NCBI GenBank assembly: GCA_022711395.1
Contig: JAKLFA010000006.1
Location: 154-64,153, forward strand
Length of the DNA stretch: 64,000 nt
Source of the DNA: Candidatus Omnitrophota bacterium
GTDB taxonomy: Bacteria; Omnitrophota; Gorgyraeia; Zapsychrales; JANLHA01
Direction of reading: 5' to 3'
Shown here: in pieces, positions 1 to 64,000 of the stretch
Layout: each line of letters opens with the position of its first letter
How positions within the stretch are numbered: the stretch's first letter is position 1
Notes under the pieces: generated by a model
Database searches by the model: none
What the model saw: only the letters and a program-made list of their open reading frames with translations
What the model was told of the DNA's origin: nothing
Program-made: the position numbers and the translations under genes

Positions 1-1
1 T

Positions 2-445
2 CCCGGCAGTCCGTATGAAGGGTATGGGCTTTATGACCGTTATTGCGGTGGCAGCGAGTTCGTTAATTGGCAGCCGTTCTGGATCAATGATCCAGCCAAC
101 TGCGTCAACAACTGCAGCGCTTCGATCGATTTGGATTTCGCGCAGTGGTGTGATCCGGTGAATTATAATATAGGTTTGCCGTCCGCTAATCTGCTTGTTA
201 AGTATATTGACAACTGTTCGCAGGCCGCCGTGTTGGGTGTGCCTTACAGTGAAAACAAATGCCTGGCCCGGTGCCTGGGCACGCCGTTATTGACGGCGCC
301 TGATCATAGCAATTGCCGATGTCCGCATGGCTACACGTTTAATCCGACAGCAACCGGCTGCCCAACCGGTTACACGCAGTATAATACCTGGGCTGAGGTG
401 CAGACCGCGATCTGCGGTTCGGTGGGCTGCTGCAATACGTTTTGA
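2..445 (+). CDS. C-terminal part of a cysteine-rich secreted hypothetical protein. The frame is open from the window edge, so the 5' end is outside the window.
   Basis: Frame 2 is open from nt 2 to the stop at 445. The translation has more than 14 Cys (CGGSEF...CVNNC...CRCPHGY...CGSVGCCNTF) and no recognisable family. Confidence 0.4.
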   Translation, partial: PGSPYEGYGLYDRYCGGSEFVNWQPFWINDPANCVNNCSASIDLDFAQWCDPVNYNIGLPSANLLVKYIDNCSQAAVLGVPYSENKCLARCLGTPLLTAPDHSNCRCPHGYTFNPTATGCPTGYTQYNTWAEVQTAICGSVGCCNTF

Positions 446-625
446 TCATGATGGAATTCAAAGCGGAAGCGGATCGATCCCGTCTTGTTTTTCGTGTTTG
501 AAAAGATAAGATGCTTGTGTTATAATCCCCCGTCTTTTTCGGTATTAAAGAAGAAACAATTTTGAGAGTTGGCGCGGCCCGTTGGGGTGGACCCGGCGCG
601 CGCATGTTGTTTTAAGAACGTTGAA

Positions 626-702
626 CGGGAAGTAGCGCAGCTGGCTAGCGCACGTGCTTTGGGAGCATGGGGTCCCGGGTTCGAATCCCGGCTTCCCGAC
701 CA
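626..702 (+). tRNA. tRNA-Pro (anticodon TGG), CCA encoded
   Basis: Cloverleaf by eye: acceptor CGGGAAG/CTTCCCG, D-arm GCGC-AGCTGGCTA-GCGC, anticodon stem CGTGC/GCATG with loop TTTGGGA (anticodon TGG), T-arm CCGGG-TTCGAAT-CCCGG, discriminator A then CCA. Confidence 0.9.
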
Positions 703-705
703 TAT

Positions 706-740
706 AAAAAAGGCCTGCACTTTTTGTGCAGGCCTTTTGC
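706..740. terminator. Rho-independent terminator hairpin after tRNA-Pro. A-run upstream and T-run downstream make it usable in both directions.
   Basis: Perfect 10-bp stem aggcctgcac/gtgcaggcct with a ttttt loop, flanked by aaaaa and tttt. Confidence 0.75.
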
Positions 741-756
741 ATGTTTTATCCGGCGA

Positions 757-1071
757 TCAATTCCTGACGCAAATATAGAAGTTAACGCACTCCACGCTTC
801 CTGAGCAGTTGTTGGTATTCGTGAAGTTGTCACCTGTTTTTACCATTCGATAGGACCCCCCCAATGGACATCCTGCGCATGTGGCAACACCCCAGCGGCC
901 AGAGCATGCGCCTCTTACGCCTATCATGACGCCCCCTTCGACAAGGCCGGTGGTCGGCCCGGCCGTCTGGACACAATACTGCGCTATGGCCGGTATTGCT
1001 GCGGCGAGGACAACAGCGGTGAAAATACCAATTACATGGTGTTTTGTGAGGTTTATTGTGATCATAAGCAC
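757..1071 (-). CDS. Small cysteine-rich secreted or membrane-anchored hypothetical protein
   Basis: 104-aa ORF with an N-terminal hydrophobic segment (IGIFTAVVLAAAIPAIAQ) followed by 9 Cys. It is convergent with the upstream Cys-rich ORF. Confidence 0.4.
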   Translation of the reverse strand: MLMITINLTKHHVIGIFTAVVLAAAIPAIAQYCVQTAGPTTGLVEGGVMIGVRGACSGRWGVATCAGCPLGGSYRMVKTGDNFTNTNNCSGSVECVNFYICVRN

Positions 1072-1206
1072 CGATCCTTTAAGTTAAAAGCTATACACAA
1101 AGTATAGCGTATTTATTTTAATAAAAATATCACTTTCGGGAAAATGTAGTTATGGCCTGTTTTGCGTCCTTGTGTGCGGGAGGTTTTTTTAGTACAATAC
1201 CCCCCT

Positions 1207-3453
1207 ATGAAAAGGGACCACACACAACTTATTTGCGATATCGGAGAACTGAGCGGGGCGTCCAGCCGGTCGCCGAGACTGGAAGATTTTTTGAGCCGAT
1301 CGGCGGAGCTGGTCGCGCAGCATATGCAGTCTCAGGTTTGTTCGATCTATCTGTATTTTGAAGACACTCAGGAGTTGGTCCTGAAGGCGACCAAGGGATT
1401 AAAGCCTGAGGCGGTGGACAATGTCCGCCTGAGGCTGGGGGAAGGATTGACCGGGCTCGCTTTAAAAGAGATGCGCCCTATTTGTGAAAGGGAGGCGAGC
1501 AAGATCCCCGGATACCGGTATTTCCCGGAAATCGGAGAAGAGGCGTATGATTCGTTCTTGGCCGTGCCGATCCTGCGCGGGACGAACCGGATCGGTGTCA
1601 TGGTCGTGCAGAATGCCAAGAGCGATTATTTCAGCCAGGAGGATATCAATACCCTGAAAGCGATCACTTCGCAGTTGGCGATGACCATTGAGACCGCGAA
1701 GATCCTTTTGGCGATCGAAGAGCAGAACAGGGACGCCGGATCATTTCCGGAAGAAAAGCCTTTAAAATTTTTTAAAGGCCGGTCCGGCGGTTCCGGAGTG
1801 GTCTTAGGGGAGGCGGTCATCCTTGAGGATAAGAGGCGCTTTTTCATGACCGAAAAGAATTTCGGGACAGGTTCGTATTCTGTGCAGGATTTCTTAAAGG
1901 CCCTTGAGAAAACGGAACAAAGCCTTCAGGCTTTGCAGGAGCAGGTCGAAGAAAAACTTTCGGATGTGGCGTCTTTGATCTTTACCGCGCAGATCCTGAT
2001 GCTCAAAGATAAGCCGTTCATTGATTCGATCGTGCATCAGATCCAGTCCGGCCGCAATGCCGTCGACGCGGTCCGGCGCACCGTTCATCAGTATGTCCAC
2101 CGTTTTGAAAGTCTGGATAACCGCTATATCAGGGAAAAGGCCCAGGATGTTTTGGACGTGGGGCTGCATTTGCTGGAGCATTTGGCCGGCACCGCCCTTT
2201 ACGGGCAGGGAGAAGAAGGAAAGATCGTGATCGCGCAGGAGCTTTTTCCGTCGGACATGCTGAAGCTTTCTTCCCGCGGCGCCAAGGGGGTCATTTTGTT
2301 GAGCGGGGGGATCACCTCGCACATCGCGATCCTGTCCCGTTCTTTGGAGATCCCGCTTGTTTTCGCGGATGAGTCCCGCCTTTTGAAAGTCCCTTCACGG
2401 ACACGGGTCCTTTTGGACGCAGGGCAGGGCAACGTGTATATTGATCCGGATGAAACGGTGTTGAGAACGTTCCAACCTGCTTTAGAGGGCGCGCGCGATG
2501 CGCAAAAGGCCAGGACAGAGTCCCTGGATGAAACCCGCACGGCGGACGGGGCCAGGGTCATGCTGCTTTCAAACATCAATCTTTTGTGCGATCTGAACGT
2601 CGCGCGGGATTTTAAATCCGAAGGGATCGGGCTTTACCGGACGGAATTCCCGTTCATGATCCGTTCAGATTTCCCTTCCGAAGAAGAGCAGTACGTGGTT
2701 TACAAGAAACTGGTCGAAGGGATGCCCGGCAAAGACGTGACGTTCCGCACGCTGGATATTGGCGGGGATAAGGTTCTGTCCTATTATGATTACGGCCGGG
2801 AGGAAAATCCGTTTTTGGGGATGCGATCGATCCGGTTTTCGCTCAGGCATAAGGATATTTTCCGCCAGCAACTGCGGGCGATCCTGCGCGCGGGAACAGG
2901 GGCGGAACTGAAGATCATGTTCCCGATGATCTCTTCCGTGGATGAATTTCTGGACGCGCGAAAGCAGGTCGAGCTGAGCATGGAGGAACTTAGATCGGTA
3001 GGAGTTCCGTTTCATCAGGCCCCGGAATTGGGAATGATGGTCGAGCTTCCGTCGGTTTTGGAGATCATGGACGAGTTGGCTGAAGAGGCGGATTTTTTCA
3101 GCATCGGGACCAATGATTTTATTCAGTATATGCTTGCTGTTGACCGGACCAACGAAAAAGTGGCGGATCTGTATCTTCCGCATCATCCGTCGATCTTAAG
3201 GGCGCTCAAGCGCGTGGTCGAGGCGGCCGGCCGCCATGGCAAGGACGTAGCTGTTTGCGGGGACATGTCTTATGATGAACGCTATCTTCCGTATTTTCTG
3301 GGGATCGGCATCCGCAAGTTCAGCGTGGACCCTCATTGGATCCCCAGGGTTCAGAAGGCGGTCTCCCGGATCGACCTGAACGAGGCCCGACGAAAAACGC
3401 AGGCCCTGCTGGAAATGAAAAAAGTTGCGGATATTGAGCGGAATCTGTTGTAA
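1207..3453 (+). CDS. ptsP: Phosphoenolpyruvate-protein phosphotransferase with an N-terminal GAF domain (nitrogen-PTS Enzyme I)
   Basis: N-terminal GAF-like region aligns with the start of E. coli PtsP, so the ATG at 1207 is preferred over the TTG at 1162. The EI core shows GGITSHIAILSRSLEIPLV (active-site His) and the PEP-utilising C-terminal domain (FSIGTNDFIQY, CGDMS). Confidence 0.85.
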   Translation: MKRDHTQLICDIGELSGASSRSPRLEDFLSRSAELVAQHMQSQVCSIYLYFEDTQELVLKATKGLKPEAVDNVRLRLGEGLTGLALKEMRPICEREASKIPGYRYFPEIGEEAYDSFLAVPILRGTNRIGVMVVQNAKSDYFSQEDINTLKAITSQLAMTIETAKILLAIEEQNRDAGSFPEEKPLKFFKGRSGGSGVVLGEAVILEDKRRFFMTEKNFGTGSYSVQDFLKALEKTEQSLQALQEQVEEKLSDVASLIFTAQILMLKDKPFIDSIVHQIQSGRNAVDAVRRTVHQYVHRFESLDNRYIREKAQDVLDVGLHLLEHLAGTALYGQGEEGKIVIAQELFPSDMLKLSSRGAKGVILLSGGITSHIAILSRSLEIPLVFADESRLLKVPSRTRVLLDAGQGNVYIDPDETVLRTFQPALEGARDAQKARTESLDETRTADGARVMLLSNINLLCDLNVARDFKSEGIGLYRTEFPFMIRSDFPSEEEQYVVYKKLVEGMPGKDVTFRTLDIGGDKVLSYYDYGREENPFLGMRSIRFSLRHKDIFRQQLRAILRAGTGAELKIMFPMISSVDEFLDARKQVELSMEELRSVGVPFHQAPELGMMVELPSVLEIMDELAEEADFFSIGTNDFIQYMLAVDRTNEKVADLYLPHHPSILRALKRVVEAAGRHGKDVAVCGDMSYDERYLPYFLGIGIRKFSVDPHWIPRVQKAVSRIDLNEARRKTQALLEMKKVADIERNLL

Positions 3454-3484
3454 GATAAGGGCACACAAAAAAAGGAGTTTGCGA

Positions 3485-3970
3485 ATGTTGGCATGGATGA
3501 TTCTGGTGGTCGGGATCTTGTCCCGCGTTATGTTCCATGAACCGAATTTTACGCCGGTCATCGCCCTGGTACTGTTCGGAGGGATGTATTTAAGGAAAGA
3601 ACAGGCTGTTTGGGTGCCGGTCGTGCTCATGATCGTTTCCGATGTCCTGATCGGATTTCACAGCGTGATCGCCTTTACCTGGGGGAGCATGCTGGCGATC
3701 AGCCTGCTGGGTGCGCTCAAACGCGAGGATCGCAGTTTTGGCCGTAGTCTGGGCCTGAGTTTTGTTTCAGCGGTCCTGTTTTTTGTCGTGACCAATTTCG
3801 GCGCGTGGCTTGCGATGTATCCGAAGACCTTGACGGGATTGATGGAATGTTATATCGCGGCAATACCTTTTTTCCGCACGACATTGTTCAGCACGCTGAT
3901 GTATAGTTGTATTTTGTGGGCGGCGTATGAACTGGGCGCGAAGCGGTTTCCGCGTTTGGCAACGGTTTAG
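3485..3970 (+). CDS. Hypothetical polytopic membrane protein (~160 aa, 4-5 TM helices)
   Basis: ATG at 3485 preceded by an aaaaggag RBS; hydrophobic helices throughout; family not recognised. Confidence 0.55.
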   Translation: MLAWMILVVGILSRVMFHEPNFTPVIALVLFGGMYLRKEQAVWVPVVLMIVSDVLIGFHSVIAFTWGSMLAISLLGALKREDRSFGRSLGLSFVSAVLFFVVTNFGAWLAMYPKTLTGLMECYIAAIPFFRTTLFSTLMYSCILWAAYELGAKRFPRLATV

Positions 3971-4029
3971 AGACCTGATAAATGGAGTAAGGGAGGGTTT
4001 GTTCAAAATTTGTGTACCGGTTCCTTGAG

Positions 4030-4295
4030 GCGAAAGCTCAAGGATCAAAAGGGAAAGCTTCCTTCGCTTGGCGAGGGGACCTCTTAAAAAGGATTTTTTA
4101 GGGGGCGGTGAAACGCCGGCACGGTCCCGCCACTGTAAGGGTTTAGTTAAACCCAAGTCAGAACGCCTGCCGGTATTTTCAGTATTTGTGTGCTGCGACG
4201 GACAGCGCAAATACGAACATAGATTTGGGATCAAGAGCTACGGGTGCAATCCCAATCGGACAAGACAATGTCTGGTTGGGATTTTTTATTTTTGC
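4030..4295 (+). promoter_or_regulatory. Cobalamin (AdoCbl) riboswitch with a terminator-type expression platform, in the leader of the TonB-dependent receptor gene
   Basis: Conserved core AAGGGAAAGC ... GGTGAAACGCCGGCACGGTCCCGCCACTGTAAGGG, including the B12 box GCCACTG at 4129-4135. Downstream hairpin aatcccaa...ttgggatt followed by TTTTTTATTTTT (4248-4294), and a possible antiterminator partner tttgggat at 4224-4231. Confidence 0.7.
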
Positions 4296-4344
4296 CGCCA
4301 CAACAAGAGAGGGCGGGCGCCTGCGACATCAGAAAGGATTTTGA

Positions 4345-6342
4345 ATGAACAGAAGGTTACGTGTGTTTATGATCATGAGCATTCTCTCAGCTTTTGGTCT
4401 GCCTGCCGCTGCGCAAGACATGGAATTGGACCGAATCGTGGTCACGGCAAGCCGAATAGCCCAGATGGATGATCAGTTGACATCCAGCGTTTCGGTGATC
4501 AGTGAAGAGGATATTGCTTCTTCAAGCGCCCGCACGGTGGCGGATATTCTTCAGGACCGTCTGGGGCTCAACATTTACGACAAGAGCTCCCCCAAGACGT
4601 CCCTGGTGGATATCCGGGGGTTCAATGACACGGCCACGATGAACGTCCTGGTTCTGGTCAACGGACGCAAGGTCAATTCGATCGACCTTTCGGGAGCGGA
4701 TTATCTTCAGGTGCCGCTGGAGGCTGTGCGGCGTATTGAAGTGGTGCGCGGCGCGGCTTCGGTGCTTTACGGGGACAATGCCGTCGGAGGGGTTATTAAC
4801 ATCATCACCAAAGAGGGCAAGGGGCCGTTATCGCTCCGCCTGGGTTCGGAGTACGGGAGCTTTGACCAGCGGCGGTCGGATGCGGAGATCTCCGGAAGCC
4901 ATAAGGACCTCTCGTATTATCTGTATTCCTCCTACGCGGACGCCAGGGGTTACCGGCAAAACAGCGATGTCCTCGACAAGGACTACAACGGCCGGCTGGG
5001 CTGGGCGCTGACCGATATCCTGAATGTGGAATTGATGAGCTCCTGGCACGAGGATGATTATGGTCTGCCGGGTGGCTTGAGCGACACGGAGCTTCAGACG
5101 CTGGGGCGCCGGGGTTCAGCTGATGATCAGGATTTCGGATCGACCAAGGACCGCAATGTCCATCTGCGATTCGACGCGACCCCCTGGCCGCAAGACCTGG
5201 ACCTGGGCCATCTGGTCCTGGACGTATCCTACCGCAACCGTGATTCCTACGCGGAATTCGCGGCGTATGATTTCGGGACCAAGCGCATGATCGACACGCT
5301 GGGCATGAACGCCAAATACACTTTGAATCAGCAGGTGCTTGGTCATGATGTGGACCTTGTCACCGGGGTGGACCTTTATGATGTCAAGAACGATATCTGG
5401 GGCAGCGGGTCCAACAGTGATGATATCACGATCAGTAAGGACGAATTCGGTGTTTATGTTTTTGGTGAGGTTGAATTGCTGGCCGACACGTTCATCAACG
5501 CGGGGACGCGTTATCAACGGGCGGATTACACGTTCGATCAACGCAGCGGGACGGCGAATTATGAAAAACAGAAGGCTGATGAGCAGGTCTCCATGCTGGG
5601 GGCCAAATATGAATACGCTCCGGGTTCCAACATCCATGCGGGGGTGGAGCAGACGTTCCGGTTTTTGGCGACCGATGAATGGTACGATACCTGGTCAGGA
5701 CTTAATACCGGCCTGGACCAGCAGACCGGGATCCAGTATGAGGTGGGGATCAAACACAACTTCAGGAACACGACGACCGTTGGGATCACGCCTTATTGGA
5801 TCGAGACCGAGGATGAGATTTTTTTTGATCCCAAGTCCGGATTTTTCGGGTCGAACAGCAACTATGACACGACCCGGAGGCTGGGGGTGGAATGTGAGCA
5901 GCGGACAAATCTTTTGAAGATCGTTGAGGTGGACGTTCTCAACCGCTGGGAGCTTTTCAGCAGTTATGTCTATCAGCGGCCGGAATTCTTTGATGGGCCC
6001 AATGACGGTAAGCTCATCCCCATGGTCCCGGAAAACCAGTGGACAGCCGGGACATCGTTCGGTTTTTGGGACCATTATGACTTTTCGATTTCCGGGCGCT
6101 ACACGGGATCACGTTTTGCCATTAATGACACGCTTAATGAGACGGCGAAAGTGAAGTCCCATATCGTAATGGACACCAAGCTATCTTACCGCCGGCTGGA
6201 CTATCAGGTCTATCTGGCCGTAGACAACGTGCTGGGGGAACAATATTATTCCTATGTCAGCAAGGCGGTCGGCAGTTTTGTGAAGGACTATTATCCGGCG
6301 CCGGAAAGAACGTTTCGGGCGGGCATGAGCGTTTTGTTCTAA
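4345..6342 (+). CDS. TonB-dependent outer-membrane receptor, likely BtuB-like cobalamin/corrinoid uptake
   Basis: Signal peptide; TonB box DRIVVTASR; plug-domain motifs (VLVLVNGRKVNS, RIEVVRGAASVLYGDNAVGGVINIITK); long beta-barrel; C-terminal aromatic residue F. A cobalamin riboswitch lies upstream. Confidence 0.85.
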   Translation: MNRRLRVFMIMSILSAFGLPAAAQDMELDRIVVTASRIAQMDDQLTSSVSVISEEDIASSSARTVADILQDRLGLNIYDKSSPKTSLVDIRGFNDTATMNVLVLVNGRKVNSIDLSGADYLQVPLEAVRRIEVVRGAASVLYGDNAVGGVINIITKEGKGPLSLRLGSEYGSFDQRRSDAEISGSHKDLSYYLYSSYADARGYRQNSDVLDKDYNGRLGWALTDILNVELMSSWHEDDYGLPGGLSDTELQTLGRRGSADDQDFGSTKDRNVHLRFDATPWPQDLDLGHLVLDVSYRNRDSYAEFAAYDFGTKRMIDTLGMNAKYTLNQQVLGHDVDLVTGVDLYDVKNDIWGSGSNSDDITISKDEFGVYVFGEVELLADTFINAGTRYQRADYTFDQRSGTANYEKQKADEQVSMLGAKYEYAPGSNIHAGVEQTFRFLATDEWYDTWSGLNTGLDQQTGIQYEVGIKHNFRNTTTVGITPYWIETEDEIFFDPKSGFFGSNSNYDTTRRLGVECEQRTNLLKIVEVDVLNRWELFSSYVYQRPEFFDGPNDGKLIPMVPENQWTAGTSFGFWDHYDFSISGRYTGSRFAINDTLNETAKVKSHIVMDTKLSYRRLDYQVYLAVDNVLGEQYYSYVSKAVGSFVKDYYPAPERTFRAGMSVLF

Positions 6343-6345
6343 AGG

Positions 6346-6402
6346 CGCGAGAGAGGCCCTTTTTGTTTCCGAAAAAGACGGCCCTCCTTTATAATAGGGG
6401 CG
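6346..6402. repeat. Copy 1 of a ~57-bp intergenic repeat (imperfect hairpin plus a TATAAT box)
   Basis: gagaggccctttttgtttccgaaaaagacggccctcctttataataggggcg, about 95% identical to the copy at 7788-7848. Confidence 0.6.
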
Positions 6403-6424
6403 GGCGCGGTGAAGACCCGGCTTT

Positions 6425-7708
6425 ATGAAAAAGGATGGGTGCATGGGGCGCAATACAATGTTCCTTTCGGCTTTTTTGTTCTTGTTCGTTCTCGGTGTTT
6501 TCGGGATCGGGCTCAGATATGTCGGGAGCGGAGACCTTGTGCCCAATGAGCTCTTGCCGGTAGCGATCATTCAGGGACAGAGTTTTTATTTTGACGATTT
6601 TGTGACGGACAAAGACGCCGTGCCGTATTATTACGTCAATGTAAAAGGCAGGATCGTTTCCGCCTACCCGGTCATTCCGGGCTTATTGAACCTGCCGGTT
6701 TTTTTTGTTGCGCATGTTTTCGGTGTCGATCTGCTCAAGAATGTCCGTTTATTGTCTTTACTGTCGTCTCTGCTGATCTCATCGGCCTCGGTGGTGTTCA
6801 TGTTCCTCTGCTTGACGAAGGTTTGCAGGAGGCAAAGCACGGCGGTCTTTTTTTCGTTGGTGTACGCCTTCGCCACATGCGTGTGGAGCGTCGCGTGCCG
6901 GGGGATCTGGCAGCATGGTCCGTCCCTGTTATTTATTACTTCTGCCTTATTTTTATTGTTCTGCAAAAAAGGAAATCTTCTGCTTTATGCTGGTTTCTTT
7001 TTTGGGATGGCCGTCTTTAACAGGCCGACGAATGCCATGCTGGTTTTGCCGATGACGCTTTACGTCTTTAAGCACCGTCGGGAAAAATTCAAATGGTATC
7101 TGGCGTGCTTAGTGGTGCCGATAGCGCTTTTGTGCTGGTATTCTTGGGCGTATTTGGGTAATGTTTTTTTGCTGGGACAGGGCCAGCGTTTTCGAGTGAC
7201 CGATGATTTCTGGCTTGGATTGGCCGGGCTGTTAATAAGCCCCAACCGGGGGTTGTTTGTGTTCAGCCCGGTGTTGATCTTCAGCGTTTTCTATCTCATC
7301 TGGCTGACGATCAAGAAGGACGCGGAGCCTGTTTATCGATACATGGCCGCCGCGGTCATTCTGTTGATCGGGGTATGCGCGTTGTGGGCCTCGTGGTGGG
7401 GAGGCCATTGTTTTGGATACAGATTGTTGATCGAGACGATCCCCATGCTGATCATTTTTGTGTCTCTTTGCTGGGAGGATTTTATTGCCGACCGCATTTT
7501 TTTAAAGGCCATATTCTATGGGCTGTTATTTTTTTCAGTTTATTTTAATTTTCTGGGAGCCTTTTTATATTCCGGTGAGTTCAACAACAGGCCTAATGAC
7601 ATTGATAGCAACGTTGAGCGGTTGTGGGATATCAAGAATGGAGAACTGGCGAGAGACTCGTTAAAGTTGTTAAGGCTTGTTTCAGAGGTCTTTCAGCGTG
7701 AAAAGTAA
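6425..7708 (+). CDS. Polytopic integral membrane protein (~10+ TM helices), possibly a GT-C-type glycosyltransferase or other membrane enzyme
   Basis: 427-aa ORF, very hydrophobic with periodic TM helices, flanked by the two repeat copies. Start could be 6425, 6443 or 6458. Confidence 0.55.
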   Translation: MKKDGCMGRNTMFLSAFLFLFVLGVFGIGLRYVGSGDLVPNELLPVAIIQGQSFYFDDFVTDKDAVPYYYVNVKGRIVSAYPVIPGLLNLPVFFVAHVFGVDLLKNVRLLSLLSSLLISSASVVFMFLCLTKVCRRQSTAVFFSLVYAFATCVWSVACRGIWQHGPSLLFITSALFLLFCKKGNLLLYAGFFFGMAVFNRPTNAMLVLPMTLYVFKHRREKFKWYLACLVVPIALLCWYSWAYLGNVFLLGQGQRFRVTDDFWLGLAGLLISPNRGLFVFSPVLIFSVFYLIWLTIKKDAEPVYRYMAAAVILLIGVCALWASWWGGHCFGYRLLIETIPMLIIFVSLCWEDFIADRIFLKAIFYGLLFFSVYFNFLGAFLYSGEFNNRPNDIDSNVERLWDIKNGELARDSLKLLRLVSEVFQREK

Positions 7709-7787
7709 CGCGGCCCGGATCACTGGTCGGCGAGGAACCCTTTGGACGGAATGGTTTTTGGCCTGGAGACGATCCCCGGTTGCGTTA

Positions 7788-7848
7788 CGGGCGCAAGAGA
7801 GGCCCTTTTTATTTCCGAAAAAGGCGGCCCTCCTTTATAATAGGGGCG
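7788..7848. repeat. Copy 2 of the ~57-bp intergenic repeat
   Basis: caagagaggccctttttatttccgaaaaaggcggccctcctttataataggggcg; see copy 1. Confidence 0.6.
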
Positions 7849-7874
7849 TAGCGTCTTAAACAAAGGAGAGGGAC

Positions 7875-9449
7875 GTGAGCGATTCATTGGATCTATTTTT
7901 TGAAGACATGATCAGCCTCCTGGGAGAAACGCGTGTTTGCCGCGACCGGGAAAAGATCGACGGGCTTTTGTCCAACACCTTGGGGATACAACGGGATGTT
8001 TACGGGTGTTTGTATCCATCGATGCTGGAAGAGGTCCGCGACATCGTCCGAAAGGCCAATCAGCACAAGGTCCCATTATATCCGTTCAGCCGGGGGCAGA
8101 ATTTCGGTTACGGCGGCTGCGTTCCTCCGGTCAACGGCGTTATGTTGGTGAGTTTGGAACGCATGAGCGCGATCCGCGAGTTCAACGAACGCCACGGTTA
8201 TGTGGTCATCGAGCCTGGTGTTTCTCAAAAGCAGCTTTATGATTTTTTGATCGAAAAGAACGCCCCCTTCTGGATGGATACTACCGGTGCCGGCCTTGAA
8301 TCCAGCATCATCGGAAACACCCTGGAAGGCGGCTTTGGGCATACTCCCAAAGGCAATCGCCGGGCGCATTTTACCGACGTGGAAATGGTCCTGGGTAATG
8401 GCCAGATCCTTAAGACCGGCGCATTTCCCGGGTTGGGGCCGGACTTAAGCGGCATGGCCGTCCAGTCCAATTTCGGGATCGTGACCGCGATGCGCGTTTC
8501 GCTGGTGCCCAAGCCCGAGAGTTTTGAATCGTTCGTGGTCAGCGTCGATAAAGACCAGAACCTTGAGAAGGTGATCGATCTTCTCAATGTCCTGGCCCTG
8601 CAGGGAGTGCTTCTGAACCTTTCACACGTTGTTAACGCTTTGCGTTCCTATATGATCCTCAACCCCTGCCCGGAGGAGTTCAAGGACCAGTTGATGAACA
8701 ATGATCAGGCGGCAAAACTTTTGCAAACGCCCGTCGTCAAGGCCGGACGCTGGAGTGTGATGGGCGGGCTTTATGGGTCAAGGCTGGAACTGGCGGCCCA
8801 GAAAAAGCTGATCAGGGCCGCTTTTGACGGGATCGGGCGCGTGGAATTTTTCGATGATGCCCGGATCGATCAATTACAGAAAATCTGCCGGTCGCCGTTT
8901 AAACGGTTTTCATCGTCATTCAAAAAGCTTTCTGGGCATCTCATTGCCTATAAGGAACTGCACGGGATGATGGAAGGGATCCCGACCGACCACATGACGC
9001 GGCGTATGGGCTGGCGGGTGCAGGAGACAGAGGATATCGGTTTGATCTGGTTCGCTCCCACGTTGCCGGCCGAAGGGCAGAAGGTCCGGCGGATGATCGA
9101 TTTTGCGTCCGAAAAATTCGATCGCTATCAGTTTGAAATGCCGGTGACGATCACCCAGATCCGGCCGGGCCAGGTAGTCGGGATCTTCAGCATCCATTTT
9201 AACCGCCGCGATGAAGCGGCTGTGCGCAAGGCCCACGAGCTGTATGAAGAATTGAAGAACGGCTTTAGAAGAGAGGGGATCGAACTTTACCGCTCTTCCG
9301 TGTTGAACATGGCGCAGCTTACCTACGGGGACTCCGGCAAGAAAAGAGTCTTGAAGACCTTGAAAAGGGCGCTTGATCCTCATGATATCATCGCTCCGGG
9401 ACGTTATGGCATCACGTCCGCCTTGGAAGAAGACGAGATCGTAAAATAA
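7875..9449 (+). CDS. FAD-linked oxidase with an N-terminal PCMH-type FAD-binding domain
   Basis: GTG start with a strong RBS (aaggagagg). N-terminal motifs PLYPFSRGQNFGYGGCVPPVNGVMLVSLERMSAIREFNERHGYVVIEPGV are typical of the FAD-binding domain 4 family (glycolate oxidase / D-lactate dehydrogenase / VAO-like). Confidence 0.7.
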   Translation: MSDSLDLFFEDMISLLGETRVCRDREKIDGLLSNTLGIQRDVYGCLYPSMLEEVRDIVRKANQHKVPLYPFSRGQNFGYGGCVPPVNGVMLVSLERMSAIREFNERHGYVVIEPGVSQKQLYDFLIEKNAPFWMDTTGAGLESSIIGNTLEGGFGHTPKGNRRAHFTDVEMVLGNGQILKTGAFPGLGPDLSGMAVQSNFGIVTAMRVSLVPKPESFESFVVSVDKDQNLEKVIDLLNVLALQGVLLNLSHVVNALRSYMILNPCPEEFKDQLMNNDQAAKLLQTPVVKAGRWSVMGGLYGSRLELAAQKKLIRAAFDGIGRVEFFDDARIDQLQKICRSPFKRFSSSFKKLSGHLIAYKELHGMMEGIPTDHMTRRMGWRVQETEDIGLIWFAPTLPAEGQKVRRMIDFASEKFDRYQFEMPVTITQIRPGQVVGIFSIHFNRRDEAAVRKAHELYEELKNGFRREGIELYRSSVLNMAQLTYGDSGKKRVLKTLKRALDPHDIIAPGRYGITSALEEDEIVK

Positions 9450-9452
9450 AAA

Positions 9453-9482
9453 AGGCGCTTTTTACGATAAAAAGCGCCTGTC
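9453..9482. terminator. Bidirectional Rho-independent terminator between convergent genes
   Basis: aaaaggcgcttttt-acgat-aaaaagcgcct: palindromic stem with A/T runs on both sides. Confidence 0.6.
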
Positions 9483-9496
9483 AAACAATCCCTGGT

Positions 9497-9973
9497 TTAT
9501 GTGCAGGACGGATAACGGCCGACGTATCTTCCGTAACCGCAGGTCGTAATGCCGGTGTCCCGGTAATAGATCAGGAGTTTGTCCCATTGCTCGCAGGTCG
9601 GGCAGTCCCGGGTGTTGCGGGAAACATAGATGTAATAATTGCTTGACGCGCCGTCTGTTTGACCGACGACCTGATAACTGAAATGAGCGTTGGGCGAACA
9701 CGCCGGATCCGACATTCCCAAGGGAGACCAGTCCGAACTGCCGCAGGTGCCTTCCCCATATTGCCCGCCAACGGAGATGCCGGCGTATGATCCATTATTC
9801 ATCAGATAATACCGCTCCATCGCGGAGCGGATGGAAGAAATCGTTGACCAGGCTTCAGCCAGGCGGGAATCTTCCACCGCTGCAAATAGCCGCGGAAGGG
9901 CCAGGCTGGCCAAGACACCCACAATGACGATCACGATGATCAATTCCAGAAGTGTGAAACCTCGTTGATTCAT
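9497..9973 (-). CDS. Type IV pilin / pseudopilin-like protein with an N-terminal prepilin cleavage-methylation motif
   Basis: N-terminus MNQRGFTLLELIIVIVIVGVLASLALP (class III signal, G|FTLLE) and a Cys/Tyr/Gly-rich C-terminal domain. Confidence 0.85.
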   Translation of the reverse strand: MNQRGFTLLELIIVIVIVGVLASLALPRLFAAVEDSRLAEAWSTISSIRSAMERYYLMNNGSYAGISVGGQYGEGTCGSSDWSPLGMSDPACSPNAHFSYQVVGQTDGASSNYYIYVSRNTRDCPTCEQWDKLLIYYRDTGITTCGYGRYVGRYPSCT

Positions 9974-10061
9974 AAGAAAGCCCTCTTTAGTTAAGTATAT
10001 TTTTTAAAAAAAGAAATGTCAACCGCACTTCTTTACTATAGCATGGCCTCAAAAACCGCCA

Positions 10062-11798
10062 TTATTTTTTTATGAAATTTTTGTCCAGCAGCGGTCCGAT
10101 GATCGTCAATTCCTTTGTTTTTTCCAGGGCTTGTGCCGCCAGCGCGGGGGAGCGCTCAAGCTCCCGCCAGATCTCAAATGCCCGTTGAAAATTAAAGCAC
10201 CGTTCCTCAAAACGCGCCCGTGAAGACAAAAGAAGATCTCTGGCCGCTGCATCGTTCTGCGCCAGCGGCAAGGCGAGCGCGTAGCTTTTCGTGAATTCAA
10301 AAGGCATCATGTGCTGTTCCAGCTTTTGGGTGAGAAGGATCCTTTGTCCTGGTTCAAGCCTGTCCCAGGACAGGAATTGTTCGCGCAGGCCATTGGCCGC
10401 GGCGCGGTATTCCCAGGCTTTCAGGCTCTCCATTTCCCAAAAGGAAATGTCATCCTTTTTTTGTAACGCCTCGACCGGGTGTCTGCTCAAAAGCGCAGCC
10501 GAAATCATGATCAGGATAAGGGCCGCCAGGGCCGCGCGCCGGTTGCTCTTCAAAAAGAAGGCCACCCGTTCCGCTGCGAAGCCGGCGTAGAGACAGAGAA
10601 AAGGAATGAGCGGCATGCGGTAACGCGAACAGATAAAGACCGAAAGGGCCATGATCGTTAAGAACACCGTCGGGATAAGAAGGATCCGTCCGCTTTTGTG
10701 TTTTTGAGCAAAGGCCATGGTGATCCCGCCGGCGGCAAGAGAGAACAGGACCGAAAAATCCAGCCGGGGGAGGCGCTTGAGCGGGCTATGTTTTTCATAA
10801 AAATAAACGCTTGAAATATTATGCGGTTCGTAATTGTTCACCAGATAAGACAGCTTTTTGAGTGTGAGGAAGGCCCATGCCAGAGGCTGTCCGCGGTAAG
10901 ACTGGAATGTTTTTCTGATCCAGTAGAAATTCAGCTTACCGGTCGCGCCGGATTCTTCATGGGCCTTGAGGATGGCGTCCCGCGCGAAACCTTCCGAGGT
11001 GGACGCGATGCCGGGGATCTCTTCCATGAGGCCGCTGGCTCCAGCGCGATTTCCGATATAAAAATGGACGCCGAACTTATGCGCGTATCCGTCGGCACTG
11101 CGCATCTGCTGAAAGCCGAGCGCCGCCAGCAGCGCAAAGCAGCAGTTTATGGTGATCAGGGAAGTTTTTTTCCACTGCTTGAAACGTGCCAGGCAAACAA
11201 TGATGGCCGGAATGATCAGGAGCCAGTAAAAGCTCCTCGACAGGCACAGCGCGAGCGAAAAGATGAGGAAGAGCGCGTAGGACGCTGTTCGTTCCCTTTT
11301 GGCATACAGGATAAAGAAAAATAAGGACATGATCATCAAAAATTGCGATAAAGCGGTCCCATCGATGACCGCGTCATAAAAAAAGTTCATGCGGTAGTAG
11401 AGGAGGGCGACCCCGGCCAGGGCTCCGGACGGCCATCCAAAAAGCAGCGAGCCTGTCACTGCCAGGGCGAAGGCGCTGATCGCTCCGAGGGCGGCGAATA
11501 TCAGATAAAGAGGGAGCGGATGGGCCCCGAATAATCGGTAGATGATGCCGATGAAATGCGCGGTGACGGGGTTGAGCGGCGACTGGATCGGCAGAGGGTC
11601 CGCTGAGGCGAGGTTTTTTGCCAGCATGTCGAACAGAAACGGGTCCGTCCCCGGCAGAGAAAGGTTCAAGGCCGGGTCAAGAGCGATATGGCGGGCATAG
11701 AGAAACCGCAGCAGGATGCCGAATGCGGCTGCCGCCGACAGGATCGCGGCCGATAATGGAATAGGGGGTGTTTTAAAAATGGTCCTGGAAAGCCTCAT
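10062..11798 (-). CDS. Large polytopic membrane protein, GT-C-fold glycosyltransferase-like (ArnT/PMT/TfpW-type), with a soluble TPR-like C-terminal region
   Basis: 578 aa with ~12 TM helices in the N-terminal two-thirds. The start ATG overlaps the stop of the upstream GT2 gene (ATGA), indicating translational coupling. Confidence 0.65.
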   Translation of the reverse strand: MRLSRTIFKTPPIPLSAAILSAAAAFGILLRFLYARHIALDPALNLSLPGTDPFLFDMLAKNLASADPLPIQSPLNPVTAHFIGIIYRLFGAHPLPLYLIFAALGAISAFALAVTGSLLFGWPSGALAGVALLYYRMNFFYDAVIDGTALSQFLMIMSLFFFILYAKRERTASYALFLIFSLALCLSRSFYWLLIIPAIIVCLARFKQWKKTSLITINCCFALLAALGFQQMRSADGYAHKFGVHFYIGNRAGASGLMEEIPGIASTSEGFARDAILKAHEESGATGKLNFYWIRKTFQSYRGQPLAWAFLTLKKLSYLVNNYEPHNISSVYFYEKHSPLKRLPRLDFSVLFSLAAGGITMAFAQKHKSGRILLIPTVFLTIMALSVFICSRYRMPLIPFLCLYAGFAAERVAFFLKSNRRAALAALILIMISAALLSRHPVEALQKKDDISFWEMESLKAWEYRAAANGLREQFLSWDRLEPGQRILLTQKLEQHMMPFEFTKSYALALPLAQNDAAARDLLLSSRARFEERCFNFQRAFEIWRELERSPALAAQALEKTKELTIIGPLLDKNFIKK

Positions 11799-12508
11799 GC
11801 AATGATCCGTTCGACGGTATAGGTTAGTTTTCTTTTTTTAAGGGCTTTCACAAAGAGGGTGTCCCAAAAAGAAGAGATCCCGGATAGAGAGAACGTTCTG
11901 TATTTTGAACGGCCGTGCTTTCTGTGTTCATGAGGGACGGGGACCTCTTTGATCCGGTAGCCGGCGATCTCGATCAGGTCCGGTAGAAAAAAGATCATAT
12001 GGTTGAATTTCACCAGGTCAGCGGCCACTGCGCTTTTGAACGCCTTCAGTGAACAGGCGTTGTCATGGAAAGGGTCGCGCAGGATCATCCGGCGGAGGCT
12101 GTTTCCGATCCGGCTGCCAGCGCGTTTCAAAAAGGAGTCTTTGCGGTCTTTCCGCCATCCGACGACCGCGTCAAATCCGTCCATGTTCTCCAAAAGCGTG
12201 GGGATGGCTTCCGGAGGGTTCTGAAGGTCGGCATCCATCATGACGATGGTCGATCCGTGCGCGGTTTTAAACCCCGCTGTCAGAGCCGCGGACTGTCCGG
12301 AATTTTTTTGCAGGCGCACGATGACGAGGTGCTCATAATTTTTTTTTAATTCCAGCAGAAGCTCGAACGAGCCGTCCCAAGAGCCGTCATCCACGCAGAT
12401 GATCTCATAAGGGGAGTAAGGTTCGCAGGCGGCTGTTGTGCGGCAGAGCAGTTCTTTCAGGGAAGCGGCTTCGTTAAAGACGGGGATGACAATAGATAAA
12501 TTTTTCAT
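11795..12508 (-). CDS. GT2-family polyprenol-phosphate glycosyltransferase (ArnC/GtrB/DPM1-like)
   Basis: MKNLSIVIPVFNEA...VDDGSWDGS...QKNSGQSAALTAGF...DADLQNPPE, the classic GT2 DXD architecture. The internal ATG at 12508 is preferred over 12544. Confidence 0.85.
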   Translation of the reverse strand: MKNLSIVIPVFNEAASLKELLCRTTAACEPYSPYEIICVDDGSWDGSFELLLELKKNYEHLVIVRLQKNSGQSAALTAGFKTAHGSTIVMMDADLQNPPEAIPTLLENMDGFDAVVGWRKDRKDSFLKRAGSRIGNSLRRMILRDPFHDNACSLKAFKSAVAADLVKFNHMIFFLPDLIEIAGYRIKEVPVPHEHRKHGRSKYRTFSLSGISSFWDTLFVKALKKRKLTYTVERIIA

Positions 12509-12841
12509 TTGGCAAAAGAGGTGTCGTTTGAAATTTTTGAACAAGCAGTATTGTACTGTATCCTCCGGGAGGCGACAAGATAAAAGTGCGCCGGCCCGCG
12601 AAGTGTTTGAAAGGAAAGCCCTTTATTATCAATGGTTTAAAATTTAAAGGCAAAACAGCTGCTGCGGGACAACTTCTCTTAAATCGGCAGGCGGCGTTCT
12701 GAAATATTGTCTTGAAGCTTTACATTATAATGAAAATAGGTATTATATAATTACTGTGAACAGGCCCGATCCATCCCATATTCAGGATCCAGGGCCGTTC
12801 TTTTTGAAGAATTTTATAAGGATTTCCGGAAATTCAACAGT

Positions 12842-12918
12842 GGCCCAGTAGCTCAGGTGGATAGAGCAACAGCCTTCTAAGCTGTGGGTCGGACGTTCGA
12901 GTCGTCCCTGGGTCACCA
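12842..12918 (+). tRNA. tRNA-Arg (anticodon TCT), CCA encoded
   Basis: Acceptor GGCCCAG/CTGGGTC, D-arm GCTC-AGGTGGATA-GAGC, anticodon stem ACAGC/GCTGT with loop CTTCTAA (anticodon TCT), T-arm GGACG-TTCGAGT-CGTCC. Confidence 0.9.
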
Positions 12919-12977
12919 AATTTTAGAAAAGGCCGGTGGAACAAGGGTTGTGTTCTTTTCTGCGCCGTGGTTCATTT

Positions 12978-14009
12978 ATGCTCAGATACCTCCGATATGT
13001 CCTGATGTGGCTTGGAATCGTTTTCATTCTTTTCGTCGTGATCTGCTACTATTATGTTCAGGCCGGCGGGAAGCTTTTTATTGAAAAACGGTTCTCCATT
13101 TTTTTTCAGCAGCCGGCGACCATCGGTGAGATCCGTTTTCTTCTTCCGCTGGGATTAAGGTTCAAGAATCTTCAGATCCAGAACTTTATCAAGGCCGAAG
13201 ACGTGCAACTGCAGGTGGGGATGCCGTTCGTTTTTGATAAACGCCTGGTGATCCAGAAGCTTGTGCTCAAGCATCCGGTCTTTACCGGGGTTTATGATGA
13301 ACATAAAAAATTCCAGTTTGGGGGGGCGTATCTGGCCCAGAGAGAAAAATCCCTTCGGGAAGGATCGAGCTCGGAGGCTCCGTTCTTTGAAGGGATGCGC
13401 ATTGAGTATTTTGAAGTAAAAGACGGAGAGGTCGAGATCCTTAATTTTTCGAAGAACCCGTCTGAGCGGTATTTTTTTGACCAGATCCAGCTCAAGGCGC
13501 TGGATGTTTCCTACCCTTTGCTGGACCAGCGGGTCAAGTTTGACGTGAAGGCTTTTATACAAAAAGGGTTCGGACTGTTCGATCGGGGGGTCTTTACTTC
13601 TGAGGGGTGGGTCAACTGGCCTAAGAGGAGCTTAAGCAGCAAAGTTGATTTTGTGGATGACAGGCAGTTTTCGCGTATCCAGATCGACGCGAAATCGGAG
13701 AACAATGACCTAAAAGTCGCCGGATCCGCGCAGTGGGATGCCTCCCGGCTGGACCAGGTTGAAAAAGCGGATATCCAGAAGGCCGGGGGCGATTTCGCGG
13801 GGGGGCTGGCGGTGGGGGTCTTGAGCTTGGCGAAGGGCGAGCAGACCTTTCAGTTTGATTTTTCGACCAAGCTGGATGATCCGCAGTTGAGCACGATCAA
13901 TCTTTCCGGCGCGATAAACCTTAATGTCCCGCCTTTTGAAAAAAGTGAAGAGCCGGTGGCATTAAAACCGTTTGAAATTTTCAGCGGGGCCGCCGTGAAA
14001 GGCAAATAA
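12978..14009 (+). CDS. Hypothetical protein with an N-terminal TM anchor (possibly AsmA/DUF-type periplasmic protein)
   Basis: ORF with hydrophobic N-terminus MLRYLRYVLMWLGIVFILFVVICYYYV. The start is uncertain; a GTG at 12936 is also possible. Confidence 0.5.
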   Translation: MLRYLRYVLMWLGIVFILFVVICYYYVQAGGKLFIEKRFSIFFQQPATIGEIRFLLPLGLRFKNLQIQNFIKAEDVQLQVGMPFVFDKRLVIQKLVLKHPVFTGVYDEHKKFQFGGAYLAQREKSLREGSSSEAPFFEGMRIEYFEVKDGEVEILNFSKNPSERYFFDQIQLKALDVSYPLLDQRVKFDVKAFIQKGFGLFDRGVFTSEGWVNWPKRSLSSKVDFVDDRQFSRIQIDAKSENNDLKVAGSAQWDASRLDQVEKADIQKAGGDFAGGLAVGVLSLAKGEQTFQFDFSTKLDDPQLSTINLSGAINLNVPPFEKSEEPVALKPFEIFSGAAVKGK

Positions 14010-14077
14010 ACAGGTCAAAAACAAAAACTTGCTGTTTGAAGGAATTTTGTTAAAATAGGGGCTCAATTTGAATTTAT

Positions 14078-14153
14078 GGTGGCTGTAGCGCAGTGGTAGC
14101 GCACAAGATTGTGGCTCTTGGTGTCGCGGGTTCAAATCCCGTCAGCCACCCCA
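14078..14153 (+). tRNA. tRNA-His (anticodon GTG) with G-1, CCA encoded
   Basis: Extra 5' G pairs with discriminator C; acceptor GTGGCTG/CAGCCAC; anticodon stem CAAGA/TCTTG with loop TTGTGGC (anticodon GTG); T-arm GCGGG-TTCAAAT-CCCGT. Confidence 0.9.
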
Positions 14154-14192
14154 AATATAAAGCGCCCTCAAACGAGGGCGCTTTTATATTTG
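14154..14192 (+). terminator. Rho-independent terminator after tRNA-His
   Basis: aaagcgccctc-aaac-gagggcgctttt followed by atattt. Confidence 0.6.
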
Positions 14193-14289
14193 GTACGGTT
14201 TGACCAATTGAAGTGGCAGGAGAAGGCGGCGGGTGACCGAATTCGGCTTATAGAAGCCGGGTGAGGAAATGGTTGACGCTCCGCGGCAA

Positions 14290-14312
14290 CCATTCAAATC
14301 CCGTCAGCCACC
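14290..14312 (+). repeat. 23-bp direct duplication of the tRNA-His 3' end (att-like scar)
   Basis: ttcaaatcccgtcagccacccca occurs again about 140 bp downstream of the identical tRNA-His 3' segment. Confidence 0.7.
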
Positions 14313-14606
14313 CCAGCTTCCACAAAATAAAATCCCCGCCCGGATTCAGGCGGGGATTTTGTGTTTAGGGAAGCTGGGGTGTTGTGCGGATTTCCTTAGA
14401 TTCATTCAGAAAGATCTGCCCACCCCAGATAAAAAATGTCAGCTTTATGTGGGCTTTTTTTATTTGGGTCAAGTCGACTGAAGTCGAGTGGATTTACGGG
14501 CGACCGAGTCCGGCTTCCATAAAATAAGATTTCTCACCTGGAAATGAAAACTTCCACCGGATCGGGGACGGTTTAGTAGGAATGCGATAAAAAAGGAACT
14601 CTAAGA

Positions 14607-14789
14607 ATGGAAGAAGCAATAGAGATAATTGCCGCAGTGCGTAACGAAATGATTCGGAACTTTGAGCAGCCATTGGGTTTTATCATCAGAGAAGAAAGTA
14701 AAAAAGGTCCGTTTGGCAGTTATTATATAACGCTTACTAACACCGTTTCTCTTGTTGCATCAAAAATCAGAAGAGTCCCAAGTTCGTGA
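14607..14789 (+). CDS. Small hypothetical protein (60 aa) in the AT-rich post-tRNA region
   Basis: ORF with a weak RBS (aaggaa) and no recognisable family; it lies between copies of a repeated motif. Confidence 0.3.
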   Translation: MEEAIEIIAAVRNEMIRNFEQPLGFIIREESKKGPFGSYYITLTNTVSLVASKIRRVPSS

Positions 14790-14933
14790 ATAAGGCGACT
14801 TTAGTCAAGGAAGAAGCCTCACAGCGGACGCCGGCTTTCACAAAATAAAATTTGCTAAAAAAATTTTCTTGACAAATTTAATTTATGTTTTATACTTGAG
14901 TAAACCAATAGGAATTATAGAGGTTGAGGGCGC

Positions 14934-15374
14934 ATGAAAATTACGCATAAAGGCGATTATGCATTGAAGGCTGTTTTAGATCTGGCCCTTCATTATGAGC
15001 AGGAATTGGTGGCAAGCAGTGAAATGGCTAAGCGTATAGATGCCCCGGTCAAATTTTTGGAACAGATCCTTTTGGATTTAAAAAAAGGCGGGATTATCCG
15101 GAGCCGGCGCGGTGTTGAAGGCGGGTATTTGTTATCAAAAGCGCCCGCGCAGATAGCCGTAGGCGACGTGATCCGGCTGATCGAAGGGCCGATCGAACCG
15201 ATCGCATGTGTGAACGAAGGGTATGCCAACTGCGAGGATCTGAGGAAGTGTGTTTTTAGAGATATTTTTCAGAGGGTGTTTGAGGCCACCGCGGACATTA
15301 TTGATAACATCACCTTTGAAGATCTGGTTTTAAAAATAAATTCGCGTCAGCAGGTGCTGACATATTCTATTTAA
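14934..15374 (+). CDS. Rrf2-family transcriptional regulator (IscR/CymR-like); by context likely a cysteine-metabolism repressor
   Basis: N-terminal wHTH MKITHKGDYALKAVLDLALH...SSEMAKRIDAPVKFLEQILLDLKKGGIIRSRRGVEGGYLL is typical of Rrf2. It sits upstream of yezD-cysK-cbs-cgl. Confidence 0.85.
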   Translation: MKITHKGDYALKAVLDLALHYEQELVASSEMAKRIDAPVKFLEQILLDLKKGGIIRSRRGVEGGYLLSKAPAQIAVGDVIRLIEGPIEPIACVNEGYANCEDLRKCVFRDIFQRVFEATADIIDNITFEDLVLKINSRQQVLTYSI

Positions 15375-15387
15375 GGAAGAACAAAAA

Positions 15388-15474
15388 ATGAACAGGCTTT
15401 TTAGTAGTATTCCTATGATGATGTGTTGTTTGGCGGTGTGCCGCCTTCGAGGTGGTGGAGGTCCGCCTGTGTAA
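15388..15474 (+). CDS. Candidate 28-aa Met/Cys-rich leader peptide (MNRLFSSIPMMMCCLAVCRLRGGGGPPV)
   Basis: RBS aaggaaga 8 nt upstream of the ATG. Three consecutive Met codons, then two Cys codons and a later Cys. The Met/Cys codons (15418-15427) pair perfectly over 10 bp with 15473-15482, and a terminator follows. Confidence 0.35.
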   Translation: MNRLFSSIPMMMCCLAVCRLRGGGGPPV

Positions 15475-15506
15475 CACATCATTCAATCAGTAGGCGCGAC
15501 GGGACA

Positions 15507-15552
15507 ACCCACTGCCAAGAAAGAGACACCAAAGGCAGTGGGTTTTTTATTT
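15507..15552 (+). terminator. Rho-independent terminator / attenuator hairpin
   Basis: acccactgcc ... ggcagtgggt followed by TTTTTTATTT. Confidence 0.65.
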
Positions 15553-15571
15553 ATAAATTCAGGAGGAGAAC

Positions 15572-15763
15572 ATGGGCTTAAATCAGAATTCAAAGAACAT
15601 TGTGAATGACGCAATCATCAAGGACATCAGCGATTCGATCCACGGGGTCAGTTTTGGGACAGTCACGATCATCATTCACAATTCAAAGATCGTCCAGATC
15701 GAGGTCTCTCAAAAGAGCCGCTTTGATGACGTCTGGATCGTTCAGGAAGGAGGTGGGATCTAA
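15572..15763 (+). CDS. YezD-family (DUF2292) small protein, commonly associated with sulfur metabolism
   Basis: Strong RBS caggaggag. The core GVSFGTVTIIIHNSKIVQIEVSQKSRF matches the YezD signature (G-S-V-I-H-D-K-V-Q-I-E). Confidence 0.65.
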   Translation: MGLNQNSKNIVNDAIIKDISDSIHGVSFGTVTIIIHNSKIVQIEVSQKSRFDDVWIVQEGGGI

Positions 15764-15890
15764 AGAATTTGATTGGTTTCGCCGCTGACCGGTTTTCCGG
15801 CAGCGTTTTTAAGACGAGAAAACAGGAAATTTGCAAGGCATCACCAGACCACTGGATCAGTCCTGCGCTTAAACTTGAAAGGGTGGGAAC

Positions 15891-16745
15891 ATGAAGAACA
15901 CGAGTACAATTCAATCGGTTATTGCGGGGATTTTTCTTCTGGTCACAGAGGGCGCGGTGCACGCCGGTCTGCCGTTAAACAACGTTGAAGGGGTTGGAGG
16001 GGTCGCCTTCAATCCTCTGGCCTACACCGCCGGAACGCCGTTTGAGAAAACAGAGAAGTCGGAGGGGACGAGTTCCATTAAGGATGTGGTGAACAAGCCT
16101 CAGTTTGGCATCTGGCGGATCCGCCTCAATGATGTGAATGCGGATTGGACGACCCAGAGCGTGGCAACGACCTTTTTCGACCGCGTTGAGCTTTCGTATG
16201 GAAATGAAACGATCGCGCAGAGCGGGGCCGATAATATCCATAAGAACAATATCGGCGTGAAGGGCCTATTAGTGAAGGAGAACCAGGGGGACACTCAGTG
16301 GGTTCCCGCCGTAGCGGTGGGCGCGATCTACAAGGATACAAATTACGCGGTCTCGGGCGATGTGGATGATCAAGGCTATGATTATTACGTCGTGGCCACG
16401 AAGCTCATCCCGCAGCTTCCCCTGCCCGTTCTTTTGTCCGGGGGTGTCCGTTCGACCGACGCCCGCTCGACAGGCGTTTACGGGTTTGGTACCAAGCGCG
16501 ACCTCATCGGGTTCGGCAACGTGGATGTTGTCCTTCCCGGCAATGTTGCGATCGGGTTTGAGTATCAGCAGGGGGCCCAGGTGACCGGATGGGAGAATGA
16601 TGATTATTACGATATTCATGCGGCATGGCTCGCGAATAAGAATCTGACCCTGGTTGCCGCGTATGTTGATACCGGGGCAGCTACAGGAAACAGCAAGGTC
16701 GGGCTCGGAGACGGGTTTGTCTTGAGCGCACATTACGCCTTTTAA
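15891..16745 (+). CDS. Putative outer-membrane beta-barrel protein (small porin/transport-like)
   Basis: Signal peptide (IAGIFLLVTEGAVHA), alternating amphipathic beta-strand pattern, C-terminal ...SAHYAF with a terminal Phe. Confidence 0.55.
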   Translation: MKNTSTIQSVIAGIFLLVTEGAVHAGLPLNNVEGVGGVAFNPLAYTAGTPFEKTEKSEGTSSIKDVVNKPQFGIWRIRLNDVNADWTTQSVATTFFDRVELSYGNETIAQSGADNIHKNNIGVKGLLVKENQGDTQWVPAVAVGAIYKDTNYAVSGDVDDQGYDYYVVATKLIPQLPLPVLLSGGVRSTDARSTGVYGFGTKRDLIGFGNVDVVLPGNVAIGFEYQQGAQVTGWENDDYYDIHAAWLANKNLTLVAAYVDTGAATGNSKVGLGDGFVLSAHYAF

Positions 16746-16830
16746 TGAATCGTCTAGGGGGGAAGGGCGCGCCCTTCCCCTTAAAGTAATACTAAGAGAG
16801 GAGTAGAAAATTAAAGGAGGATGGGAAAAT

Positions 16831-17766
16831 ATGAGCCGTATTTATGAGGACATCACAGAAACTGTGGGGCGGACCCCGTTAGTCCGGCTGAACCGGATCA
16901 CGGAAGGGGCGATTGCGGAGGTCTATGCAAAGGTAGAATCGTTTAACCCCCTTTCCAGCGTCAAGGATCGTATCGGTTTGGCGATGATCGAAGACGCTGA
17001 ACAGCGGGGCGTCTTGAAGAAGGATTCCGTGATCGTTGAGCCCACGAGCGGGAACACCGGCGTCGCGCTGGCGTTTGTCGCGGCGGCCAAAGGGTATAAG
17101 TTGATCATAACGATGCCGGAGACCATGTCGATCGAGCGCCGCCAGCTTTTGGCGATTTTTGGCGCCCAGCTTGTGCTGACGCCCGGGTCTGAAGGCATGA
17201 AGGGCGCGATCAAGAAAGCAGAAGAGTTGGCGGCGTCGACACCGGACGCGGTCTTTTTGCAGCAGTTTGCCAATCCGGCCAATCCTGAAATTCACCGTAA
17301 AACAACGGCCGAGGAGATATGGAACGATACCGACGGCAAGGTCGATATTATTATTTCAGGCGTTGGCACGGGCGGGACGATCACGGGCGTTTCTGAGGTG
17401 ATCAAGAAGCGCAAAAGTTCGTTTAAGGCGATCGCGGTCGAGCCGTTTGATTCGCCGGTCCTTTCCGGCGGTAATCCCGGCCCTCATAAGATCCAGGGTA
17501 TCGGCGCGGGGTTTGTTCCCCAGGTTTTGAATACCAAGGTGATCGATGAGATTGTCCAGGTCAAGTCGGAAGACGCGGGAGAAACGGCGCGGAAGCTGGC
17601 GCGTCAGGAAGGTATTCTGGCCGGCATCTCCAGCGGCGCCGCTGTTTGGGCCGCACTGGAAGTCGCCAGGAGGCCGGAAAACAAAGGAAAGACAATCGTC
17701 GTGGTCCTGCCGGATACCGGGGAACGCTACCTGACGACCTGGCTTTTTCAGGACATCAAAGTATAA
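16831..17766 (+). CDS. cysK: Cysteine synthase A (O-acetylserine sulfhydrylase)
   Basis: GRTPLVRL, the PLP-lysine motif SVKDRIG, and the TSGNTG and GxGTGGT loops. Confidence 0.9.
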
Positions 17767-17786
17767 AAAGTTGAGGAGGCAATACG

Positions 17787-19152
17787 ATGGCTCGCTATAA
17801 CAGTATTTTGGAGGCGATTGGGCGGACGCCTTTAGTGAGATTAAACAGTCTCACGAAGAATATTAAATCTATTATTTATGTAAAGCCTGAATTTCTTAAC
17901 CCGGGAGGAAGTGTTAAAGACCGCATCGGATTAACGATGGTTGATGCCGCCGAGAGGGAGGGCCGTCTCAAGCCCGGCGGAACGATCATTGAAGCCACTG
18001 CAGGCAATACTGGAGTTGGCCTTGCTCTGGTTGCGGCCATTCGGGGCTATCGTTGCATTTTCGTTATGCCGGACAAAATGAGTCAGGATAAAATTAATTT
18101 GCTCAAATCCTACGGTGCTGAGGTTGTCATTACCCCGACATCGGTTGCTCCGGATTCTCCTGAAAGTTATAACGGGGTCGCTGATAGACTGGCTAAAGAA
18201 ATACCGGGCGCATATCGCCCGAATCAATTCGAAAATCCCAATAACCCGTTGGCGCATTATCGTACGACCGGGCCGGAAATCTGGGAAGATTCGGAAGGCC
18301 AGATCGAAGTTTTTGTCGCTGGGATGGGGACGGGCGGGACGATATCCGGCATAGCCAAATACCTTAAAGAAAAGAATTCGGCGATTACGATTGTCGGCGC
18401 TGATCCGCAAGGGTCGATCCTTTCCGGGGACAGCCCCCACTCGTATAAGGTGGAAGGCATCGGCGAAGATTTTATTCCTAAAACGTTTAATCGTCAGGTT
18501 GTGGATGAAATGGTGCGGGTCAGCGACAAGGAATCGTTTAATACGGCCCGGCGTTTGGCCCGGGAAGAAGGACTCCTGGTCGGCGGATCTTCTGGAACGG
18601 CTTTGGCGGCAGCCTTGAAGTACGCGGAGAGACTGGATGTTCCTAAGTATATTGTTGTGCTTTTGCCGGATACAGGCAGAAATTATATCAACAAAATATT
18701 CTCGGATTCCTGGATGCAGGAAAACGGTTTTTGGGAAGGCCGACAAGCCAAAGCGGTTTACATCAAAGACATCCTGAGCTCGAAAAGAAATCTTCCGGAG
18801 CTGATTTCGGTGTCTCCTAGAGAAAAGCTGGTCCGGGCGATTCATTTGATCCAGGAAAATAATATTTCCCAGCTGCCGGTCATCGATGACCAGGAAATAG
18901 TCGGCAGTTTAAACGAGGCCTCGCTTATGCAACTCTTGCATGACGGCATTAAGTTTGACCAGCAAGATATTGCGACGGTTATGGCTAAACCTTTACCTGT
19001 TGTGGATGAGAACGTGAGCGTCTCGGAGGCTTATCGGGTTTTGCTTTCCGGATCGACGGGGATCGTGGTCAAGAGGAAGGGAAAGCCTGCTGGATTGATT
19101 ACGAGGGTGGATCTGGTGAGCTACTGGATCATGCACAAGAAGGAGGATGGTT

Positions 19153-19163
<11 letters not shown>
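17787..19163 (+). CDS. Cystathionine beta-synthase-type PLP enzyme (CysK/CysM fold plus a C-terminal tandem CBS pair)
   Basis: SVKDRIG, ATAGNTG and GMGTGGT motifs, then roughly 130 aa with two CBS/Bateman motifs (QLPVIDD..., LPVVDEN...). Confidence 0.8.
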
Positions 19164-21449
<2,286 letters not shown>

Positions 21450-21467
21450 GAAAGGCGGTTATTTTTT

Positions 21468-22271
21468 ATGGCAACGGCTAAAGTCGATGTGTATGGAATG
21501 CTTGAGAAAATTAAAAAACACAAGCCCGTCATTCACCATTTGACCAACTGGGTAACGATCAATGATTGTGCCAACGTAGTGAAGGTTTTAGGTGCGTCTC
21601 CGGTGATGGCGCATGCACCGGAAGAGGTCGAGGAAATGGCCGGGCTTGCTTCGGCCTTGGTGTTAAACATCGGAACGCTTACCGTTGATTTTGTGGATTC
21701 GATGAAGAAAGCGGCGCTAAGCGCAAATAAAAAAGGCATTCCGGTGATTCTTGATGTTTGCGGTGCTGGCGCAACAGATTTGCGTGATCATAAATGTTTT
21801 GAATTGCTTGATGCGGTTCATATAGCCATCATCAAAGGGAATGCTTCTGAAATTGCCCGTATAGGCGGTGCGGCCGCTAAAACCAAAGGCGTTGATTCTG
21901 GAAGCGTACCTGCGGATCTTCGCAAGTTGGCCGCAGGTCTTGCTCAGAAGTATGGCTGCACGGTGGTCACTACGGGCAAAGAAGACATCGTTACAGATGG
22001 TAAAAGGAATTATACGGTCAAGAACGGCCATCCGATGATGGCCAATATTGTCGGGACTGGTTGCATGGCAGCCTCTGTCATCGGCACATTTGCGGCGGTG
22101 GAGCCTGATTATCCCAACGCTTCAGTGGCAGGGCTGGTATGTTTTGAAATCGCGGCTGAATGTGCTGCGCAAAAGTCAAAAGGCCCCGGGGCTTTTAAAG
22201 AACGGTTGTTGGACGCATTGTATAATTTAAAAAAGAAGACGATTTCTAAAAGGCAAAAAGTCGAAACATGA
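21468..22271 (+). CDS. thiM: Hydroxyethylthiazole kinase
   Basis: ThiM-like length and motifs (NWVTINDCANVVKVLGASPVMAH, GTGC). Confidence 0.8.
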   Translation: MATAKVDVYGMLEKIKKHKPVIHHLTNWVTINDCANVVKVLGASPVMAHAPEEVEEMAGLASALVLNIGTLTVDFVDSMKKAALSANKKGIPVILDVCGAGATDLRDHKCFELLDAVHIAIIKGNASEIARIGGAAAKTKGVDSGSVPADLRKLAAGLAQKYGCTVVTTGKEDIVTDGKRNYTVKNGHPMMANIVGTGCMAASVIGTFAAVEPDYPNASVAGLVCFEIAAECAAQKSKGPGAFKERLLDALYNLKKKTISKRQKVET

Positions 22272-22891
22272 TCAGCGGATATTATTTTATTACGGATTCA
22301 ACGCTGGGCAGGGGGGGCGCGAACGATGTTAAGCAGGCAATCGCGGCAAAGGTTGCGGCTGTTCAGTATCGCAATAAAAATTTTTCATCGCGGGAAATGT
22401 TGATGGAGGCGCTTGAATTGCGGAAGCTTTGCCGCAAGACGATTTTTCTGATCAATGACCGCGTTGATATCGCCCTAGCCGTTGATGCCGATGGTGTCCA
22501 TCTGGGACAGGATGACTTGCCCTGCCGAGCAGCTAGGCGGCTGCTTGGGAAGAATAAAATTATTGGCCTGACAGTTCATTCTGTTGAGGAGGCAATCGCC
22601 GCACAGGAAATGGGGGCAGATTATATAGGGGTATCTCCGATATTTGCAACCCTAACAAAAGCTGATGCCGGAAAATCTATCGGAATCAAAGGCCTGAAGA
22701 AAATAAGGGAGCAGGTTTCGATTCCTATTGTGGCGATTGGAGGGATTAATCTTTCGAACGCGCTTGAAGTAATTCAAGCCGGGGCGGATGCGGTCTGTGC
22801 GATTTCGGCGGTAATAACAAAACCCGATGTGTGCGCAGAAATAAAGAAGTTTCAGGCGTTATTTGGAATAAAGGAAAGGACCTTATCATGA
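22268..22891 (+). CDS. thiE: Thiamine-phosphate synthase
   Basis: TIM-barrel ThiE motifs (YFITDS, DYIGVSPIFAT, IPIVAIGGI); 4-nt overlap with thiM. Confidence 0.85.
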   Translation: MISGYYFITDSTLGRGGANDVKQAIAAKVAAVQYRNKNFSSREMLMEALELRKLCRKTIFLINDRVDIALAVDADGVHLGQDDLPCRAARRLLGKNKIIGLTVHSVEEAIAAQEMGADYIGVSPIFATLTKADAGKSIGIKGLKKIREQVSIPIVAIGGINLSNALEVIQAGADAVCAISAVITKPDVCAEIKKFQALFGIKERTLS

Positions 22892-22970
22892 AAGAAACAA
22901 TCGAATCAGGTATTAAAAACGCGATTATTAACGCTGTCAGGAAACATCAATAAAAATAAGGAGGAGGCGT

Positions 22971-23381
22971 ATGGGAAAGAGATTGTTTGTGGTTTTTGGT
23001 GTAGCTTTTTTGATTTTTACCTTTAGCGGAACGGCCAGGGCATGCGGGTGTGGCGGTAGTAGCGGGCAGAGTTCGTGCCATGGAGCGCCACAGGTAGGAG
23101 CCTGCGGAGAGCAACAGGACTCCTGTCAGGAATCATCTGTAGGCGGTAAACAGCAACAGCATCAACGGCAGACTGCGGGTGATGTCCCCGTGGTTACAAA
23201 AGAAGCTGTTAACGCCGGGAATAAAATTTGCCCGGTGATGGGGGGAAAAGTAGACGGGAAAACAGCCCAGGAGTTTGAAGGCAGGATTTATAATTTGTGC
23301 TGCCCGGGATGCATTGAGGAATTTAAAAAGGACCCGCGGAAATATATTCAAAGGGTCAATGAAGAATTGAAGCCGTCTTGA
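22971..23381 (+). CDS. Secreted YHS/TRASH-domain metal-binding protein (paralog 1)
   Basis: Signal peptide; Cys/Gln-rich linker; C-terminal NAGNKICPVMGGKV...IYNLCCPGCIEEFKKDPRKYI YHS-type motif. About 70% identical over the C-terminus to the ORF at 29897. Confidence 0.65.
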   Translation: MGKRLFVVFGVAFLIFTFSGTARACGCGGSSGQSSCHGAPQVGACGEQQDSCQESSVGGKQQQHQRQTAGDVPVVTKEAVNAGNKICPVMGGKVDGKTAQEFEGRIYNLCCPGCIEEFKKDPRKYIQRVNEELKPS

Positions 23382-23444
23382 TTAAACAGTTTGAGCCGAT
23401 GATAAAATTATTGTTTGTTTTGATGGGCTGGCGAGGTATTTTTC

Positions 23445-23474
23445 TTGACATAGGGTGGGGGGGTATGGTATTCT
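23445..23474 (+). promoter_or_regulatory. Putative promoter (TTGACA) overlapping a candidate CsoR operator
   Basis: TTGACA at 23445-23450, then ATAGGGTGGGGGGGTATGGTAT, a GC-rich pseudo-palindrome resembling CsoR operators (GGGGGTATGGTA-like) directly upstream of the csoR-like gene. Confidence 0.35.
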
Positions 23475-23496
23475 TGAATCAGCAGAAGGAGGCCGT

Positions 23497-23775
23497 ATGG
23501 CTGAATACCCTGACCACAAAACGAATCTGGACGCCCTTCGCCGTATCGAAGGCCAGATCCGCGGCATCATCCGCATGATCGAAGAGAAGCGTTATTGCAT
23601 TGATATCTTAACGCAGGTCAATTCCGCGGATGCGGCCCTGATGCGCGTCCACGATAAAGTTTTAGAAAAACACCTGCATGGCTGTGTCGCAAATGCCTTG
23701 AAAGAAAAATCAGACCTGAAACGACAAAAGAGCGTAGATGAAATACTCGATCTGGTAAAGAGGTCACGCAAATGA
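23497..23775 (+). CDS. CsoR/RcnR/FrmR-family metal-sensing transcriptional repressor
   Basis: The ~90-aa all-helical DUF156 pattern (LRRIEGQIRGIIRMIEEKRYCIDILTQVNSADAALMRVHDKVLEKHLHGCV) with metal-ligand Cys/His at the conserved positions. Start ATG at 23497 with a gaaggagg RBS. Confidence 0.8.
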   Translation: MAEYPDHKTNLDALRRIEGQIRGIIRMIEEKRYCIDILTQVNSADAALMRVHDKVLEKHLHGCVANALKEKSDLKRQKSVDEILDLVKRSRK

Positions 23776-24194
23776 GGGTTCAACGAAACATCTTTGTTGT
23801 ATCGGCGCTTTCTTTTTTATTGGTTTTTCTGCCCGTTGTTTGCTGCTGCTTGACCAGCGTTGCTCAGGCGCATGGCGGTCAAGCGTCCGTTGTTGCCAAG
23901 GACCGGCCATGCTGCGATGGGCAAGCCAAGACGAAAGCCGACAGCCAGTTACAGCATGATTCTTCCAAATGCGAATGCCAAAACCATATATTCGCCAAGG
24001 CCGCCAACATTGTTCCCGGCGGTTTGGAGGCTCTTTTTTCCCAGGACCAGTTGATCCAGCTTCCAGGCAGTATTTCAGCGCTGGTTTTATCCATCGATAA
24101 TCCCGGCGAGGAATTTGCGTTCGGAGCCGTTCACTCTCCGCCACGTCTTTCGAGCAATCCTCTCTACATCGAATTCCGTACTTTCCGCCTTTAA
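23772..24194 (+). CDS. Cys/His-rich secreted hypothetical protein, possibly a periplasmic metal-binding protein
   Basis: Signal peptide; CCC, PCCDG and KCECQNH motifs; the start overlaps the csoR stop (ATGA). Confidence 0.5.
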   Translation: MRVQRNIFVVSALSFLLVFLPVVCCCLTSVAQAHGGQASVVAKDRPCCDGQAKTKADSQLQHDSSKCECQNHIFAKAANIVPGGLEALFSQDQLIQLPGSISALVLSIDNPGEEFAFGAVHSPPRLSSNPLYIEFRTFRL

Positions 24195-24290
24195 TAGTTC
24201 TTTAAAGAATTCTTGTCCTCAGGGGCCCGTGCGTACTCTGGGGCAAGGTCTGTCAAGGGATCGTCATGTATTCAGACACAAGGGGAAAAT

Positions 24291-25568
24291 ATGGTTACTC
24301 AAAATGTTACAGCAATAGTCGTGGCCGCAGCGTTGATCCTGAACCCGATTCTTTCGTATTCAGCGCAGCCGGCGTCTTTGAATGCACTCGTCGATGAAGC
24401 GGTCAAGAATAATCAGCAAGTCCAGGCAGCCAAAAAACGTTGGGAGGCAAGCCTGGCGCGCGTGCCGCAGGCCAGATCGCTGGAGAATCCCACCATCGGC
24501 GTTACAGTTGAAAATATTCCGCGCGGTACCGTTAAGCTGGACAAGACGGCGCCCGAAGACAGGATGTTGTCATTTTCGCAGTTTTTGCCTTTTTTCGGAA
24601 AACTCAAGCTGAAGGGTAAGATCGCCCTTGTCGAATCACAGATGATGGCGGTGGATTATAAAAATACGGAATTGGTAACGATCAACCAGGTCAAGAATTC
24701 CTATTATGAGCTGTTTATGAACACCAAGGAGATCGAGCTTTTAAAAGAGAGCTTGAAATTGTTGGAGGGCGTCGCCGGGGCTGCCGAGGCCTCGTATGCG
24801 GTGGGCGACATAAAACAAGAGGGAGTTTACAAACTCCATTTAGAAATCGCCAAGCTCAACACGGACATCTTGAATTTGGAGCAGGAAAAAAGATCCATAG
24901 AAACGAGGCTGAACGCGCTGCTCAACAGGGAACCGGAAAGCGCTTTGGCCACGCCGGAGCTCAATGAGGACGTGAGCTTTGATCACGATATTCAATCCTT
25001 ATATGACCTGGCCCTTCGCCGTCAGCCGGAGCTCATGATTTTTTCCTATGCGATTGAAAGGAACAAACACGCCAAATCCCTGGCGAAGAAAAGTTTTTTC
25101 CCGGATCTGATGGCAACGGTCACGCAGCGGGGGATAGCCTCCGGGGCCATCGGTTCCTGGGACATCATGCTTTCCTTTACGGCTCCTTTATGGTTTTGGA
25201 CCAAGCAGCGCTATGAGGTGAAAGAGGCCATCGCGAATTTGGAAGAGGCCGAGGCGGCGTATATCGTCATGAAAAACAAGGCCCTGAGCGAGGTCAAGGA
25301 TCTGACCGTTGGAATCGAGAGCGCGAAAAATAAAATCAATCTGTATAAGACGAGTTTGATCCCCATCCTAGAAAGTTCGATCGCATCTTCAATGGCTGCG
25401 TACCAGTCGGGACAAAGCGAATTCATGATGCTGTTGGACAGCCAGCGGATGCTGGTGGAAACCAGGATGAATTATTATCAGGCGTTGGTGGATTACAATA
25501 TGGGCTTGGCTGATCTGGAACGCAGCCTGGGGGGCGAATTCAACGAGGTGAAAGAAAATGAAGAATAA
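24291..25568 (+). CDS. Outer-membrane efflux protein (TolC/CusC family)
   Basis: Signal peptide, two OEP repeats, about 425 aa, coiled-coil-rich; it precedes the MFP and RND genes. Confidence 0.85.
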   Translation: MVTQNVTAIVVAAALILNPILSYSAQPASLNALVDEAVKNNQQVQAAKKRWEASLARVPQARSLENPTIGVTVENIPRGTVKLDKTAPEDRMLSFSQFLPFFGKLKLKGKIALVESQMMAVDYKNTELVTINQVKNSYYELFMNTKEIELLKESLKLLEGVAGAAEASYAVGDIKQEGVYKLHLEIAKLNTDILNLEQEKRSIETRLNALLNREPESALATPELNEDVSFDHDIQSLYDLALRRQPELMIFSYAIERNKHAKSLAKKSFFPDLMATVTQRGIASGAIGSWDIMLSFTAPLWFWTKQRYEVKEAIANLEEAEAAYIVMKNKALSEVKDLTVGIESAKNKINLYKTSLIPILESSIASSMAAYQSGQSEFMMLLDSQRMLVETRMNYYQALVDYNMGLADLERSLGGEFNEVKENEE

Positions 25569-26664
25569 ACTATTAAGCGTTATTTTAGTGTTCTCAGTGT
25601 TTGCGGGTTATCAATTCTACGGTGAGGGCGGCTCGGCTTATGCTCAGCACGAAGGCCATCAGGAAGCGAAACCGAAGGCCGAACAGTCCGCGCCGCGCGC
25701 GCCGGTCTATTACTGCCCGATGCATCCGTCGTATATTTCGGACCGGCCGGGGGACTGCCCGATCTGCAACATGAAATTGATCAAGAAAAAAGAAGCCGAA
25801 CACGAAGAAAAGGCCATGGCCGGGTCCGGTGAAAAAGACGCGGGCTTTTATGTCAGCCTGGAAAAGCAACAGGTGGTCGGGGTGAAGGCCGAGGAGGTTA
25901 TTTACAGGCCCTTGAGCAGGATCATCAGGACCGTAGGCCGGGTGGCCTTTGATCCGGAGCTGTATAAAGCGCAGCAAGAATATATCGAGGCGCTCAAGAC
26001 CCAGGAATCCGTCCTGGAATCGGGGCAAGACATCCTTGTCCGGCGGGCGGACGCTTTGGTTGAGGCCGCGAAGTTAAAATTGAAGCTGCAAGGGCTGGAC
26101 ATAGCACAGATCGATGAACTTCAAAAAACAAAAGAGAATGACCCGTCCTTGCTGATCTCTTCTTCGGAATCGAAGTTCACGTGGGTGTACGCCACGATTT
26201 ATGAGTATGAGCTTGAATGGATCAAGCTTGGCCAGGAGGCCGAAATTCATGCCACGTCGTATCCGGGGAAAACATTTAAGGGCAAGATCGTGGCGATCGA
26301 CCCTGTTTTTGATGCGATGACCCGGACGGTGCGCGCGAGGATCAAAGCGGAGAATTCAGACGGCCTTTTAAAACCGGACATGTATGTGGATGTGCAGATG
26401 CGTTCGGATTTAGGGGCGCATTTGGCGGTGCCCAGGGAAGCGGTCATGGACTCGGGGGTGCGCAAGATCGTGTTTCTTGCGTTGGACTCCGGACGCTTTA
26501 AGCCGGTTGAGGTCAAGACCGGTGTTTCCAGCGAAGATTATGTTCAAGTATTAGAAGGGCTGAACGAAGGCGACAGGGTGATTGTTTCAGGAAATTTCCT
26601 GATGGATTCTGAAAGCAAACTCAAAACGGCCCTGGAAGGCGCGGGCCATCAGCATGGTCAATAG
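25558..26664 (+). CDS. Efflux RND periplasmic adaptor (CusB/HlyD family) with an N-terminal metal-binding motif
   Basis: YYCPMHPSYISDRPGDCPICNMKL (Cys-pair and Met motif typical of CusB-type heavy-metal MFPs) followed by a beta-barrel/lipoyl fold. Confidence 0.85.
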   Translation: MKNKLLSVILVFSVFAGYQFYGEGGSAYAQHEGHQEAKPKAEQSAPRAPVYYCPMHPSYISDRPGDCPICNMKLIKKKEAEHEEKAMAGSGEKDAGFYVSLEKQQVVGVKAEEVIYRPLSRIIRTVGRVAFDPELYKAQQEYIEALKTQESVLESGQDILVRRADALVEAAKLKLKLQGLDIAQIDELQKTKENDPSLLISSSESKFTWVYATIYEYELEWIKLGQEAEIHATSYPGKTFKGKIVAIDPVFDAMTRTVRARIKAENSDGLLKPDMYVDVQMRSDLGAHLAVPREAVMDSGVRKIVFLALDSGRFKPVEVKTGVSSEDYVQVLEGLNEGDRVIVSGNFLMDSESKLKTALEGAGHQHGQ

Positions 26665-26682
26665 GACCGGTGAGGACAGGAT

Positions 26683-29600
26683 ATGAGAACAGTGATAGAA
26701 AGAATCATAGAGTTTTGCGCGAAGAATAAGTTTATTGTATTCGTTCTTGTTGGCATGGTGACGCTGGGAGGGTATTTAGCGCTGCGCAGCCTTCCGCTGG
26801 ATGCGTTGCCCGACCTTTCGGATACCCAGGTGATCGTTTATTCCCGATGGGACCGCTCGCCGGATATTATCGAGGACCAGGTCACGTACCCCATTGTGAC
26901 TTCCTTATTGGGGGCGCCGAAAGTCAAGGCGATCCGGGGGTTTTCGGATTTTGGGTACTCGTTTGTGTATGTCATTTTTGAGGACGGCACGGATATTTAT
27001 TGGGCGCGCTCACGGACGCTGGAATATCTGTCCAAAGTTTCTTCGCAGCTTCCGGAAGGAGTGCGCACAGAATTGGGCCCCGACGCCACGGGGGTAGGAT
27101 GGGTTTTCCAATATGCCCTGGTCGATGAGAGCGGAAAAAATTCTCTGGCGGATTTGAGGACGTTTCAGGATTGGTATTTGCGGTATCAACTCCAGAGTGT
27201 TCCGGGCGTGGCTGAAGTGGCGCCGATCGGGGGTTTTGTCCGGCAGTATCAGGTCAACATTGAACCGAACAAACTGCTGGCTTACAACATCCCGATCACC
27301 GAGGTCGTGGAGGCGATCCGCAAAGGAAATAATGACGTGGGCGGACGGCTGCTGGAAATTTCCGGCGCTGAATATATGGTGCGCGGCAGGGGTTACGCGC
27401 GCTCGGTCGAAGATATTGGAAACATTGTGTTGAGGGCTGACCCAAAGACAGGCGCACCCATCCTGGTCAAAAATATCGGCAACGTCGTTTTGGGACCGGA
27501 TATGCGCAGAGGCATTGCGGACCTTGACGGCAAAGGGGATGTTGTCGGAGGGATCGTTGTCATGCGCCACGGCGAGAACGCTTTGCGGGTCATCGACAGG
27601 GTCAAAGAAAAAATAAAAGAGATCGAGCCGGGCCTGCCTGAGGGCGCAAAGATCGTGACGACCTATGACCGCACAGAGCTTATCCATCGGTCCCTTGAGA
27701 CCATTAATGAAGTGCTGATTGAGGATTTTTTGATCGTGGCGGCCATGATCATTTTTTTTCTGCTACATATTCCTTCATCGGTAATGCCGATCATCATTCT
27801 GCCGATCGGCGCTTTGGTCGCGTTCATTCCGATGCTTGGAATGCGGCTGACCGTCAATATCATGTCGATCATGGGCATCATCCTGGCGATCGGAGATATG
27901 GTCGACGTGGGAGTCGTGTTGGTCGAGAATGTCCATACGAAACTCAATGAGCTCAAAGAAGGGAAGATCAGCGGTGAGCGTAAAGAGGTCATGATCGCGG
28001 CCTTGAAAGAAGTCGGGCCGCCCATATTTTCATCGCTCATGGTTACGGTCATTGGCTTTATACCTCTGTTCAGTTTGGTGGGCCAGGAAGGCCGCCTTTT
28101 CCGGCCGATGGCGGCCACGCAGATATTTACGGTCTTTTGCGGGGCGGTGCTTTCAGTGACTCTGGTTCCGGCTTTGGTTATGATCTTTTTAGCCAAGGCG
28201 AAGCCTAGGAATCTCGAGGACCACTTCGCCTCCAGATTTTTGATGAAGCAGCACCAGAGGATTCTCGGGCTTGCGTTGAGGGGGCGCAAAGCTGTTGTTG
28301 TGCTTTTGATCTTGGCCTTGGCGGTGACCGTGCCGGTGTTTTTGAAATTGGGCTCGGAATTTATGCCGCCGTTATATGAAGGAAGCATCCTGTATATGCC
28401 CACGACCCTGCCGGGCATCTCGGTCACCGAGGCGCAGAAGTTATTGCAGGTCCAGGACAGGATCTTAAAAAGTTTTCCTGAAGTGGAGCGTGTTTTTGGT
28501 AAGGCGGGCCGAGCCGAGACCGCCACAGACCCCGCGCCCTTTTCCATGATGGAGACAACGGTCATTTTGAAATCCCGTGAGCATTGGCGTAAAGTCCCGA
28601 TGTTCGGAAAATTCCTGCCTTTTCTTAAAAGGACGATGAGCTTTGAGGAATTGACCGGCGAGATGGATCAAAAAATGCAGTTTCCCGGAGTGACCAATGC
28701 CTGGACCATGCCCATCAAGGCGCGCATTGATATGCTGACGACCGGGGTGCGCACACCCATCGGTATAAAGATATTCGGCGCGGATCTTAAAGAGATCGAA
28801 AAATTGGGTGAGCATATTGAAATGGTCTTAAACGATGTCCCCGGCACGCGCAGTATCTATGCGGAGCGCACCGCCGGAGGATACTTTGTGGACTTTGACC
28901 TCAAGCGGGAGCAATTGGCCAGATACGGGATCAGCGTTGAAGAGGCAGAAATGGTCATCATGTCTGCGGTGGGGGGAGAAACGATCACCACCACGGTTGA
29001 AGGCCGGGAGCGTTATTCGGTCAATGTGCGCTACGCCCGTGAATTCCGCGATGATATTGAAAAATTAAAACGGGTTCTGGTGCCGACGATGTCGGGGGCG
29101 CAGGTGCCGTTGGCGCAGCTTGCCGATATCAAATTGACGTTAGGGCCGTCGATGATCCGGAATGAGAACGGTCTCTTGTCCGGATATGTCTATGTTGACA
29201 TGGCGGGCCGCGATATCGGAAGTTACGTGCGGGACGCCAAAAAAGCCGTGAGCCGGAATGTTACGCTTCCAACGGGATACTCCATCACCTGGAGCGGCCA
29301 GTATGAATATATGGAGCGGGTCCAGCAGAGGCTTGGGATCCTTATCCCGGCGACGCTCCTGATCATTTTTCTGGTGTATTATTTCAATTTCAAATCTGCT
29401 GTTTCTGTTATGTTCATCATGCTGGCCATGCCGTTTACGGCTATCGGGGCCATCTGGAGCATCATGCTCTTAGGGTTTAATATGTCCATTGCCGTCTGGG
29501 CGGGGATGATGGAGGTGGTGGGGATCGGGGCCGCACTTTGCGCACTGATCACGACGTTTATCCACGCCGAGTGGGAAAGAGCGACGGCCGGAGGAAAACA

Positions 29601-29880
29601 CATAAAGACGATGGATGAACTTTACCAGGTTGTTTCTCAGGGCGCAGGAAGGGCCATGCGGCCGGCCATGATGACCTGCTCGGCGGATATTTTAGGGCTT
29701 ATGCCGGCGATGTTTGCCACCGGCATCGGCGCGGAGTTTTTGAAGCGCTATACCGCGCCGATCATTTTTGGATTATTCAGCGCGCTTGTTTTATCGCTGA
29801 TCGCTCTGCCGGTGTTTTATGTGATCTGGAGAGGGGATTTCGGGATATTGCGTCAGAAAAAACGGATTGATCGTGTATAA
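26683..29880 (+). CDS. Heavy-metal efflux RND transporter (CusA/CzcA family)
   Basis: 1065 aa, 12 TM helices with two large periplasmic loops, HME-RND signature regions (AIGDMVD in TM4, methionine-rich periplasmic cleft). Confidence 0.9.
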   Translation: MRTVIERIIEFCAKNKFIVFVLVGMVTLGGYLALRSLPLDALPDLSDTQVIVYSRWDRSPDIIEDQVTYPIVTSLLGAPKVKAIRGFSDFGYSFVYVIFEDGTDIYWARSRTLEYLSKVSSQLPEGVRTELGPDATGVGWVFQYALVDESGKNSLADLRTFQDWYLRYQLQSVPGVAEVAPIGGFVRQYQVNIEPNKLLAYNIPITEVVEAIRKGNNDVGGRLLEISGAEYMVRGRGYARSVEDIGNIVLRADPKTGAPILVKNIGNVVLGPDMRRGIADLDGKGDVVGGIVVMRHGENALRVIDRVKEKIKEIEPGLPEGAKIVTTYDRTELIHRSLETINEVLIEDFLIVAAMIIFFLLHIPSSVMPIIILPIGALVAFIPMLGMRLTVNIMSIMGIILAIGDMVDVGVVLVENVHTKLNELKEGKISGERKEVMIAALKEVGPPIFSSLMVTVIGFIPLFSLVGQEGRLFRPMAATQIFTVFCGAVLSVTLVPALVMIFLAKAKPRNLEDHFASRFLMKQHQRILGLALRGRKAVVVLLILALAVTVPVFLKLGSEFMPPLYEGSILYMPTTLPGISVTEAQKLLQVQDRILKSFPEVERVFGKAGRAETATDPAPFSMMETTVILKSREHWRKVPMFGKFLPFLKRTMSFEELTGEMDQKMQFPGVTNAWTMPIKARIDMLTTGVRTPIGIKIFGADLKEIEKLGEHIEMVLNDVPGTRSIYAERTAGGYFVDFDLKREQLARYGISVEEAEMVIMSAVGGETITTTVEGRERYSVNVRYAREFRDDIEKLKRVLVPTMSGAQVPLAQLADIKLTLGPSMIRNENGLLSGYVYVDMAGRDIGSYVRDAKKAVSRNVTLPTGYSITWSGQYEYMERVQQRLGILIPATLLIIFLVYYFNFKSAVSVMFIMLAMPFTAIGAIWSIMLLGFNMSIAVWAGMMEVVGIGAALCALITTFIHAEWERATAGGKHIKTMDELYQVVSQGAGRAMRPAMMTCSADILGLMPAMFATGIGAEFLKRYTAPIIFGLFSALVLSLIALPVFYVIWRGDFGILRQKKRIDRV

Positions 29881-29896
29881 CCATAAGGAGGAAAAG

Positions 29897-30247
29897 ATGC
29901 TGAACCGTATTTTAATTTTGGCAGTTGTTGTGAGCGCGGCCACAATGACGTTTGTTGAGGTGAGTCGCGGGGAGGAGAATCCTCAACAGCCAATGCAAGC
30001 CTACACAGGGCATGGTTCGCCTGCTGTTGTCGGGCAAAATGCGCCGCAGGCGCCTGTCAATGCAGGCAACAAGGTTTGCCCGGTTTCGGGGGTAGAGGTG
30101 GGTCAGGACGGCATGGAACCGGCGACATATGAGCACAACGGCAAGATCTATAATTTCTGCTGCGCGATGTGCATTGATGAGTTCAAGGGCGATCCTGAGA
30201 AGTATATCAAAAAGGTGGAGGAAGAGCTGCAGGGCGCATCAAAATAA
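29897..30247 (+). CDS. Secreted YHS/TRASH-domain metal-binding protein (paralog 2)
   Basis: Signal peptide; NAGNKVCPVSG...IYNFCCAMCIDEFKGDPEKYI; aaggagg RBS. Confidence 0.65.
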   Translation: MLNRILILAVVVSAATMTFVEVSRGEENPQQPMQAYTGHGSPAVVGQNAPQAPVNAGNKVCPVSGVEVGQDGMEPATYEHNGKIYNFCCAMCIDEFKGDPEKYIKKVEEELQGASK

Positions 30248-30362
30248 AATTTGGCCTGATAGGTGTTCCTGTTTTATTTTCCGGCTTGTTCAAAGGGCGG
30301 AGGGTGTGTTATAATTTTTTCCGTTTGCCAGGGCAAAAACAGTCCAATTCACAGGAACCAGC

Positions 30363-30914
30363 ATGGCCAAGAAAAAAATCTTAGTTGTCGACGACCAGCG
30401 TGACATGCAGCTGTTATTGAAAAAATGGCTGGAGGCGGCTGGTTATGAGGTGATCCAGGCGGAGGATGGCGAGCCGGGCCTGTGGATGGTCATTGAACAC
30501 AGGCCTGACCTTGTTTTGACCGACGTGGTCATGCCTAACATGAACGGGATAGAGTTTGTCAGAAGGCTGCGAGGTGTTGACGGTGGAGAGGCCGTCCCGG
30601 TGATCGTGACTTCAAGCCGGCCGTTGATGGTCAACTGTTTTGAGGAGGGCGCGATCGAGGGATTTTTTGCCAAGCCGATCGACCGTGAAGGGCTGCTTAA
30701 AAAGATCGCGGAAATTTTTGACCGTCAGGAAGTTCTAAAAGACCTGGAGGCCATAAAAAAACGCGATGAGGCTCATCCTTCCATCAGCGCGCCTAGAGGG
30801 CCGGGCCGCAAGCAATATGTTTGCAAGCGTTGTGGTAAGGCGCTCGATGATCCGGATGAACATTGTCCCCACTGCGGCTGCGCAGAGTCGTTGATCAGGG
30901 AAGTCTTTGATTGA
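30363..30914 (+). CDS. Single-domain response regulator (REC) with a C-terminal C4 zinc-ribbon
   Basis: KILVVDDQ...VLTDVVMPNMNGIEF (phospho-acceptor Asp) and a C-terminal CKRCGKALDDPDEHCPHCGC. Confidence 0.75.
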   Translation: MAKKKILVVDDQRDMQLLLKKWLEAAGYEVIQAEDGEPGLWMVIEHRPDLVLTDVVMPNMNGIEFVRRLRGVDGGEAVPVIVTSSRPLMVNCFEEGAIEGFFAKPIDREGLLKKIAEIFDRQEVLKDLEAIKKRDEAHPSISAPRGPGRKQYVCKRCGKALDDPDEHCPHCGCAESLIREVFD

Positions 30915-30931
30915 GGACAGAAGATAGACGG

Positions 30932-30972
30932 AAAAAAGGGACCCTCTTTGATGAGGGTTTCTTTTTTTTTTG
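30932..30972 (+). terminator. Rho-independent terminator
   Basis: aaaagggaccctc-tttgat-gagggtttc followed by TTTTTTTTT. Confidence 0.6.
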
Positions 30973-31179
30973 TGCGATTTCCATGCGGATGGGCCGCAGT
31001 AGCAAAAGACGGCAGTCGAATTAAAAAGGCGATTTTTGGTACGATTTTTTTGGACGTTATAAAAGACAGCAATGTTCGCGGTTTCATCTTTAAGTCTCTT
31101 CAAGACCATTCAACCATAAATTATTACAAGACATAAACTTAAGAATTTTTGAAAAAGGGTGCAGTTTTTATTTTTTAAA

Positions 31180-31231
31180 TAGAGAAATTATTCACTATTA
31201 ACTTGACATGAGGAAAAGTGTGTGCTTTAAT
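31180..31231 (+). promoter_or_regulatory. Promoter of the hydrogenase operon (TTGACA-17-TTTAAT with TGc extended -10) preceded by a Rex-box-like site
   Basis: TTGACA at 31203-31208 and TTTAAT at 31226-31231. TAGAGAAATTATTCACTA at 31180-31197 resembles the Rex operator TTGTGAA-N4-TTCACAA (11 of 14 defined positions). Confidence 0.4.
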
Positions 31232-31269
31232 TATAGCGAAATAAATCACCATTAAGAACGGAGTTTTTT

Positions 31270-31767
31270 ATGAATGCTGTTGAACAGGGTTTTCAGCGTG
31301 ATTTGGAGCGGATCAATCAGATCGTTGAAAAAAACGGCAATGACCGCACGCATTTGATCGCGATCCTGCAGGATATTCAGCATGAGTTCCGCTTCCTCCC
31401 CGAAGAGGTTTTGATCTATCTTTCTACGGTCATGAACATTCCGCTGTCCAGTATTTACGGGGTGGCGACATTTTACGGCCAGTTCAGTTTGGAGCCGAAG
31501 GGGAAGTTCGAGATCAAAGTCTGCGATGGCACGGCCTGCCATGTGCGTAAAAGCGGCGTCATTATTGAGGCGATCCGCAAAAAGCTTGGCCTGACAGCCG
31601 GAAAAAAAACCACTGATGACCTGAAATTCACATTCGAAACGGTCAGCTGCCTGGGGGCTTGCGGCCTGGCGCCGGTCGTGGTCATTAATGAGAAGGTCTA
31701 CCCGCAGGTCACCCCTGAAAAAATAAGTCAGATCATCGATCAATATAAAAATGAAGAGGAGTCGTAG
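31270..31767 (+). CDS. NuoE-like thioredoxin-fold [2Fe-2S] subunit of NAD(P)-linked [FeFe]-hydrogenase (HydC/HndA)
   Basis: CDGTACHVRKSG ... VSCLGACGLAPVV four-Cys pattern; 165 aa. Confidence 0.85.
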   Translation: MNAVEQGFQRDLERINQIVEKNGNDRTHLIAILQDIQHEFRFLPEEVLIYLSTVMNIPLSSIYGVATFYGQFSLEPKGKFEIKVCDGTACHVRKSGVIIEAIRKKLGLTAGKKTTDDLKFTFETVSCLGACGLAPVVVINEKVYPQVTPEKISQIIDQYKNEEES

Positions 31768-31769
31768 GA

Positions 31770-33581
31770 ATGGCCGAACAGGATGGAACAGGCAAAAGGG
31801 TCTTGGTCTGCTGCGGCACGGGATGCGTGGCCAACGGAGCCTATGATGTTTTGAAAAAATTCCAGGAACACGGCGTGGGCGCCGAACTGAAAAAGTGCGG
31901 CGGGGAGGTCAAAGCCGTTCCCACGGGATGTCATGGTTTCTGCGAAAATGGCGTGCTGGTGGATTTTCCTGACGATAAAGTTACGTATATCAAGGTTAAG
32001 CCTGAGGACGTGGATGAGATCATTGAACAGCATTTAAAGGGCGGCCAGACGGTCGAGCGTCTGCTTTACAGGGACCCGCAGACGCGGCAGGCGGTGGTGC
32101 ATGCCTCTGAGATGACGTTTTATAAAAAACAGATCCGGACATCCTTAAAGAATTGCGGCAAGCTCAATCCGGAAGATATTGAGGAGTTTCTGGCGCTGGA
32201 TGGTTATCAGGCCTTGAAAAAGGCTTTGAGCTTAAAGCCTGAGGAGGTCTGCCGCGAAGTCGAATTGAGCGGTTTGCGGGGGCGCGGCGGTGGCGGCTTT
32301 CCGACCGGACGAAAGTGGGAGTTTGTCCGCAAGGCGGCCGGGGACAAAAAATATGTCATCTGTAACGGCGATGAAGGTGATCCGGGAGCGTTCATGGACC
32401 GCAGTGTCATGGAAGGAGATCCTTTCAAATTGCTGGAAGGCATGACGATTGCGGCCTTTGCTGTCGGGTCCGATGAGGGCTATATTTATGTCCGCGCGGA
32501 GTATCCCATGGCGATCAAGCGGCTGCGCATCGCGATCCGGCAGGCCAGGGAGAGGGGATTTTTGGGAAGAGATATTTTAGGCAGCGGGCTGAGTTTCGAT
32601 GTTCATATTAAGGAAGGCGCGGGGGCGTTTGTCTGTGGGGAAGAGACCGCGCTGATCGCTTCCATCGAAGGCAAGCGGGGCATGCCGATGTCGAAACCGC
32701 CGTTTCCGGCGAGCCAGGGGCTGTTCGGAAAACCGTCCTTGATCAACAATGTCGAGACGCTGGCCAATGTTCCGCTGATCCTTTTGAACGGAGCACCATG
32801 GTTCCGCGGTTTCGGCACGGAACGGAGCCCGGGAACGAAGACCTTTGCCCTGACGGGTGAGGTGTGCAATTCCGGGCTTATTGAAGTGCCCATGGGGACC
32901 ACGCTTCGTCAGATCATTTTTGACATCGGCGGGGGGATCCGTAACGGAAAGAAGTTCAAGGCTGTCCAGATCGGCGGGCCGTCGGGCGGGTGCCTGACCG
33001 AAGAGCATCTGGACATGCCTTTGGATTATGAAGCGCTCACGGCGGTGGGCGCGATGGTCGGATCAGGGGGCCTTGTGGTCATGAACGAGGACACGTGCAT
33101 TGTTGAGGTGTCGCGTTTTTTCATGAATTTCACGCAGCATGAATCATGCGGCAAGTGCACCTTGTGCCGTGAAGGGACGAAAAACATGCTCTATATCCTT
33201 GAAAAGATCATTCAGGGCAAGGCCGGCCTGGAAGATCTGGACCTGCTGGAAGAGCTCGCGGCCGCGGTCAAGGACGGATCGCTGTGCGGGCTGGGTAAGT
33301 CAGCGCCTAATCCTGTCCTTTCGACGCTGAAATATTTCCGGGATGAGTATATGGCGCATATTAACGAACATCGCTGTCCTGCGGGGGCGTGTTCCGCCAT
33401 GAAGAAGATCGTGATCGATCAGGCCTTGTGCAAGGGTTGCAGCAAGTGCGCTCGCGTCTGTCCGGCAGGGGCGATCACCGGAGTGATCAAGCAGCCGTAT
33501 ACGATCCGGCAGGAAACGTGCATTAAATGCGGGGCGTGCCTGGACGTTTGTCCGTTCCACGCCATTCAAAAAGAAGGATAA
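31770..33581 (+). CDS. NuoF-like flavoprotein subunit (HydB/HndC) with an N-terminal 2Fe-2S domain and two C-terminal 4Fe-4S ferredoxin motifs
   Basis: GLRGRGGGGFPTGRKW (NADH/FMN), ICNGDEGDPGAFMDR, SCGKCTLCREG (N3 cluster), C-terminal CKGCSKCARVCP and CIKCGACLDVCP. Confidence 0.9.
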   Translation: MAEQDGTGKRVLVCCGTGCVANGAYDVLKKFQEHGVGAELKKCGGEVKAVPTGCHGFCENGVLVDFPDDKVTYIKVKPEDVDEIIEQHLKGGQTVERLLYRDPQTRQAVVHASEMTFYKKQIRTSLKNCGKLNPEDIEEFLALDGYQALKKALSLKPEEVCREVELSGLRGRGGGGFPTGRKWEFVRKAAGDKKYVICNGDEGDPGAFMDRSVMEGDPFKLLEGMTIAAFAVGSDEGYIYVRAEYPMAIKRLRIAIRQARERGFLGRDILGSGLSFDVHIKEGAGAFVCGEETALIASIEGKRGMPMSKPPFPASQGLFGKPSLINNVETLANVPLILLNGAPWFRGFGTERSPGTKTFALTGEVCNSGLIEVPMGTTLRQIIFDIGGGIRNGKKFKAVQIGGPSGGCLTEEHLDMPLDYEALTAVGAMVGSGGLVVMNEDTCIVEVSRFFMNFTQHESCGKCTLCREGTKNMLYILEKIIQGKAGLEDLDLLEELAAAVKDGSLCGLGKSAPNPVLSTLKYFRDEYMAHINEHRCPAGACSAMKKIVIDQALCKGCSKCARVCPAGAITGVIKQPYTIRQETCIKCGACLDVCPFHAIQKEG

Positions 33582-35623
33582 TGTTCATGAGCGATAGACT
33601 TTTGAATAAGACAATGTTCATAGACGGAAAAGAATATGCCTATGACGGAGAACGTAACGTGCTCGAGGTCCTGCGCAAAGCGGGTTATGATATTCCGACC
33701 CTGTGCTATCGGTCGGACCTGAGCGTTTATGGCGCTTGCCGCATGTGCGTGGTGGAGATCGAAGGGAAAGGGGTCGTCACCAGCTGCACAATACCCCCGG
33801 AGCCGGGCATGAAGATCAGGGTGAACACCGCCCGCGTGCGCCGTGTGCGCAAGATATCGCTGGAGCTTTTACTGGCGAATCACCATCGTGACTGCACCAC
33901 GTGTTTAAAGAGCGGGGATTGCGATCTTCAGCATTTGGCGAATAAGATGGGGATCAAGGATATCCGTTTTGCTCCCCGTCAGGAGACACTGGCCGTTGAC
34001 AGCGCCAATCCATCCATTGTCCGCGATCCGAACAAATGCATCCTGTGCGGCGCCTGCGTCCGTGTTTGCCGTGAGGTCCAGGGGAAGAACGTTCTGGATT
34101 TCACCCATCGCGGTTCCAAGACGGTGGTGAGCCCTGCTTATAATAAAAAATTGTCGGAGGTAGACTGCACCTACTGCGGCCAGTGCGTGGCCGTCTGCCC
34201 GACGGGAGCCCTACGGGTCAAGTCGGACATTGAGAAGGTGTGGAATGGCCTGGGGGACCCTTCTAAAAAGGTGATCGTTCAGGTCGCGCCGGCCGTGCGC
34301 GTGGCTGTCGCGGAAGCGTTCCGTTTCCCCGCGGGAACAAACCTCATCGGCATGATCACGGCCGTGCTCAGAAGGCTGGGCTTTGATAAGGTCTTTGACA
34401 CGACCTTCGCGGCTGACCTGACGATCATGGAAGAGGCCGCGGAATTCGCGGACCGCTTAAAGAACAATGGGCCGTTGCCGCTGATGACCAGCTGCTGCCC
34501 GGCGTGGGTCAAGCTGGTGGAACAAAAATATCCGCAGTTTTTGGAAAATCTTTCAAGCTGCCGTTCACCCCAGCAGATGTTCGGCGCCGTGGCGAAAAAG
34601 CTGCTGGCTGCTCACTATGGGATCGATCGTAAAGACCTTGTGGTGGTCTCCGTGATGCCCTGCACGGCCAAAAAGGCGGAAGCCCGTCGGCCTGAATTCC
34701 GGCAGGGGGAACAACTCGATGTCGACATCGTGATCACGACGCAGGAATTGATCAAAATGATCAGGGAATCAGGCGTTGATCTGCGTCAGGTCAAGGAGGA
34801 GCCGATGGACCTTCCTTTCGGGGAACATACCGGCGCGGGCGTGATCTTTGGTTCATCCGGAGGAGTGGCCGAGGCGGCGCTGCGGACCGCTGTAGAATGG
34901 GTGACCGGAGCTCCGGTCAAGGACATCGATATCAAAGAGGTCAGAGGGGTAGAAAGTTTTAAGGAGCTTCAGCTGATGCTCAATGGTTCCATGGTCAAGG
35001 TCGCGGTCGTCAACACCCTTCAGCAGGCCGCGTGCCTGCTGGACCAGATCAAAAAAGGAGAATGTGATTATCATTTGATCGAAGTTATGGCCTGTCCGGG
35101 AGGGTGCATCGGAGGGGCGGGGCAGCCGTATAGCATCGATAATAATCTGCTCAGGATCAAGCGCAGCCAGGGGCTGTATGATATCGATCAGAACATGCCT
35201 GTTCGAAAATCGCATGAGAACCCGCAAATTAAACGGCTATACGGTGAGTGGCTGAAAGAGCCCAACAGCCATCTGGCGCATGAACTGCTTCATACCGGAT
35301 ATCACAGCAAACGGCGCATTCAGGCGCGGGACGTCAACCTGAGCCCGGGGTCCCGGACGGACGTCGTCGATGTCAGAGTCTGCGTGGGGACGTCATGCTA
35401 TTTGCGCGGGGCCTATGATTTTATCGGGATCTTAAAGAAGGAGATCGAGGCGCACGGGTTGGGCGGATCCGTGGATATCAAAGGGACGTTTTGTTTGGAG
35501 CATTGCGGCAAAGGCCCCAACATTATGATCGACGGGGAGTTGGTCCATCATGCTGTTCCTGAACGCGCCAGGGAGATCTTTGATCAATACATTCTTCCCA
35601 AATGCAAAAAGGAGGTCGGATAA
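33581..35623 (+). CDS. hydA: [FeFe]-hydrogenase catalytic subunit (HydA/HndD) with an N-terminal 2Fe-2S plus 4Fe-4S domain and a C-terminal thioredoxin-like [2Fe-2S] domain
   Basis: H-cluster motifs TSCCPAWV (L1), MPCTAKKAEARR (L2) and EVMACPGGCIGGAGQP (L3). The C-terminal CVGTSC...CLEHCGKGP is NuoE-like. ATG at 33581 overlaps the hydB stop; a second ATG at 33587 is also possible. Confidence 0.9.
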   Translation: MFMSDRLLNKTMFIDGKEYAYDGERNVLEVLRKAGYDIPTLCYRSDLSVYGACRMCVVEIEGKGVVTSCTIPPEPGMKIRVNTARVRRVRKISLELLLANHHRDCTTCLKSGDCDLQHLANKMGIKDIRFAPRQETLAVDSANPSIVRDPNKCILCGACVRVCREVQGKNVLDFTHRGSKTVVSPAYNKKLSEVDCTYCGQCVAVCPTGALRVKSDIEKVWNGLGDPSKKVIVQVAPAVRVAVAEAFRFPAGTNLIGMITAVLRRLGFDKVFDTTFAADLTIMEEAAEFADRLKNNGPLPLMTSCCPAWVKLVEQKYPQFLENLSSCRSPQQMFGAVAKKLLAAHYGIDRKDLVVVSVMPCTAKKAEARRPEFRQGEQLDVDIVITTQELIKMIRESGVDLRQVKEEPMDLPFGEHTGAGVIFGSSGGVAEAALRTAVEWVTGAPVKDIDIKEVRGVESFKELQLMLNGSMVKVAVVNTLQQAACLLDQIKKGECDYHLIEVMACPGGCIGGAGQPYSIDNNLLRIKRSQGLYDIDQNMPVRKSHENPQIKRLYGEWLKEPNSHLAHELLHTGYHSKRRIQARDVNLSPGSRTDVVDVRVCVGTSCYLRGAYDFIGILKKEIEAHGLGGSVDIKGTFCLEHCGKGPNIMIDGELVHHAVPERAREIFDQYILPKCKKEVG

Positions 35624-35624
35624 G

Positions 35625-36524
35625 ATGGAGATTCCTCTTCCCACGCTCAAGAGGCTGCCGGTGTATTACGCGATCTTTTCGGACGCGCACGCTCAGGGAA
35701 AGACCTTTATTTCGAGTCAGGAGATATCGGACATCTTAGGCATTGATAAGACCCAGGTGCGCAAGGATATTGCCTTGACCGGGTATGTGGGCAAGCCCAA
35801 GATCGGCTATGACGTCAAAGGGTTCATGGAGCACCTTGACCGTTTTCTTGGATTCAAGCAGGAAAAACGGGCCGTCATGATCGGCGCCGGGAACCTCGGG
35901 GGGGCGATCGCCCGGTATACAGGACTTCAGCAATACGGGTTTGTCCTGGCGGGTGTTTTCGACAGCGATCCGGCCAAGATCGGCACCCTGGTCGGGGGCC
36001 TGAAGGTCCAGCCCATGGACGAACTCGAGGGGACGATCAGGAAAGAACAGGCGACCCTGGCTGTGCTGGTGGTGCCTGGCGAGTCCGCCCAGGCAGTGGC
36101 GGAAAGGGTGATCTCCGCCGGAATTGAGGGGATATGGAATTTTACGCCGTCTCAGCTTAAGGTCCCGGAGCGCGTGGCATTGTGGAATCAGAACCTCACG
36201 GCGTCCTTTTTGGCGTTATCGATGATGATGCGCAAGGAGCCGGTCCGGGTCCCTTACGATAAGTCCGAAGGGGCCAGGGAGTCACTGTATCTGTGCATGG
36301 GTTCCGCCTGTCATCAGAGGGGATCGTTCTTTGTCCTTGAGACATTGAAGGGGATGCTTCAGCAATATGACGTGTCGGACAAGATCGAGCTCAAGGGCGC
36401 CTTTTGTCTCGGGCATTGTTCCGACGGGATAACTATGAAATTCCGGGACCAGATCCTGACCGGCATTTCCAAAGAAAACATTCAAGAAAGATTTCTTAAG
36501 GAGATCTTTCCGTTTATTGGATAA
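35625..36524 (+). CDS. rex: Redox-sensing repressor Rex fused to a C-terminal thioredoxin-like [2Fe-2S] ferredoxin domain
   Basis: N-terminal PTLKRLPVYY wHTH and the Rossmann GAGNLGGAI NADH-binding motif (Rex hallmarks), then an extra ~95 aa carrying CMGSAC...CLGHC (a CxxxxC...CxxxC NuoE/HndA-type motif). Confidence 0.8.
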   Translation: MEIPLPTLKRLPVYYAIFSDAHAQGKTFISSQEISDILGIDKTQVRKDIALTGYVGKPKIGYDVKGFMEHLDRFLGFKQEKRAVMIGAGNLGGAIARYTGLQQYGFVLAGVFDSDPAKIGTLVGGLKVQPMDELEGTIRKEQATLAVLVVPGESAQAVAERVISAGIEGIWNFTPSQLKVPERVALWNQNLTASFLALSMMMRKEPVRVPYDKSEGARESLYLCMGSACHQRGSFFVLETLKGMLQQYDVSDKIELKGAFCLGHCSDGITMKFRDQILTGISKENIQERFLKEIFPFIG

Positions 36525-36535
36525 CGGAGGAGGCC

Positions 36536-37045
36536 ATGATGAAGGCGGCAAAAAAGACCCTGTGGGAACTGCTGTGGGATTATGACCCCAACGGATTGCT
36601 TGTCATGGACACGGATTACAACATCCTCGTTGTCAATCAGGCCTTGTGCAATATGATCCGTAAACAGCATCAGGACATGATCGGCCGCAACGCCGGAGAA
36701 TTTTTTGATGACATTGCGGATTTTCGCTACGCGTGGGAAAGTTCGCAGATCATCAAGGCCAAGGAGAAGACATATCCTCAGTATGACCTTCATGTCAGGA
36801 AGGTCATTTTTCCAATTAAGGACGAAAAGATCATCGCCTGCATCATGGTGGACGTGACCCACGAATGGCGTCAACAGTTGGAGATGGAAAAGCTCAAGGA
36901 GAACGTCATTGAACAGGTCAACAGTGTTGTGGACCAGCAGATGAAGGTCGCGCAGGAAATTGCCGGCCTGCTCGGCGAGACAACGGCCGAAACGAAAGTG
37001 GCGGTGCTGAAACTGGTGGATATGCTCAAACGTGAAAGAGAGTAG
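36536..37045 (+). CDS. PAS-domain sensor protein (single domain)
   Basis: PAS fold pattern (LLVMDTDYNILVVNQALCNMI...DMIGRN...). No output domain; RBS aacggaggagg. Confidence 0.6.
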   Translation: MMKAAKKTLWELLWDYDPNGLLVMDTDYNILVVNQALCNMIRKQHQDMIGRNAGEFFDDIADFRYAWESSQIIKAKEKTYPQYDLHVRKVIFPIKDEKIIACIMVDVTHEWRQQLEMEKLKENVIEQVNSVVDQQMKVAQEIAGLLGETTAETKVAVLKLVDMLKRERE

Positions 37046-37048
37046 GGC

Positions 37049-38203
37049 GTGGACCTGGTCTATGATTTTTATGAAAAAAGCCTGAGGAAGCATCAGGAGG
37101 AGCTTTGCGGGGACGCGGTGAAGATCACGCGAGCCAACGGCAAGACCGTGGCGGTCCTTTCAGACGGCCTGGGAAGCGGCGTGAAGGCCAATATCCTGGC
37201 CACCTTGACCAGCGAAATCGTGAGCACGATGCTCAACAATAACGTTTCACTGGAAGAAGTGATGCGCACGGTTCTGGGGACGCTGCCCATTTGTCAGGTT
37301 CGCAATATGGCTTACGCGACATTCACTGTTCTGGAGATCGATGAGCGGCGCAACAGGTTCAAGGTCATTAACACCGATAATCCGCCGATCTTTTATATCC
37401 GGGACGGACAGATCCGCCGCCCACTGCGCTGCCAGGAACGGATCCTGAACCGCGATGTTTTTGCCCATGAGGGAGACCTGAAAGAAGGAGACTTTATCGG
37501 CATGGCCTCGGACGGAGTTTTATACGCCGGTCTTGGAAAGAGCATGAATTTCGGATGGGGCTGGGAACAGATCGGGCAGTTTCTTGAAGAGACCCTGCGG
37601 ATCAAAGAGATATCGGCCCAGGAGATCGTGAACGCTTTAATGGAGGAGACCGAGGCTCTGTATGGTGGAGAAGTAGGGGACGACGCGACGTTCGTCGGAA
37701 TGAGGGTCAGGCAAAAAAGGAACTTGATCCTTTTTACCGGGCCTCCTTTGGATAAAAGCAAAGACAGCCGCGTGGTGGAAGAGTTCATGCGGTTTAACGG
37801 GCGCAAAGTCGTCTGCGGGGGGACCACGGCCAATATCGTTTCGGATTATCTTCAGGAACCGATCGAAACGGATATCGGGTCCATGAGCGAGGACACGCCC
37901 CCTCTTGGAAGGATTAAGAACGTCGACCTGCTGACCGAAGGGATCATCACGCTGTCGCGCACGATCGACCTGCTCAGGAAAAACAGAAAGATGCTCCTGA
38001 AGCAAAGGAATACCGGCGCCATGGCGCTATTGTCCGAGCTGCTTTTTGCCGATCATATCGTGATCTTCGCTGGCCGCACGATCAACCCGTATTATCAGAA
38101 CCCGATCCTGCCCAAGAACATTTCCATCCGGCTGAGCCTCGTCAATGAATTGGCCGATCTTTTAAGGTCGCTTCGGAAAGATGTCCTGATCCGGCTTTTT
38201 TAG
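37049..38203 (+). CDS. PP2C-type serine phosphatase (SpoIIE/RsbU family) with a C-terminal extension of unknown function
   Basis: GTG start. CGDAVKI...AVLSDGLGSGVKANI...FIGMASDGV matches the PPM metal-binding motifs; about 150 aa of unassigned C-terminal sequence. Confidence 0.65.
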   Translation: MDLVYDFYEKSLRKHQEELCGDAVKITRANGKTVAVLSDGLGSGVKANILATLTSEIVSTMLNNNVSLEEVMRTVLGTLPICQVRNMAYATFTVLEIDERRNRFKVINTDNPPIFYIRDGQIRRPLRCQERILNRDVFAHEGDLKEGDFIGMASDGVLYAGLGKSMNFGWGWEQIGQFLEETLRIKEISAQEIVNALMEETEALYGGEVGDDATFVGMRVRQKRNLILFTGPPLDKSKDSRVVEEFMRFNGRKVVCGGTTANIVSDYLQEPIETDIGSMSEDTPPLGRIKNVDLLTEGIITLSRTIDLLRKNRKMLLKQRNTGAMALLSELLFADHIVIFAGRTINPYYQNPILPKNISIRLSLVNELADLLRSLRKDVLIRLF

Positions 38204-38216
38204 ATTTGATCTAGGG

Positions 38217-39323
38217 TTAAGGGTTTTGCAGATAGCTGATCAGCGTCTGTCCGACAAACGCCAGATCATGGATCCCGGCGAAAGCTTCGCTTCCCGGTCC
38301 GTAAGCAAAGAGCGGGACCATTGCCGCGGAGTGGCCTTCTGTAAAGAACGAGGCCTGGGTGACCTTCTTTTTTTTCACCGAGCCGTTGAGGATCGTGTAT
38401 CCTCCGGTTTCATGGTCTGAGACGACCAGGACAAGCGTTTGCTGGTCCGTTTTGGCGAATTCCAGCGCGGCACCGACCGCTTCATCCAGATCAATGACCT
38501 CTTCGATCAATTGTTCTCCGTTGCCATGATGGGATGCCCAGTCGATCTGACTGCCTTCCACGACAAGGAAAAACCCGTTCTCATACTGCGAAAGGGCCTC
38601 GATGGCCTTTTGGGTCATTTCAATGAGAGGCACGGGGCGTAAGGACGCGGGGGGAAGGTTCTCCTGGGCCAGTAGCGCGATAAGGCGGCGGGGTTTACCC
38701 AGAGCGCGGAACTGCTGCGGGGTCATGACCATCTCATGGGTCTGGGATAGTTCAGAAAGAAGGTCCCGGGCGTCCTGACGCAGAGAGCCTTCATGGTTTT
38801 TAGGAATGAAGTACCCCCAACCCCCGCCCATGATCACGTCAATTTTTAATTCCGCGATGGCATCAGCGATCTCCGCATACATATGGCGGGAGGAGACATG
38901 GGCGACAAAGCAGGCTGGTGTCCCGTCGGTCACATTGGATGTGGCGATCAGCCCGGTGCCTTTTCCGCGATCTTTGGAATATTCCAGGACGTTCTTAAGA
39001 GGATCGCCTTCCGGCGTCACGCCGATCGCGCCGACAAGCGTGTTGACGCCGGTCGCAAGCGCGGTGGTGGCGGCCGGAGAATCGGTAATAAGGGAGTCTA
39101 TGGCCTGGGTTGACAAAAGGCCGAGGACCTTGAATTGTTCGAGGTTTAAAGTCTCCTTCTCGATCTTGGCGGCGGAAATGTGCCCTACGCCCATGCCGTC
39201 ACCGATGAAGAGGATGATATTCTTGGGTGGTGTTACATTCTCAGCGGATGCCGGCTCGGCGATGATCCGGGAAAAAACCGCTAAAACGATCAGAACGGAT
39301 GAAAGCAATTTTATGAGGCGCAT
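38217..39323 (-). CDS. Alkaline phosphatase family protein (secreted)
   Basis: Signal peptide MRLIKLLSSVLIVLAVF; active-site region FIGDGMG...DSPAATTALATG (Ser nucleophile in a DSxA context); DHETGG; DWASHHGN. The internal ATG at 39323 with a ggaaggag RBS is preferred over the long upstream ORF. Confidence 0.85.
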   Translation of the reverse strand: MRLIKLLSSVLIVLAVFSRIIAEPASAENVTPPKNIILFIGDGMGVGHISAAKIEKETLNLEQFKVLGLLSTQAIDSLITDSPAATTALATGVNTLVGAIGVTPEGDPLKNVLEYSKDRGKGTGLIATSNVTDGTPACFVAHVSSRHMYAEIADAIAELKIDVIMGGGWGYFIPKNHEGSLRQDARDLLSELSQTHEMVMTPQQFRALGKPRRLIALLAQENLPPASLRPVPLIEMTQKAIEALSQYENGFFLVVEGSQIDWASHHGNGEQLIEEVIDLDEAVGAALEFAKTDQQTLVLVVSDHETGGYTILNGSVKKKKVTQASFFTEGHSAAMVPLFAYGPGSEAFAGIHDLAFVGQTLISYLQNP

Positions 39324-39405
39324 AGATTCTCCTTCCAACAGATACGGCGAATATTGATCGGCCTTGTTATACCATGAGTTTAAAGAACAGGCCCGTTGAC
39401 CCGCG

Positions 39406-40347
39406 TTATTCGTCATGCGGGTTGGGGCTTTGAAGCGTGTATTCCCTGAAACGTTTTTCGGATGATGTCTTGGAACCGTATGCTTTGGAGCTGATCTCGG
39501 ATTTCTGCAGGAACACGGCGACCGGCCCATGCTTTGTGTTCTGGGAGATCGTCAGTGTTTTATGTGTCTCCTGGATGATCGTTCCCCTTAGGACGACGCC
39601 ACTATTAAGGGTGATCTTGTCATAATTCTTTTCCAGCGCCTTATCCTTGATCTGGATGATGACGGTTTCCGTGAGTTTCAAGGCGTTCGCGATATCCGCC
39701 CGGGTGGTCCAGACCAGCCAGGCGCAGAACACCAGTTCCAACAACAAGATGAGCTTGTTGATCATTCGGCGGCGATGGACTTCGTTGGCCAGGGTGATAT
39801 GGTTGCGGCCCTGGTGTTTGGAAAAATACAACGCGACGTCGGATTTTTTAACGAGGTCGTCCGCCGTGATCGCGTCCATCGGGTAACCGGCGATCCCGTA
39901 GCTTGCCGTGATCCGGAAAAATTTGTTCTTGAAAAGGATCGGGCGGTGAAGCATGTTGTATTTTAAAAGCTGGATCATTTTTTTAGTTTCCCGGCAAGTC
40001 CTGTCCGGGAAGACTAGGAGGAATTCATCTCCGCCGTAGCGGAAGATCTTGCAGGGAAGGTCCTGGAACGACAGGCGCAGGATGCTTCCGATATACTTCA
40101 GGACCTCGTCACCGAACAAGTGGCCGTGTTTATCGTTGATCTTTTTGAAATGGTCCAGGTCCATGAAGACGATCGAAAAGACGCTTTTTTTCAGCTCCGC
40201 TTCCTTGAGCAGGCTTTCAAGAAAGGGTTTGAAGGCCTGGCGCAGCGAAACTTCCGTGAGGTAGTCCTTCTCTTCCAGCATGTTGAGGCTGATCTGGTCG
40301 AAATAGGAGAGAAGGCGGTATTTTTTTTCCGGTGAGCTCATGGCCAA
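39406..40347 (-). CDS. GGDEF-domain diguanylate cyclase with an unusual C-terminal TM segment and tail
   Basis: FMDLDHFKKINDKHGHLFGDEVL...FRYGGDEFLLVF (GGDEF motif) near the N-terminus, then a hydrophobic helix LILLLELVFCAWLVW and about 100 aa beyond it. Confidence 0.8.
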   Translation of the reverse strand: MAMSSPEKKYRLLSYFDQISLNMLEEKDYLTEVSLRQAFKPFLESLLKEAELKKSVFSIVFMDLDHFKKINDKHGHLFGDEVLKYIGSILRLSFQDLPCKIFRYGGDEFLLVFPDRTCRETKKMIQLLKYNMLHRPILFKNKFFRITASYGIAGYPMDAITADDLVKKSDVALYFSKHQGRNHITLANEVHRRRMINKLILLLELVFCAWLVWTTRADIANALKLTETVIIQIKDKALEKNYDKITLNSGVVLRGTIIQETHKTLTISQNTKHGPVAVFLQKSEISSKAYGSKTSSEKRFREYTLQSPNPHDE

Positions 40348-40567
40348 GGATACTCGCTGATTTTAAGCCTTAAAAAGCTTATTTTAAGTTTAACATAAAG
40401 GGGGTTTTAAAGAAAAAAGGATTTATAAAAAGATTTTCAAGGCCGGAACGGTCCGCAAGATCCTGATATTATAAAAAAATTATGTTGTGGGCGGCCGTCC
40501 CGGAAGATAAAATTATTCATTATCTTAAACAGTCCGGCCAAAGGCCGATCAGGACCTGGTTACAGAC

Positions 40568-41842
40568 GTGTGCCATAAGACCATCCTTAAAATTTTGAGC
40601 GTTGTTCTTTTGACGGGCCGTCTTTTTTTCGCGCCGGACGTCTCGTTCGCCCAATGTGTCGATTTTGACGGCGACGGCAGGGCCGACAGTTGCGGTTCGG
40701 TCGGGAACGTTCCCATGCCGACGGCCATTGAGCGGGTGGATACCGGAAGTTATTCTTCCGGCCAGGAAGAAGAGTATTCCGTCCAGCAGAGGCCTGCCGC
40801 CAAGAAGGCGCACCAACCGACGGGACCGAGCATGGAGACCATGGTCACCATGACGGTTTTTGAAAGCCTTCTGCAAGGCATGTTCAGCCCGCCTCCGGAA
40901 CCGGCCGGCCCCACACCCGAACAGATCGAAGCCCAGCGCAAGCTCGAGGAAATGAAAAAGCTTGAATTCCAGCGGGCCAATAAGAATTTGATGAATAAAT
41001 TAAAAGGCGGCGCTCCCGTTTCGGACGCCGGTGTCGTGGAGGCCGGAGGATTGAAATTAAAGGGCCTTCCTTCTTCGGGGGAAACCCACAGGGACTTTTT
41101 TGGCGCGCAGGGATCACAGTCGCCCACGGTTGCTTTGTTGCGCGATCCTGTGACGGGCGGGCCTATGGATTCAGCATGGCTTAAAGATCAGCAAAAACTT
41201 ATTGAGCAAAGGCTTGATGAGCCCAACAAATGGTCCGACGGAATTTATAGATCGCTTAAAACAAAGGCCCCACCGCTTCCGTATAAGAAGTTCAATGAGC
41301 TCCAGTCCGGTGATGTGGTGCTGGTCAATGCCAGCGGTCTAAGCCGCGTGATCAACAAGGCCGATAACGCCCTTTCCGGGGCCGATTCCTCGGGCGCGTC
41401 TCATACGGTACTTTATTTGAGGGAAGTCAACGGCGTTAAACATTTTGTGGAGAACGTGCCCGGCGAAGGGCCGCGAATTATTTTTGAGGACGAGTTTTTA
41501 AGTAAATACGCTTCACGCGGGGCGCAGGTTGCCAAACTCGCGCAGCCTTTGAGCGACAAGGAGGCCAAAAAACTTTATTCCGCCGCTGTCGAGATGGCCG
41601 CGAAAAACCGCCAGGAGATCAATAATTCACAATTTCTGGGGACCAACTACGGCGCGTGGGGCAAGGATAACGTGGTCTGCTCCGAAGCGGACTGGGCGCT
41701 GTTGAACATGGCCAGGGACAAACAGGTCCCGGCTTCGGGTGATGCGGCAAAGAGAGCGTTAGGGGTTGACTTCAGCCCGGCGGACTTTTTCGACAATGGG
41801 CAGCATTTTCTGGTTTCTCCCATGGAGATGCCTTCGAGATGA
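40568..41842 (+). CDS. Secreted hypothetical protein, possibly a permuted papain-fold (C92/YiiX-like) amidase
   Basis: Signal peptide; the central SGDVVLVNASG ... SHTVLYL ... CSEADWALL resembles the His-then-Cys order of permuted papain-like hydrolases. GTG start is uncertain. Confidence 0.45.
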   Translation: MCHKTILKILSVVLLTGRLFFAPDVSFAQCVDFDGDGRADSCGSVGNVPMPTAIERVDTGSYSSGQEEEYSVQQRPAAKKAHQPTGPSMETMVTMTVFESLLQGMFSPPPEPAGPTPEQIEAQRKLEEMKKLEFQRANKNLMNKLKGGAPVSDAGVVEAGGLKLKGLPSSGETHRDFFGAQGSQSPTVALLRDPVTGGPMDSAWLKDQQKLIEQRLDEPNKWSDGIYRSLKTKAPPLPYKKFNELQSGDVVLVNASGLSRVINKADNALSGADSSGASHTVLYLREVNGVKHFVENVPGEGPRIIFEDEFLSKYASRGAQVAKLAQPLSDKEAKKLYSAAVEMAAKNRQEINNSQFLGTNYGAWGKDNVVCSEADWALLNMARDKQVPASGDAAKRALGVDFSPADFFDNGQHFLVSPMEMPSR

Positions 41843-41868
41843 GACAGTATACATTATAAGGAGCGATC

Positions 41869-43488
41869 ATGAACGGTTTCAGCATGCAGCGTGTTTTTTT
41901 TCTGGTTTTGATGGGCTCGGTCCTTTTGTCCGGATGCACGACGATGGGAGGGGTCGCGGACATGGCGGATCAGAACAATATGGCGGGACTTCGAGGCCTG
42001 GTCCAGCAGGGCGCGGACGTCAACACGCCTGGCCTTCTGGGGTTTACCGCGCTTCATAATGCGGCTTTAAAGGGAAATGCTGAGATGGTCAAATTTCTTC
42101 TGGACCATGGAGCCAACACTGAGGTCGAGGTGCTGAGCGTGACGCCTTTGCTGCAGGCGATCTGGAAGGGACACACGGAAGTGGTGCGCCTTCTGGTGGC
42201 AGCCGGGGCGAATGTCAACAGGGCGCAAAGTTCTCACGGCGCCACGCCGATGACATATTGCGGCGCTTACGGTAATGCTGAGATAGCCCGCATCCTAGTC
42301 GATGCCGGCGCCGATGTTCACGCTAAGGATAAACGGGGAAAGACCGCGGTTGATCTTGCCGTGGAATACAAGAATTTCGAAGTGCTCGCGGTCCTGCGGA
42401 AGGCCGGCGTGGATGTTCCTTATGCGGGCGACCTTCAAAAAGACACGATCATGGCGATCCTTTCAGAGGATCGGCCGAAAGTCCTGTCCCTGCTCGATCA
42501 AGGGGCGGACCCTAACACAAAGACAAAGTCCGGAAAAGGTCTTTTGGCCTACGCTGTTTCGTATCAATGGCCTGATGTGGTTGAAGCGCTGATCAAAAAG
42601 GGCGCGGATGTGACGGTCAAGGATGAAACGGGGTGGACATTGGCCATGACCGCAGCCCTGGAAAATCAGGAGGAAATCGTTAAGGCGTTTGAGCAAGCGG
42701 GGGTCCAGGTGCCGTATTGCGGGGACAAGCAGAAAGACCTTTTGATCGCCGTGCTGTGGGAGGATAAAGAGAAAGTTTCGGAACTGTTATCGCAGGGGGC
42801 GGACGTCAACGGCCGTTATCGTTACAATTCACCGTTGTTGAATTACGCGGCCGTAAAAAAAGACATCGGCATGGCGGAACTTCTTTTAGATAAAGGCGCG
42901 GACCCCAACAGTGTTAATTCGTACGGGATCGGGCCGCTGATCGCCGCTCTTAATAAAGGAAGCGACACGTCCCTGGCTAAATATTTACTGCAACGCGGGG
43001 CGAATGCCGATGTTAGAAATGGTCAGGGCGTCTCGGCCTTGAACTTTGCGGTGGTCACCGGGGATGCGGATTTGGTCCGCTATATGCTGGAGCGCGGGGC
43101 AAAGCCGGATATCACCTCGGTGCTTTTAGCCCAGGGGAAAGTGGCCGGCCATACGGACATCAATTTTCCAGAGATCGCCGAGCTTTTAAGGCCTGAGGTC
43201 TTGCGCCGTCAGATGCTCAGGGCACAGGCCGCTGTTGAGTCCGCCCAGTCGCCGGAAGATTACCGCAAGGCGATCGCGGAATATAATGTGGCCAAAGAGC
43301 TGGCGCCGGATTTGGCTGAAATTTATTACAATCTCGGCCTGGTGCAGGAACAGGCCGGGTTTTACGCTGACGCGATCGTCAACCTGCAGAAATACCTGCA
43401 GCTTTCTCCCGGTGCCGCGGATACTCAGGCCGTCACGGACATGATCTATAAGCTGGAATATAAAAGAGACCAGGTCCTTAAGCAGTAA
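41869..43488 (+). CDS. Ankyrin-repeat lipoprotein (about 12 ANK repeats) with a C-terminal TPR-like segment
   Basis: Lipobox LLSGC; repeated G-TPLH-A...G....V..LL..GADVN units throughout. Confidence 0.85.
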   Translation: MNGFSMQRVFFLVLMGSVLLSGCTTMGGVADMADQNNMAGLRGLVQQGADVNTPGLLGFTALHNAALKGNAEMVKFLLDHGANTEVEVLSVTPLLQAIWKGHTEVVRLLVAAGANVNRAQSSHGATPMTYCGAYGNAEIARILVDAGADVHAKDKRGKTAVDLAVEYKNFEVLAVLRKAGVDVPYAGDLQKDTIMAILSEDRPKVLSLLDQGADPNTKTKSGKGLLAYAVSYQWPDVVEALIKKGADVTVKDETGWTLAMTAALENQEEIVKAFEQAGVQVPYCGDKQKDLLIAVLWEDKEKVSELLSQGADVNGRYRYNSPLLNYAAVKKDIGMAELLLDKGADPNSVNSYGIGPLIAALNKGSDTSLAKYLLQRGANADVRNGQGVSALNFAVVTGDADLVRYMLERGAKPDITSVLLAQGKVAGHTDINFPEIAELLRPEVLRRQMLRAQAAVESAQSPEDYRKAIAEYNVAKELAPDLAEIYYNLGLVQEQAGFYADAIVNLQKYLQLSPGAADTQAVTDMIYKLEYKRDQVLKQ

Positions 43489-43688
43489 AGCCGTTTCTGT
43501 AGGGATTTTCTTGTCCCGCCATCCTTGCCTTGAAAAGGTGTCCGGGTTTTTGGGTAGGGATCTAACAGCTTGTTATTCCATATCTTCGGTGGTAAAATAC
43601 AGCCATTGTTTCTCTGGCAGCCGGCAGGATCAATCAAGAACGCCGGAAGCGGAGAAAAATATCAGCAACAACCAACCAAGGGGGGGGT

Positions 43689-44111
43689 ATGAGTTTCGTC
43701 AAGGAATTCAAGGATTTTGCCATGAAAGGCAATGTGGTCGACATGGCGGTCGGTATCATTATTGGTGGCGCTTTTGGAAAGATCGTTTCATCTATTGTCA
43801 GCGATATTATCATGCCTCCGATCGGGCTTTTGATGGGCGGTGTGAATTTCACGGACCTGAAACTGACCCTCAAGGCCGCTCAACTGGATGCGGTGACCGG
43901 TAAAACGGTCGAGGCTGTCACCTTGAATTATGGAAAATTCCTTCAAACGACGGTTGATTTTATCATTCTTGCGTTCGCGATCTTCCTTATGGTCAAGGCC
44001 ATGAACACATTGAAAAAGAAGGAAGAGGTCAAGCCGTCCGCGCCTCCTGTTCCTACCAAAGAGGAGCTTTTATTGACTGATATACGCGATATTTTAAAGG
44101 CTCAAAAGTAA
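43689..44111 (+). CDS. mscL: Large-conductance mechanosensitive channel
   Basis: [33 protein letters not shown] is a near-canonical MscL N-terminus and TM1. A plausible promoter (TTGTTA-17-TAAAAT) lies upstream. Confidence 0.9.
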
Positions 44112-44168
44112 CAGGCTGTTTTCAGAAGGAAAGATCCTAACGGAACAGTCGTTAAGAAAGGAAGAACG

Positions 44169-44561
44169 ATGAAACGAATAATGATTATAGCTGTCTTTAT
44201 GTCATGCATGTTTTTGTTAAAGCCCGCCTTGGCGCAGGAAGAGGCTGTTCAGAAAACGAAAGGTGCCAGCCAGCAGGCCTATGAACATGCTGATGACAAC
44301 GCGATTTTCAACCGGACAGCGGATTGGTTCGCCACGATTGGTAAGTCCGCCGAGGAAAAAGAAAAGATCTTAGCTGAGCGTAAGGCGGATCGGGCGGTCA
44401 AGCGCGCGGAGAAAGAGGCGAAGAAAGCCCAAAAAAAAGCGGAAGAAGCGTCTAAAGGGGCCCAAAAAGGTTTAGAGGATGCCGGTCAGAAGGCGCAGAA
44501 GCAAATGGGAGAAGCCAATAAGCAGATGGGCGATCTGATGAAGAAGCAGGAAAAAAAATAA
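44169..44561 (+). CDS. Secreted Lys/Ala/Glu-rich hypothetical protein
   Basis: Signal peptide followed by low-complexity KAEKEAKKAQKKAEE repeats. Confidence 0.5.
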   Translation: MKRIMIIAVFMSCMFLLKPALAQEEAVQKTKGASQQAYEHADDNAIFNRTADWFATIGKSAEEKEKILAERKADRAVKRAEKEAKKAQKKAEEASKGAQKGLEDAGQKAQKQMGEANKQMGDLMKKQEKK

Positions 44562-44580
44562 ACAGATCAGGGCAAATAAA

Positions 44581-44630
44581 AAAACGGCAGGTGCTTTTAC
44601 CAGAAAAGGGAAAACGCCTGCCGTTTTTTC
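44581..44630 (+). terminator. Rho-independent terminator
   Basis: cggcagg ... cctgccg followed by TTTTTT. Confidence 0.55.
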
Positions 44631-44661
44631 CGATGTTAACTTTTTATAATGGTATCACAAC

Positions 44662-46332
44662 ATGATCAAGAAAATTTTAAAAGTTTCAGCAAAAATCATC
44701 GCAGGCTGTTTTGTGTTCTATCTTATTTTGGGGTTTATCATCATTCCTTTGGCCGCGAAGGTGGTCATTCCGTGGCAAGGCAGTAAGATCCTTAAAACGC
44801 CGGTCAAGGTCCGTTCGGTCTTCGTGAACCCTCTTTTGATCCAGTTGAAGATCAATGGCTTGGCGATCCTGGACCATAACAAACAGACGCTTCTGGGCTT
44901 TGAGAGCTTTTTTGTGGACGCCAGTTTCCTGCAGCTTTTTAAAAAGACCTATCGGATCGAGGATGTTTCCTTAAAAGGGCTTCAGGTCAACGCGGCGCTT
45001 TTGTCCGATGGACGGATCAACCTGATGGAGATCGTTCCGCAAGGATCGCCGGCGGAGGAACAATCCCAGCAAAAGGCTGCGGCAGAAGGGGCGGTTTCTG
45101 ATGAAAAGGCACTGTCTTCAGAGGGGCAAGCGCCCGCTGAGGCAAAGCCGCTGCCGCTGGTCGTTGTTGACAGGATCGCGTTGGAAAATGGCACGGTCCG
45201 TTTTGAGGACCAGAGCGTTGAGCCGAAATTTTCTACTAGCTTAAACGGCATGCAGTTGGAGGTCACGGGTTTTTCCACTCAGCCTGAGGCGCAGACCAAG
45301 GTGACGTTTAAGGCTAAGCTGGATGAAAAGGGGATCATGGCCGTTGATGCGTTGATAAAACCTTTGGCGCAGCCGCTGGCGATGGAGACAAGTTTCAGTT
45401 TGAATGATTATGCCATGCAGGTCGTGACACCGTATGTCGGCAAATACACCGGACGCGGCCTTCAGGACGGCAAGCTTGATGTGAAAATGGATTACCGCAT
45501 CAACGACAATCAGCTGACAGCCAGCCATAAATTGCTGATCCAGCATTTTGAGTTCGGTCAGACGGTGGAAAGTAAGGATGCCTTGCCGTTGCCGTTCGGT
45601 CTCGCCGTCGCCCTTCTTGAAGACCCCCAGGGGAGGATCAATATTTCCCTGCCGGTCTCGGGTGACATGAGCGATCCGCAATTTGAGTATTTTCATTTGA
45701 TCGGCCAGGTCGCGCGGAATTTTTTCATGAAGCTTGTGACCAAGCCGTTCTCCGTCCTGGCTTCGATGATGGGCGGGTCAGACACCGGAACGGATGAGCT
45801 GGGCTATGTGCGGTTTTCTCCCGGAAGGGCGGACCTCTCGGAAGAGGAGAAACAAAAACTGGGATTGCTGATCAAAGGCTTGAACGAGCGCCCCAAGCTG
45901 CGTCTTGAGATCAATGGGGGCTTTGATCAGCAAGTGGACTGGAAGGCGATCCAGGCGGATATCTTTACGAGGGATTATGAGGAGTTAAGAAAAGATTCCA
46001 GCCGGGAAGAGACGGTTGCCTATCAGCTGTTGTATCAGCGCCGGTTCGGGATCCGCGCACTGTGGGACCTGACCAAAAAATACAAGCTGGAAGTCGCTCA
46101 ATACGAGGAAGAAAAATTGAACCAGGAGATCAAGCGCCAGTTGATTGAACACGCTCCGCCGGATGAACAGGCTCTGGCTGTCTTGGCCCAGGCCAGGGCG
46201 CAGGTCGTGTATGATTTTTTTATCGCTTCTGGATTTGACGCCGGGCGTTTGAAAATAGGAGCAACGCAGAAGACCCAAAGCAGCATGGGCTATGTGCCGA
46301 TGGAGTTTACGCTGACGGTCTTTGAACAATAA
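44662..46332 (+). CDS. DUF748/AsmA-like membrane-anchored periplasmic protein
   Basis: N-terminal TM anchor then a long beta-rich region; pattern typical of DUF748. Confidence 0.55.
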   Translation: MIKKILKVSAKIIAGCFVFYLILGFIIIPLAAKVVIPWQGSKILKTPVKVRSVFVNPLLIQLKINGLAILDHNKQTLLGFESFFVDASFLQLFKKTYRIEDVSLKGLQVNAALLSDGRINLMEIVPQGSPAEEQSQQKAAAEGAVSDEKALSSEGQAPAEAKPLPLVVVDRIALENGTVRFEDQSVEPKFSTSLNGMQLEVTGFSTQPEAQTKVTFKAKLDEKGIMAVDALIKPLAQPLAMETSFSLNDYAMQVVTPYVGKYTGRGLQDGKLDVKMDYRINDNQLTASHKLLIQHFEFGQTVESKDALPLPFGLAVALLEDPQGRINISLPVSGDMSDPQFEYFHLIGQVARNFFMKLVTKPFSVLASMMGGSDTGTDELGYVRFSPGRADLSEEEKQKLGLLIKGLNERPKLRLEINGGFDQQVDWKAIQADIFTRDYEELRKDSSREETVAYQLLYQRRFGIRALWDLTKKYKLEVAQYEEEKLNQEIKRQLIEHAPPDEQALAVLAQARAQVVYDFFIASGFDAGRLKIGATQKTQSSMGYVPMEFTLTVFEQ

Positions 46333-46351
46333 TGTTGAACGTGTTTTAACA

Positions 46352-46382
46352 AGGGCGGCTGTTTTACGGCCGCCCTTTTTTT
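46352..46382 (+). terminator. Rho-independent terminator
   Basis: gggcggc-tgttttacg-gccgccc followed by TTTTTTT. Confidence 0.65.
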
Positions 46383-46394
46383 GTGAAAATGTGT

Positions 46395-47789
46395 TCAACG
46401 GTCCTGGGGCCGGTCGATCGGGATGCCTTCGGCTTCAGCAAGCTGAAGCATTTTTTCCAGGACATCATCGCAGAACAGATACTGCAGATAGGTCGTGTTT
46501 TCCTCGAGGCTGGTCATGTTGGATTTGATGAATTGATCATGCAGGGAGATCTTTCCCCTGGACTCAAGATACTTGAGTTTCTCGATGATCCGGGGATATT
46601 CGTTCAAACTTTTGCCGTAAAGCAGTTCAATCGCGCGCAGAGAGACCTTTCCCATGGAAAGGCTGGTGAAAAGATAATGCACGATCTCTTTCTGAGTGTC
46701 GAGTTTGTAGCCTTTTTCAATCGGGAGTTTTCCTTCCCCAAGAGAGCGGATATATTCATCCACGTCGCCATGGTTAGAATAACGGTAGGCGCCTGTGATG
46801 TGTCCGTTGGCGAAGCCGCCGATGGCGATAAAGCTGCTGTTGAACTGGATCGCGTCCGATAACTGGATGTTGCGCGCCGCGGGGTCCAGGGAACGCTGGT
46901 GCCCGCCGGTGGCGTGATAGCCGTGCTCCCGCAACAGCGGCCTGGACAGCAGGTCCATCTCTTTGATGCGTTGTTCGTCTTCCGTTGAAAGCCGGTTGCC
47001 TGTTTTGGAAAAGACCGTGGTGATCATGGGCTTAAAGCGGTTGGTATGAAGGACATCCGGCTTCCAGGAAATGAGGGTCTTTAAATCGTTCATGAATGAA
47101 TCCACGGTCTGCCCGGGAATGCCCATCATAAGGTCAAGGCTGATGAACTTGATCTGGTGCTTGCGGGCCAGGTCAAAAATGTGTTTGACCTGCCGGGTGT
47201 CCTGGGGACGGTTGTTGATCTTCAACACAGCCGGGTCCAGGCTCTGCACCCCGAGCCCCAGGCGGTCGACGCCGTTTTTTTTGAGGATCTTGATCTTTCC
47301 CTCATTGAGAGTGGCCGGCCCTGTTTCAAAGGAGAATTGGACAGCTTTTTTTAGATTAAGCCCTGCGTGCAGGCGGTCAAAAAGTTCCTGCAACTGGCCT
47401 TCATTAAGCAAGGACGGAGTCCCGCCCGCCAGATAAACGGATTTGAACGGGGTCTTGTTAAGCAGGTGTGCGTAGATATCGATCTCTTTTAAGAGGGCGT
47501 CAAAATAATCATTGAGCTTGTGAACGGTCAAGTGCGAGGCGTGGCAGCAGAAAACGCACCGGTGCTGGCAGAAGGGGATGTTCAGATAAAGTCCGAGAGT
47601 TTTTTTAAAGATGTCGGAAGGGGAGCTGCGGATCTTTTCACGGAAGTCCGCTTCATCGATATTGTTCTGCCAGAGAAGGCGCGGCGGGTAATCCAGCGGA
47701 AGGCGGTTGGCCTCGCCCAGAAAATACGGGATGATATTGGCGAAGAGATGATCGTAGTTCTTTAAAGGTTTTTGCGGCGCGCCGGCCAT
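46395..47789 (-). CDS. HemN-like radical SAM enzyme (coproporphyrinogen-dehydrogenase family, or class C radical SAM methyltransferase / HemW-like)
   Basis: YLNIPFCQHRCVFCC (CxxxCxxC), GGTPS motif, HemN_C-like C-terminus; paralogous to the next gene. Confidence 0.8.
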   Translation of the reverse strand: MAGAPQKPLKNYDHLFANIIPYFLGEANRLPLDYPPRLLWQNNIDEADFREKIRSSPSDIFKKTLGLYLNIPFCQHRCVFCCHASHLTVHKLNDYFDALLKEIDIYAHLLNKTPFKSVYLAGGTPSLLNEGQLQELFDRLHAGLNLKKAVQFSFETGPATLNEGKIKILKKNGVDRLGLGVQSLDPAVLKINNRPQDTRQVKHIFDLARKHQIKFISLDLMMGIPGQTVDSFMNDLKTLISWKPDVLHTNRFKPMITTVFSKTGNRLSTEDEQRIKEMDLLSRPLLREHGYHATGGHQRSLDPAARNIQLSDAIQFNSSFIAIGGFANGHITGAYRYSNHGDVDEYIRSLGEGKLPIEKGYKLDTQKEIVHYLFTSLSMGKVSLRAIELLYGKSLNEYPRIIEKLKYLESRGKISLHDQFIKSNMTSLEENTTYLQYLFCDDVLEKMLQLAEAEGIPIDRPQDR

Positions 47790-47810
47790 GTCCTGTGCCC
47801 TCTTGTTCGG

Positions 47811-49169
47811 TTATTCGTTTTCTTTTATGAAGTTAAATATCCTTTGCCGGATATCATCGCAGAACAGATATTGGCAATATGTCAGCCATTCTTCCTGTGA
47901 AGCCATCAGGGATTTGATGTAATGTTCGCGGATCAGGAGCTTGCCGCGGGATTCAAGATAACGCAGCCTTTCAAGGATCGGGGTGAATGAATCCAGGGGG
48001 GCGTCGTAAAGCATCTCGACCGCGCGTTTGGAAACGGCCCCTTTCCAGAGCTGATTGAACAGATACGAGACGAGCTCTTTGGTCATGTCAAGGCGGATGC
48101 CGCGTTCGACCGGTAATCGTCCTTTTTTGACCGACTGGATGTATTCGTTCAAATTTCCGGAATTGGCGTAGCGCCAGGAGCCGGTCAAGTGGCTGTGGGA
48201 AAAAGGGCCCAGGCCGATGAAACTGCTGTTGAATTTAAAGGCGTCGGTAACGCCCAGGGTGTAGACTCCTGGTTTTAGCATGGCGGTGGAGTTGCCGGGT
48301 TTGTGCAGGTATCCGGCGAGGCTGAAAAGCTCCGCGGCCCGGGCGGCCATTTCTGCGATCCGTTTCAGGTCCGCGTCCGAGAATCGGTTGCCCATCCGGT
48401 AGAAAGATGTCAGAGATGAAGGGATGAACTCATAGACCGTGATCGAGGCCGGTTTCCATGACAGGACCTCGGTCAGGTCCGCGACAAAACTTTCCACGCT
48501 TTGCCCCGGCAGGCCGGTGATAAGGTCGATCTGGATGTTATCGATCCCCGCCGCGCGGATCGCGGCATGCATGTTTTTGATGTGGTCTTTCTCCTGGGTC
48601 CGATTGACCGTCCGCAGGACGTCCGGATCCATGCTCTGGATGCCGAGCGAGATCCTGTTGACGCCGAGATCACGCAAGATCCTTATTTTTCTTTCATTGA
48701 GGCTCGCGGGATGGGCTTCAAAGGAGATCTGCAAGGCGTTTTTTAAATTCAATTTTTGATGAAGGTTTTCCAGGAATTCCTTGAGTTGGCGCTCATCAAG
48801 GATCGAAGGCGTCCCGCCGCCGATCATGACCGAGCGAAGCGGCGCATGATCAAGCAGGCCGGCATAGAGGTCCATTTCTCCATATAAAGCCTCCAGAAAA
48901 TCATCGGTTCGTTTGGTGTCGATGTAGAACGGATATCGGCAGAAGGAGCAGCGCTCAGAACAGAACGGGATGTGGATATACAGCCCCAGCAGTTTGTTGA
49001 AGATGCTGTCCGGCCGTGCCTTGATGTCCGCCTGGATTTTGGCCTGGTCGATCCCGCTGTCCCAAAAGACGAACGGGGGATAGTCGATCATGGCCTTTCG
49101 GGAATCCCGGTTCATCCGACGGGCGAATTCGGCAAAGGTATGGTCATGGTTGTTGAAGTGCTCATTCAT
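47811..49169 (-). CDS. HemN-like radical SAM enzyme, paralog 2
   Basis: YIHIPFCSERCSFCRY, GGGTPS; the C-terminus YLESRGKLLI...YLFCDDI aligns with the paralog. Confidence 0.8.
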   Translation of the reverse strand: MNEHFNNHDHTFAEFARRMNRDSRKAMIDYPPFVFWDSGIDQAKIQADIKARPDSIFNKLLGLYIHIPFCSERCSFCRYPFYIDTKRTDDFLEALYGEMDLYAGLLDHAPLRSVMIGGGTPSILDERQLKEFLENLHQKLNLKNALQISFEAHPASLNERKIRILRDLGVNRISLGIQSMDPDVLRTVNRTQEKDHIKNMHAAIRAAGIDNIQIDLITGLPGQSVESFVADLTEVLSWKPASITVYEFIPSSLTSFYRMGNRFSDADLKRIAEMAARAAELFSLAGYLHKPGNSTAMLKPGVYTLGVTDAFKFNSSFIGLGPFSHSHLTGSWRYANSGNLNEYIQSVKKGRLPVERGIRLDMTKELVSYLFNQLWKGAVSKRAVEMLYDAPLDSFTPILERLRYLESRGKLLIREHYIKSLMASQEEWLTYCQYLFCDDIRQRIFNFIKENE

Positions 49170-49284
49170 AAACAGATCACGCTCGGATGTTTTGATCGTT
49201 TCACATAGTATAGCATAAGCGGTCCTGTTCCGAAGCGGCCCTTCAAATAAAGTCGGGCGGCCGTTCTGATCCGTAAAATGGGCC

Positions 49285-49313
49285 TTGTTGCAAAATGGAA
49301 GACGTAATATAAT
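49285..49313 (+). promoter_or_regulatory. Sigma-70-like promoter (TTGTTG-17-TATAAT) for the plus-strand radical SAM operon
   Basis: TTGTTG at 49285-49290 and TATAAT at 49308-49313 with a 17-nt spacer in the divergent intergenic region. Confidence 0.45.
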
Positions 49314-49350
49314 GCTTACGATTTAACATTCAACCCGTGGACGGGGCATT

Positions 49351-50451
49351 TTGAGTTCAAATCCAACCATTCAGAACAAAAGTGTTTTTCAGGCCAAGAT
49401 CGCTCTCACGAACAATTGCGTGCTGAGGTGCGAGTATTGTTTTGTCGAGAAACAGAAGCAGCTGAATGTCATGAGCGTCGGCGTCGCCCGGCAGGCCGTT
49501 GATCTGATCCTGGATAACGGGGAAGGCCAGAAGATCATCAAGGTCTATGGCGGAGAGCCGTTATTGTGTTTTGACCTTGTCAGGGAGATCACGGCGTATG
49601 TGAGGAAAAACGAGAAGGCAGAGGCTCCGGCGCAGATGAGTCTGTGCACCAACGCTGTCCTGCTTAACGAGGACCATTTGCGTTTTTTGAAGGAAAATCG
49701 TTATCAGCTGGCGATCAGTTTTGACGGATTAAAAGACACGCAGGACAAGCACAGGAAATTTCCTGACGGAAAAGGGACTTTTGACATCGTCACAAAGAAG
49801 TTCCCGTTGATCTTTCAGGTCATGGGGGCTAAGGATGTCGCCGCCAATTTATCGATCGTCCCTTCTGAAGCGAAGAACCTGTTTGATAATTTTGCTTATA
49901 TCCTTTCTTCGGGCTTCGCAACCGTAAATTTTGAGCCGGTGTTCGGATACAGGAGCTGGCAAAGGGAAGACCAGGAAACGTTCGTCGGCCAGATGAAGAA
50001 GATCATCAAATTTGTCCATGCCAATCTTCTGGAAGGGAAGTTTTTCTTCCTGGCGACGATCAACAGGGAGCTGAAATACAGGACGCTATCGAAGTTCGTC
50101 ACGGACCCCTGCCCTTTCGTGCAGTGCCTGGAAGTCCAGCCGGACGGGGACCTCACGCTGGTGCCGTTCATCCGCGATTTCGATAAGAACGTCGGGAACC
50201 AGTGTTTCGTAGGCAATCTTGAAAAGGGCGTCTTCAACGAAAAGTACCTGGTCTGCCGTTATTCCCCGGGGGATATCTGCCGGCAGTGCGTGAAGGAAAG
50301 CTTTTTTCAGGATGACAGCGCCGCCGGGAAGATCGTGACCTTGCGTAACATGTTTTCGATCGAATACGCCGAGCTGCTGATCAAGCTCGCGCAAAAGGAT
50401 GAACGGGTCCGTTCGTATATTGAACAGGCCAAAGGGCATATTTGTTTTTAA
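49351..50451 (+). CDS. Radical SAM enzyme with a C-terminal SPASM/twitch Cys-rich domain (anSME/NirJ-AhbC/D-like)
   Basis: TNNCVLRCEYCFVEK (CxxxCxxC), GGEPLL, C-terminal Cys cluster (CPFVQC, CRQC). The TTG start at 49351 is the only in-frame start before the motif. Confidence 0.75.
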   Translation: MSSNPTIQNKSVFQAKIALTNNCVLRCEYCFVEKQKQLNVMSVGVARQAVDLILDNGEGQKIIKVYGGEPLLCFDLVREITAYVRKNEKAEAPAQMSLCTNAVLLNEDHLRFLKENRYQLAISFDGLKDTQDKHRKFPDGKGTFDIVTKKFPLIFQVMGAKDVAANLSIVPSEAKNLFDNFAYILSSGFATVNFEPVFGYRSWQREDQETFVGQMKKIIKFVHANLLEGKFFFLATINRELKYRTLSKFVTDPCPFVQCLEVQPDGDLTLVPFIRDFDKNVGNQCFVGNLEKGVFNEKYLVCRYSPGDICRQCVKESFFQDDSAAGKIVTLRNMFSIEYAELLIKLAQKDERVRSYIEQAKGHICF

Positions 50452-50470
50452 CTTTTAGGATGCGGCCGGC

Positions 50471-51553
50471 ATGATTGAACGTTTATTGAACAAAAAAGTT
50501 TATAAGCTGCGGATCCTGACAACAACGAAGTGCAACTGCCGCTGTTCGTATTGCTTTGTTGAAAAAAAGGATGAGTTCGCCGACTATGATGTTCTGGAGA
50601 AAGGCGTGCGTTTTTTGGTCGACAGTGCCGGCGATAAAAAGCTCCTCACGCTCTACGGCGGCGAACCGCTCTTTGCTTATGAGAATGTTCAGCGGGTGAT
50701 CCCGTTCGCCAGGGAATACGCTATCAAGAAGCAAAAACGGCTGGTCATGGCGTTCGTGAGCAATTCGCTGCTGCTGAAAGAGGAGCATCTGAGGTTTTTG
50801 CAGAAGCAGGGCGTTCATTACATCACGTCATTGATCGGGTCCAAGAAATATCATGACGAAAAACGGCGCCCTGTGGACGGTAAAAGCTCTTATGACGCGG
50901 TGGCGGAAAAGGTCCCTTTGATCCAAAAGTACACGAAGGTGGAAGAGGCCGGCGTTTGTTTTTGTGTTTTTCCCGACCAGATCGAGGCGCTGTTCGATAA
51001 CTTCAAACATGTTTTGTCATTGGGATTTCGAAACCTGAACATGGAACCGATCCTGGATTACAAGCCCTGGACGAAGAGGGAAGACGAAATATTTTTGGCC
51101 CATTGCAAAAAGATCATCGTGGAGCTTTTTGCAAGCATCAAGCGGCGGGATTTTATCTATCTGCGCCCGATCAGCCTGGAGCTCGCCTATAACAAGCTTT
51201 CGGACAAGTTCGCCTCAAGCTGCCTTTTTAATTTCGGATGCGTCCTGTATCCGGACGGATCCTTGGTCATGACGCCTTGGGTCCCCAAAGAGACGCATGC
51301 CGTCGCCAATCTGCTGAAAGATGAGGTCTATCGTTTTGCGGACTGCTGCTTTCCGGAAAGCGGCGGGCTTTGCAAGGACTGCACCGGCCATTATTTTCCG
51401 AGGTGGTCGGATAAGCAGAAACAGCTGATGGCCCACCGGGTCTACATGATCTATCATAAGTTCTGCCTGGAGGCGGCAAATCTTATACGGAAAAAAGCGA
51501 AGACCGATCCTTTATATAAGGAATATCTGGGAAAAGTGCTGGCCCATACCTGA
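50471..51553 (+). CDS. Radical SAM/SPASM-domain enzyme, paralog of the previous gene
   Basis: TTKCNCRCSYCFVEK, GGEPLF, C-terminal CLFNFGC...CCFPESGGLCKDCTGH. Confidence 0.75.
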   Translation: MIERLLNKKVYKLRILTTTKCNCRCSYCFVEKKDEFADYDVLEKGVRFLVDSAGDKKLLTLYGGEPLFAYENVQRVIPFAREYAIKKQKRLVMAFVSNSLLLKEEHLRFLQKQGVHYITSLIGSKKYHDEKRRPVDGKSSYDAVAEKVPLIQKYTKVEEAGVCFCVFPDQIEALFDNFKHVLSLGFRNLNMEPILDYKPWTKREDEIFLAHCKKIIVELFASIKRRDFIYLRPISLELAYNKLSDKFASSCLFNFGCVLYPDGSLVMTPWVPKETHAVANLLKDEVYRFADCCFPESGGLCKDCTGHYFPRWSDKQKQLMAHRVYMIYHKFCLEAANLIRKKAKTDPLYKEYLGKVLAHT

Positions 51554-51598
51554 CGGCAGTCCATACGGAGACGCCTGCCTTATTCGGAAGCCTGTGAC

Positions 51599-52468
51599 AT
51601 GAACGTCCTTTTAAGAATAACCGACCAATGCAATCAGGATTGCTGCTTTTGTAATGTTTCATCTGATGAGAGCGTGCCGCTGGATGAGGCCATGCGGCGC
51701 GTCCGCCAGGCGAAAGACCTGCGCACTCTTTCGATCAGCGGCGGGGAGCCGACTTTAAATAAGGGACTTCTGGAACTGGTCCGGGAGGCCAAAAAGAATC
51801 CCGGCATCCAGTTCGTGAGCCTGCAGACCAACGCGGTCACGGCCGCGTCCTCGGATTATGCCCGGATGTTAAAGGAGGCTGGTCTGGATGAGGCGTTTGT
51901 CGCGCTTCACTCCCACCAGGAAAAACTGTCGAACGTGCTGACCGGTTCTCAACTTTGGCAAAAGACCGTTTCCGGAATTCAAAACCTGACGGCCGCCGGA
52001 ATAAAGGTCGTGATCAACACGGTCATCAATAAGGCGACGTATGAACAGCTTCCGGAATTCTGCCTGTTCGTAGGCAGGACCTTTCCGGATGTTAAGGAGA
52101 TCTGTTTTTCATTCATCCAGCCCCACGGACGGGCATGGAAGAACCGTTCGGCGCTCATCCCGCGTTACAGTGAGGTCGTGCCATTTTTGAAAAAGGCATT
52201 GGAATTTTGCGATGGCTGCGGGATCGCCTACTGCAACCCGTATTGCGGTTTTCCACTATGTTTGTTCCCGGCGCCCAAAAAATGTTCCAGCGAGTTTTTG
52301 GATTCTCCCAGGTCCTCTTCTGAAAAGGAGGGGGTTTCACTCGTAAAAAGGGACAAGGTCCAGGGGCCTGCTTGCCAGCACTGCGCAGAAAAGACCCGTT
52401 GCAACGGCGTGTGGAAAAAATACGCCGAGATCCATGGGTTTTCCGAACTGAAACCGTTCAAAAAATGA
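51599..52468 (+). CDS. Small radical SAM enzyme (289 aa) with a C-terminal auxiliary Cys cluster
   Basis: ITDQCNQDCCFC (C-x3-C-x2-C), SGGEPTL, C-terminal CNPYCGFPLC...CQHCAEKTRCNG. Confidence 0.7.
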   Translation: MNVLLRITDQCNQDCCFCNVSSDESVPLDEAMRRVRQAKDLRTLSISGGEPTLNKGLLELVREAKKNPGIQFVSLQTNAVTAASSDYARMLKEAGLDEAFVALHSHQEKLSNVLTGSQLWQKTVSGIQNLTAAGIKVVINTVINKATYEQLPEFCLFVGRTFPDVKEICFSFIQPHGRAWKNRSALIPRYSEVVPFLKKALEFCDGCGIAYCNPYCGFPLCLFPAPKKCSSEFLDSPRSSSEKEGVSLVKRDKVQGPACQHCAEKTRCNGVWKKYAEIHGFSELKPFKK

Positions 52469-52482
52469 AATTCAAGAGTTGG

Positions 52483-52523
52483 TTGACAGGGGAAGTTTTT
52501 TTTGTATAATGCACATATGTGCA
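52483..52523 (+). promoter_or_regulatory. Promoter TTGACA-16-TATAAT immediately followed by a 14-bp perfect palindrome TGCACATATGTGCA (candidate operator)
   Basis: -35 at 52483-52488, -10 at 52505-52510, palindrome at 52510-52523, then RBS aaggag and the DUF134 start. Confidence 0.5.
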
Positions 52524-52542
52524 AAACTATTAAGGAGTGTCT

Positions 52543-52839
52543 ATGCGTCCTAAAAAGACACGATGGGTAAAATGCGAGCCGGGAGAACGGTGTTTTCGTC
52601 CGCAAGGGGTTCGGGTGAAGGACCTGCAGGGGGTGGACCTGACGGTTGATGAATTTGAAGCGGTAAGGCTGGCGGACCATGAACGGCTCACGCAGGAGCA
52701 GATCGCTTTACAAATGAAGATCCATCGCTCCACGGTTTCAAGGATCCTGACCTCGGCCCACGGGAAAATTGCGGATGCGTTAGTGAATAAAAAGGCCGTC
52801 AAGGTTGAGGGCGGTTGTTGTAAATTCAGGGGGGCGTAA
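52543..52839 (+). CDS. DUF134 (UPF0251) predicted DNA-binding protein with N-terminal C-x5-C and C-terminal GGCC; first gene of the ars cassette
   Basis: CEPGERC ... [37 protein letters not shown] (sigma-70 region-4-like HTH) ... VEGGCC. It ends 1 nt before the ACR3 start. Confidence 0.75.
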
Positions 52840-52840
52840 T

Positions 52841-54007
52841 ATGCAGGAAAGAAATATGTCCGTTTTTGAACGGTATTTAACGCTATGGGTTGTTGCGTGC
52901 ATCGCGGCGGGAATATTTTTGGGCAAGGCCGCGCCCGGGGTGGCCAAGTCACTGGACGGATTTTCGATATTCGTCAACGGTGCGCCGGTGGTGTCCATTC
53001 CGATCGCGGTCTGTTTGTTTTTTATGATGTACCCGATCATGGTTAAGATCGATTTCGCTGAAGTCATTAAGGCGGGAAAATCCCCTAAGCCTGTCTGGCT
53101 GACCTTGTTTGTCAATTGGGCGGTCAAGCCGTTTACTATGTATGCGATCGCCTTGTTTTTTCTCGGGTTTTTATTTCGGGGTTTAATTGGCGTTGACGCT
53201 GTTGACTTTGTGAAACTTCCGCCGGGCTCGGATTGGGCGGTCGGCTCTGTCCACGGCTCCGGGACGGTTATCCTGCTGGAAGGCTTAAAAATGCTTCAGG
53301 TCCCTTTGTGGCGCAGTTATTTTGCAGGATGCATTTTGCTGGGCATCGCGCCGTGCACGGCCATGGTTTTGGTTTGGGGGTTTTTAGCTAAAGGCAATGA
53401 CGGACATACTTTGGTGATGGTCGCCATCAATTCGCTGACCATGCTGTTGCTCTACGGCGTCTTGGGTGGATTTCTTTTAGGGGTGGGCAAAATGCCGGTT
53501 CCCTGGGAGGCGCTTGTATTGTCAATCGCGATCTATGTCGCGCTTCCGCTGGTGGCCGGGTATCTTTCGAGAAAGTGGATCGTCTCCCGCAAAGGCATTG
53601 ATTGGTTCAATGAAAAATTTCTGCATGTCCTTTCGCCGGTCTCGATTATCGCGCTGTTGTTTACGCTGGTGCTTTTATTTTCGTTTAAGGGTGAGGTCAT
53701 TCTTGCACAGCCGCTCACGATCCTGTGGATCGCGATCCCGCTGTTTATTCAGACCTGTTTGATTTTTGCCATTACCTACTGGCTGGCGAAAAAATTGCGT
53801 TTGAGTTATGGAGACGCGGCGCCCAGCGCCATGGTAGGTGCGAGTAATCACTTTGAGGTCGCGATCGCCACTGCTACAATGCTGTTTGGGTTATCATCCG
53901 GCGCTGCCCTGGCAACGGTGGTGGGTGTTTTGATCGAGGTGCCGGTCATGCTGATGCTGGTCAAGATCTGTTTGAAGACGCAGGGGATGTTCCAGTATAA
54001 TGAATAA
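52841..54007 (+). CDS. Arsenite efflux permease (ACR3 family)
   Basis: FERYLTLWV start, 10 TM helices, ACR3 hallmarks ([11 protein letters not shown] with the conserved Cys, GYLSRKW). Confidence 0.85.
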
Positions 54008-54039
54008 AATTGCAGGGGAAAATCAAGGAGACGGCGGAT

Positions 54040-54240
54040 ATGAAAATACTGGCCCATTTTATTATTTTCTTTGTGTTCGTTTTTGGCATTCACCGTTATC
54101 TGGTGCAAAAATCAGAAAAATGTGAAAATAAAGAGTGTGAATGTCCGATCAGAGAGAACCTGAGGGAGGGGTATCTGGTCGTTGGGGCGCTGTCATTGGC
54201 GGCGCTGTGCCTGATGGCCTTGATCGAGGTGGCGTTTTAA
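54040..54240 (+). CDS. Small two-TM membrane protein with a cytoplasmic C-x5-C-x-C motif
   Basis: 66-aa ORF with an aaggag RBS 9 nt upstream; [10 protein letters not shown] lies between two hydrophobic helices. Confidence 0.4.
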
Positions 54241-54257
54241 AACGCAAGGAGTTCAGG

Positions 54258-54689
54258 ATGAAAGAGAGGACAAGGGTTTTATTCGTTTGCATCCATAATT
54301 CCGCGCGCAGCCAGATGGCAGAGGCATTTTTGAAAGAGATCGCGTCCGACAGGTTCGAGGTGGATAGCGCCGGACTTGAGCCGGGACAGCTCAATCCAGC
54401 CGTGGTTGAGGTGATGAAAGAATCCGGGATTGATCTCTCGGGGAAAAAGACCCAGAGCGTTCAAAGCTTGCTTGATCAGGGAAAACGATTTGATTATGTG
54501 TTTACGGTCTGTGATGAAACGCAGGCTGAACGATGCCCGATCTTCCCCGGCGGGGGAAAACGGGTCCATATCGGGTTTCCGGACCCGTCGTCTTTTCAAG
54601 GCACTCATGAGGAAAAACTGCAAAAGACCAGGGAAGTGCGCGACATGATCAAGACCAAGATCCAGCAGTGGGCGGATCTTGCGCGGTAG
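54258..54689 (+). CDS. arsC: Arsenate reductase, LMW-PTP family (thioredoxin-coupled ArsC)
   Basis: [16 protein letters not shown] (C-x5-R P-loop) plus downstream Cys pair [11 protein letters not shown]. Confidence 0.85.
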
Positions 54690-54735
54690 TTGTTGACCCA
54701 TTCGATCTTCTATTCGTTCCGATAAAAATTTTCAC

Positions 54736-54780
54736 TGGACAAAAATACAGGCAAACGATATTATTGGCATATGCCAATAA
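54736..54780 (+). promoter_or_regulatory. Promoter TGGACA-17-TATTAT followed by a 20-bp perfect palindrome TTATTGGCATATGCCAATAA (candidate operator)
   Basis: Palindrome at 54761-54780 overlaps the -10, then RBS aaggagg and the second DUF134 gene. The CATATG centre is shared with the 52510 palindrome. Confidence 0.45.
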
Positions 54781-54794
54781 TCAAGGAGGCCGCT

Positions 54795-55094
54795 ATGCCC
54801 AGGCCATGTCGATATCGAAATGTCCGCTGTTCACCGGATATCAATTATTTTAAGCCGCGCGGGATCCCGTTGGACCTGCTGGAAGAGGTCCAGCTCACGC
54901 TGGATGAGCTTGAGGCGATCCGGCTGGCGGATTTTGACGATCTGTATCAAGCCGAAGCCGCCGATAAAATGAACATTTCCCGCCAGACGTTCGGCAACAT
55001 TATCAAGAGCGCGCATAAGAAGCTCGCGGAGGCTCTTTTGCAGGGAAAGGCCTTAAAGATCGAGGGTGGGTGCGTAAAAAAGGTCGCGCGATGA
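54795..55094 (+). CDS. DUF134 (UPF0251) predicted DNA-binding protein, paralog 2
   Basis: PCRYRNVRC ... LTLDELEAIRLADFDDLYQAEAADKMNISRQTFGNII ... IEGGCVKK. Confidence 0.75.
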   Translation: MPRPCRYRNVRCSPDINYFKPRGIPLDLLEEVQLTLDELEAIRLADFDDLYQAEAADKMNISRQTFGNIIKSAHKKLAEALLQGKALKIEGGCVKKVAR

Positions 55095-55678
55095 AAGATA
55101 TTCTAAAACGGGAAGAACGCAGGCTCAGGCAGCTAACGAAGCTGGGTTATGACATCAAGCGTTCCAGGGAATTTATCTTTAAAAAAGCGGGCCTTGATCA
55201 CGGATCGATCCTGGAGGTGGGAACCGGAAAAGGCCATTTCGCTTTGTTGTTGGCAAATAAGGGGTTTGTTTTAACGTCGATCGATCTGGACCCGGGGGCT
55301 CACCGCGTCGCCAGGGAGTTTCTAAAGGCCGATCGCCTGCAGCGCAAGGTCCGGCTCAAGAGGATGGACGCGGAAAAACTTGATTTCCCTTCACGGTCGT
55401 TTGATCAGGTTGTTTCGGTCAATTTCATGCACCATGCGCAATATCCCAAAAGATGTTTGGCGGAAATGGTAAGGGTCGCAAGAGCCAAGATCGTCATCGC
55501 CGACATCAACAAAAAAGGCGAGCTGGTCTTGGAACGGATGCACAAAAAAGAAGGGCATGATCATCCCCGTTCAGACATAAGTTTTCAGCAGATGAGGTCG
55601 TTTTTAGAGGAAAAGGGTTTTTCAGTGAGAACGTTTAAGGGTTTTTGTCAAACAATGCTGGTCGCAGAAAAGGAGTGA
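55091..55678 (+). CDS. Class I SAM-dependent methyltransferase
   Basis: ILEVGTGKGHFALLLA (motif I), methyltransferase type 11/12-like fold; the start overlaps the DUF134 stop (ATGA). Confidence 0.75.
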   Translation: MKDILKREERRLRQLTKLGYDIKRSREFIFKKAGLDHGSILEVGTGKGHFALLLANKGFVLTSIDLDPGAHRVAREFLKADRLQRKVRLKRMDAEKLDFPSRSFDQVVSVNFMHHAQYPKRCLAEMVRVARAKIVIADINKKGELVLERMHKKEGHDHPRSDISFQQMRSFLEEKGFSVRTFKGFCQTMLVAEKE

Positions 55679-55681
55679 ATA

Positions 55682-56047
55682 ATGAAGATCTGTATTCCGA
55701 CAGCAACGGATGAAGGGTTAGGCGCTCAGGTATTTGGCCATTTCGGCAGCGCCCCGTATTTTACCATTGTGGACGTCGAGAGCGGAGAGATCCGCATGGT
55801 GAACAACTCCAACGCGCACCATTCGCACGGGATGTGCCATCCTTTGGGGGCGTTGAGCGGCTTATCGATCGATGCCGTGATCTGTCAGGGGATGGGCGCG
55901 CGTGCCGTGCAGAAGCTCAATGAAGCCGGCATCAGGGCCTTTCAGGCGCAGGGACAGACAGTGGCAGAGCTTATCGACCGTTGCAAAGCCGAAGAACTTT
56001 CGGAGATCACTCCGGCCGGAGCATGCACCCAGCATGGATGCCATTAG
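55682..56047 (+). CDS. Dinitrogenase FeMo-cofactor-binding domain protein (NifX/NafY/NifB-C-terminal-like, PF02579)
   Basis: MKICIPT...GHFGSAPYFTIVDVESGEI...VICQGMGARAVQKLNEAGIRAF matches the FeMo-co domain pattern. Confidence 0.75.
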   Translation: MKICIPTATDEGLGAQVFGHFGSAPYFTIVDVESGEIRMVNNSNAHHSHGMCHPLGALSGLSIDAVICQGMGARAVQKLNEAGIRAFQAQGQTVAELIDRCKAEELSEITPAGACTQHGCH

Positions 56048-56157
56048 ATCGTGAAGGCCCGGCAGGCTTTTTAAAACCCTATTTTTTCCGGATTTGAGTT
56101 CCCTCTTTCGGCAGGACGATATACAATAAACGGCATGCCTTATCAGAAAGGGCGCTC

Positions 56158-56718
56158 ATGAATTTTTTTACAGTCTTTTTTGTCGCGGTGGCCCTGGCCA
56201 TGGACGCGTTTGCCGTCTCGGTGGCGTCCAGCGTGCTTATTTGCAAACACAGATTGCGGAGGGCCTTTACGTTCGGCCTGATGTTCGGCGGGTTTCAGAT
56301 GATCATGCCGGTGGTGGGCTGGGCGGCGGGCAGGACATTCCGTTCTTTGATCACGGGAGTGGATCATTGGATCGCATTTGGTCTGCTTTTTCTGATCGGC
56401 CTAAAGATGATCTGGGAGGCGTTCAAGATCGAGCGGATCGAACAATCGTGCTGTAAACTGACGTGGCTGGTTTTACTGGGACTGTCTTTGGCCACCAGCA
56501 TGGACGCACTGGCCACAGGGATCAGTTTTGCTTTTTTGGAGGTTTCTATTGTCCTGCCGGTTGCGGTGATCGGCGCGGTCACGTTTGTCTTATCGTTTAC
56601 TGGCGTTGTCCTGGGCAGCCGTCTGGGAGGAAAATTTGAACAGACAGCCGAAATCTTAGGCGGTGCAATCTTGATCGCCATAGGTTTTCAGATCCTCATT
56701 AAGCATTTGTTGGGGTAA
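56158..56718 (+). CDS. mntP: Manganese efflux pump MntP
   Basis: FFVAVALAMDAFAVSVA and the duplicated motif in the second half (SMDALATGISFA). Confidence 0.85.
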   Translation: MNFFTVFFVAVALAMDAFAVSVASSVLICKHRLRRAFTFGLMFGGFQMIMPVVGWAAGRTFRSLITGVDHWIAFGLLFLIGLKMIWEAFKIERIEQSCCKLTWLVLLGLSLATSMDALATGISFAFLEVSIVLPVAVIGAVTFVLSFTGVVLGSRLGGKFEQTAEILGGAILIAIGFQILIKHLLG

Positions 56719-56730
56719 TATCCTGCCCGC

Positions 56731-58152
56731 ATGTCAGAGGCTCCATCCAGGAAACGGCATGTCCTAAGAGAAGGAATTTTGATGAGCGTAAAGAGTTACA
56801 CGCCCGGAGGGGTCCGGGAAATGGTCGTGATCGCATTGCCGATGGCGGTTTCGTTCGCCTGCGACACGGTGATGATCTTTACGGACCGGATCTTTTTGTC
56901 CCGCCTGGGCCCGCAGTGGATGAACGGGGCCATGGTCGGCGGGTTGACATCTTTTTTGATGATATCGTTCTTTATCGGGCTGATCGGATATATAACGGCT
57001 TTGACCGCGCAGTATCTGGGCGCCCAAAAAAAGGAAATGTGCCCGATCGTGGTCGCTCAGGGGCTCATGATCATTCTGGCGGCGTATCCTTTTATTCTGG
57101 CGGCACGGCCTTTGGCCTATCAGTTCTTTCATGCGATGGGAATTTCCGCGGAGCAGGCTGGTCCGGCGCGAGAATATTTTGATATTTTGGTCTATGGCGC
57201 TGTGGTGGTGCTTGCGCGCACGTGTTTGAGCAGTTTTTTTTCGGGGATCGGGCGCACGCGCATCGTCATGCTGGCGTCCTTGTCGGCCATGATCATGAAC
57301 GTCCTGGCCAGCTATGTGCTCATTTTTGGAAAATTCGGGACCCCCGCTTTTGGTATCAAAGGAGCGGCGTTCGGTTCCATCCTGGGAAGCGCCTGCGGGG
57401 TCTTGATCATGACGGTATGTTATGCGCGCCGCGCGCATTGGGCGGAATTCGCGATCAAGAATTCGTTCGTCCTTGACCGTCAAGTCATGAAAAAGCTGTT
57501 GCGTTTCGGTTATCCAACGGGCGTGGAGATGTTCTTTTCGGTCCTGGCTTTTGATGTCCTGGTGATGGCGTTTCATTCCCGGGGGGCGGCGACAGCCACA
57601 GCGGCAACGATCATGTTCAATTGGGACCTGGTGACCTTTATTCCGCTGCTGGGGGTGGAAGTCGGAGTGACCAGTCTGGTCGGCCGTTACATGGGGGCCG
57701 GTCAGCCGGCTATCGCCCATCGTTCAGCGATGTCAGGGATCAAGTTCGGCATAGGATATTCGCTGGTGATTTTTGTTTTGTTCGTTGGTGTTCCAGGCGC
57801 GCTGGTCGACCTGTTCCGGCCGGAGATGAACACGGAGGTCTTTGTTCAGGCCCGCCCGGTCGCGATCTCCATGCTGCGGTTCGCGTCGCTGTATGTTTGC
57901 GTCATGGCGGTCTTTATAGCGTTGATCGGCGCGTTGAGAGGGGCAGGTGACACGTTCTGGGCGATGTGTTATTCCGTGAGCCTGCATTGGGCCTTGACCA
58001 TCATCGCTATTTTCAGCCTTCAAGTGATGGGGGCATCCGCTGAGCAGGCCTGGCTGGCTGTCGTCTTGACGTTTTTGATCTGTTCAGGGATCGCGTTCTA
58101 CCGGTATTATCAGGGCGGATGGAAAACGATCCGGGTGATCGATCCGGCCTAG
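56731..58152 (+). CDS. MATE-family multidrug/oligosaccharidyl-lipid efflux transporter
   Basis: 12 TM helices, MATE N-terminal motif (ALPMAVSFACDTVMIFTDRIFLSRLG); an alternative start at 56782 is possible. Confidence 0.8.
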   Translation: MSEAPSRKRHVLREGILMSVKSYTPGGVREMVVIALPMAVSFACDTVMIFTDRIFLSRLGPQWMNGAMVGGLTSFLMISFFIGLIGYITALTAQYLGAQKKEMCPIVVAQGLMIILAAYPFILAARPLAYQFFHAMGISAEQAGPAREYFDILVYGAVVVLARTCLSSFFSGIGRTRIVMLASLSAMIMNVLASYVLIFGKFGTPAFGIKGAAFGSILGSACGVLIMTVCYARRAHWAEFAIKNSFVLDRQVMKKLLRFGYPTGVEMFFSVLAFDVLVMAFHSRGAATATAATIMFNWDLVTFIPLLGVEVGVTSLVGRYMGAGQPAIAHRSAMSGIKFGIGYSLVIFVLFVGVPGALVDLFRPEMNTEVFVQARPVAISMLRFASLYVCVMAVFIALIGALRGAGDTFWAMCYSVSLHWALTIIAIFSLQVMGASAEQAWLAVVLTFLICSGIAFYRYYQGGWKTIRVIDPA

Positions 58153-58186
58153 AATAATCCAAAACTGCCCGTTTAGGCAGGAAAAA

Positions 58187-59542
58187 TTATGGGGCGGTTT
58201 TGATATGAGGCAGAAGCTGCGAGGCGATATTCTGGGCCAGCAACCGGTTGCCTTTTTTAGTGCAGTGGCCAAAGTCCCCAGCAAAAAGATCAATAAAGTA
58301 TTCTTTATAGCCTTCCTGCGCGATCGCGTCCTTAAAGATTTTTTCATTGTCAATCAAGATCAGGCGGTTGGAGTTTTCTGCCGGATGTAATATTTTTTTC
58401 AGTGGCTCAATGCTTCTGGCCGGGTATTGGACGAAGATCGGGGTGATGTTTTTTTCAGAGAGGACCTGGATGAGCTTGAGGTAATTTTTTTGTGTGGTGG
58501 GGTGGATCGCCTGAAGAAGAGCGGTCTTTGATTTTTTCCGGCATTCATCGGCCTGATCGGGACTCCCGGCGCGGTCATAGCACAAGGCCAGCAGCTCATA
58601 AAAGGGAGAGCTGTTCTCACGGCTTTTGATCAGCCCCTGGAGGACAGATTCCACCTGTTTGAGCCCGGCCTCATTGGAACAGACGGGGTCGATCCAGTCA
58701 TAGCCCCAGTAGTCCCTGGAAATATCCCGCATAAGCCCTACGAACTCGGTATATTTTTTTTGGGCCCGCAGGAGCTCGCCGATCTTTTTATAAAGCCATT
58801 TCCGGATCTTGGGGTCTTCGGTGCCTGACAGGAGCGTTTTATAGATCTCCTCGGCGAGCGGTTGATACTTTTCCGATCCTTCCAGAAGAAGGGCGGTTTT
58901 AAGCATTTTTCGATATTCCGGATCAGTTTTGTTTATTTGTTCAAAGACCTGGTCCCTAAAGGTGGAAAGCTCTTTCGATGCCAAGTCTCCGGAAAGGGAT
59001 TCTCCACCCAGGGAGGAATATTGAAAGCCATCTTTTAATAAACGTTTTTTCGCGCTGAGCGATATCCACAGGGCCAGTTTGTAAAGCCGGGCGTTTTTCA
59101 GAAAGGCGAAAGCAGGGTTTTCCGGTTTTTGATCGTGGGTTATGAGGATGTCGTCGTTGATCCCCATCATGACGATGACCAAATCCGGTTGATATTGATC
59201 GATCCAGGAGTTGATGTTGCTGACAATGAAGTCCGTGCTTACCCCGGGCAGGCCCTGGTTGATGACCGTGAACGTTTTTTTTAGACCGGAAGAATTGAGG
59301 ATCTCGCTTAGATAGAGAGGGTAATTGTTATCCTCTTCCAGATACGTTGTTGATTCGCCGATACAGAGGATCCGGTAAGAATCGAGCTTGCTCAAGCGGA
59401 GTTTGTTATCGTGGTCCCTGATGGTGATGTAGACGGCGCCGGCGGCACGCAGGCTGATCTCAATGGTGAGAAGCGTCACGGCCACGGCAAAAATAAAAAG
59501 GAAGATTTTGTGCCGGAAGGCTGTTCTTGTCATAATGTTCAA
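58187..59542 (-). CDS. SGNH/GDSL-hydrolase-like protein with an N-terminal TM anchor and a C-terminal helical (TPR-like) region
   Basis: ILCIGESTTY (GDS-like block I), GINDD (block III). Confidence 0.55.
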   Translation of the reverse strand: MNIMTRTAFRHKIFLFIFAVAVTLLTIEISLRAAGAVYITIRDHDNKLRLSKLDSYRILCIGESTTYLEEDNNYPLYLSEILNSSGLKKTFTVINQGLPGVSTDFIVSNINSWIDQYQPDLVIVMMGINDDILITHDQKPENPAFAFLKNARLYKLALWISLSAKKRLLKDGFQYSSLGGESLSGDLASKELSTFRDQVFEQINKTDPEYRKMLKTALLLEGSEKYQPLAEEIYKTLLSGTEDPKIRKWLYKKIGELLRAQKKYTEFVGLMRDISRDYWGYDWIDPVCSNEAGLKQVESVLQGLIKSRENSSPFYELLALCYDRAGSPDQADECRKKSKTALLQAIHPTTQKNYLKLIQVLSEKNITPIFVQYPARSIEPLKKILHPAENSNRLILIDNEKIFKDAIAQEGYKEYFIDLFAGDFGHCTKKGNRLLAQNIASQLLPHIKTAP

Positions 59543-59820
59543 AATGGATTTTTAAAGTCGAGGGTATAATACCAAAAAACGTTAAAAAACAAAAGATTTT
59601 ATCGTTTTGAAATTCACATAAAAGAGATTATTTCCAAGATTGATTGTCATAAGGTTTGTCGTTATAATTTTTTCATATATTTTTTGAGAAAGCCCGACGT
59701 TGGGTTTGGCTTATGTGGCTTTGTGTGCCTGAGAGGATGTCGCGGCCCTGATATCAGTATTCTGGATCCAGTGTTCATGGAAAGAAAAAGCTGGCTTTGA
59801 AGACCAGGAGGTTTGTTGAA

Positions 59821-61635
59821 ATGAAGAGGTTTTTTGCTGCGATCAAGGATCGCATATCCGGCAAGGAGGTCCGGATGGCGCGTTTTGTGGGCCTCATGGC
59901 TTTGTTTGCGATACTAGCGCTTGCGTATGGCTGGCAGATCCTGAGGTTCAGGAACCATTTCGGCCTGCATGATTGGGATTTCACGTTTTTTCTTCATCAA
60001 TACTGGCACATCGCCATTTTTTCATTTAAACAGGTCCCGTTGTGGAATCCGTATATCTGCGGAGGGATGCCGTTCATCGGCCGGCCGGACGTAAGCGTTC
60101 TGCCGTTTCCGATCATTTTTGTTTCGTTGTTTGGCGTCATGGCCGGCCTGAGGATCATGGCGTTGTTTTATATCTTTCTGGCCATGACCGGGATGTTCTG
60201 TTTGTGCCGTTTTTTCAGAATAAAGACCTTGCCTGCGATGATCGCAAGCATTATTTTTTCCATGAACGGATGTTTCGCGCTGCGCGTCATGGCCGGGCAT
60301 CTGGGGTGGCTGTCGGCGGCCTATTTGCCCTGGATCTTTTTGTTTTATCTTAAAGGATTAAAGAAGGCGCGTTATGTTTTTTTGTCGTCGGTGTTTCTTG
60401 CCTTCACAGCCCTTGAAGGCTCGCATATCCTGATCTTTACGGCCGTCTTCCTATCGGTGTTCAGCTTTTTGTATTCGTTTCAGCAGAAGACGATCCGCCC
60501 GCTGTTGGCGTTGGCGCTGGCATTAATGTTCTGCGTGCTTTTTTCCGGGCCAAAACTTTTTCCGATGATCGAAATGATGTCGCGCTTTCCGCGGTTGACG
60601 GACGCGGGCTGGGCCGTTCCCTTGGGAAATTTATACGATATTTTTTTGGAGCGGGCGCAGCAGGACAATCTTTTTCAGCGCTTTATAAAAAATACGGCAT
60701 GGTGGGAGATCGGGGCCTATGTCGGCCTTGTCCCGAGCGTGTTGTTTGTCCTGAGTTTCAAAATGATCAAAAAACAATGGCCGCTCTTGTTGACGGCGGT
60801 GTTCATTTTGCTGATCGGGCTTGGAAATTTTTCCGGCTTCGCGCCGTGGACGGTTCTTCACAGCGGCCCGGTCTTTTCGAACATGCATATACCGACGAGG
60901 ATATTTATTGTTTTTGTTTTCCTGCTTTCGCTTTTGTGCGGTCTGTGTTTAAATTCGTTTGCCCCTAGAGGAGGCGGTCGGGAAGTATTTTTAAGGAACG
61001 CCTTTTTAATAGCTCTTTTTTGTTTTGTTGCCTGGGACCTGAGCGCTGTCAATTCCGCCTTCTTTGGGGAAAAGTTTTTCAGTCGGCTGAATGTGCTGCG
61101 AAAGCCTCTGTTTAAGGAGAATGCATTTTTTCAGGTGGAGCTTCCTCAGCAGTATCATAGCCTTTTTGGTGCGACGACGGGGGTATTCGCCCAGATCCTG
61201 CAGAATCACGGGGTCGTGGATGGTTACGAGGCCATTCCGGTCGAGCGAAACGCGGTCCCGTATAGCGGGCCGGATTACCGGGGGGAATTTCATCTTTTGG
61301 GCAGCTCGGGGAATGTTTCGCAGTCCTATTGGTCGCCCAATAAGCTTATTTTTCATTATGATATTCCATATCCCGATCTTTTGGTGGTGAACCAGAATTA
61401 TGATAAAAACTGGAGGACGTTCCCGCCTAAAATGGTAAAATCTCATGAGGGCTTGATATCCGTGGAGCTGGACCCCGCAGACCGGGGGATCATTTTATAT
61501 TATTTGCCGTATTCGTTCGTGCTTGGTGTTTTTTCGTTTTTCACAGGGGTCTTAGGCTGGATCTTTTTCAACAAAGCAGGCCTTGAATGGCAGGAAGGCA
61601 GGGTGCCTTTGGAGAAGGGCCGGGGAATGGATTAA
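59821..61635 (+). CDS. Large polytopic membrane protein (GT-C/YfhO-like candidate glycosyltransferase), tandem paralog A
   Basis: About 600 aa, more than 12 TM helices, conserved WNPYICGGMPFIGRPDVSVLPFPI loop; about 60% identical to the next gene. ATG at 59821 with a ccaggagg RBS. Confidence 0.65.
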   Translation: MKRFFAAIKDRISGKEVRMARFVGLMALFAILALAYGWQILRFRNHFGLHDWDFTFFLHQYWHIAIFSFKQVPLWNPYICGGMPFIGRPDVSVLPFPIIFVSLFGVMAGLRIMALFYIFLAMTGMFCLCRFFRIKTLPAMIASIIFSMNGCFALRVMAGHLGWLSAAYLPWIFLFYLKGLKKARYVFLSSVFLAFTALEGSHILIFTAVFLSVFSFLYSFQQKTIRPLLALALALMFCVLFSGPKLFPMIEMMSRFPRLTDAGWAVPLGNLYDIFLERAQQDNLFQRFIKNTAWWEIGAYVGLVPSVLFVLSFKMIKKQWPLLLTAVFILLIGLGNFSGFAPWTVLHSGPVFSNMHIPTRIFIVFVFLLSLLCGLCLNSFAPRGGGREVFLRNAFLIALFCFVAWDLSAVNSAFFGEKFFSRLNVLRKPLFKENAFFQVELPQQYHSLFGATTGVFAQILQNHGVVDGYEAIPVERNAVPYSGPDYRGEFHLLGSSGNVSQSYWSPNKLIFHYDIPYPDLLVVNQNYDKNWRTFPPKMVKSHEGLISVELDPADRGIILYYLPYSFVLGVFSFFTGVLGWIFFNKAGLEWQEGRVPLEKGRGMD

Positions 61636-61639
61636 ATCG

Positions 61640-63430
61640 ATGAGACTCATTCTGTTTTTTAAAAAAATGGTTTCCGGGAAAGAGGGCCGGGTAGCGCGTT
61701 TTGCGGGGCTCATGGCGCTTTTGGCGGGTCTGTCGCTTGTTTACGGCCGTAACCTTCTGAAATACAGCTATCATTTTGGTTTGTATGATTGGAATTTCTT
61801 TCTTTACCAGCATCAGTATTGGCACATTTCGCTTTTTTCCTTTAAGCAGCTCCCGTTATGGAACCCATATGCCTGCGGCGGGATGTCGTTCATCGGACGG
61901 CCGGATGTGAGCGTTTTGCCGTTTCCGATCATTTTTGTGACTGCGTTCGGAGCGCTTGCCGGCTTGAGGATCATGGCCGTTTTTTATATTTTTCTCGGCA
62001 TGACGGGGATGTTCTATGTGTGCCGGTATTTGAAGATCGGGATCCTGCCGTCTTTGATCGCGGGCGTTATTTTTTCCATGAACGGGGCTTTGGCGCTGCG
62101 GATCATGGCCGGCCATCTGGGTTGGCTGTCCGTGGCGTATTTGCCGTTCATAGTTCTGTTCTATTTAAAGGGCTTAAAAAAGTTTCGGTATCTGTTTTTG
62201 TGTTCACTTTTTCTTGCGTTCGTGGCGGCCGAGGGGTCGTATATCCTGATGTTCACGGCTGTCTTTCTATTTGTCTTCAGCGCGCTGTATGCGCTTCAGC
62301 AAAAAAGCCTGCGCCCGCTGTTGGCGCTGGGACTGACGCTGGCGCTTTGTGTTCTGCTTTCAGGGCCCAAACTGTTTCCGATGATCGAAATGATGTCCCA
62401 GTTTCCCCGGGGGACCGATGTCGGAAAGGCGATCCCCCTGAAGAACCTTTATAACATCTTTTGGGAACGCAATCAGCTGGGCAATCTTGCGTTCGCGTTC
62501 ATGAGGCCTTTGAACTGGTGGGAGTTCGGCTCGTATATCGGGATCGTTCCGGTAGTCATTTTTGTGCTGAGCTTTAAACTGGTCCGCAGGCAATGGCCGC
62601 TTTTGCTGACGGCGGTATGCGTGTTCGTGATCGGATTGGGAAATTTCTCCGCCCTCGCGCCGTGGACACTGCTCCACAGGGCCCCGGTTTTTTGCAACAT
62701 GCATATTTCTTCGAGGGTCTGGGTTATTTTCCTGTTTTTAGTGGCCTTGCTTTGCGGGCTTTGTCTGGATTCGTTCACCTTTAAGAGCAGGCGCGGGACA
62801 TATCTGAAGAACGTCCTGCTTGTGATCGTGCTGTGTTTTATTGCATGGGACCTGACCGCGGTCAGCTCACCGGTCTTTAAGAATCTTTTCCAGGAAGGAA
62901 GTTTTCGGCAAAAGCTGGTCTTGAAAGATCAGGCTTTCCGGCAAATCCGTGTTCCGGCTCAATACGCAGAGGTCTATGACGGCCTCTTTTTGATGTTCGC
63001 TCCGCTTTTGGAGAACGCGGGGGCCATTAACAGCTATGAGGCGATCCCCGTGAAGCGCAACGCTATGGCTTATGGGGAGCTCGGTTATCGGGGAGAGTTT
63101 TACCTTTTGAATCATTCCGGAAAAGTGTCGCAGCCGTATTGGTCGCCCAATAGGCTGGTTTTTCATTACGATATCTGGCGGCCCGATGTTCTGGTGGTGA
63201 ATCAGAATTATGATAAAGGCTGGAAGACATTCCCTCCCAGGGTGGTAAAATCCCACAAGGGCTTGATATCGGTGGAAATTGATCCGGCGGACAAAGGGAT
63301 CGTTCTGTATTATTTGCCGTGGAGCTTTGTGGCCGGCCTTTTGACCTGTGCGGCAGCCATGGCCGCCTGGGCTGTCATGATCAGAAAAAAAGTAGAGTGG
63401 AAAGGCCCTATGGGGAGCGGTCTTTGGTGA
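61640..63430 (+). CDS. Large polytopic membrane protein, tandem paralog B
   Basis: WNPYACGGMSFIGRPDVSVLPFPI; collinear similarity to paralog A along the full length; starts 5 nt after the paralog A stop. Confidence 0.65.
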   Translation: MRLILFFKKMVSGKEGRVARFAGLMALLAGLSLVYGRNLLKYSYHFGLYDWNFFLYQHQYWHISLFSFKQLPLWNPYACGGMSFIGRPDVSVLPFPIIFVTAFGALAGLRIMAVFYIFLGMTGMFYVCRYLKIGILPSLIAGVIFSMNGALALRIMAGHLGWLSVAYLPFIVLFYLKGLKKFRYLFLCSLFLAFVAAEGSYILMFTAVFLFVFSALYALQQKSLRPLLALGLTLALCVLLSGPKLFPMIEMMSQFPRGTDVGKAIPLKNLYNIFWERNQLGNLAFAFMRPLNWWEFGSYIGIVPVVIFVLSFKLVRRQWPLLLTAVCVFVIGLGNFSALAPWTLLHRAPVFCNMHISSRVWVIFLFLVALLCGLCLDSFTFKSRRGTYLKNVLLVIVLCFIAWDLTAVSSPVFKNLFQEGSFRQKLVLKDQAFRQIRVPAQYAEVYDGLFLMFAPLLENAGAINSYEAIPVKRNAMAYGELGYRGEFYLLNHSGKVSQPYWSPNRLVFHYDIWRPDVLVVNQNYDKGWKTFPPRVVKSHKGLISVEIDPADKGIVLYYLPWSFVAGLLTCAAAMAAWAVMIRKKVEWKGPMGSGLW

Positions 63431-63452
63431 AGGTCTTTACGTCAGGGAGACA

Positions 63453-64000
63453 ATGAACGGTATTCATGAGCGCCAGATTGAGCGGCCTGAACTGTCCGCG
63501 GTCATTCCGGTTTTTAATGAACAAGCCAACTTGGAATCTTTGTATGAGCGACTTTCCGGAGTTTTGAGCTCGCTGGCCGCTTCTTATGAGATCGTGCTCG
63601 TGGATGACGGAAGCGCGGACTCATCCTGGACGATCATTGAACGCATTTGTCAAATGGACGTGAGGGTCAAGGCGGTCAAGTTCGCCAGGAATTTCGGGCA
63701 GCATGTCGCCATCACCGCCGGGCTGGACCATTGCGAAGGAAGCGCGGTTATTCTGATGGACGCGGACATGCAGGACCCGCCGGAGACGCTGGGTGAGCTT
63801 TACAGAAAATTCAAGGAAGGATATGATGTCGTCTGCGCGGTGCGGGAGAATCGGGCTGACCCGATCTACCGCCGGGTCCTTGCCAGGGCGTTCTACGTTG
63901 TTTTTAAACTGGTTTCAAGGATCGACATCCCGGCGAACTCCGGGGTTTTCCGGATCATCAGCCGGAAGGTCGTTGAGCGGCTGGGCCAATGCCCGCAAAG
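63453..64000 (+). CDS. GT2-family polyprenol-phosphate glycosyltransferase (ArnC/DPM1-like), truncated at the window end
   Basis: LSAVIPVFNEQ...VLVDDGSAD...ARNFGQH...DADMQDPPE; paralogous to the GT2 at 11795-12508. Confidence 0.85.
   Translation, partial: MNGIHERQIERPELSAVIPVFNEQANLESLYERLSGVLSSLAASYEIVLVDDGSADSSWTIIERICQMDVRVKAVKFARNFGQHVAITAGLDHCEGSAVILMDADMQDPPETLGELYRKFKEGYDVVCAVRENRADPIYRRVLARAFYVVFKLVSRIDIPANSGVFRIISRKVVERLGQCPQ

Follow-up and report, generated by a model that had tools for sequence, protein, structure and literature searches.

Within the 64,000-nucleotide stretch of Omnitrophota DNA analysed here (the window), a gene for an Rrf2-family regulator is followed on the forward strand by genes for a yezD-like DUF2292 protein, a DUF3034 protein, CysK, cystathionine beta-synthase and a Cys/Met PLP enzyme (Table 1), in agreement with an initial annotation of this DNA, which had read the order as Rrf2, yezD, OMP, cysK, cbs, cgl. 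The Rrf2 protein did not reach the equivalog cut-off of either IscR or CymR, and its three Cys residues are invariant. A sigma-70-type promoter lies upstream of rrf2, and an equivalent promoter, aaaaatACTTGACA-N17-TAtACT, was found in related loci either upstream of rrf2 or directly before the short ORF described below. The promoter is overlapped by an operator-like conserved box, whose family consensus, ACTCTACTATGTTGATAGAGATTATAGAG, forms an imperfect palindrome (CTCTA-N9-TAGAG) and which, judged by its sequence, is probably a binding site for the Rrf2 repressor.

The spacer between rrf2 and the yezD-like gene contains a short ORF that begins 13 nt after rrf2 and is led by a Shine-Dalgarno (SD) sequence overlapping the rrf2 stop codon. 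Both this 28-aa leader ORF with its good ribosome-binding site and its run of three Met and two Cys codons, followed by a third Cys codon, were found as initially annotated (Met codons, 15415-15423; Cys codons, 15424-15429 and 15439-15441). The whole window contains 524 ATG-started ORFs of 15-80 aa, of which only this one has at least five Met/Cys in any 9 residues; its maximum is six, and the next best ORF reached four. The leader peptide had no Pfam match, no second copy of the leader element was found in the 64-kb window beyond chance matches with two mismatches, and no feature of the source annotation covers the element. Searches of Rfam with the surrounding region (14000-17000, E up to 10) and with five other members of the family described below (E up to 1) returned nothing beyond noise (DicF, DdR11 and microRNAs).

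Table 1. Features of the leader region and the flanking operon (window coordinates)
Feature	Position	Strand	Basis or detail
Operon promoter, sigma-70-type	14869-14896	+	TTGACA 14869-14874, 16-nt spacer, TATACT 14891-14896; 11/12 matches
Operator-like conserved box, ACTTGAGTAAACCAATAGGAATTATAGAG	14894-14922	+	overlaps -10/+1; by-eye alignment of ~25 upstream regions
Rrf2-family regulator gene, first in transcript	14934-15374	+	PF02082, TIGR00738
Shine-Dalgarno of leader ORF, AAGGAAG	15373-15379	+	8 nt spacing to ATG
Leader ORF, 28 codons + stop, MNRLFSSIPMMMCCLAVCRLRGGGGPPV	15388-15474	+	ORF translation of window
Regulatory codon block, Met10-Met11-Met12-Cys13-Cys14 + Cys18	15415-15429, 15439-15441	+	window sequence and 26 aligned members
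Region 1, 5' strand of 1:2 'protector' hairpin	15417-15428, 15432-15436, 15441-15445	+	fold, -34.3 kcal/mol
Region 2: Gly22-Gly25, Pro26-Pro27, Val28, stop, post-stop CACAUCAUU	15451..15483	+	pairs with region 1 or region 3
Region 3: 'UAGG box' CAGUAGGCGCGAC and invariant GGGACAACCCACUGCC	15488..15516	+	fold and conservation
Antiterminator (2:3) main helix, 8 bp	15451-15458 with 15509-15516	+	fold
Antiterminator inner helix	15461-15464 with 15502-15505	+	fold
Antiterminator alternative inner helix	15464-15469 with 15491-15496	+	fold
Region 4: terminator 3' arm GGCAGUGGGUU and U-tract UUUUAUUU	15534-15544, 15545-15552	+	-18.9 to -19.8 kcal/mol
yezD-like DUF2292, first regulated gene	15572-15763	+	SD GGAGGA at 15562-15567; weak similarity to OscA (sulfur-starvation protein)
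Rest of regulated operon	15891-20295	+	domain and gene annotation
DUF3034 gene	15891-16745	+	
cysK	16831-17766	+	
Cystathionine beta-synthase gene	17787-19163	+	
Cystathionine gamma-lyase/synthase-type gene (Cys/Met PLP enzyme)	19147-20295	+	

Alternative pairings of the leader RNA

Folding of the leader region, a check that the initial annotation had put forward, gave three mutually exclusive pairings, 1:2, 2:3 and 3:4, with window helix energies of -34.3, -21.5 and -18.9 kcal/mol, respectively. The complementarity between the Met-Met-Cys codons and the end of the ORF (15418-15427 with 15473-15482) proved exact and formed the core of the 1:2 stem, which in the fold grew to 12 bp (15417-15428 with 15472-15483) and was joined by two inner helices. 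While this pairing held as first described, the assignment of region 2 to the post-stop CAUCAU segment alone did not: region 2 comprises the whole 3' end of the ORF (Gly-Gly-Pro-Pro-Met/Val codons), the stop codon and the post-stop bases.

The intrinsic terminator noted initially was also recovered, consisting of a perfect 11-bp stem (15506-15516 with 15534-15544), an A-rich loop of 17 nt and a run of six T (15543-15548), the first two of which close the stem. A consensus terminator scan missed it because the scan permits loops of 3-8 nt. The 5' arm of this terminator is at the same time part of region 3, and a 2:3 antiterminator, of which no convincing form had been seen initially, was found as a main helix between regions 2 and 3 with inner helices (Table 1). 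The Gly tract of the window is also contested by a local hairpin (15440-15446 with 15450-15456), and a further pairing, 1:3 (15429-15437 with 15511-15519), was dismissed as it occurs in the window only and is not conserved. Compared with chance, the fold of the region had a z of -2.68, and perfect inverted repeats of at least 10 nt arose in 25 of 5000 shuffles of 15388-15556.

Conservation of the leader across Omnitrophota

Of 34 distinct loci drawn from genomes and metagenomes of Omnitrophota, 32 show the same layout, namely a short ORF, the almost invariant GGGACAACCCACURCC ~26 nt further on, and a terminator (the distance from the ORF end to GGGACAACCCAC being 23-29 nt, and 42-47 nt in a few of these 32 loci). 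In the same 32 loci the frame, the stop position and the C-terminal 19 codons of the ORF are conserved, with the C-terminal consensus (M)MMCC[ML]AMC-x-[LF]-x-G-[RGM]-GGPPM-stop, and the N-termini are unalignable and span 8-30 codons with the frame still open. None of the 22 loci evaluated had an open frame longer than this ORF, the sole indel in its conserved part was one whole codon (locus L108), and its substitutions followed a coding-type pattern, with entropies of 0.65, 0.41 and 0.88 at codon positions 1, 2 and 3, peaking at the third, and 65 synonymous codon cells.

Codons -18 to -11 encode M, M, C, C, M, A, M and C in 19 to 25 of the 26 aligned members, and the last 20 codons hold 2-7 Met and 2-5 Cys across the family; this enrichment was kept even in the four loci where the remaining peptide diverges (L022, L090, L100 and L101). 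Single Cys positions are swapped among members (CC to CR, CY, YC or CS), which, together with the lasting enrichment, is expected of redundant regulatory codons and not of structural ligands. Loci retrieved by the DNA motif of the terminator arm only were found to have the leader ORF, and those retrieved by the peptide only to have a terminator with the same 5' arm, AACCCACUACC; in all members, peptide-retrieved ones included, an intrinsic terminator with an A-rich loop of 12-22 nt lies between the leader ORF and the first structural gene. Conservation of the ORF and its Met/Cys run in relatives had been named initially as a check on the attenuator hypothesis, and its outcome, 32 of 34 distinct loci, is what we regard as the decisive sequence evidence that the element exceeds chance.

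The genes downstream of the element are always sulfur or Met/Cys genes: a yezD homologue, as yezD(-DUF3034-cysK), in 23 distinct loci, metY in L022, L094 and L106, a PAPS reductase gene in L108, metY-metX-metW in L116, L118 and L119, and metY, a gene for a PALP enzyme and metX in L117; in L013 the element lies between cysK and yezD. In the window and 10 other loci the leader stands downstream of a regulator gene within the operon, and in ~15 loci, about half, it stands directly behind a promoter with no upstream Rrf2 gene, at a promoter-to-ORF distance of more than 20 nt where the two adjoin, indicating that the element is a 5' leader and not a gene-end terminator. That the element might be a general feature 3' of Omnitrophota rrf2 genes was rejected, since only 3 of 80 Rrf2-anchored Omnitrophota loci have it downstream of rrf2; in most Omnitrophota relatives metY, cysK or a PAPS reductase gene follows rrf2 within 60 nt, without such a spacer.

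The pairings were then followed across the family in an N-padded, anchor-based alignment and by folding each sequence separately. In 31 of 32 members the Met/Cys block was paired to the segment made up of the stop codon and the post-stop bases; a shuffle control of this Met-codon/post-stop helix was weakly discriminating (11.5 nt paired vs 7.9 nt), because shuffled A/U/C-rich tails still pair with AUG runs, and the Met codons could be kept for this pairing (AUGAUG with CAUCAU) and not for sensing. When the segment from region 2 to the terminator 5' arm was folded alone, at least 7 of the 11 arm nucleotides paired with the Gly-codon tract in 25 of 28 members. In a 21-sequence alignment, 89% of the cells of the 2:3 complementarity were paired, compared to 34-47% with the partners slid by 1-3 columns, and double changes were seen at three 2:3 pairs. 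The covariation was modest, the observed values being reached by 13-31 of 500 shuffles in a test whose register was chosen by us, whose structure was derived from the same sequences and whose terminator arm was fixed by the motif scan.

Three sub-types build the inner helix of the 2:3 pairing from different sequences (CCGCCUAUG with CGUAGGaCGG in the first; CGCCUA with UAGGCG and GUCC with GGAC in the second; GUCCG with CGGAC and UGUAAAC with GUUUGCA in the third), and compensatory changes were found in L094 and L022. RNAalifold, run on a plain MAFFT alignment in which the post-stop region is misaligned between the sub-types, returned the inner 1:2 helix and the terminator only.

A predicted attenuation mechanism and alternative readings

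The element is likely, in our view, to act as a ribosome-mediated transcription attenuator of the leader-peptide kind, in which the signal is the supply of charged Cys-tRNA and probably also of charged Met-tRNA. A his/trp/leu-type attenuator responding to Met/Cys had been hypothesized initially, and the conserved ORF, the loci without Rrf2 and the 2:3 antiterminator lend this computational support. On the predicted folds, the layout is the classical 1:2 / 2:3 / 3:4 arrangement, with exclusive pairings and the regulatory codons placed in region 1.

Transcription would start at the promoter upstream of rrf2, probably under Rrf2 repression, and run through rrf2 into the leader. With sulfur amino acids plentiful, the ribosome would reach the leader stop codon, which falls inside region 2, and cover this region; upon its release, region 1 would re-capture region 2 in the very stable 1:2 hairpin, leaving region 3 free to pair with region 4, and the polymerase would halt at the U-tract before yezD. 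When Cys or Met is scarce, the ribosome would instead stall in the MMMCC block, that is, in the 5' strand of the 1:2 hairpin, and the naked region 2 would pair with the emerging region 3 through the main and inner antiterminator helices. The terminator 5' arm would thus be occupied before its 3' arm is made, allowing read-through into yezD-DUF3034-cysK-cbs-cgl. Translation of the ORF, stalling, kinetic competition between the structures and the physiological signal itself are what we infer from this arrangement.

Modelled ribosome footprints agree with these steps, a stalled ribosome being predicted to leave region 2 open and one at the stop codon to mask it. Placing the first Cys codon in the A site gave the antiterminator in 30 of 32 members, with 6 nt or more of the terminator 5' arm already paired to upstream sequence before the 3' arm is made; a mask placed at the last Cys codon covers part of region 2, and the antiterminator then forms in 12 of 32. 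Full-length minimum-energy folds with the stall mask kept the terminator in 28 of 32 members, indicating that antitermination must be kinetic. The minimum-energy fold of the E. coli trp leader likewise favours the terminator.

The peptide itself could also matter. Conservation of its last 19 residues extends far past the Met/Cys codons: Gly -7 and Gly -5 never vary, Pro-Pro occurs in most members, and Ala -13 and Gly -4 are kept while all four synonymous codons are used. We find it doubtful that the C-terminus (G-x-G-G-P-P-M-stop, and A-M-C with its synonymous codon turnover) is a programmed pause or arrest module, which could set how long the ribosome stays on region 2 or respond to a sulfur metabolite in the exit tunnel, or that the released peptide acts in trans. 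If so, sulfur amino-acid metabolism would have in this element its own bacterial equivalent of the metabolite-sensing arrest peptides, and one leader type would coordinate yezD-cysK, metYXW and PAPS reductase with an Fe-S-type Rrf2 repressor.

In its specific form, a nascent-peptide arrest sensor of the TnaC/SpeFL type would halt the ribosome on the stop codon or close to it when a small molecule such as Cys, Met, SAM or sulfide is sensed, and the stalled ribosome, not codon starvation, would choose between terminator and antiterminator. Pro-Pro and Pro near the stop codon are known slow translation sites, which would suit such a sensor, but several members have LP, LS, SL, RP, CS or LF in place of Pro-Pro, and the RNA partner of L094 shows a compensatory change. 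Moreover, the C-terminal peptide is not preserved in L022, L090, L100 and L101, although these loci retain both Met/Cys enrichment and the RNA element, and the variable residue -10 (R/S/G/C, codon NGC) coincides with an unpaired RNA column, suggesting that RNA pairing accounts for much of the peptide conservation. As a ribosome arrested at the stop codon would hide region 2 and so promote termination, such a sensor would also need the reverse signal logic, and we judge an arrest sensor unlikely.

It is quite unlikely, in our estimate, that the product of the ORF is itself a functional micropeptide rich in Met and Cys, for instance one with a metal- or sulfur-related role or one acting in trans as peTrpL does, beside or instead of a role in cis. 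The coding-type substitutions would fit such a product, and trans-acting leader peptides have precedent (PMC7298713); twelve ORFs in the databases belong to the leader family, all of them 'hypothetical' or without a name. Yet the single Cys positions are not fixed, the N-terminal half is conserved in neither length nor sequence, no Pfam match was found, and the ORF is always joined to the terminator/antiterminator structure and always lies upstream of sulfur genes.

The very strong conservation of the 16-nt block GGGACAACCCACURCC, 5 nt of which fall outside the terminator stem, and the unusually long, A-rich terminator loop could point to a translation-independent RNA switch, in which this block and the UAGG box bind a metabolite or protein and the ORF is incidental. 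The 1:2, 2:3 and 3:4 pairings account for all conserved blocks, however, and ORF frame, stop position, whole-codon indel and Met/Cys enrichment are all conserved; with no match to a riboswitch family and no multi-helix junction or pseudoknot typical of aptamers, a switch of this kind appears very unlikely. Finally, the terminator lies 130 nt downstream of rrf2 in the window and would end rrf2 transcripts, and the lack of such a spacer in most relatives is compatible with an ordinary rrf2 terminator accompanied by a chance ORF and a chance stem, an outcome the initial annotation had said would tell against attenuation, but the ~15 loci without an upstream rrf2, L013, the metY-metX-metW operons and the outlying Met/Cys content of the ORF in the window make it extremely improbable.

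Relation to known leaders

As in the classical attenuators of Proteobacteria (trpL, hisL, leuL, thrL, pheL, ilvL) and Actinobacteria (trp, ilvB), an SD-led short ORF, here of predicted translation, lies upstream of the regulated genes and carries a run of codons for the pathway's own amino acids (MMMCC and a third Cys) in the 5' strand of the 1:2 hairpin, region 2 has the terminator 5' arm as its other partner, and an intrinsic terminator stands before the first structural gene. The thr leader senses Thr and Ile and the ilv leader Ile, Val and Leu, and the two-amino-acid sensing proposed for the Omnitrophota leader resembles both. It differs from all of these in its Met and Cys specificity, its phylum, its long, A-rich terminator loop, its lack of sequence similarity (Rfam) and, in the window and 10 other loci, its position after a regulator gene within the operon and not at the 5' end. 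A further difference is that region 2 sits inside the 3' end of the ORF, which explains why the peptide C-terminus is strongly constrained.

Cys-codon attenuators are already known elsewhere, and no Met-codon attenuator was found described in the literature searched; Met/Cys attenuation by this element would most likely be a new specificity. A close counterpart is the uORFC-8-2 motif, which lies before cysS in Rhodobacterales, has a two-stem consensus and is predicted to be a ribosome-mediated attenuator; its first stem holds tandem Cys codons (~positions 14-15), and a terminator stem and U run follow (Brewer et al. 2021, PMC8632094). The Cys-Cys of the window, at codons 13-14, also lies in the first stem ahead of a terminator, a likeness that is positional only. 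Whereas uORFC-8-2 precedes a cysteinyl-tRNA synthetase gene in alpha-Proteobacteria and has two Cys codons and no Met run, the Omnitrophota leader has a Met run and precedes biosynthesis genes (yezD, cysK or metY, never cysS).

Cys-codon runs in upstream ORFs, a stalling-based Cys response and one leader type serving several operons are likewise shared with the polycysteine leaderless sORFs of the mycobacterial 'Cys ribulon' (Canestrari et al. 2020, bioRxiv 10.1101/834739) and the actinobacterial cys/cbs leader peptides (Seliverstov et al. 2005, PMC1262725). The mycobacterial ORFs are, however, leaderless and unmask a downstream ribosome-binding site without a terminator hairpin, while the Omnitrophota ORF has an SD sequence and a conserved terminator/antiterminator. 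Premature termination before Met/Cys biosynthesis genes is also brought about by the S-box (SAM-I) and other SAM riboswitches and by the Met/Cys T-boxes of Firmicutes, in which, unlike here, the RNA senses SAM or uncharged tRNA directly and free of translation; the element had no Rfam match to any of these families.

Sulfur amino acids, probably with the first Met-codon case, would thereby join the short list sensed by classical leader-peptide attenuation, which would also be extended to Omnitrophota, an uncultivated phylum for which no account of gene regulation was found in the literature searched. That the same leader stands before operons for cysteine synthesis, methionine synthesis and sulfate reduction suggests a ribosome-directed regulon superimposed on an Rrf2 repressor with a conserved operator. 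A covariance model would permit correct annotation of both the RNA, which is absent from Rfam, and the dozen or so leader ORFs, and the poorly understood yezD/DUF2292 and DUF3034 genes would be firmly tied to sulfur limitation by the element upstream of them.

The leader ORF and its genes in the window

The initial annotation had proposed a ribosome-mediated attenuator made of a short ORF with a ribosome-binding site downstream of rrf2, a segment complementary to its Met and Cys codons, and a terminator. The ORF was present as described, nucleotides 15418-15427 and 15473-15482 are perfectly complementary, and the terminator has a perfect 11-bp stem with a 17-nt loop, followed by a U-tract. The gene context was confirmed as well, the Rrf2 gene preceding the leader and genes for DUF2292 (YezD/OscA-like), DUF3034, cysK, cystathionine beta-synthase and a cystathionine gamma-lyase/synthase-type enzyme following it. 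The leader region folds better than its shuffles (z = -2.68), 0.5% of shuffles contain a perfect inverted repeat of 10 nt or longer, and the leader is the only one among the 524 small ATG-ORFs of the window with at least five Met/Cys within nine residues; the window element is thus more than chance. The DUF2292 gene yezD (weak OscA similarity) and the DUF3034 gene, whose product has a signal-peptide-like N-terminus, are kept together behind the putative attenuator in many loci, which would tie both uncharacterised families to sulfur limitation.

Features of the element and its surroundings (window coordinates)
Feature	Coordinates	Strand	Details
tRNA-Arg(TCT)	12842-12918		upstream of operon
tRNA-His(GTG)	14079-14153		upstream of operon
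G+C-rich hairpin	~14322-14360		CCCCGCC...GGCGGGG
Promoter and box	14869-14922		family form: aaaaatACTTGACA-N17-TAtACT, then ACTCTACTATGTTGATAGAGATTATAGAG
rrf2 (Rrf2-family regulator)	14934-15374	+	gene end 15374
Ribosome-binding site	15373-15379	+	AAGGAAG, upstream of ATG at 15388
Leader ORF	15388-15474	+	ATG at 15388; product MNRLFSSIPMMMCCLAVCRLRGGGGPPV
1:2 protector hairpin	15417-15428/15472-15483 (12 bp); 15432-15436/15463-15467; 15441-15445/15454-15458		-34.3 kcal/mol
2:3 antiterminator	15451-15458/15509-15516; 15461-15464/15502-15505; inner helix		GGUGGUGG with CCACUGCC; -21.5 kcal/mol
2:3 inner helix, alternative fold	15464-15469/15491-15496		
3:4 terminator	15506-15516/15534-15544		-18.9 kcal/mol
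Terminator loop	15517-15533		e.g. AAGAAAGAGACACCAAA
yezD and DUF3034 gene	15572-16745		

Relatives of the element

An Rrf2-anchored genome scan gave 80 loci. In most Omnitrophota relatives metY, cysK or PAPS reductase lies at most 60 nt after rrf2 with no spacer, and three genomes have a ~200-nt spacer that contains the 12-mer GGGACAACCCAC and a short ORF rich in Met and Cys. The leader peptides of these three are MVIYIKDLNMMMCCLGLCSLWGRGGPPM in L009 (28 aa, as in the window), ...IMCRMAMCSLLGRGGPPM in L013 (between cysK and yezD) and ...IMRIYCCCGMWEPPM in L022 (ahead of metY). A metagenome scan with the pattern GGGACAACCCACTRCC-N(8-30)-TGGGTT yielded 29 loci (26 distinct), and all but two have a short ORF ending 23-29 nt (in a few, 42-47 nt) before the motif, with the C-terminal consensus (M)MMCC[ML]AMC-x-[LF]-x-G-[RGM]-GGPPM-stop. 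Of the other two, L088 runs into the contig end and L109 looks like a frameshift variant. A peptide-profile search returned 12 database ORFs, every one unnamed or "hypothetical protein", and four new loci were reached via the peptide alone (L116-L119; leader in L116 at 3001-3162). Each has a terminator with the family's 5' arm, AACCCACUACC, and the same post-stop ACAUCAUC, and their conserved block is CGGACAACCCAC or GGCAACCCAC, not GGGACAACCCAC. Since the motif scan finds the ORF and the peptide search finds the terminator, RNA and ORF each recover the other; the ORF and its Met/Cys run, whose lack of conservation in relatives would have told against an attenuator, proved conserved.

Downstream of the element, 23 distinct loci have yezD(-DUF3034-cysK), L022, L094 and L106 have metY, L108 has PAPS reductase, and L116-L119 have methionine-biosynthesis operons (metY-metX-metW, but in L117 metY, a PALP enzyme and metX), a regulon-like distribution across sulfur/Met/Cys operons. 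Upstream, rrf2 is found in 11 loci, and in ~15 a promoter directly precedes the element with no intervening gene, which excludes that the hairpin merely terminates the rrf2 transcript.

The leader N-termini (8-30 codons) are not alignable. The leader frame is the longest open frame in 22 of 22 loci evaluated, the conserved part has a single indel, of exactly one codon, entropy at the three codon positions is 0.65, 0.41 and 0.88, and in 65 codon cells the consensus is replaced by a synonymous codon. About one third to one half of the last 20 codons encode Met or Cys. Single Cys positions are exchangeable (CR, CY, YC, CS), and the enrichment is kept in L022, L090, L100 and L101 despite an otherwise different peptide, behaviour that the sequences suggest is that of redundant regulatory codons.

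Several loci hold features of their own. In L109 (~95-222, motif GGGACAACCCAC on the + strand) a Cys-run ORF, out of frame with the family Gly-Pro-stop end, stops 3 nt ahead of the motif, which could reflect a frameshift or a sequencing error; in L088 (1-84, motif likewise on +) just a short ...VMCIFILL-stop ORF is visible. The leader-less Omnitrophota relatives L010 (3941-4041; 20-bp stem), L028 (2478-2698) and L048 (857-1102; both with extended GGGACAGUC-type repeats or long inverted repeats) carry other long perfect hairpins in the post-rrf2 spacer, which bear no relation to the element.

Alternative helices and ribosome position

The 2:3 antiterminator pairing, missed in the initial annotation, was located in the window together with further helices. 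The stop and post-stop segment pairs with the Met/Cys block in 31 of 32 members, and the inner 1:2 helix, in which M-C-x-L codons face G-G-P-P-M codons, is recovered by RNAalifold. When folds are restricted to region 2 through the terminator 5' arm, 25 of 28 members have seven or more of the 11 arm nucleotides paired with the Gly-codon tract. Covariation, a check that had been suggested, gave a divided answer: across 21 main-type sequences aligned on anchors complementarity is strong (89% of the proposed antiterminator's cells paired, versus 34-47% with partners slid 1-3 columns), but double changes are few (three pairs, five cells), and shuffles match the observed values 13-31 times per 500. 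The inner antiterminator helix comes in three sub-types built from different sequences: CCGCCUAUG with CGUAGG-a-CGG (main type), CGCCUA with UAGGCG plus GUCC with GGAC (window type), and GUCCG with CGGAC plus UGUAAAC with GUUUGCA (metY type). L094 (CUCAUG/UAUGAG), L022 (CCCAUG/CAUGGG) and L108 (CCA/UGG) each carry compensating changes of their own. Dual pairing duty would explain why GGGACAACCCACURCC is almost invariant, and why the residue at -10, counted back from the stop (codon NGC, unpaired column), varies freely in an otherwise conserved leader C-terminus. The terminator loop is 12-22 nt long and A/purine-rich in every family member, and might delay closure of the hairpin or serve as a binding site for a factor.

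With all bases masked up to 12 nt beyond the first Cys codon, 30 of 32 members have at least 6 nt of the terminator 5' arm paired upstream before its 3' partner has been made; moved to the last Cys codon, the mask extends into region 2, and the arm pairs upstream in only 12 of 32. This modelling points to the MMMCC run as the productive stall site, and since the stop codon lies inside region 2, a ribosome completing the leader would cover that region. The full-length minimum-energy fold retains the terminator in 28 of 32 members, so antitermination would have to be kinetic pre-emption, as in the E. coli trp leader.

Thus the conserved ORF, codon enrichment and three alternative helices lend computational support to the proposed mechanism, and we consider it likely that the element is a leader-peptide attenuator for charged Cys-tRNA, probably also Met-tRNA. 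Classical attenuation, reporting the charging of these tRNAs, would be layered on repression at the conserved promoter/operator; in the window, terminated transcripts would still express rrf2, and read-through would be required for yezD-DUF3034-cysK-cbs-cgl.

An arrest-peptide sensor, in which the conserved C-terminus rather than codon starvation controls the terminator, could account for Ala -13 and Gly -4 being retained as amino acids via all four synonymous codons, but we regard it as unlikely, for Pro-Pro can be exchanged with compensation in the RNA, and the C-terminal peptide is lost in divergent members that keep codons and RNA. Slightly less probable again is a trans-acting micropeptide encoded by the ORF. 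The coding signatures of the ORF and the lack of a riboswitch match make a translation-independent RNA switch quite improbable, and a plain terminator with a chance ORF, contradicted by the conservation, is scarcely credible.

The architecture is the known one of the trp/his/leu/thr attenuators; the Met/Cys specificity was not described before in the literature searched, which yielded neither a Met-codon leader nor any leader-peptide attenuator from Omnitrophota. Rfam 15 holds no family matching the window region or five other members. Actinobacteria have known or predicted Cys-codon leaders, with translational output and without a terminator (PMC1262725; bioRxiv 10.1101/834739), and in Rhodobacterales uORFC-8-2 is a predicted Cys-codon attenuator upstream of cysS (PMC8632094).

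The Rrf2 protein, promoter and candidate operator

The window Rrf2 protein has an identical copy in the Candidatus Omnitrophota MAG GCA_035452745.1 and in several metagenome contigs, and its cysteines C92, C100 and C106, invariant across 29 homologues, suggest an Fe-S cluster. The protein had been called an Rrf2 (CymR-like) regulator: the family assignment stands, and because it scores under the NCBIfam equivalog cut-offs for IscR and CymR alike, "CymR-like" is an analogy from context only.

The conserved promoter and the box immediately after it precede rrf2 or, in loci without an adjacent rrf2, the leader (window, L009, L022, L091, L095, L098, L102, L105, L107, L112, L114, L115 and others). 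The box is an imperfect palindrome, CTCTA-N9-TAGAG, overlapping the -10 element, and is probably the Rrf2 operator. Its window copy includes ATAGGAATTA, which may resemble the B. subtilis CymR box in its 3' half.

In L009 (1921-2046), ~1.5 kb upstream of rrf2, lies a TPP-riboswitch-like match (48.8 bits versus a gathering threshold of 54.3; E = 3e-7). The G+C-rich hairpin upstream of the window rrf2 is flanked by A and T runs, has the look of a bidirectional terminator and gives a weak sub-threshold Rfam match to rnk_pseudo.

Follow-up and report, generated by a model that had tools for sequence, protein, structure and literature searches.

Rex is regarded as a pure NADH/NAD+ sensor. In the 64-kb stretch of Omnitrophota DNA analysed here (hereafter the window), a rex gene that directly follows the genes of an [FeFe]-hydrogenase raises the question of whether this regulator carries an iron-sulfur domain of its own, where such a domain comes from, and what it could add. 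A Rex protein with its own Fe-S cofactor would, if confirmed, be a two-signal redox regulator. Our literature searches on a Rex-[2Fe-2S] fusion returned nothing relevant.

Architecture of RexFd and its operon

The gene, named rexFd here, is an uninterrupted frame of 299 aa (35625-36524, + strand) whose ATG at 35625 lies a single base past the hydA stop codon (35621-23). Its product is a complete Rex followed by a thioredoxin-like [2Fe-2S] domain of ~80 aa. The original prediction of such a fusion was thereby borne out by Pfam and NCBIfam profiles, a fold match and conserved Cys residues. The gene is divided as follows.

35625..36230, + strand: Rex part of rexFd (aa 1-202), with winged helix 2-49, GAGNLG 87-92, FD 112-113 and helix 191-202
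36231..36278, + strand: linker of rexFd (aa 203-218), variable in sequence and length among orthologues
36279..36524, + strand: predicted [2Fe-2S] domain of rexFd (aa 219-299), thioredoxin-like, PF01257, four invariant Cys

Judged by its sequence, RexFd is a Rex in its winged helix, its Rossmann NAD(H) domain and its whole-protein family score. Pfam recognized Put_DNA-bind_N (PF06971) at aa 2-49 (61.9 bits) and CoA_binding (PF02629) at aa 79-175 (75.2 bits), and the NCBIfam Rex equivalog NF003994 scored 231.4 bits for a cutoff of 130. In the alignment of orthologues, the recognition-helix columns QVRKD are invariant, as are the Rossmann motifs G87-A-G89-N-L-G92 and F112-D113. The Rossmann domain combines GxGxxG with an acidic residue after beta-2 and aligns with T. 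maritima Rex (5zz5), while the helix at aa 191-202, seen in the monomer model, superposes on Rex structures. The linker shows gaps and low conservation in the same alignment, and pLDDT falls to 77-83 there. Because the linker is so variable, the Fe-S domain may be only tethered, exerting no allosteric effect.

Four Cys codons (36294-96, 36309-11, 36405-07 and 36417-19) give the ligand pattern C224-x4-C229-x31-C261-x3-C265, which fits C-x4-C-x(29-35)-C-x3-C. This pattern is invariant in seven RexFd orthologues and also present in other fusion lineages. The match to 2Fe-2S_thioredx (PF01257; aa 217-288, 23.4 bits) falls just below the gathering score of 24.8 because the domain is of half length, covering only profile positions 64-139 of 145; other Rex-Fd fusions pass this score (P0242, 30.3; P0170, 27.1; L085, 32.8). 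In the predicted structure, the block-averaged pLDDT of the Fe-S domain is 86-98. Foldseek matched it to 7p8n_a over 88 columns, and 7p5h and 6hl2 were among the structure matches for the thioredoxin-like [2Fe-2S] domain. Furthermore, phmmer aligned RexFd with the C-terminal domain of TmHydA (7p5h_A 566-642, E 1e-8), all four Cys included. The model thus assigns a thioredoxin-like fold to this domain.

The original prediction had named two observations that would count against it, namely a frameshift or assembly artefact joining two genes and the loss of the four Cys in orthologues. C224, C229, C261 and C265 are all kept in 7/7 sequences. As for an artefact, the frame is continuous, the identical 299-aa protein occurs on 7 contigs (NCBI, JGI, ENA, Logan), and six orthologues of 299-302 aa (48-77% identity) from independent samples share the architecture and the junction. 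The existence of these orthologues refutes the artefact, to which we give practically no weight, and rexFd is to be taken as a real gene.

rexFd comes fourth in a conserved block, hydC-hydB-hydA-rexFd-PAS-PP2C, in which successive genes are separated by gaps of at most 13 bases or overlap. This six-gene block was found in four Omnitrophota-type genomes, with different flanks in each. The other genes of the block in the window are listed below.

31270..31767, + strand: hydC, NuoE-like [2Fe-2S] subunit of 165 aa; PF01257 over the full length, 171 bits
31770..33581, + strand: hydB, NuoF-like FMN/NADH subunit; Complex1_51K, NADH_4Fe-4S, Fer4; PF01257 at aa 9-87
33581..35623, + strand: hydA, [FeFe]-hydrogenase catalytic subunit; Fe_hyd_lg_C, Fe_hyd_SSU; PF01257 at aa 595-669
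36536..37045, + strand: PAS protein of 169 aa; PAS_9, 35.9 bits
37049..38203, + strand: SpoIIE/PP2C-type Ser/Thr phosphatase of 384 aa; SpoIIE at aa 30-220, 73 bits

HydA scored 796 bits against NF040763 (NADH-dependent [FeFe] hydrogenase, group A6; cutoff, 765), and its gene probably starts at 33581, with an ATG that overlaps with the stop codon of hydB (TAATG). The hydrogenase contains PF01257-type modules of its own in HydC, at the C-terminus of HydA and at the N-terminus of HydB, the last also bearing 2x[4Fe-4S] at its C-terminus.

Promoter and predicted operators upstream of hydC

Three features precede hydC.

31180..31197, no strand: operator O1 TAGAGAAATTATTCACTA, Rex-type inverted repeat immediately 5' of the -35 box
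31203..31231, + strand: putative sigma-70-type promoter, -35 TTGACA at 31203-08, 17-bp spacer, -10-like TTTAAT at 31226-31
31234..31251, no strand: operator O2 TAGCGAAATAAATCACCA, directly 3' of the -10 box and spanning the expected transcription start

The original prediction had pointed to one Rex-box-like sequence, at 31180-31197. Using a position weight matrix built solely from the operators of the orthologous promoters L001, L003 and L005, the window being excluded, we found that this site, O1, is the best match of the whole 64 kb (19.7 bits; shuffle maximum, 16.6). A second operator had been overlooked: O2 scored 19.2 bits with this same matrix. Together, O1 and O2 are the sole strong matches in the window, where the next unrelated match reaches 10.0 bits, and they bracket the -35 and -10 boxes of hydC. 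Sites resembling O1 lie upstream in L001 (5479) and L005 (5524). O2 is the most conserved block among the four orthologous hydC promoters, with TAGTGAATTTAATCACGA in L001, TCGTGAAAAGAATCACAA in L003 and TAGTGAAATAAATCACCA in L005 as its counterparts.

Both operators share a core, G(T/C/A)GA-N6-TCAC, and are significant against shuffles, each having 3-4 mismatches to the canonical TTGTGAA-N4-TTCACAA. The likeness of O1 to the canonical Rex consensus (3 mismatches) is by itself not significant, and a search of this consensus with up to 3 mismatches was uninformative, returning 7 matches for 3.4 expected and missing O2. These results support the presence of predicted Rex-type inverted-repeat operators at the hydC promoter. 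The promoter itself is a putative one: TTGACA and an AT-rich hexamer can be read in three orthologous promoters and are brought into register by automatic alignment in 3/4, and a consensus promoter scanner made no call at 31203..31231 because the -10 hexamer has no A at position 2. Neither the Omnitrophota matrix nor the canonical consensus revealed operators for the fusions of L010, L011, L012 and L085.

The Fd-(PAS or HydS)-PP2C module and the recurrence of Rex-Fd fusions

The Fe-S domain of RexFd shares only 24-27% identity with the hydrogenase's own domains in HydC and at the C-terminus of HydA. Its nearest relatives are free-standing small ferredoxins (Fd) of 80-125 aa, with about 40-60% identity. 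The pattern that the original prediction had found to be common to RexFd, HydC and the HydA C-terminus therefore holds insofar as PF01257 occurs in both subunits, but the likeness is at the level of the fold only. An origin of the domain as a recent duplicate of the HydA C-terminal domain was considered and rejected on these identities.

The free Fd (~90 aa) is the opening gene of a three-gene module, Fd-(PAS or HydS)-PP2C, which is widespread in many phyla near hydrogenase and adhE loci. A free Fd occupies this slot in 57 of the 80 genome loci, ahead of PAS-PP2C in 44 and of HydS-PP2C in 13. The protein in the second slot is PAS-only in 58/80 loci, as it is in the window. Free Fd triads also occur where no hydrogenase gene lies within ~7 kb, as in L006 and L008. 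Oxygenic filamentous cyanobacteria are rich in free Fd-PAS-PP2C triads, which lie there next to hoxE/F/U-like genes (L016-L041). We found no published description of this wide spread, including the versions that lack a hydrogenase domain and those next to Hox-type genes.

The window contains each part of the module, namely an Fd just upstream (as the C-terminal domain of Rex), the PAS motif and a SpoIIE-type PP2C. Its PAS protein matches the PAS module at the C-terminal end of the sensory hydrogenase HydS, minus the H-cluster domain. BLASTP aligned its residues 90-162 with the C-terminal end of the L012 HydS, and when 85 sequences, PAS-only proteins and C-termini of HydS, were aligned, the match spanned the full length, with a common motif, QEIAgLLGETTAETK, at aa ~139-153 of the window protein. 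As Fe_hyd_lg_C (H-cluster) is missing, the window would hold a HydS-type pathway minus its hydrogenase sensor. No Cys or His is conserved in the PAS module across the 85 sequences, which leaves Fd as the sole component of the PAS-type triad that recognisably bears a cofactor. Over its entire length, the PP2C shares 34% identity with the PP2C linked to HydS in L012. It contains the motifs SDGLGSGVK and CGGTT(A/G)N, of which CGGTT is invariant and lies within an uncharacterised C-terminal domain of ~160 aa; PDB sequence matches are confined to aa 12-221. A single-sequence AF2 model of this phosphatase was unusable (pLDDT 39.5). Since the PAS protein and PP2C, two genes that the original prediction had left out of account, are co-conserved with the fusion and related to the HydS system, they are at least as likely as HydABC to be the partner of the Fe-S domain.

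The cyanobacterial triads bear on one alternative, in which damage or loss of the [2Fe-2S] cluster by O2 or oxidants would alter Rex activity and thereby shut down or re-tune the expression of the O2-sensitive [FeFe]-hydrogenase. Their abundance in oxygenic organisms fits such a sensor, as does the fact that oxidant-sensing Fe-S transcription factors are well established, FNR, IscR, RsrR and SoxR being Fe-S regulators. However, the thioredoxin-like [2Fe-2S] domains of NuoE and HydA are electron-transfer modules rather than labile sensors. The same Fd also stands beside HydS in typically anaerobic groups (Atribacterota, Clostridia), for which an H2 or electron signal is simpler. We consider O2 sensing improbable.

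Rex-Fd fusions seem to make up at least three lineages, adjoining hydABC, adhE or HydS-PP2C. The original prediction had raised their possible recurrence in related genomes, and the fusion was indeed found again next to [FeFe]-hydrogenase genes. Nearest-neighbour identity of both domains separates the Omnitrophota fusions, P0312 with P0242, and P0317 with L085, a grouping in which independence is judged from pairwise identities and not from a supported phylogeny. A second fusion type joins Rex to a full-length NuoE-like protein (P0163/P0309, P0164). RexFd fills the Fd slot before HydS-PP2C in L012 and L085. PAS-PP2C is absent within 8 kb of the fusions of L010 (rexFd-hydCBA) and L011 (adhE-rexFd), so its link to Rex-Fd fusions is not obligatory in general.

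We hold it very improbable that the fusion is incidental, that is, a HydD-like accessory subunit joined to Rex by the loss of a stop codon, with no regulatory meaning. HydD of Thermoanaerobacter is a separate small thioredoxin-like [2Fe-2S] protein, and rexFd does lie immediately 3' of hydA. Small proteins of this kind are also known as separate subunits or ORFs of [FeFe]-hydrogenase operons, for instance in Pan et al. 2003, as far as it is cited in PMC10055695. Nevertheless, the fusion occurs in the three or more lineages above and is kept down to about 48% identity, and that of L011 lies next to adhE, more than 8 kb from any hydrogenase. Moreover, HydABC already has its modules in HydC, at the HydB N-terminus and at the HydA C-terminus, as in the trimeric T. 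maritima enzyme, and the free Fd triads of L006 and L008 dispense with a nearby hydrogenase gene altogether. The genomic context therefore argues against a role of the Fd domain as a HydD-type accessory subunit.

Other loci bear on a docking or adaptor role, in which a structural cluster would tether Rex to PAS-PP2C or HydABC, control being exerted by sequestration or by Ser/Thr (de)phosphorylation of RexFd. A plain rex fills the Fd slot in L058 and L071, and rex adjoins PAS-PP2C in the absence of Fd in L015, L024, L028 and L045, suggesting that Rex and PAS-PP2C are able to cooperate without a cluster. The variable, flexible linker agrees with tethering, and Fd invariably adjoins PAS- or HydS-PP2C. 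Conversely, the four Cys are invariant through about 50% divergence and in all fusion lineages, the fusions of L010 and L011 have no PAS-PP2C nearby, and no kinase or STAS-type phospho-acceptor was noticed in the block. We regard docking as unlikely, albeit less so than O2 sensing.

Proposed role of RexFd and comparison with known systems

With somewhat better than even confidence, we propose that RexFd is an autoregulatory Rex to which a redox cofactor is tethered, and that this cofactor would provide a second input linking Rex to the HydS-type pathway. RexFd would repress its own operon, hydC-hydB-hydA-rexFd-PAS-PP2C, a dimer binding O1 and O2 around the promoter and, like other Rex proteins, being released when NADH rises relative to NAD+. 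Behind the C-terminal helix, the [2Fe-2S] domain would hang on a flexible linker of ~16 residues. This domain is probably an orthologue of the small free Fd that opens the Fd-(PAS or HydS)-PP2C module, in which case the fusion would wire Rex directly to the module. As the most likely consequence, the redox state of the cluster would become a second input. It could depend on the low-potential electron pool (reduced ferredoxin or H2), through HydABC here and HydS in other lineages, and it could affect the binding of Rex to DNA either by itself or by way of the PAS protein and PP2C. HydABC-type enzymes are NADH- and ferredoxin-dependent, and a combined input would suit such an enzyme if the HydABC of the window works in this way.

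A more direct scheme, which we hold to be doubtful, has H2 (via HydS) or HydABC/ferredoxin (in the 'headless' PAS version) reduce the [2Fe-2S] cluster and thereby switch Rex on or off DNA, so that H2 partial pressure or the redox state of ferredoxin would feed directly into transcription beside NADH/NAD+. Rex and HydS/PP2C could also be neighbours merely because each regulates hydrogenase genes, and no cognate kinase or phospho-acceptor was noticed in the window.

A role of HydS in hydrogenase regulation has been proposed, with an unknown output (PMC6776011, PMC5707799). Both Rex and HydS have been proposed as controllers of such hydrogenases, and the regulator downstream of HydS/PP2C is stated to be unknown (PMC6776011, PMC10084766). 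The route from the putative H2-sensing [FeFe]-hydrogenases (HydS/HfsB) and PP2C to gene expression is an open question of relevance to rumen H2/methane metabolism and to the engineering of ethanol yield in thermophiles (PMC6776011, PMC5707799, PMC10084766). The repeated fusion of Rex to the protein that opens the module, including in rexFd-HydS-PP2C operons, makes Rex a candidate partner for the HydS pathway, and the rexFd fusion is a testable lead on how a hydrogenase-linked signalling module might reach gene expression.

Compared with known members of the Rex family (T. aquaticus T-Rex, 1xcb/3ikt; B. subtilis Rex, 2vt3; T. maritima Rex, 5zz5; RSP, 3wg9), RexFd adds the ~80-aa domain past the C-terminal helix, the half-sites of the window (TAGyGAA / ATCAC) depart from the TTGTGAA consensus, and rexFd sits within the operon that it is predicted to control. 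The systems built on a group C 'sensory' [FeFe]-hydrogenase and PP2C, such as Thermoanaerobacterium hfsB/hfsC and the R. albus hydS cluster, resemble the window in their full-length PP2C homologue, in the entire HydS C-terminal module (QEIAxLLGETTAETK) that the PAS protein retains, and in the position of the module next to hydABC or adhE with a small Fd upstream. In contrast, the window retains the PAS part alone, the H-cluster domain being absent, and its Fd is fused to Rex where it is free elsewhere.

The C-terminal domain of T. maritima HydA (7p5h/7p8n) and the PF01257 domains of NuoE/HydC/HoxE type have the fold predicted for RexFd, with C-x4-C...C-x3-C and four aligned Cys. RexFd differs by its low identity (24-27%), by covering the C-terminal half of the profile only, and by being joined to a DNA-binding protein instead of an oxidoreductase. 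The P0163/P0309 and P0164 fusions likewise place a PF01257 domain after Rex, but theirs is the full 145-position NuoE profile (124-165 bits) in proteins of 383-386 aa, and the full-length-NuoE fusion of L013 has no hydrogenase or PAS-PP2C nearby. SoxR, IscR/RsrR/NsrR and FNR offer an analogy in concept only, as transcription factors with a redox-active Fe-S cluster. Their folds are unrelated and their cluster lies inside their own sensory domain, whereas RexFd would be an NADH-sensing regulator to which a whole electron-transfer module has been added.

Architecture of RexFd

The rexFd gene, whose ATG lies one base 3' of the hydA stop codon, and the domains of its product are as follows:

35625-36524, + strand: rexFd, uninterrupted ORF, 299 aa
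RexFd aa 2-49: Rex DNA-binding domain (Pfam, 61.9 bits)
RexFd aa 79-175: Rex Rossmann domain (Pfam, 75.2 bits)
RexFd aa 217-288: thioredoxin-like [2Fe-2S] domain (PF01257, 23.4 bits; gathering score, 24.8)

The original prediction of a Rex fused to a thioredoxin-like [2Fe-2S] domain was confirmed by these Pfam domains and by a score of 231 bits against the NCBIfam Rex equivalog NF003994 (cutoff, 130). RexFd displays every testable defining feature of the Rex family, to which it belongs. It also carries a thioredoxin-like [2Fe-2S] domain, as judged from its Cys pattern and fold, and is predicted to bind the cluster. The PF01257 match corresponds to the C-terminal half of the profile and, because only this half is present, falls slightly under the gathering score. 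The four cysteines on which the prediction hinged (C224, C229, C261 and C265) are all invariant in the orthologue alignment, and the motifs CMGSACHQ and LKGAFCLG are likewise unchanged. Among orthologues, the linker (aa 203-218) differs in both sequence and length; it forms a flexible tether for the conserved thioredoxin-like domain with its four Cys.

The chance that the fusion is an artefact is negligible, as the continuous frame read originally recurs in an identical protein recorded on seven contigs (NCBI, JGI, ENA, Logan; named plain 'Rex', Candidatus Omnitrophota) and the architecture is shared with six more proteins of 299-302 aa (77-48% identity). All remaining matches among 5.8 billion clusters searched are ordinary Rex proteins of ~207 aa.

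The hydrogenase operon and its predicted Rex operators

The six-gene block hydC-hydB-hydA-rexFd-PAS-SpoIIE/PP2C recurs around three RexFd orthologues on long contigs, with a PAS protein of ~168 aa and a SpoIIE-type (PP2C) phosphatase of ~385 aa, and the flanking genes are unrelated at each of these three loci. In the window, genes of the block overlap or are separated by 13 bases at most, and a terminator-like hairpin lies upstream of the hydC promoter region. HydA passes the cutoff of the NCBIfam group A6 model (NADH-dependent [FeFe]-hydrogenases). One PF01257-type module lies in HydC, another at the HydB N-terminus and a third at the HydA C-terminus; therefore, Rex adds a fourth to the operon.

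Upstream of the operon, the window also encodes a CusCBA-type efflux system (within 24213-30914) comprising an OEP, an HlyD with a heavy-metal-binding domain and an AcrB-like protein, as well as a YHS-domain protein (29867-30247) and a response regulator in which a C-terminal zinc ribbon replaces the usual output domain (30363-30914). A 539-aa protein encoded at 41869-43488 has many ankyrin repeats and, C-terminal to them, TPR repeats.

Divergence among the four orthologous hydC promoters has spared only a TTGACA -35 box and an 18-bp inverted repeat placed directly 3' of the -10 region. The window copy of this repeat is:

31234-31251: O2, conserved inverted repeat, TAGCGAAATAAATCACCA

A weight matrix trained only on the three non-window copies gave its two best matches in the 64-kb window at 31180 (19.7 bits) and 31234 (19.2 bits), the next match scoring 10.0 bits and the shuffle maximum being 16.6. 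Therefore, two predicted Rex-type operators, 54 bp apart, bracket the hydC promoter. The top match is the Rex-box-like site proposed earlier at 31180-31197 (O1), and the scan revealed no third operator elsewhere in the 64-kb window. Their core, GTGA-N6-TCAC, is that of canonical Rex boxes; since their flanks differ from the canonical ones, a canonical consensus search was uninformative. RexFd thus combines an intact Rex with predicted operators at the promoter of its own operon.

Origin of the Fe-S domain and recurrence of the fusion

When the C-terminal 96 aa of RexFd were used alone as a query, the closest relatives were free-standing proteins of 84-111 aa (40-57% identity). The exception, a 99-aa match with 76% identity on an 844-bp contig, probably represents part of a fusion. 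The resemblance to HydC and the HydA C-terminus noted originally holds insofar as both contain PF01257-type modules, but identity between the RexFd domain and that of HydA, whose coding sequence lies a few hundred bases upstream, is only 24-27%.

Three of these free ferredoxin (Fd) proteins were looked up, and in all three cases a PAS protein of ~165 aa and then a SpoIIE-type phosphatase of ~386 aa are encoded downstream; rex is absent nearby in 3/3 and a hydrogenase in 2/3. A phosphatase profile scan of one genome per species returned at least 597 relatives, of which the best 80 loci were annotated by ORF calling and BLASTP. Among these 80, Fd-PAS-PP2C occurs in 44 and Fd-HydS-PP2C in 13, HydS being a group C 'sensory' [FeFe]-hydrogenase of ~570 aa that combines an H-cluster domain with a PAS domain; a NuoF-like gene lies within 9 kb in 49. 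The 80 loci belong to Cyanobacteria, Armatimonadota, Chloroflexota, Planctomycetota, Atribacterota, Spirochaetota, Thermotogae, Bacillota and others, and the cyanobacterial ones adjoin hoxE/F/U-like genes. In many filamentous cyanobacteria (L016-L041, L054, L061, L077; Floridaenema, Microseira, Limnospira, Planktothrix, Spirulina and others), Fd-PAS-PP2C is located downstream of hoxE/hoxF/hoxU-like genes, at a distance of a few kb; we found no published description of an [FeFe]-hydrogenase-free HydS-type pair beside Hox-type genes.

The PAS-only proteins align over their full length with the last 170 aa of HydS and share the QEIAgLLGETTAETK motif with it, with no conserved Cys or His in the alignment. 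The window phosphatase is 34% identical to a HydS-linked phosphatase over its full length. Therefore, the two genes following rexFd make up a HydS-type signalling pair that lacks the hydrogenase 'head'. In RexFd, the Fe-S domain occupies the exact usual place of the small ferredoxin of this module and is orthologous to it. That a HydD-like subunit was incidentally fused to Rex appears very improbable. The phosphatase also has a C-terminal domain of ~160 aa (37724-38203, aa ~225-384) with an invariant CGGTT followed by A/G and N, as well as several invariant G, P and N (alignment A5), for which no Pfam, NCBIfam or PDB sequence match was found.

Searching 1.84 billion representatives exhaustively with HMMER revealed further Rex + short-Fd fusions, namely clusters P0170/P0312 (with a Thermoguttaceae member), P0242 and P0244/P0317 (with an Aminicenantes member). 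The short-Fd fusions occur in these genomic arrangements:

L010: rexFd-hydC-hydB-hydA
L011: adhE-rexFd
L012: rexFd-HydS-PP2C-Fd-hydrogenase
L085 (Clostridia MAG): rexFd-HydS-PP2C

The L085 clade comprises nine protein clusters, all metagenomic and all fusions (9/9). Plain rex fills the Fd slot in L058 (Anaerolineales) and L071 (Cloacimonadota), and is divergent and adjoins PAS-PP2C in L015, L024, L028 and L045. By nearest-neighbour identity of both domains, which is not a supported phylogeny, the fusions sort into at least three groups, each nearest to different plain Rex and different free Fd proteins. These pairwise identities suggest that the fusion arose repeatedly. With roughly 20 clusters among 5.8 billion, it is rare yet recurrent; in public databases, these proteins are annotated only as 'Rex', and we found no Rex-Fe-S fusion in the searchable literature.

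No operators were identified beside the non-Omnitrophota fusions (L010, L011, L012, L085) with either the Omnitrophota matrix or the canonical consensus. Promoter regions beside the fusions in L012 (6575-6610) and L011 (4890-4975) contain repeated TATCGATA / TTCGATAAAAAAATA elements, which are not Rex boxes and may reflect a different operator specificity. Two near-perfect Rex boxes of the canonical type (TTGTGAAATTTATCACAA and TTGTGAAAATAATCACAA) are present in L058 (11102-11174) between rex-PAS-PP2C, which they immediately follow, and adhE; they are 55 bp apart, compared with 54 bp for O1 and O2 in the window. The HMMER search also returned proteins of 383-386 aa (P0163/P0309, L013 8001-9152; P0164) that join Rex to a complete NuoE/HydC-like protein (full-length PF01257, 124-165 bits), a Rex-[2Fe-2S] fusion of another kind, with no hydrogenase seen in the L013 context. 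Four others (P0161, P0162, P0177, P0182; 394-443 aa) contain two complete tandem Rex units and may represent either covalent Rex 'dimers' or fusions created by gene calling.

Proposed regulation by RexFd

Rex proteins release DNA when NADH accumulates. RexFd would thus be expected to repress hydCBA-rexFd-PAS-PP2C until NADH accumulates. We somewhat favor a model in which the tethered cluster provides a second input whose source would be the low-potential electron pool or H2, acting either directly on Rex or through PAS-PP2C. Such an input would suit an NADH- and ferredoxin-dependent HydABC-type enzyme, if the one encoded in the window works in this way. A pure docking or phospho-control role for the Fe-S domain is unlikely, and sensing of oxidants is less likely still.

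In the literature searched, Rex genes are recorded near group C hydrogenases. Rex and HydS are separate proposed regulators of these hydrogenases, with the downstream regulator called unknown (PMC6776011, PMC10084766). RexFd would work within a HydS-type module from which HydS itself is absent.

What the first reader, a model, noticed from the sequence alone, without database searches (positions are those of the whole stretch)
46395..52468. Five radical SAM enzymes in one divergent cluster (two HemN-like plus three SPASM/twitch-type) with no visible substrate peptide
Two paralogous HemN-like radical SAM proteins sit on the minus strand and three CxxxCxxC enzymes with C-terminal auxiliary Fe-S Cys clusters on the plus strand, sharing one 180-bp promoter region. 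I read every intergenic gap (47790-47810, 49170-49350, 50452-50470, 51554-51598, 52469-52542) for a sub-60-aa precursor ORF and found none. This points away from a classic RiPP cluster and towards cofactor or small-molecule chemistry. Candidates are an alternative (siroheme-dependent) heme route of the NirJ/AhbC/AhbD type plus HemW/HemN-like enzymes, an anaerobic maturase set, or an undescribed metabolite pathway. The cluster abuts an arsenic cassette that carries a methyltransferase. Radical SAM plus methyltransferase pairs are known in organoarsenical biosynthesis (the ArsS/ArsM and ArsL/ArsM logic), so an organoarsenical role is a speculative third possibility.
Basis: partly seen in the sequence, partly recalled or inferred. 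Interest (0 to 1): 0.75.

Follow-up and report, generated by a model that had tools for sequence, protein, structure and literature searches.

The report
Orphan five-enzyme radical SAM tailoring module
An uncultured Omnitrophota bacterium carries five intact radical SAM enzyme genes whose nearest relatives all sit in peptide-maturing "His-Xaa-Ser" (HXS) clusters, but here the target peptide and core HXS genes are missing, so the enzymes most likely modify a peptide or protein encoded elsewhere.

Summary
Five radical SAM (rSAM) genes lie at 46395-52468. Two are HemN-like paralogues on the minus strand. Two are CteB/PapB-like enzymes and one is HxsC-like, all on the plus strand. They share a 181-bp divergent promoter region, and no precursor ORF is nearby.

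None of the five reaches the curated score of any heme (HemN, HemW, AhbC/D, NirJ), sulfatase-maturase or known RiPP-maturase family.

The nearest relatives outside this lineage are informative. For the W3 and HemN-like families they lie in extended HXS clusters (HxsD, HxsD-like, HxsB, HxsA3 precursor) of Omnitrophota, Patescibacteria and Elusimicrobiota. W5-like copies occur in the same clusters, though W5's closest relatives do not. In archaea the three enzyme classes occur fused or adjacent.

The window, and 10 kb beyond it, lacks HxsA, HxsB and HxsD. A sister species keeps all five genes under purifying selection (dN/dS 0.07-0.14 for W2-W5) but places the W1-W4 block on the other side of the arsenic cassette.

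The arsenic link is confined to this lineage: 40 related loci carry no ars gene, and the methyltransferase is generic and missing from the sister species.

Best reading: a precursor-less offshoot of an HXS-associated multi-rSAM peptide-tailoring module that acts in trans. The chemistry and the substrate are unknown.

The parts
46351..46377 (.). GC-rich hairpin followed by a T run, between the converging DUF748/AsmA gene and W1. Likely the terminator that bounds the cluster on the left.
   Evidence: 12-pair stem with 8 GC pairs, then TTTTTTGTG.
46395..47789 (-). W1: HemN-like rSAM protein, 464 aa. CxxxCxxC at C74/C78/C81. No conserved auxiliary cysteines and no HemN_C Pfam hit.
   Evidence: PF04055 at 2.2e-25. 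STM4012 169.5, HemN 167, HutW 150.7 and HemW 150.3 bits, all below their cut-offs. PDB HemN 1olt 2.6e-25 and NocN 1.6e-16. An exhaustive search finds only W2 above 36% identity.
47811..49169 (-). W2: HemN-like rSAM protein, 452 aa, 44% identical to W1. It lies 21 bp upstream of W1, probably in the same operon.
   Evidence: The nearest relatives outside the lineage, P0123 and P0127, lie in HxsD/HxsB-headed clusters. dN/dS is 0.135 against the sister species.
49170..49350 (.). Divergent 181-bp promoter region between W2 and W3.
   Evidence: Two blocks are conserved with L017 (ATAGTATAGCA and GTAATATAATG). The small ORFs in this gap are not conserved.
49351..50451 (+). W3: CteB/PapB/anSME-class rSAM protein, 366 aa. 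It lacks an N-terminal peptide-recognition (RRE) domain. Conserved auxiliary cysteines are C254, C302, C310, C313 and C365.
   Evidence: PapB 136 bits against a cut-off of 340. The family profile hits CteB residues 93-411 at 1.5e-39. AF2 pLDDT is 82, with Foldseek TM 0.73 to CteB and 0.71 to anSME. The family is rare and, outside this lineage, is found with HxsA/HXS-cluster genes wherever neighbours are visible. dN/dS is 0.11.
50471..51553 (+). W4: paralogue of W3 (30% identity), 360 aa. Auxiliary cysteines are C251, C292, C301 and C304.
   Evidence: A W3-like plus W4-like adjacent pair recurs in HXS clusters. dN/dS is 0.086.
51599..52468 (+). W5: HxsC-like rSAM protein, 289 aa. CxxxCxxC at C11/C15/C18. 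Conserved C-terminal cysteines are C216, C221, C259, C262 and C268.
   Evidence: HxsC TIGR03977 gives 115.6 bits over its full length against a cut-off of 267.9; HxsC4 gives 100.7 against 500. AF2 pLDDT is 89, with only generic rSAM fold matches. W5-like copies occur in HXS clusters and are fused to a HemN-like domain in P0353. In the sister species W5 lies directly upstream of ACR3.
52483..52510 (+). Perfect sigma-70 consensus promoter (TTGACA, 16-nt spacer, TATAAT) upstream of the DUF134 regulator and ACR3. It marks the start of a separate transcription unit on the right.
   Evidence: 12 of 12 matches.

Best explanation
The five genes form one multi-rSAM tailoring module built from three enzyme classes: two HemN-like enzymes (W1, W2), two CteB/PapB/anSME-class enzymes that lack a leader-binding domain (W3, W4), and one HxsC-like enzyme (W5). 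The module is an offshoot of the accessory rSAM set found in extended His-Xaa-Ser (HXS, HxsA3-type) clusters of Omnitrophota, Patescibacteria and Elusimicrobiota. In those clusters it follows HxsD, an HxsD-like protein, HxsB and a His/Ser-rich precursor that ends in GGWC. In this Omnitrophota lineage the module has separated from that core. It is kept under purifying selection and is transcribed as two divergent operons (W2-W1 and W3-W4-W5).

Inferred mechanism, none of it shown here:
- Each enzyme reductively cleaves SAM at its CxxxCxxC cluster.
- W3 and W4 abstract hydrogen from a peptide or protein side chain and use an auxiliary cluster to form a cross-link, as thioether-forming relatives do.
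- W1 and W2 carry out HemN-type two-SAM chemistry, most likely C-methylation, and may act as a pair.
- W5 adds an HxsC-type modification.

The substrate is a ribosomal peptide or protein encoded elsewhere in the genome.
For: Shown:
- All five are rSAM proteins with intact motifs.
- Auxiliary cysteines are conserved in W3, W4 and W5.
- The W3 and W4 hit lists are dominated by peptide or protein maturases. The W3 profile hits CteB at 1.5e-39, and the fold matches CteB and anSME at TM 0.71-0.73.
- Where the contig shows neighbours, all 5 genome loci and nearly all ~20 informative metagenome loci with a W3 relative outside this lineage also carry an HxsA-like precursor, a Cys-rich secreted protein, HxsD/HxsB or another HXS-cluster gene.
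- In L007 these partner genes pass the NCBIfam cut-offs for HxsD, HxsD_rel and HxsB. HxsA3 falls just short, at 59.8 against 65.
- The nearest W2 relatives outside the lineage are also in such clusters. L020 holds two HemN-like, two W3/W4-like and two W5-like genes.
- Fusion evidence links the classes. P0338 and P0339 are HemN-HemN tandems. P0353 fuses a W5-like domain to a HemN-like domain, and it sits next to a 1318-aa protein with a W3-class-like module and three W5-like modules.
- dN/dS against the sister species is 0.07-0.14 for W2-W5.
- The divergent promoter boxes are conserved.
Against: - No substrate has been identified. HxsA, HxsB and HxsD are absent from the window and from 10 kb beyond it.
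- Every family score is far below its curated cut-off.
- In the sister species W5 is separated from W1-W4 by the ars cassette, and it shows much lower synonymous divergence (dS 0.49 against about 1.7). W5 may therefore have a different history or role.
- A 56%-identical W5 relative stands alone.
- Archaeal and deltaproteobacterial multi-rSAM loci with W5-like genes show no HXS core in the sequence retrieved, so the module need not always act on HxsA.
- The W5 fold matches are generic and include lipid and cofactor enzymes.
Confidence: 0.5

Rival explanations
1. Composite neighbourhood. W1-W4 form one four-gene module, while W5 belongs functionally to the adjoining ACR3/ArsC cassette. On this reading the 'five-enzyme cluster' is partly an accident of gene order in this species.
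For: - In sister species L017 the order is W5-ACR3-s69-ArsC-DUF134-NifX-like-MntP-W1-W2-W3-W4-MatE, so the W1-W4 block moved as a unit while W5 stayed beside ACR3.
- W5 and ACR3 are 93% and 92% identical between the species, against 67-76% for W1-W4. dS is 0.49 and 0.91 against about 1.7.
- A 56% W5 relative stands alone with no other rSAM gene nearby.
Against: - W5-like genes co-occur with W3-like and HemN-like genes in many HXS clusters.
- A W5-like domain is fused to a HemN-like domain in P0353.
- In the window W5 follows W4 after 45 bp, and a perfect promoter sits between W5 and the cassette.
- No ars gene accompanies W5-like genes in 40 other loci.
- Even in L017 all five genes stay within about 10 kb of each other.
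Confidence: 0.2
2. The product is not a peptide. The module builds or modifies a cofactor, tetrapyrrole, lipid or other small molecule, which would explain why no precursor gene is present.
For: - There is no precursor in cis.
- The HemN-like enzymes resemble tetrapyrrole-handling families.
- W5's best solved relatives are the lipid synthase Tes, MoaA, PqqE and BlsE.
- Archaeal and deltaproteobacterial multi-rSAM loci show no HXS core in the retrieved sequence.
Against: - All heme-pathway models score 6- to 12-fold (AhbC/D, NirJ) or about 2-fold (HemN) below cut-off.
- W3 and W4 belong by sequence and fold to the peptide/protein-modifying SPASM class.
- W3 orthologues are consistently adjacent to a precursor.
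- No other tetrapyrrole, lipid or cofactor gene lies in the neighbourhood.
Confidence: 0.15
3. Organoarsenical biosynthesis. The rSAM enzymes and the nearby methyltransferase would act on arsenic, following ArsS/ArsM or ArsL/ArsM logic.
For: W5 is adjacent to a true ACR3 and an ArsC-like gene in two species. A methyltransferase lies in the cassette in the window.
Against: - The methyltransferase has no ArsM-level match (best ArsM-type hit 30 bits against a cut-off of 510), and it is absent from the sister species.
- ArsL is 428 aa with its motif at residues 194-201 and a single cluster (PMC8552651). W5 is 289 aa with its motif at residues 11-18 and five further conserved cysteines.
- No ArsS model appears among the best 25 families for any of the five proteins.
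- No ars gene occurs in 40 related loci.
Confidence: 0.04
4. Decaying remnant. The five genes are leftovers of a lost HXS cluster and no longer function.
For: The core genes and the precursor are missing.
Against: - All motifs are intact.
- dN/dS is 0.07-0.14 at saturated dS for W2-W4.
- The set is retained in two species that are only about 70% identical in these proteins.
- The apparent frameshift in L017 W1 is a run of N in the assembly, not a mutation.
Confidence: 0.03

Closest known systems
HXS (His-Xaa-Ser) system: HxsA, HxsB, HxsC, HxsD. An antiphage system in Pseudomonadota in which HxsB/HxsC mature the periplasmic effector HxsA (PMC13128918).
   Same: W5 aligns over the full length of the HxsC model. 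The nearest relatives of the W3 and HemN-like families lie in clusters that pass the HxsB, HxsD and HxsD-like cut-offs and encode an HxsA3-type precursor, and W5-like copies occur there too.
   Different: The window has no HxsA, HxsB or HxsD. W5 scores 115.6 against the 267.9 cut-off. The described system has four genes and is 99.7% Pseudomonadota. This locus has five rSAM genes in an Omnitrophota genome and includes HemN-like enzymes that the described system lacks.
CteB / PapB (SCIFF and ranthipeptide thioether-forming rSAM-SPASM maturases) and anSME
   Same: These are the best sequence and fold matches for W3 and W4. They share the rSAM core and a C-terminal Cys-rich auxiliary-cluster domain.
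   Different: Identity is only 18-22% in the structural alignment. W3 and W4 lack CteB's N-terminal peptide-binding domain (the match starts at CteB residue 93). Only 4-5 auxiliary cysteines are conserved, rather than the seven of a full SPASM motif. There is no SCIFF or ranthipeptide precursor and no sulfatase nearby.
HemN-like rSAM enzymes: the coproporphyrinogen dehydrogenase HemN, and class C rSAM methyltransferases such as NocN/NosN and ChuW/HutW
   Same: W1 and W2 share the HemN core and an N-terminal extension with a DYPP motif that may correspond to HemN's N-terminal segment (not verified here). Their best PDB hits are HemN and NocN.
   Different: All family scores are about half the cut-off. 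There is no HemN_C Pfam hit. The pair forms an isolated clade with nothing above 36% identity outside the W1/W2 group. Their relatives lie in HXS-type or multi-rSAM clusters, not in heme or thiopeptide clusters.
ArsL/ArsM and ArsS/ArsM organoarsenical pathways
   Same: An rSAM gene lies next to an ars operon.
   Different: The rSAM architecture differs, there is no ArsM-level match, and the association is confined to this lineage.

Membership tests
HXS system (Haft and Basu; PMC13128918) | HxsA precursor or effector with His-Xaa-Ser repeats in the locus | tested here: not met
   A six-frame regex search found only one two-unit match, inside an unrelated long ORF. tblastn with three HxsA3 peptides gave nothing below E = 0.1. 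No HxsA family hit appeared among 61 small ORFs. Pfam shows no HxsD among the genes called in the next 10 kb of the contig.
HXS system | HxsB (TIGR03978, cut-off 370 bits) | tested here: not met
   W3 scores 91.5 bits and W4 83.8 bits. The true HxsB of L007 scores 495.5.
HXS system | HxsC (TIGR03977, cut-off 267.9 bits) | tested here: not met
   W5 scores 115.6 bits, E = 1.9e-33, aligned over model positions 29-290 of 292. It is a homologue but not an equivalog.
HXS system | HxsD or HxsD-like small protein | tested here: not met
   tblastn with three HxsD and four HxsD-like queries gave no hit below E = 0.3 in the window.
HemN (oxygen-independent coproporphyrinogen III oxidase) | TIGR00538 at or above 324.95 bits, plus the HemN_C domain | tested here: not met
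   W1 scores 167 and W2 170.8 bits. PF06969 is not detected.
HemW heme chaperone | TIGR00539 at or above 205.4 bits | tested here: not met
   W1 scores 150.3 and W2 162.9 bits.
ChuW/HutW class C rSAM methyltransferase | TIGR04107 at or above 400 bits | tested here: not met
   W1 scores 150.7 and W2 152.5 bits. Methyltransferase chemistry itself cannot be tested with these tools.
Siroheme-dependent heme / heme d1 route (AhbC, AhbD, NirJ) | TIGR04546, TIGR04545 and TIGR04051 at or above 650, 500 and 515 bits | tested here: not met
   W5 scores 51.3, 44.5 and 45.0 bits. W3 and W4 do not list these families among their best 25. No ahbA/B or other tetrapyrrole genes were seen among the annotated neighbours.
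Anaerobic sulfatase-maturing enzyme | TIGR03942 at or above 349.45 bits, plus a sulfatase substrate gene | tested here: not met
   W3 scores 75.4 and W4 69.0 bits. No sulfatase domain occurs among the genes from about 40 to 73 kb of the contig.
PapB-type ranthipeptide maturase | NF047865 at or above 340 bits, plus a Cys-rich precursor | tested here: not met
   W3 scores 136.1 and W4 110.7 bits. No precursor was found.
SPASM/twitch auxiliary-cluster domain | C-terminal conserved cysteine set able to bind one or more extra [4Fe-4S] clusters | tested here: inconclusive
   Conserved cysteines are present in W3, W4 and W5, and the W3 fold overlays the SPASM enzymes CteB and anSME. However, Pfam PF13186 does not hit, and the full seven-Cys motif is not present in W3 or W4. 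Cluster binding itself cannot be tested here.
ArsL / ArsS organoarsenical rSAM enzymes | ArsL architecture (about 428 aa, motif near residue 194, single cluster) or the ArsS model, with a partner ArsM | tested here: not met
   W5 is 289 aa with its motif at residues 11-18 and five extra conserved cysteines, unlike ArsL as described in PMC8552651. ArsS is not among the top 25 families for any of the five proteins. The methyltransferase has no ArsM-level hit.

The most novel reading that the evidence does not exclude
The five enzymes are a free-standing radical SAM assembly line that no longer depends on an HXS precursor. There are two versions of this reading. In the first, they tailor an unconventional substrate in this same region, for example the conserved 66-69-aa two-helix membrane micro-protein with a KCExKECxCP loop encoded between ACR3 and ArsC. 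That would tie radical peptide chemistry to a metal or arsenic stress operon. In the second, together with the archaeal fused versions, they define a new multi-rSAM pathway whose product is not a ribosomal peptide.
Probability: 0.12. Interest if true: 0.8.

Novelty: new variant of a known kind. Interest (0 to 1): 0.45.

Why it matters
HXS was shown to be an antiphage system only in 2026, and it has been described as a four-gene unit found almost only in Pseudomonadota. This locus led to much larger HXS-type clusters in Omnitrophota, Patescibacteria and Elusimicrobiota that carry up to a dozen rSAM genes. It also showed that three accessory enzyme classes travel together, are fused or adjacent in some archaea, and here persist without the HXS core.

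If the module acts in trans on a peptide or protein, it would give a compact five-gene handle on uncharacterised rSAM chemistry: two unclassified HemN-like enzymes, two leader-domain-less CteB-like enzymes and an HxsC-like enzyme. It would also bear on how these very small-genome, uncultured lineages build modified surface or defence peptides.

For genome annotation, the practical point is that these genes should not be named heme, sulfatase-maturase or arsenic enzymes.

Tried and rejected
- **Heme route (HemN, HemW, AhbC/D, NirJ).** Rejected on curated scores.
- **anSME with a sulfatase.** Rejected on score and on the absence of a sulfatase gene.
- **Antiphage families in PADLOC.** Only weak generic viperin-type rSAM hits; uninformative.
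- **Precursor in the W2/W3 gap.** The 26- and 28-aa ORFs there are not conserved in the sister species.
- **HxsA-like, HxsD, HxsD-like, Cys-rich p302, p263 and p395 partner genes in the window.** None found.
- **C-terminal GGWC-type ORF ends.** None found.
- **Intergenic small ORFs across the whole 64 kb, checked for Cys/His/Gly/Ser-rich composition.** Nothing convincing.
- **W1 pseudogene in the sister species.** The frame break coincides with a run of N, so it is an assembly gap.
- **General ars linkage of W5.** Rejected from the contexts of its 56%, 42% and 37% relatives and from 40 other loci.
- **W5 structure prediction and fold search.** The model is good, but only generic rSAM-core matches came back, so the substrate class could not be inferred.
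- **Literature search for extended HXS or multi-rSAM clusters in Omnitrophota or candidate phyla.** Nothing specific found in the held library.

Full report
**What is there**

The interval 46395-52468 holds five ORFs. I call them W1 (46395-47789, minus, 464 aa), W2 (47811-49169, minus, 452 aa), W3 (49351-50451, plus, 366 aa), W4 (50471-51553, plus, 360 aa) and W5 (51599-52468, plus, 289 aa).
- Each hits Pfam Radical_SAM and nothing more specific, and each carries a CxxxCxxC motif.
- W1 and W2 are 44% identical. W3 and W4 are 30% identical.
- W2-W1 are 21 bp apart. W3, W4 and W5 are 19 and 45 bp apart.
- The two sets diverge from a 181-bp gap.
- A strong hairpin at 46351-46377 closes the left side. 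A perfect TTGACA-16-TATAAT promoter at 52483-52510 opens a separate unit on the right.
- GC content is unremarkable.
- The sequence comes from a Candidatus Omnitrophota genome recovered from anaerobic-digester and activated-sludge metagenomes.

**Family assignment**

No protein reaches any curated NCBIfam cut-off.
- W1 and W2 score about 150-171 bits against STM4012, HemN, HemW and HutW, where the cut-offs are 205-400.
- W3 and W4 score best against PapB (136 and 110 bits; cut-off 340). The next hits are almost all peptide or protein maturases.
- W5 scores best against HxsC (115.6 bits over the whole model; cut-off 267.9).
- AhbC, AhbD and NirJ give 45-51 bits against cut-offs of 500-650. anSME gives 69-75 bits against 349.

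Against solved structures:
- W1 matches HemN and the class C methylase NocN.
- The W3 family profile matches CteB at 1.5e-39, starting at CteB residue 93. This means W3 lacks CteB's N-terminal peptide-binding domain.
- W5 matches Tes, MoaA and PqqE only weakly.
- An AlphaFold model of W3 (pLDDT 82) overlays CteB (TM 0.73), anSME (0.71), ChlB, SkfB, TigE and SuiB, which are all peptide or protein modifiers.
- The W5 model (pLDDT 89) gives only generic rSAM-core matches.

Conserved extra cysteines support auxiliary clusters in W3, W4 and W5 but not in W1 or W2. Pfam's SPASM model does not hit any of them.

**Relatives and their neighbourhoods**

All three classes are rare.
- W3 has about two dozen 90%-identity clusters above 39% identity among 5.8 billion, and five loci in 185,579 species genomes.
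- W5 has 90 hits in all.
- An exhaustive search with W1 against 1.84 billion representatives finds only the W2 cluster above 36% identity.

Outside the window's own lineage, W3 relatives sit in a recurring cluster wherever the contig is long enough to show it. The usual order is: HxsD, a 66-71-aa HxsD-like protein, HxsB, another SPASM-class rSAM, a precursor, a Cys-rich secreted protein, then the W3-like and W4-like pair, a 263-aa protein, several W5-like genes and a membrane protein. The precursor has a conserved Lys-rich leader, a hydrophobic segment and a His/Ser-rich core ending in GGWC.

In L007 these partners pass the NCBIfam cut-offs for HxsD, HxsD_rel and HxsB, and come close for HxsA3. 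These are therefore true, enlarged HXS systems.

Independently, the nearest relatives of W2 outside the lineage (P0123 and P0127) are also inside HxsD/HxsB-headed clusters. The Omnitrophica locus L020 contains two HemN-like, two W3/W4-like and two W5-like genes, the same enzyme types as the window.

The characterised HXS system is a four-gene antiphage unit in which HxsB and HxsC mature HxsA (PMC13128918).

**Fusions**

- P0338 and P0339 (about 900 aa) are tandem HemN-like fusions. Their C-terminal half is closer to W1 and their N-terminal half marginally closer to W2, which mirrors the W2-then-W1 gene order.
- P0353, from an archaeon, joins a kinase-like domain, a W5-like domain and a HemN-like domain.
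- P0353 sits next to a 1318-aa protein that holds a W3-class-like module and three W5-like modules.

These fusions and adjacencies are independent evidence that the three classes work together.

**What is missing here**

The window has none of the following:
- a His-x-Ser repeat ORF;
- a tblastn match to HxsA, HxsD, the HxsD-like protein or the other non-rSAM partners; the HxsB query matches only the W genes, weakly;
- a GGWC-ended ORF;
- a precursor-family hit among 61 small ORFs in 45.9-53 kb.

The next 10 kb of the same contig also shows no HxsD or further rSAM gene in the precomputed Pfam annotation. The small ORFs in the divergent gap are not conserved in the sister species, whereas two promoter-like blocks are.

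**Sister species and the arsenic cassette**

In GCA_964550155.1 (L017) the order is W5-ACR3-s69-ArsC-DUF134-NifX-like-MntP-W1-W2-W3-W4-MatE. In the window it is W1-W2-W3-W4-W5-DUF134-ACR3-s76-ArsC-DUF134-methyltransferase-NifX-like-MntP-MatE.
- The W1-W4 block therefore moves as a unit, while W5 stays beside ACR3.
- The apparent frameshift in L017 W1 is a run of N.
- dN/dS is 0.135, 0.11, 0.086 and 0.07 for W2 to W5, so the genes are under purifying selection.
- dS is about 1.7 for W2-W4 but 0.49 for W5 and 0.8-0.9 for the cassette, which indicates a mosaic history.
- ACR3 is genuine.
- The methyltransferase is a generic class I enzyme and is absent from L017.
- W5's 56%, 42% and 37% relatives have no ars neighbours.
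- None of the cassette genes occurs in 40 other loci (418 kb) that carry W-like genes.
- ArsL differs from W5 in architecture.

**Conclusion**

The most economical reading is a precursor-less offshoot of the accessory rSAM set of enlarged HXS clusters, still functional and acting on a peptide or protein encoded elsewhere. The chemistry I propose is inference from family resemblance only: cross-linking by W3 and W4, HemN-type methylation by W1 and W2, and an HxsC-type step by W5.

Three other readings remain open:
- The main rival is that W5 belongs with the ars cassette and the five-gene unit is partly accidental.
- A non-peptide product cannot be excluded, because related archaeal and deltaproteobacterial multi-rSAM loci show no HXS core.
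- The heme and organoarsenical ideas are not supported.

The locus is a new variant of a known kind. It is moderately interesting in itself, and more so as a pointer to the enlarged HXS clusters of uncultured phyla.

Noticed in passing
window 54040-54240 (+); L017 4680-4889: A 66-69-aa protein is encoded between ACR3 and ArsC. It appears from its sequence to have two hydrophobic helices, joined by a conserved loop KCExKECxCP. It is 62% identical between the two Omnitrophota species and matches no Pfam or NCBIfam family. It is a small Cys-motif protein close to thioether-type rSAM enzymes, so it is a speculative substrate candidate.
   Followed up: partly
window 51599-54007 versus L017 2566-4658: W5 and ACR3 are 93% and 92% identical between the two species, while flanking genes are 58-85% identical. 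dS is 0.49 and 0.91, against about 1.7 for W2-W4. This suggests recent exchange or a different history for this segment.
   Followed up: partly
window 52483-52510 (+): A perfect 12/12 sigma-70 consensus promoter (TTGACA, 16-nt spacer, TATAAT) lies directly upstream of the first DUF134 regulator gene. This copy of the regulator is absent from the sister species.
   Followed up: no
L007 1-6452; L019 1-331; L023 4107-5015: Several enlarged HXS or multi-rSAM clusters lie directly downstream of type IV pilus genes (secretion ATPases, pilins with N-methyl motifs, prepilin peptidase). In the archaeal-looking locus L023 the equivalent neighbour is an archaeal-type flagellin/pilin gene. This may hint that the modified product is linked to the cell surface or to pili.
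   Followed up: no
L011 526-6423; L023 5314-16077; L049 7473-16010: Some loci hold very large arrays of W5-like rSAM modules. L011 has six copies ahead of HxsD, L023 has seven, and an archaeal locus has them fused into 974-aa and 1318-aa proteins, one with an N-terminal RIO/APH kinase-like domain.
   Followed up: partly
window 4001-4188 (+): A cobalamin riboswitch (Rfam RF00174, 44.2 bits against a gathering score of 31.5) lies upstream of a TonB-dependent receptor gene at 4345-6342.
   Followed up: no
window 59797-63430 (+): Two tandem paralogues of about 600 aa, 60% identical to each other, have no Pfam domain. The pair is also present in the sister species.
   Followed up: no
window 31770-35623 (+): A NuoF-like flavoprotein gene is followed by a group A6 NADH-dependent [FeFe] hydrogenase (795 bits against a cut-off of 765). 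This fits a fermentative anaerobic lifestyle.
   Followed up: no
window 14154-15890: About 1.7 kb after tRNA-His contains no ORF of 100 aa or more and no Rfam match at gathering score.
   Followed up: no
window 41869-43488 (+): A 539-aa bacterial protein is made of multiple ankyrin repeats plus C-terminal TPR repeats. It is conserved in position in other assemblies of the same species.
   Followed up: no
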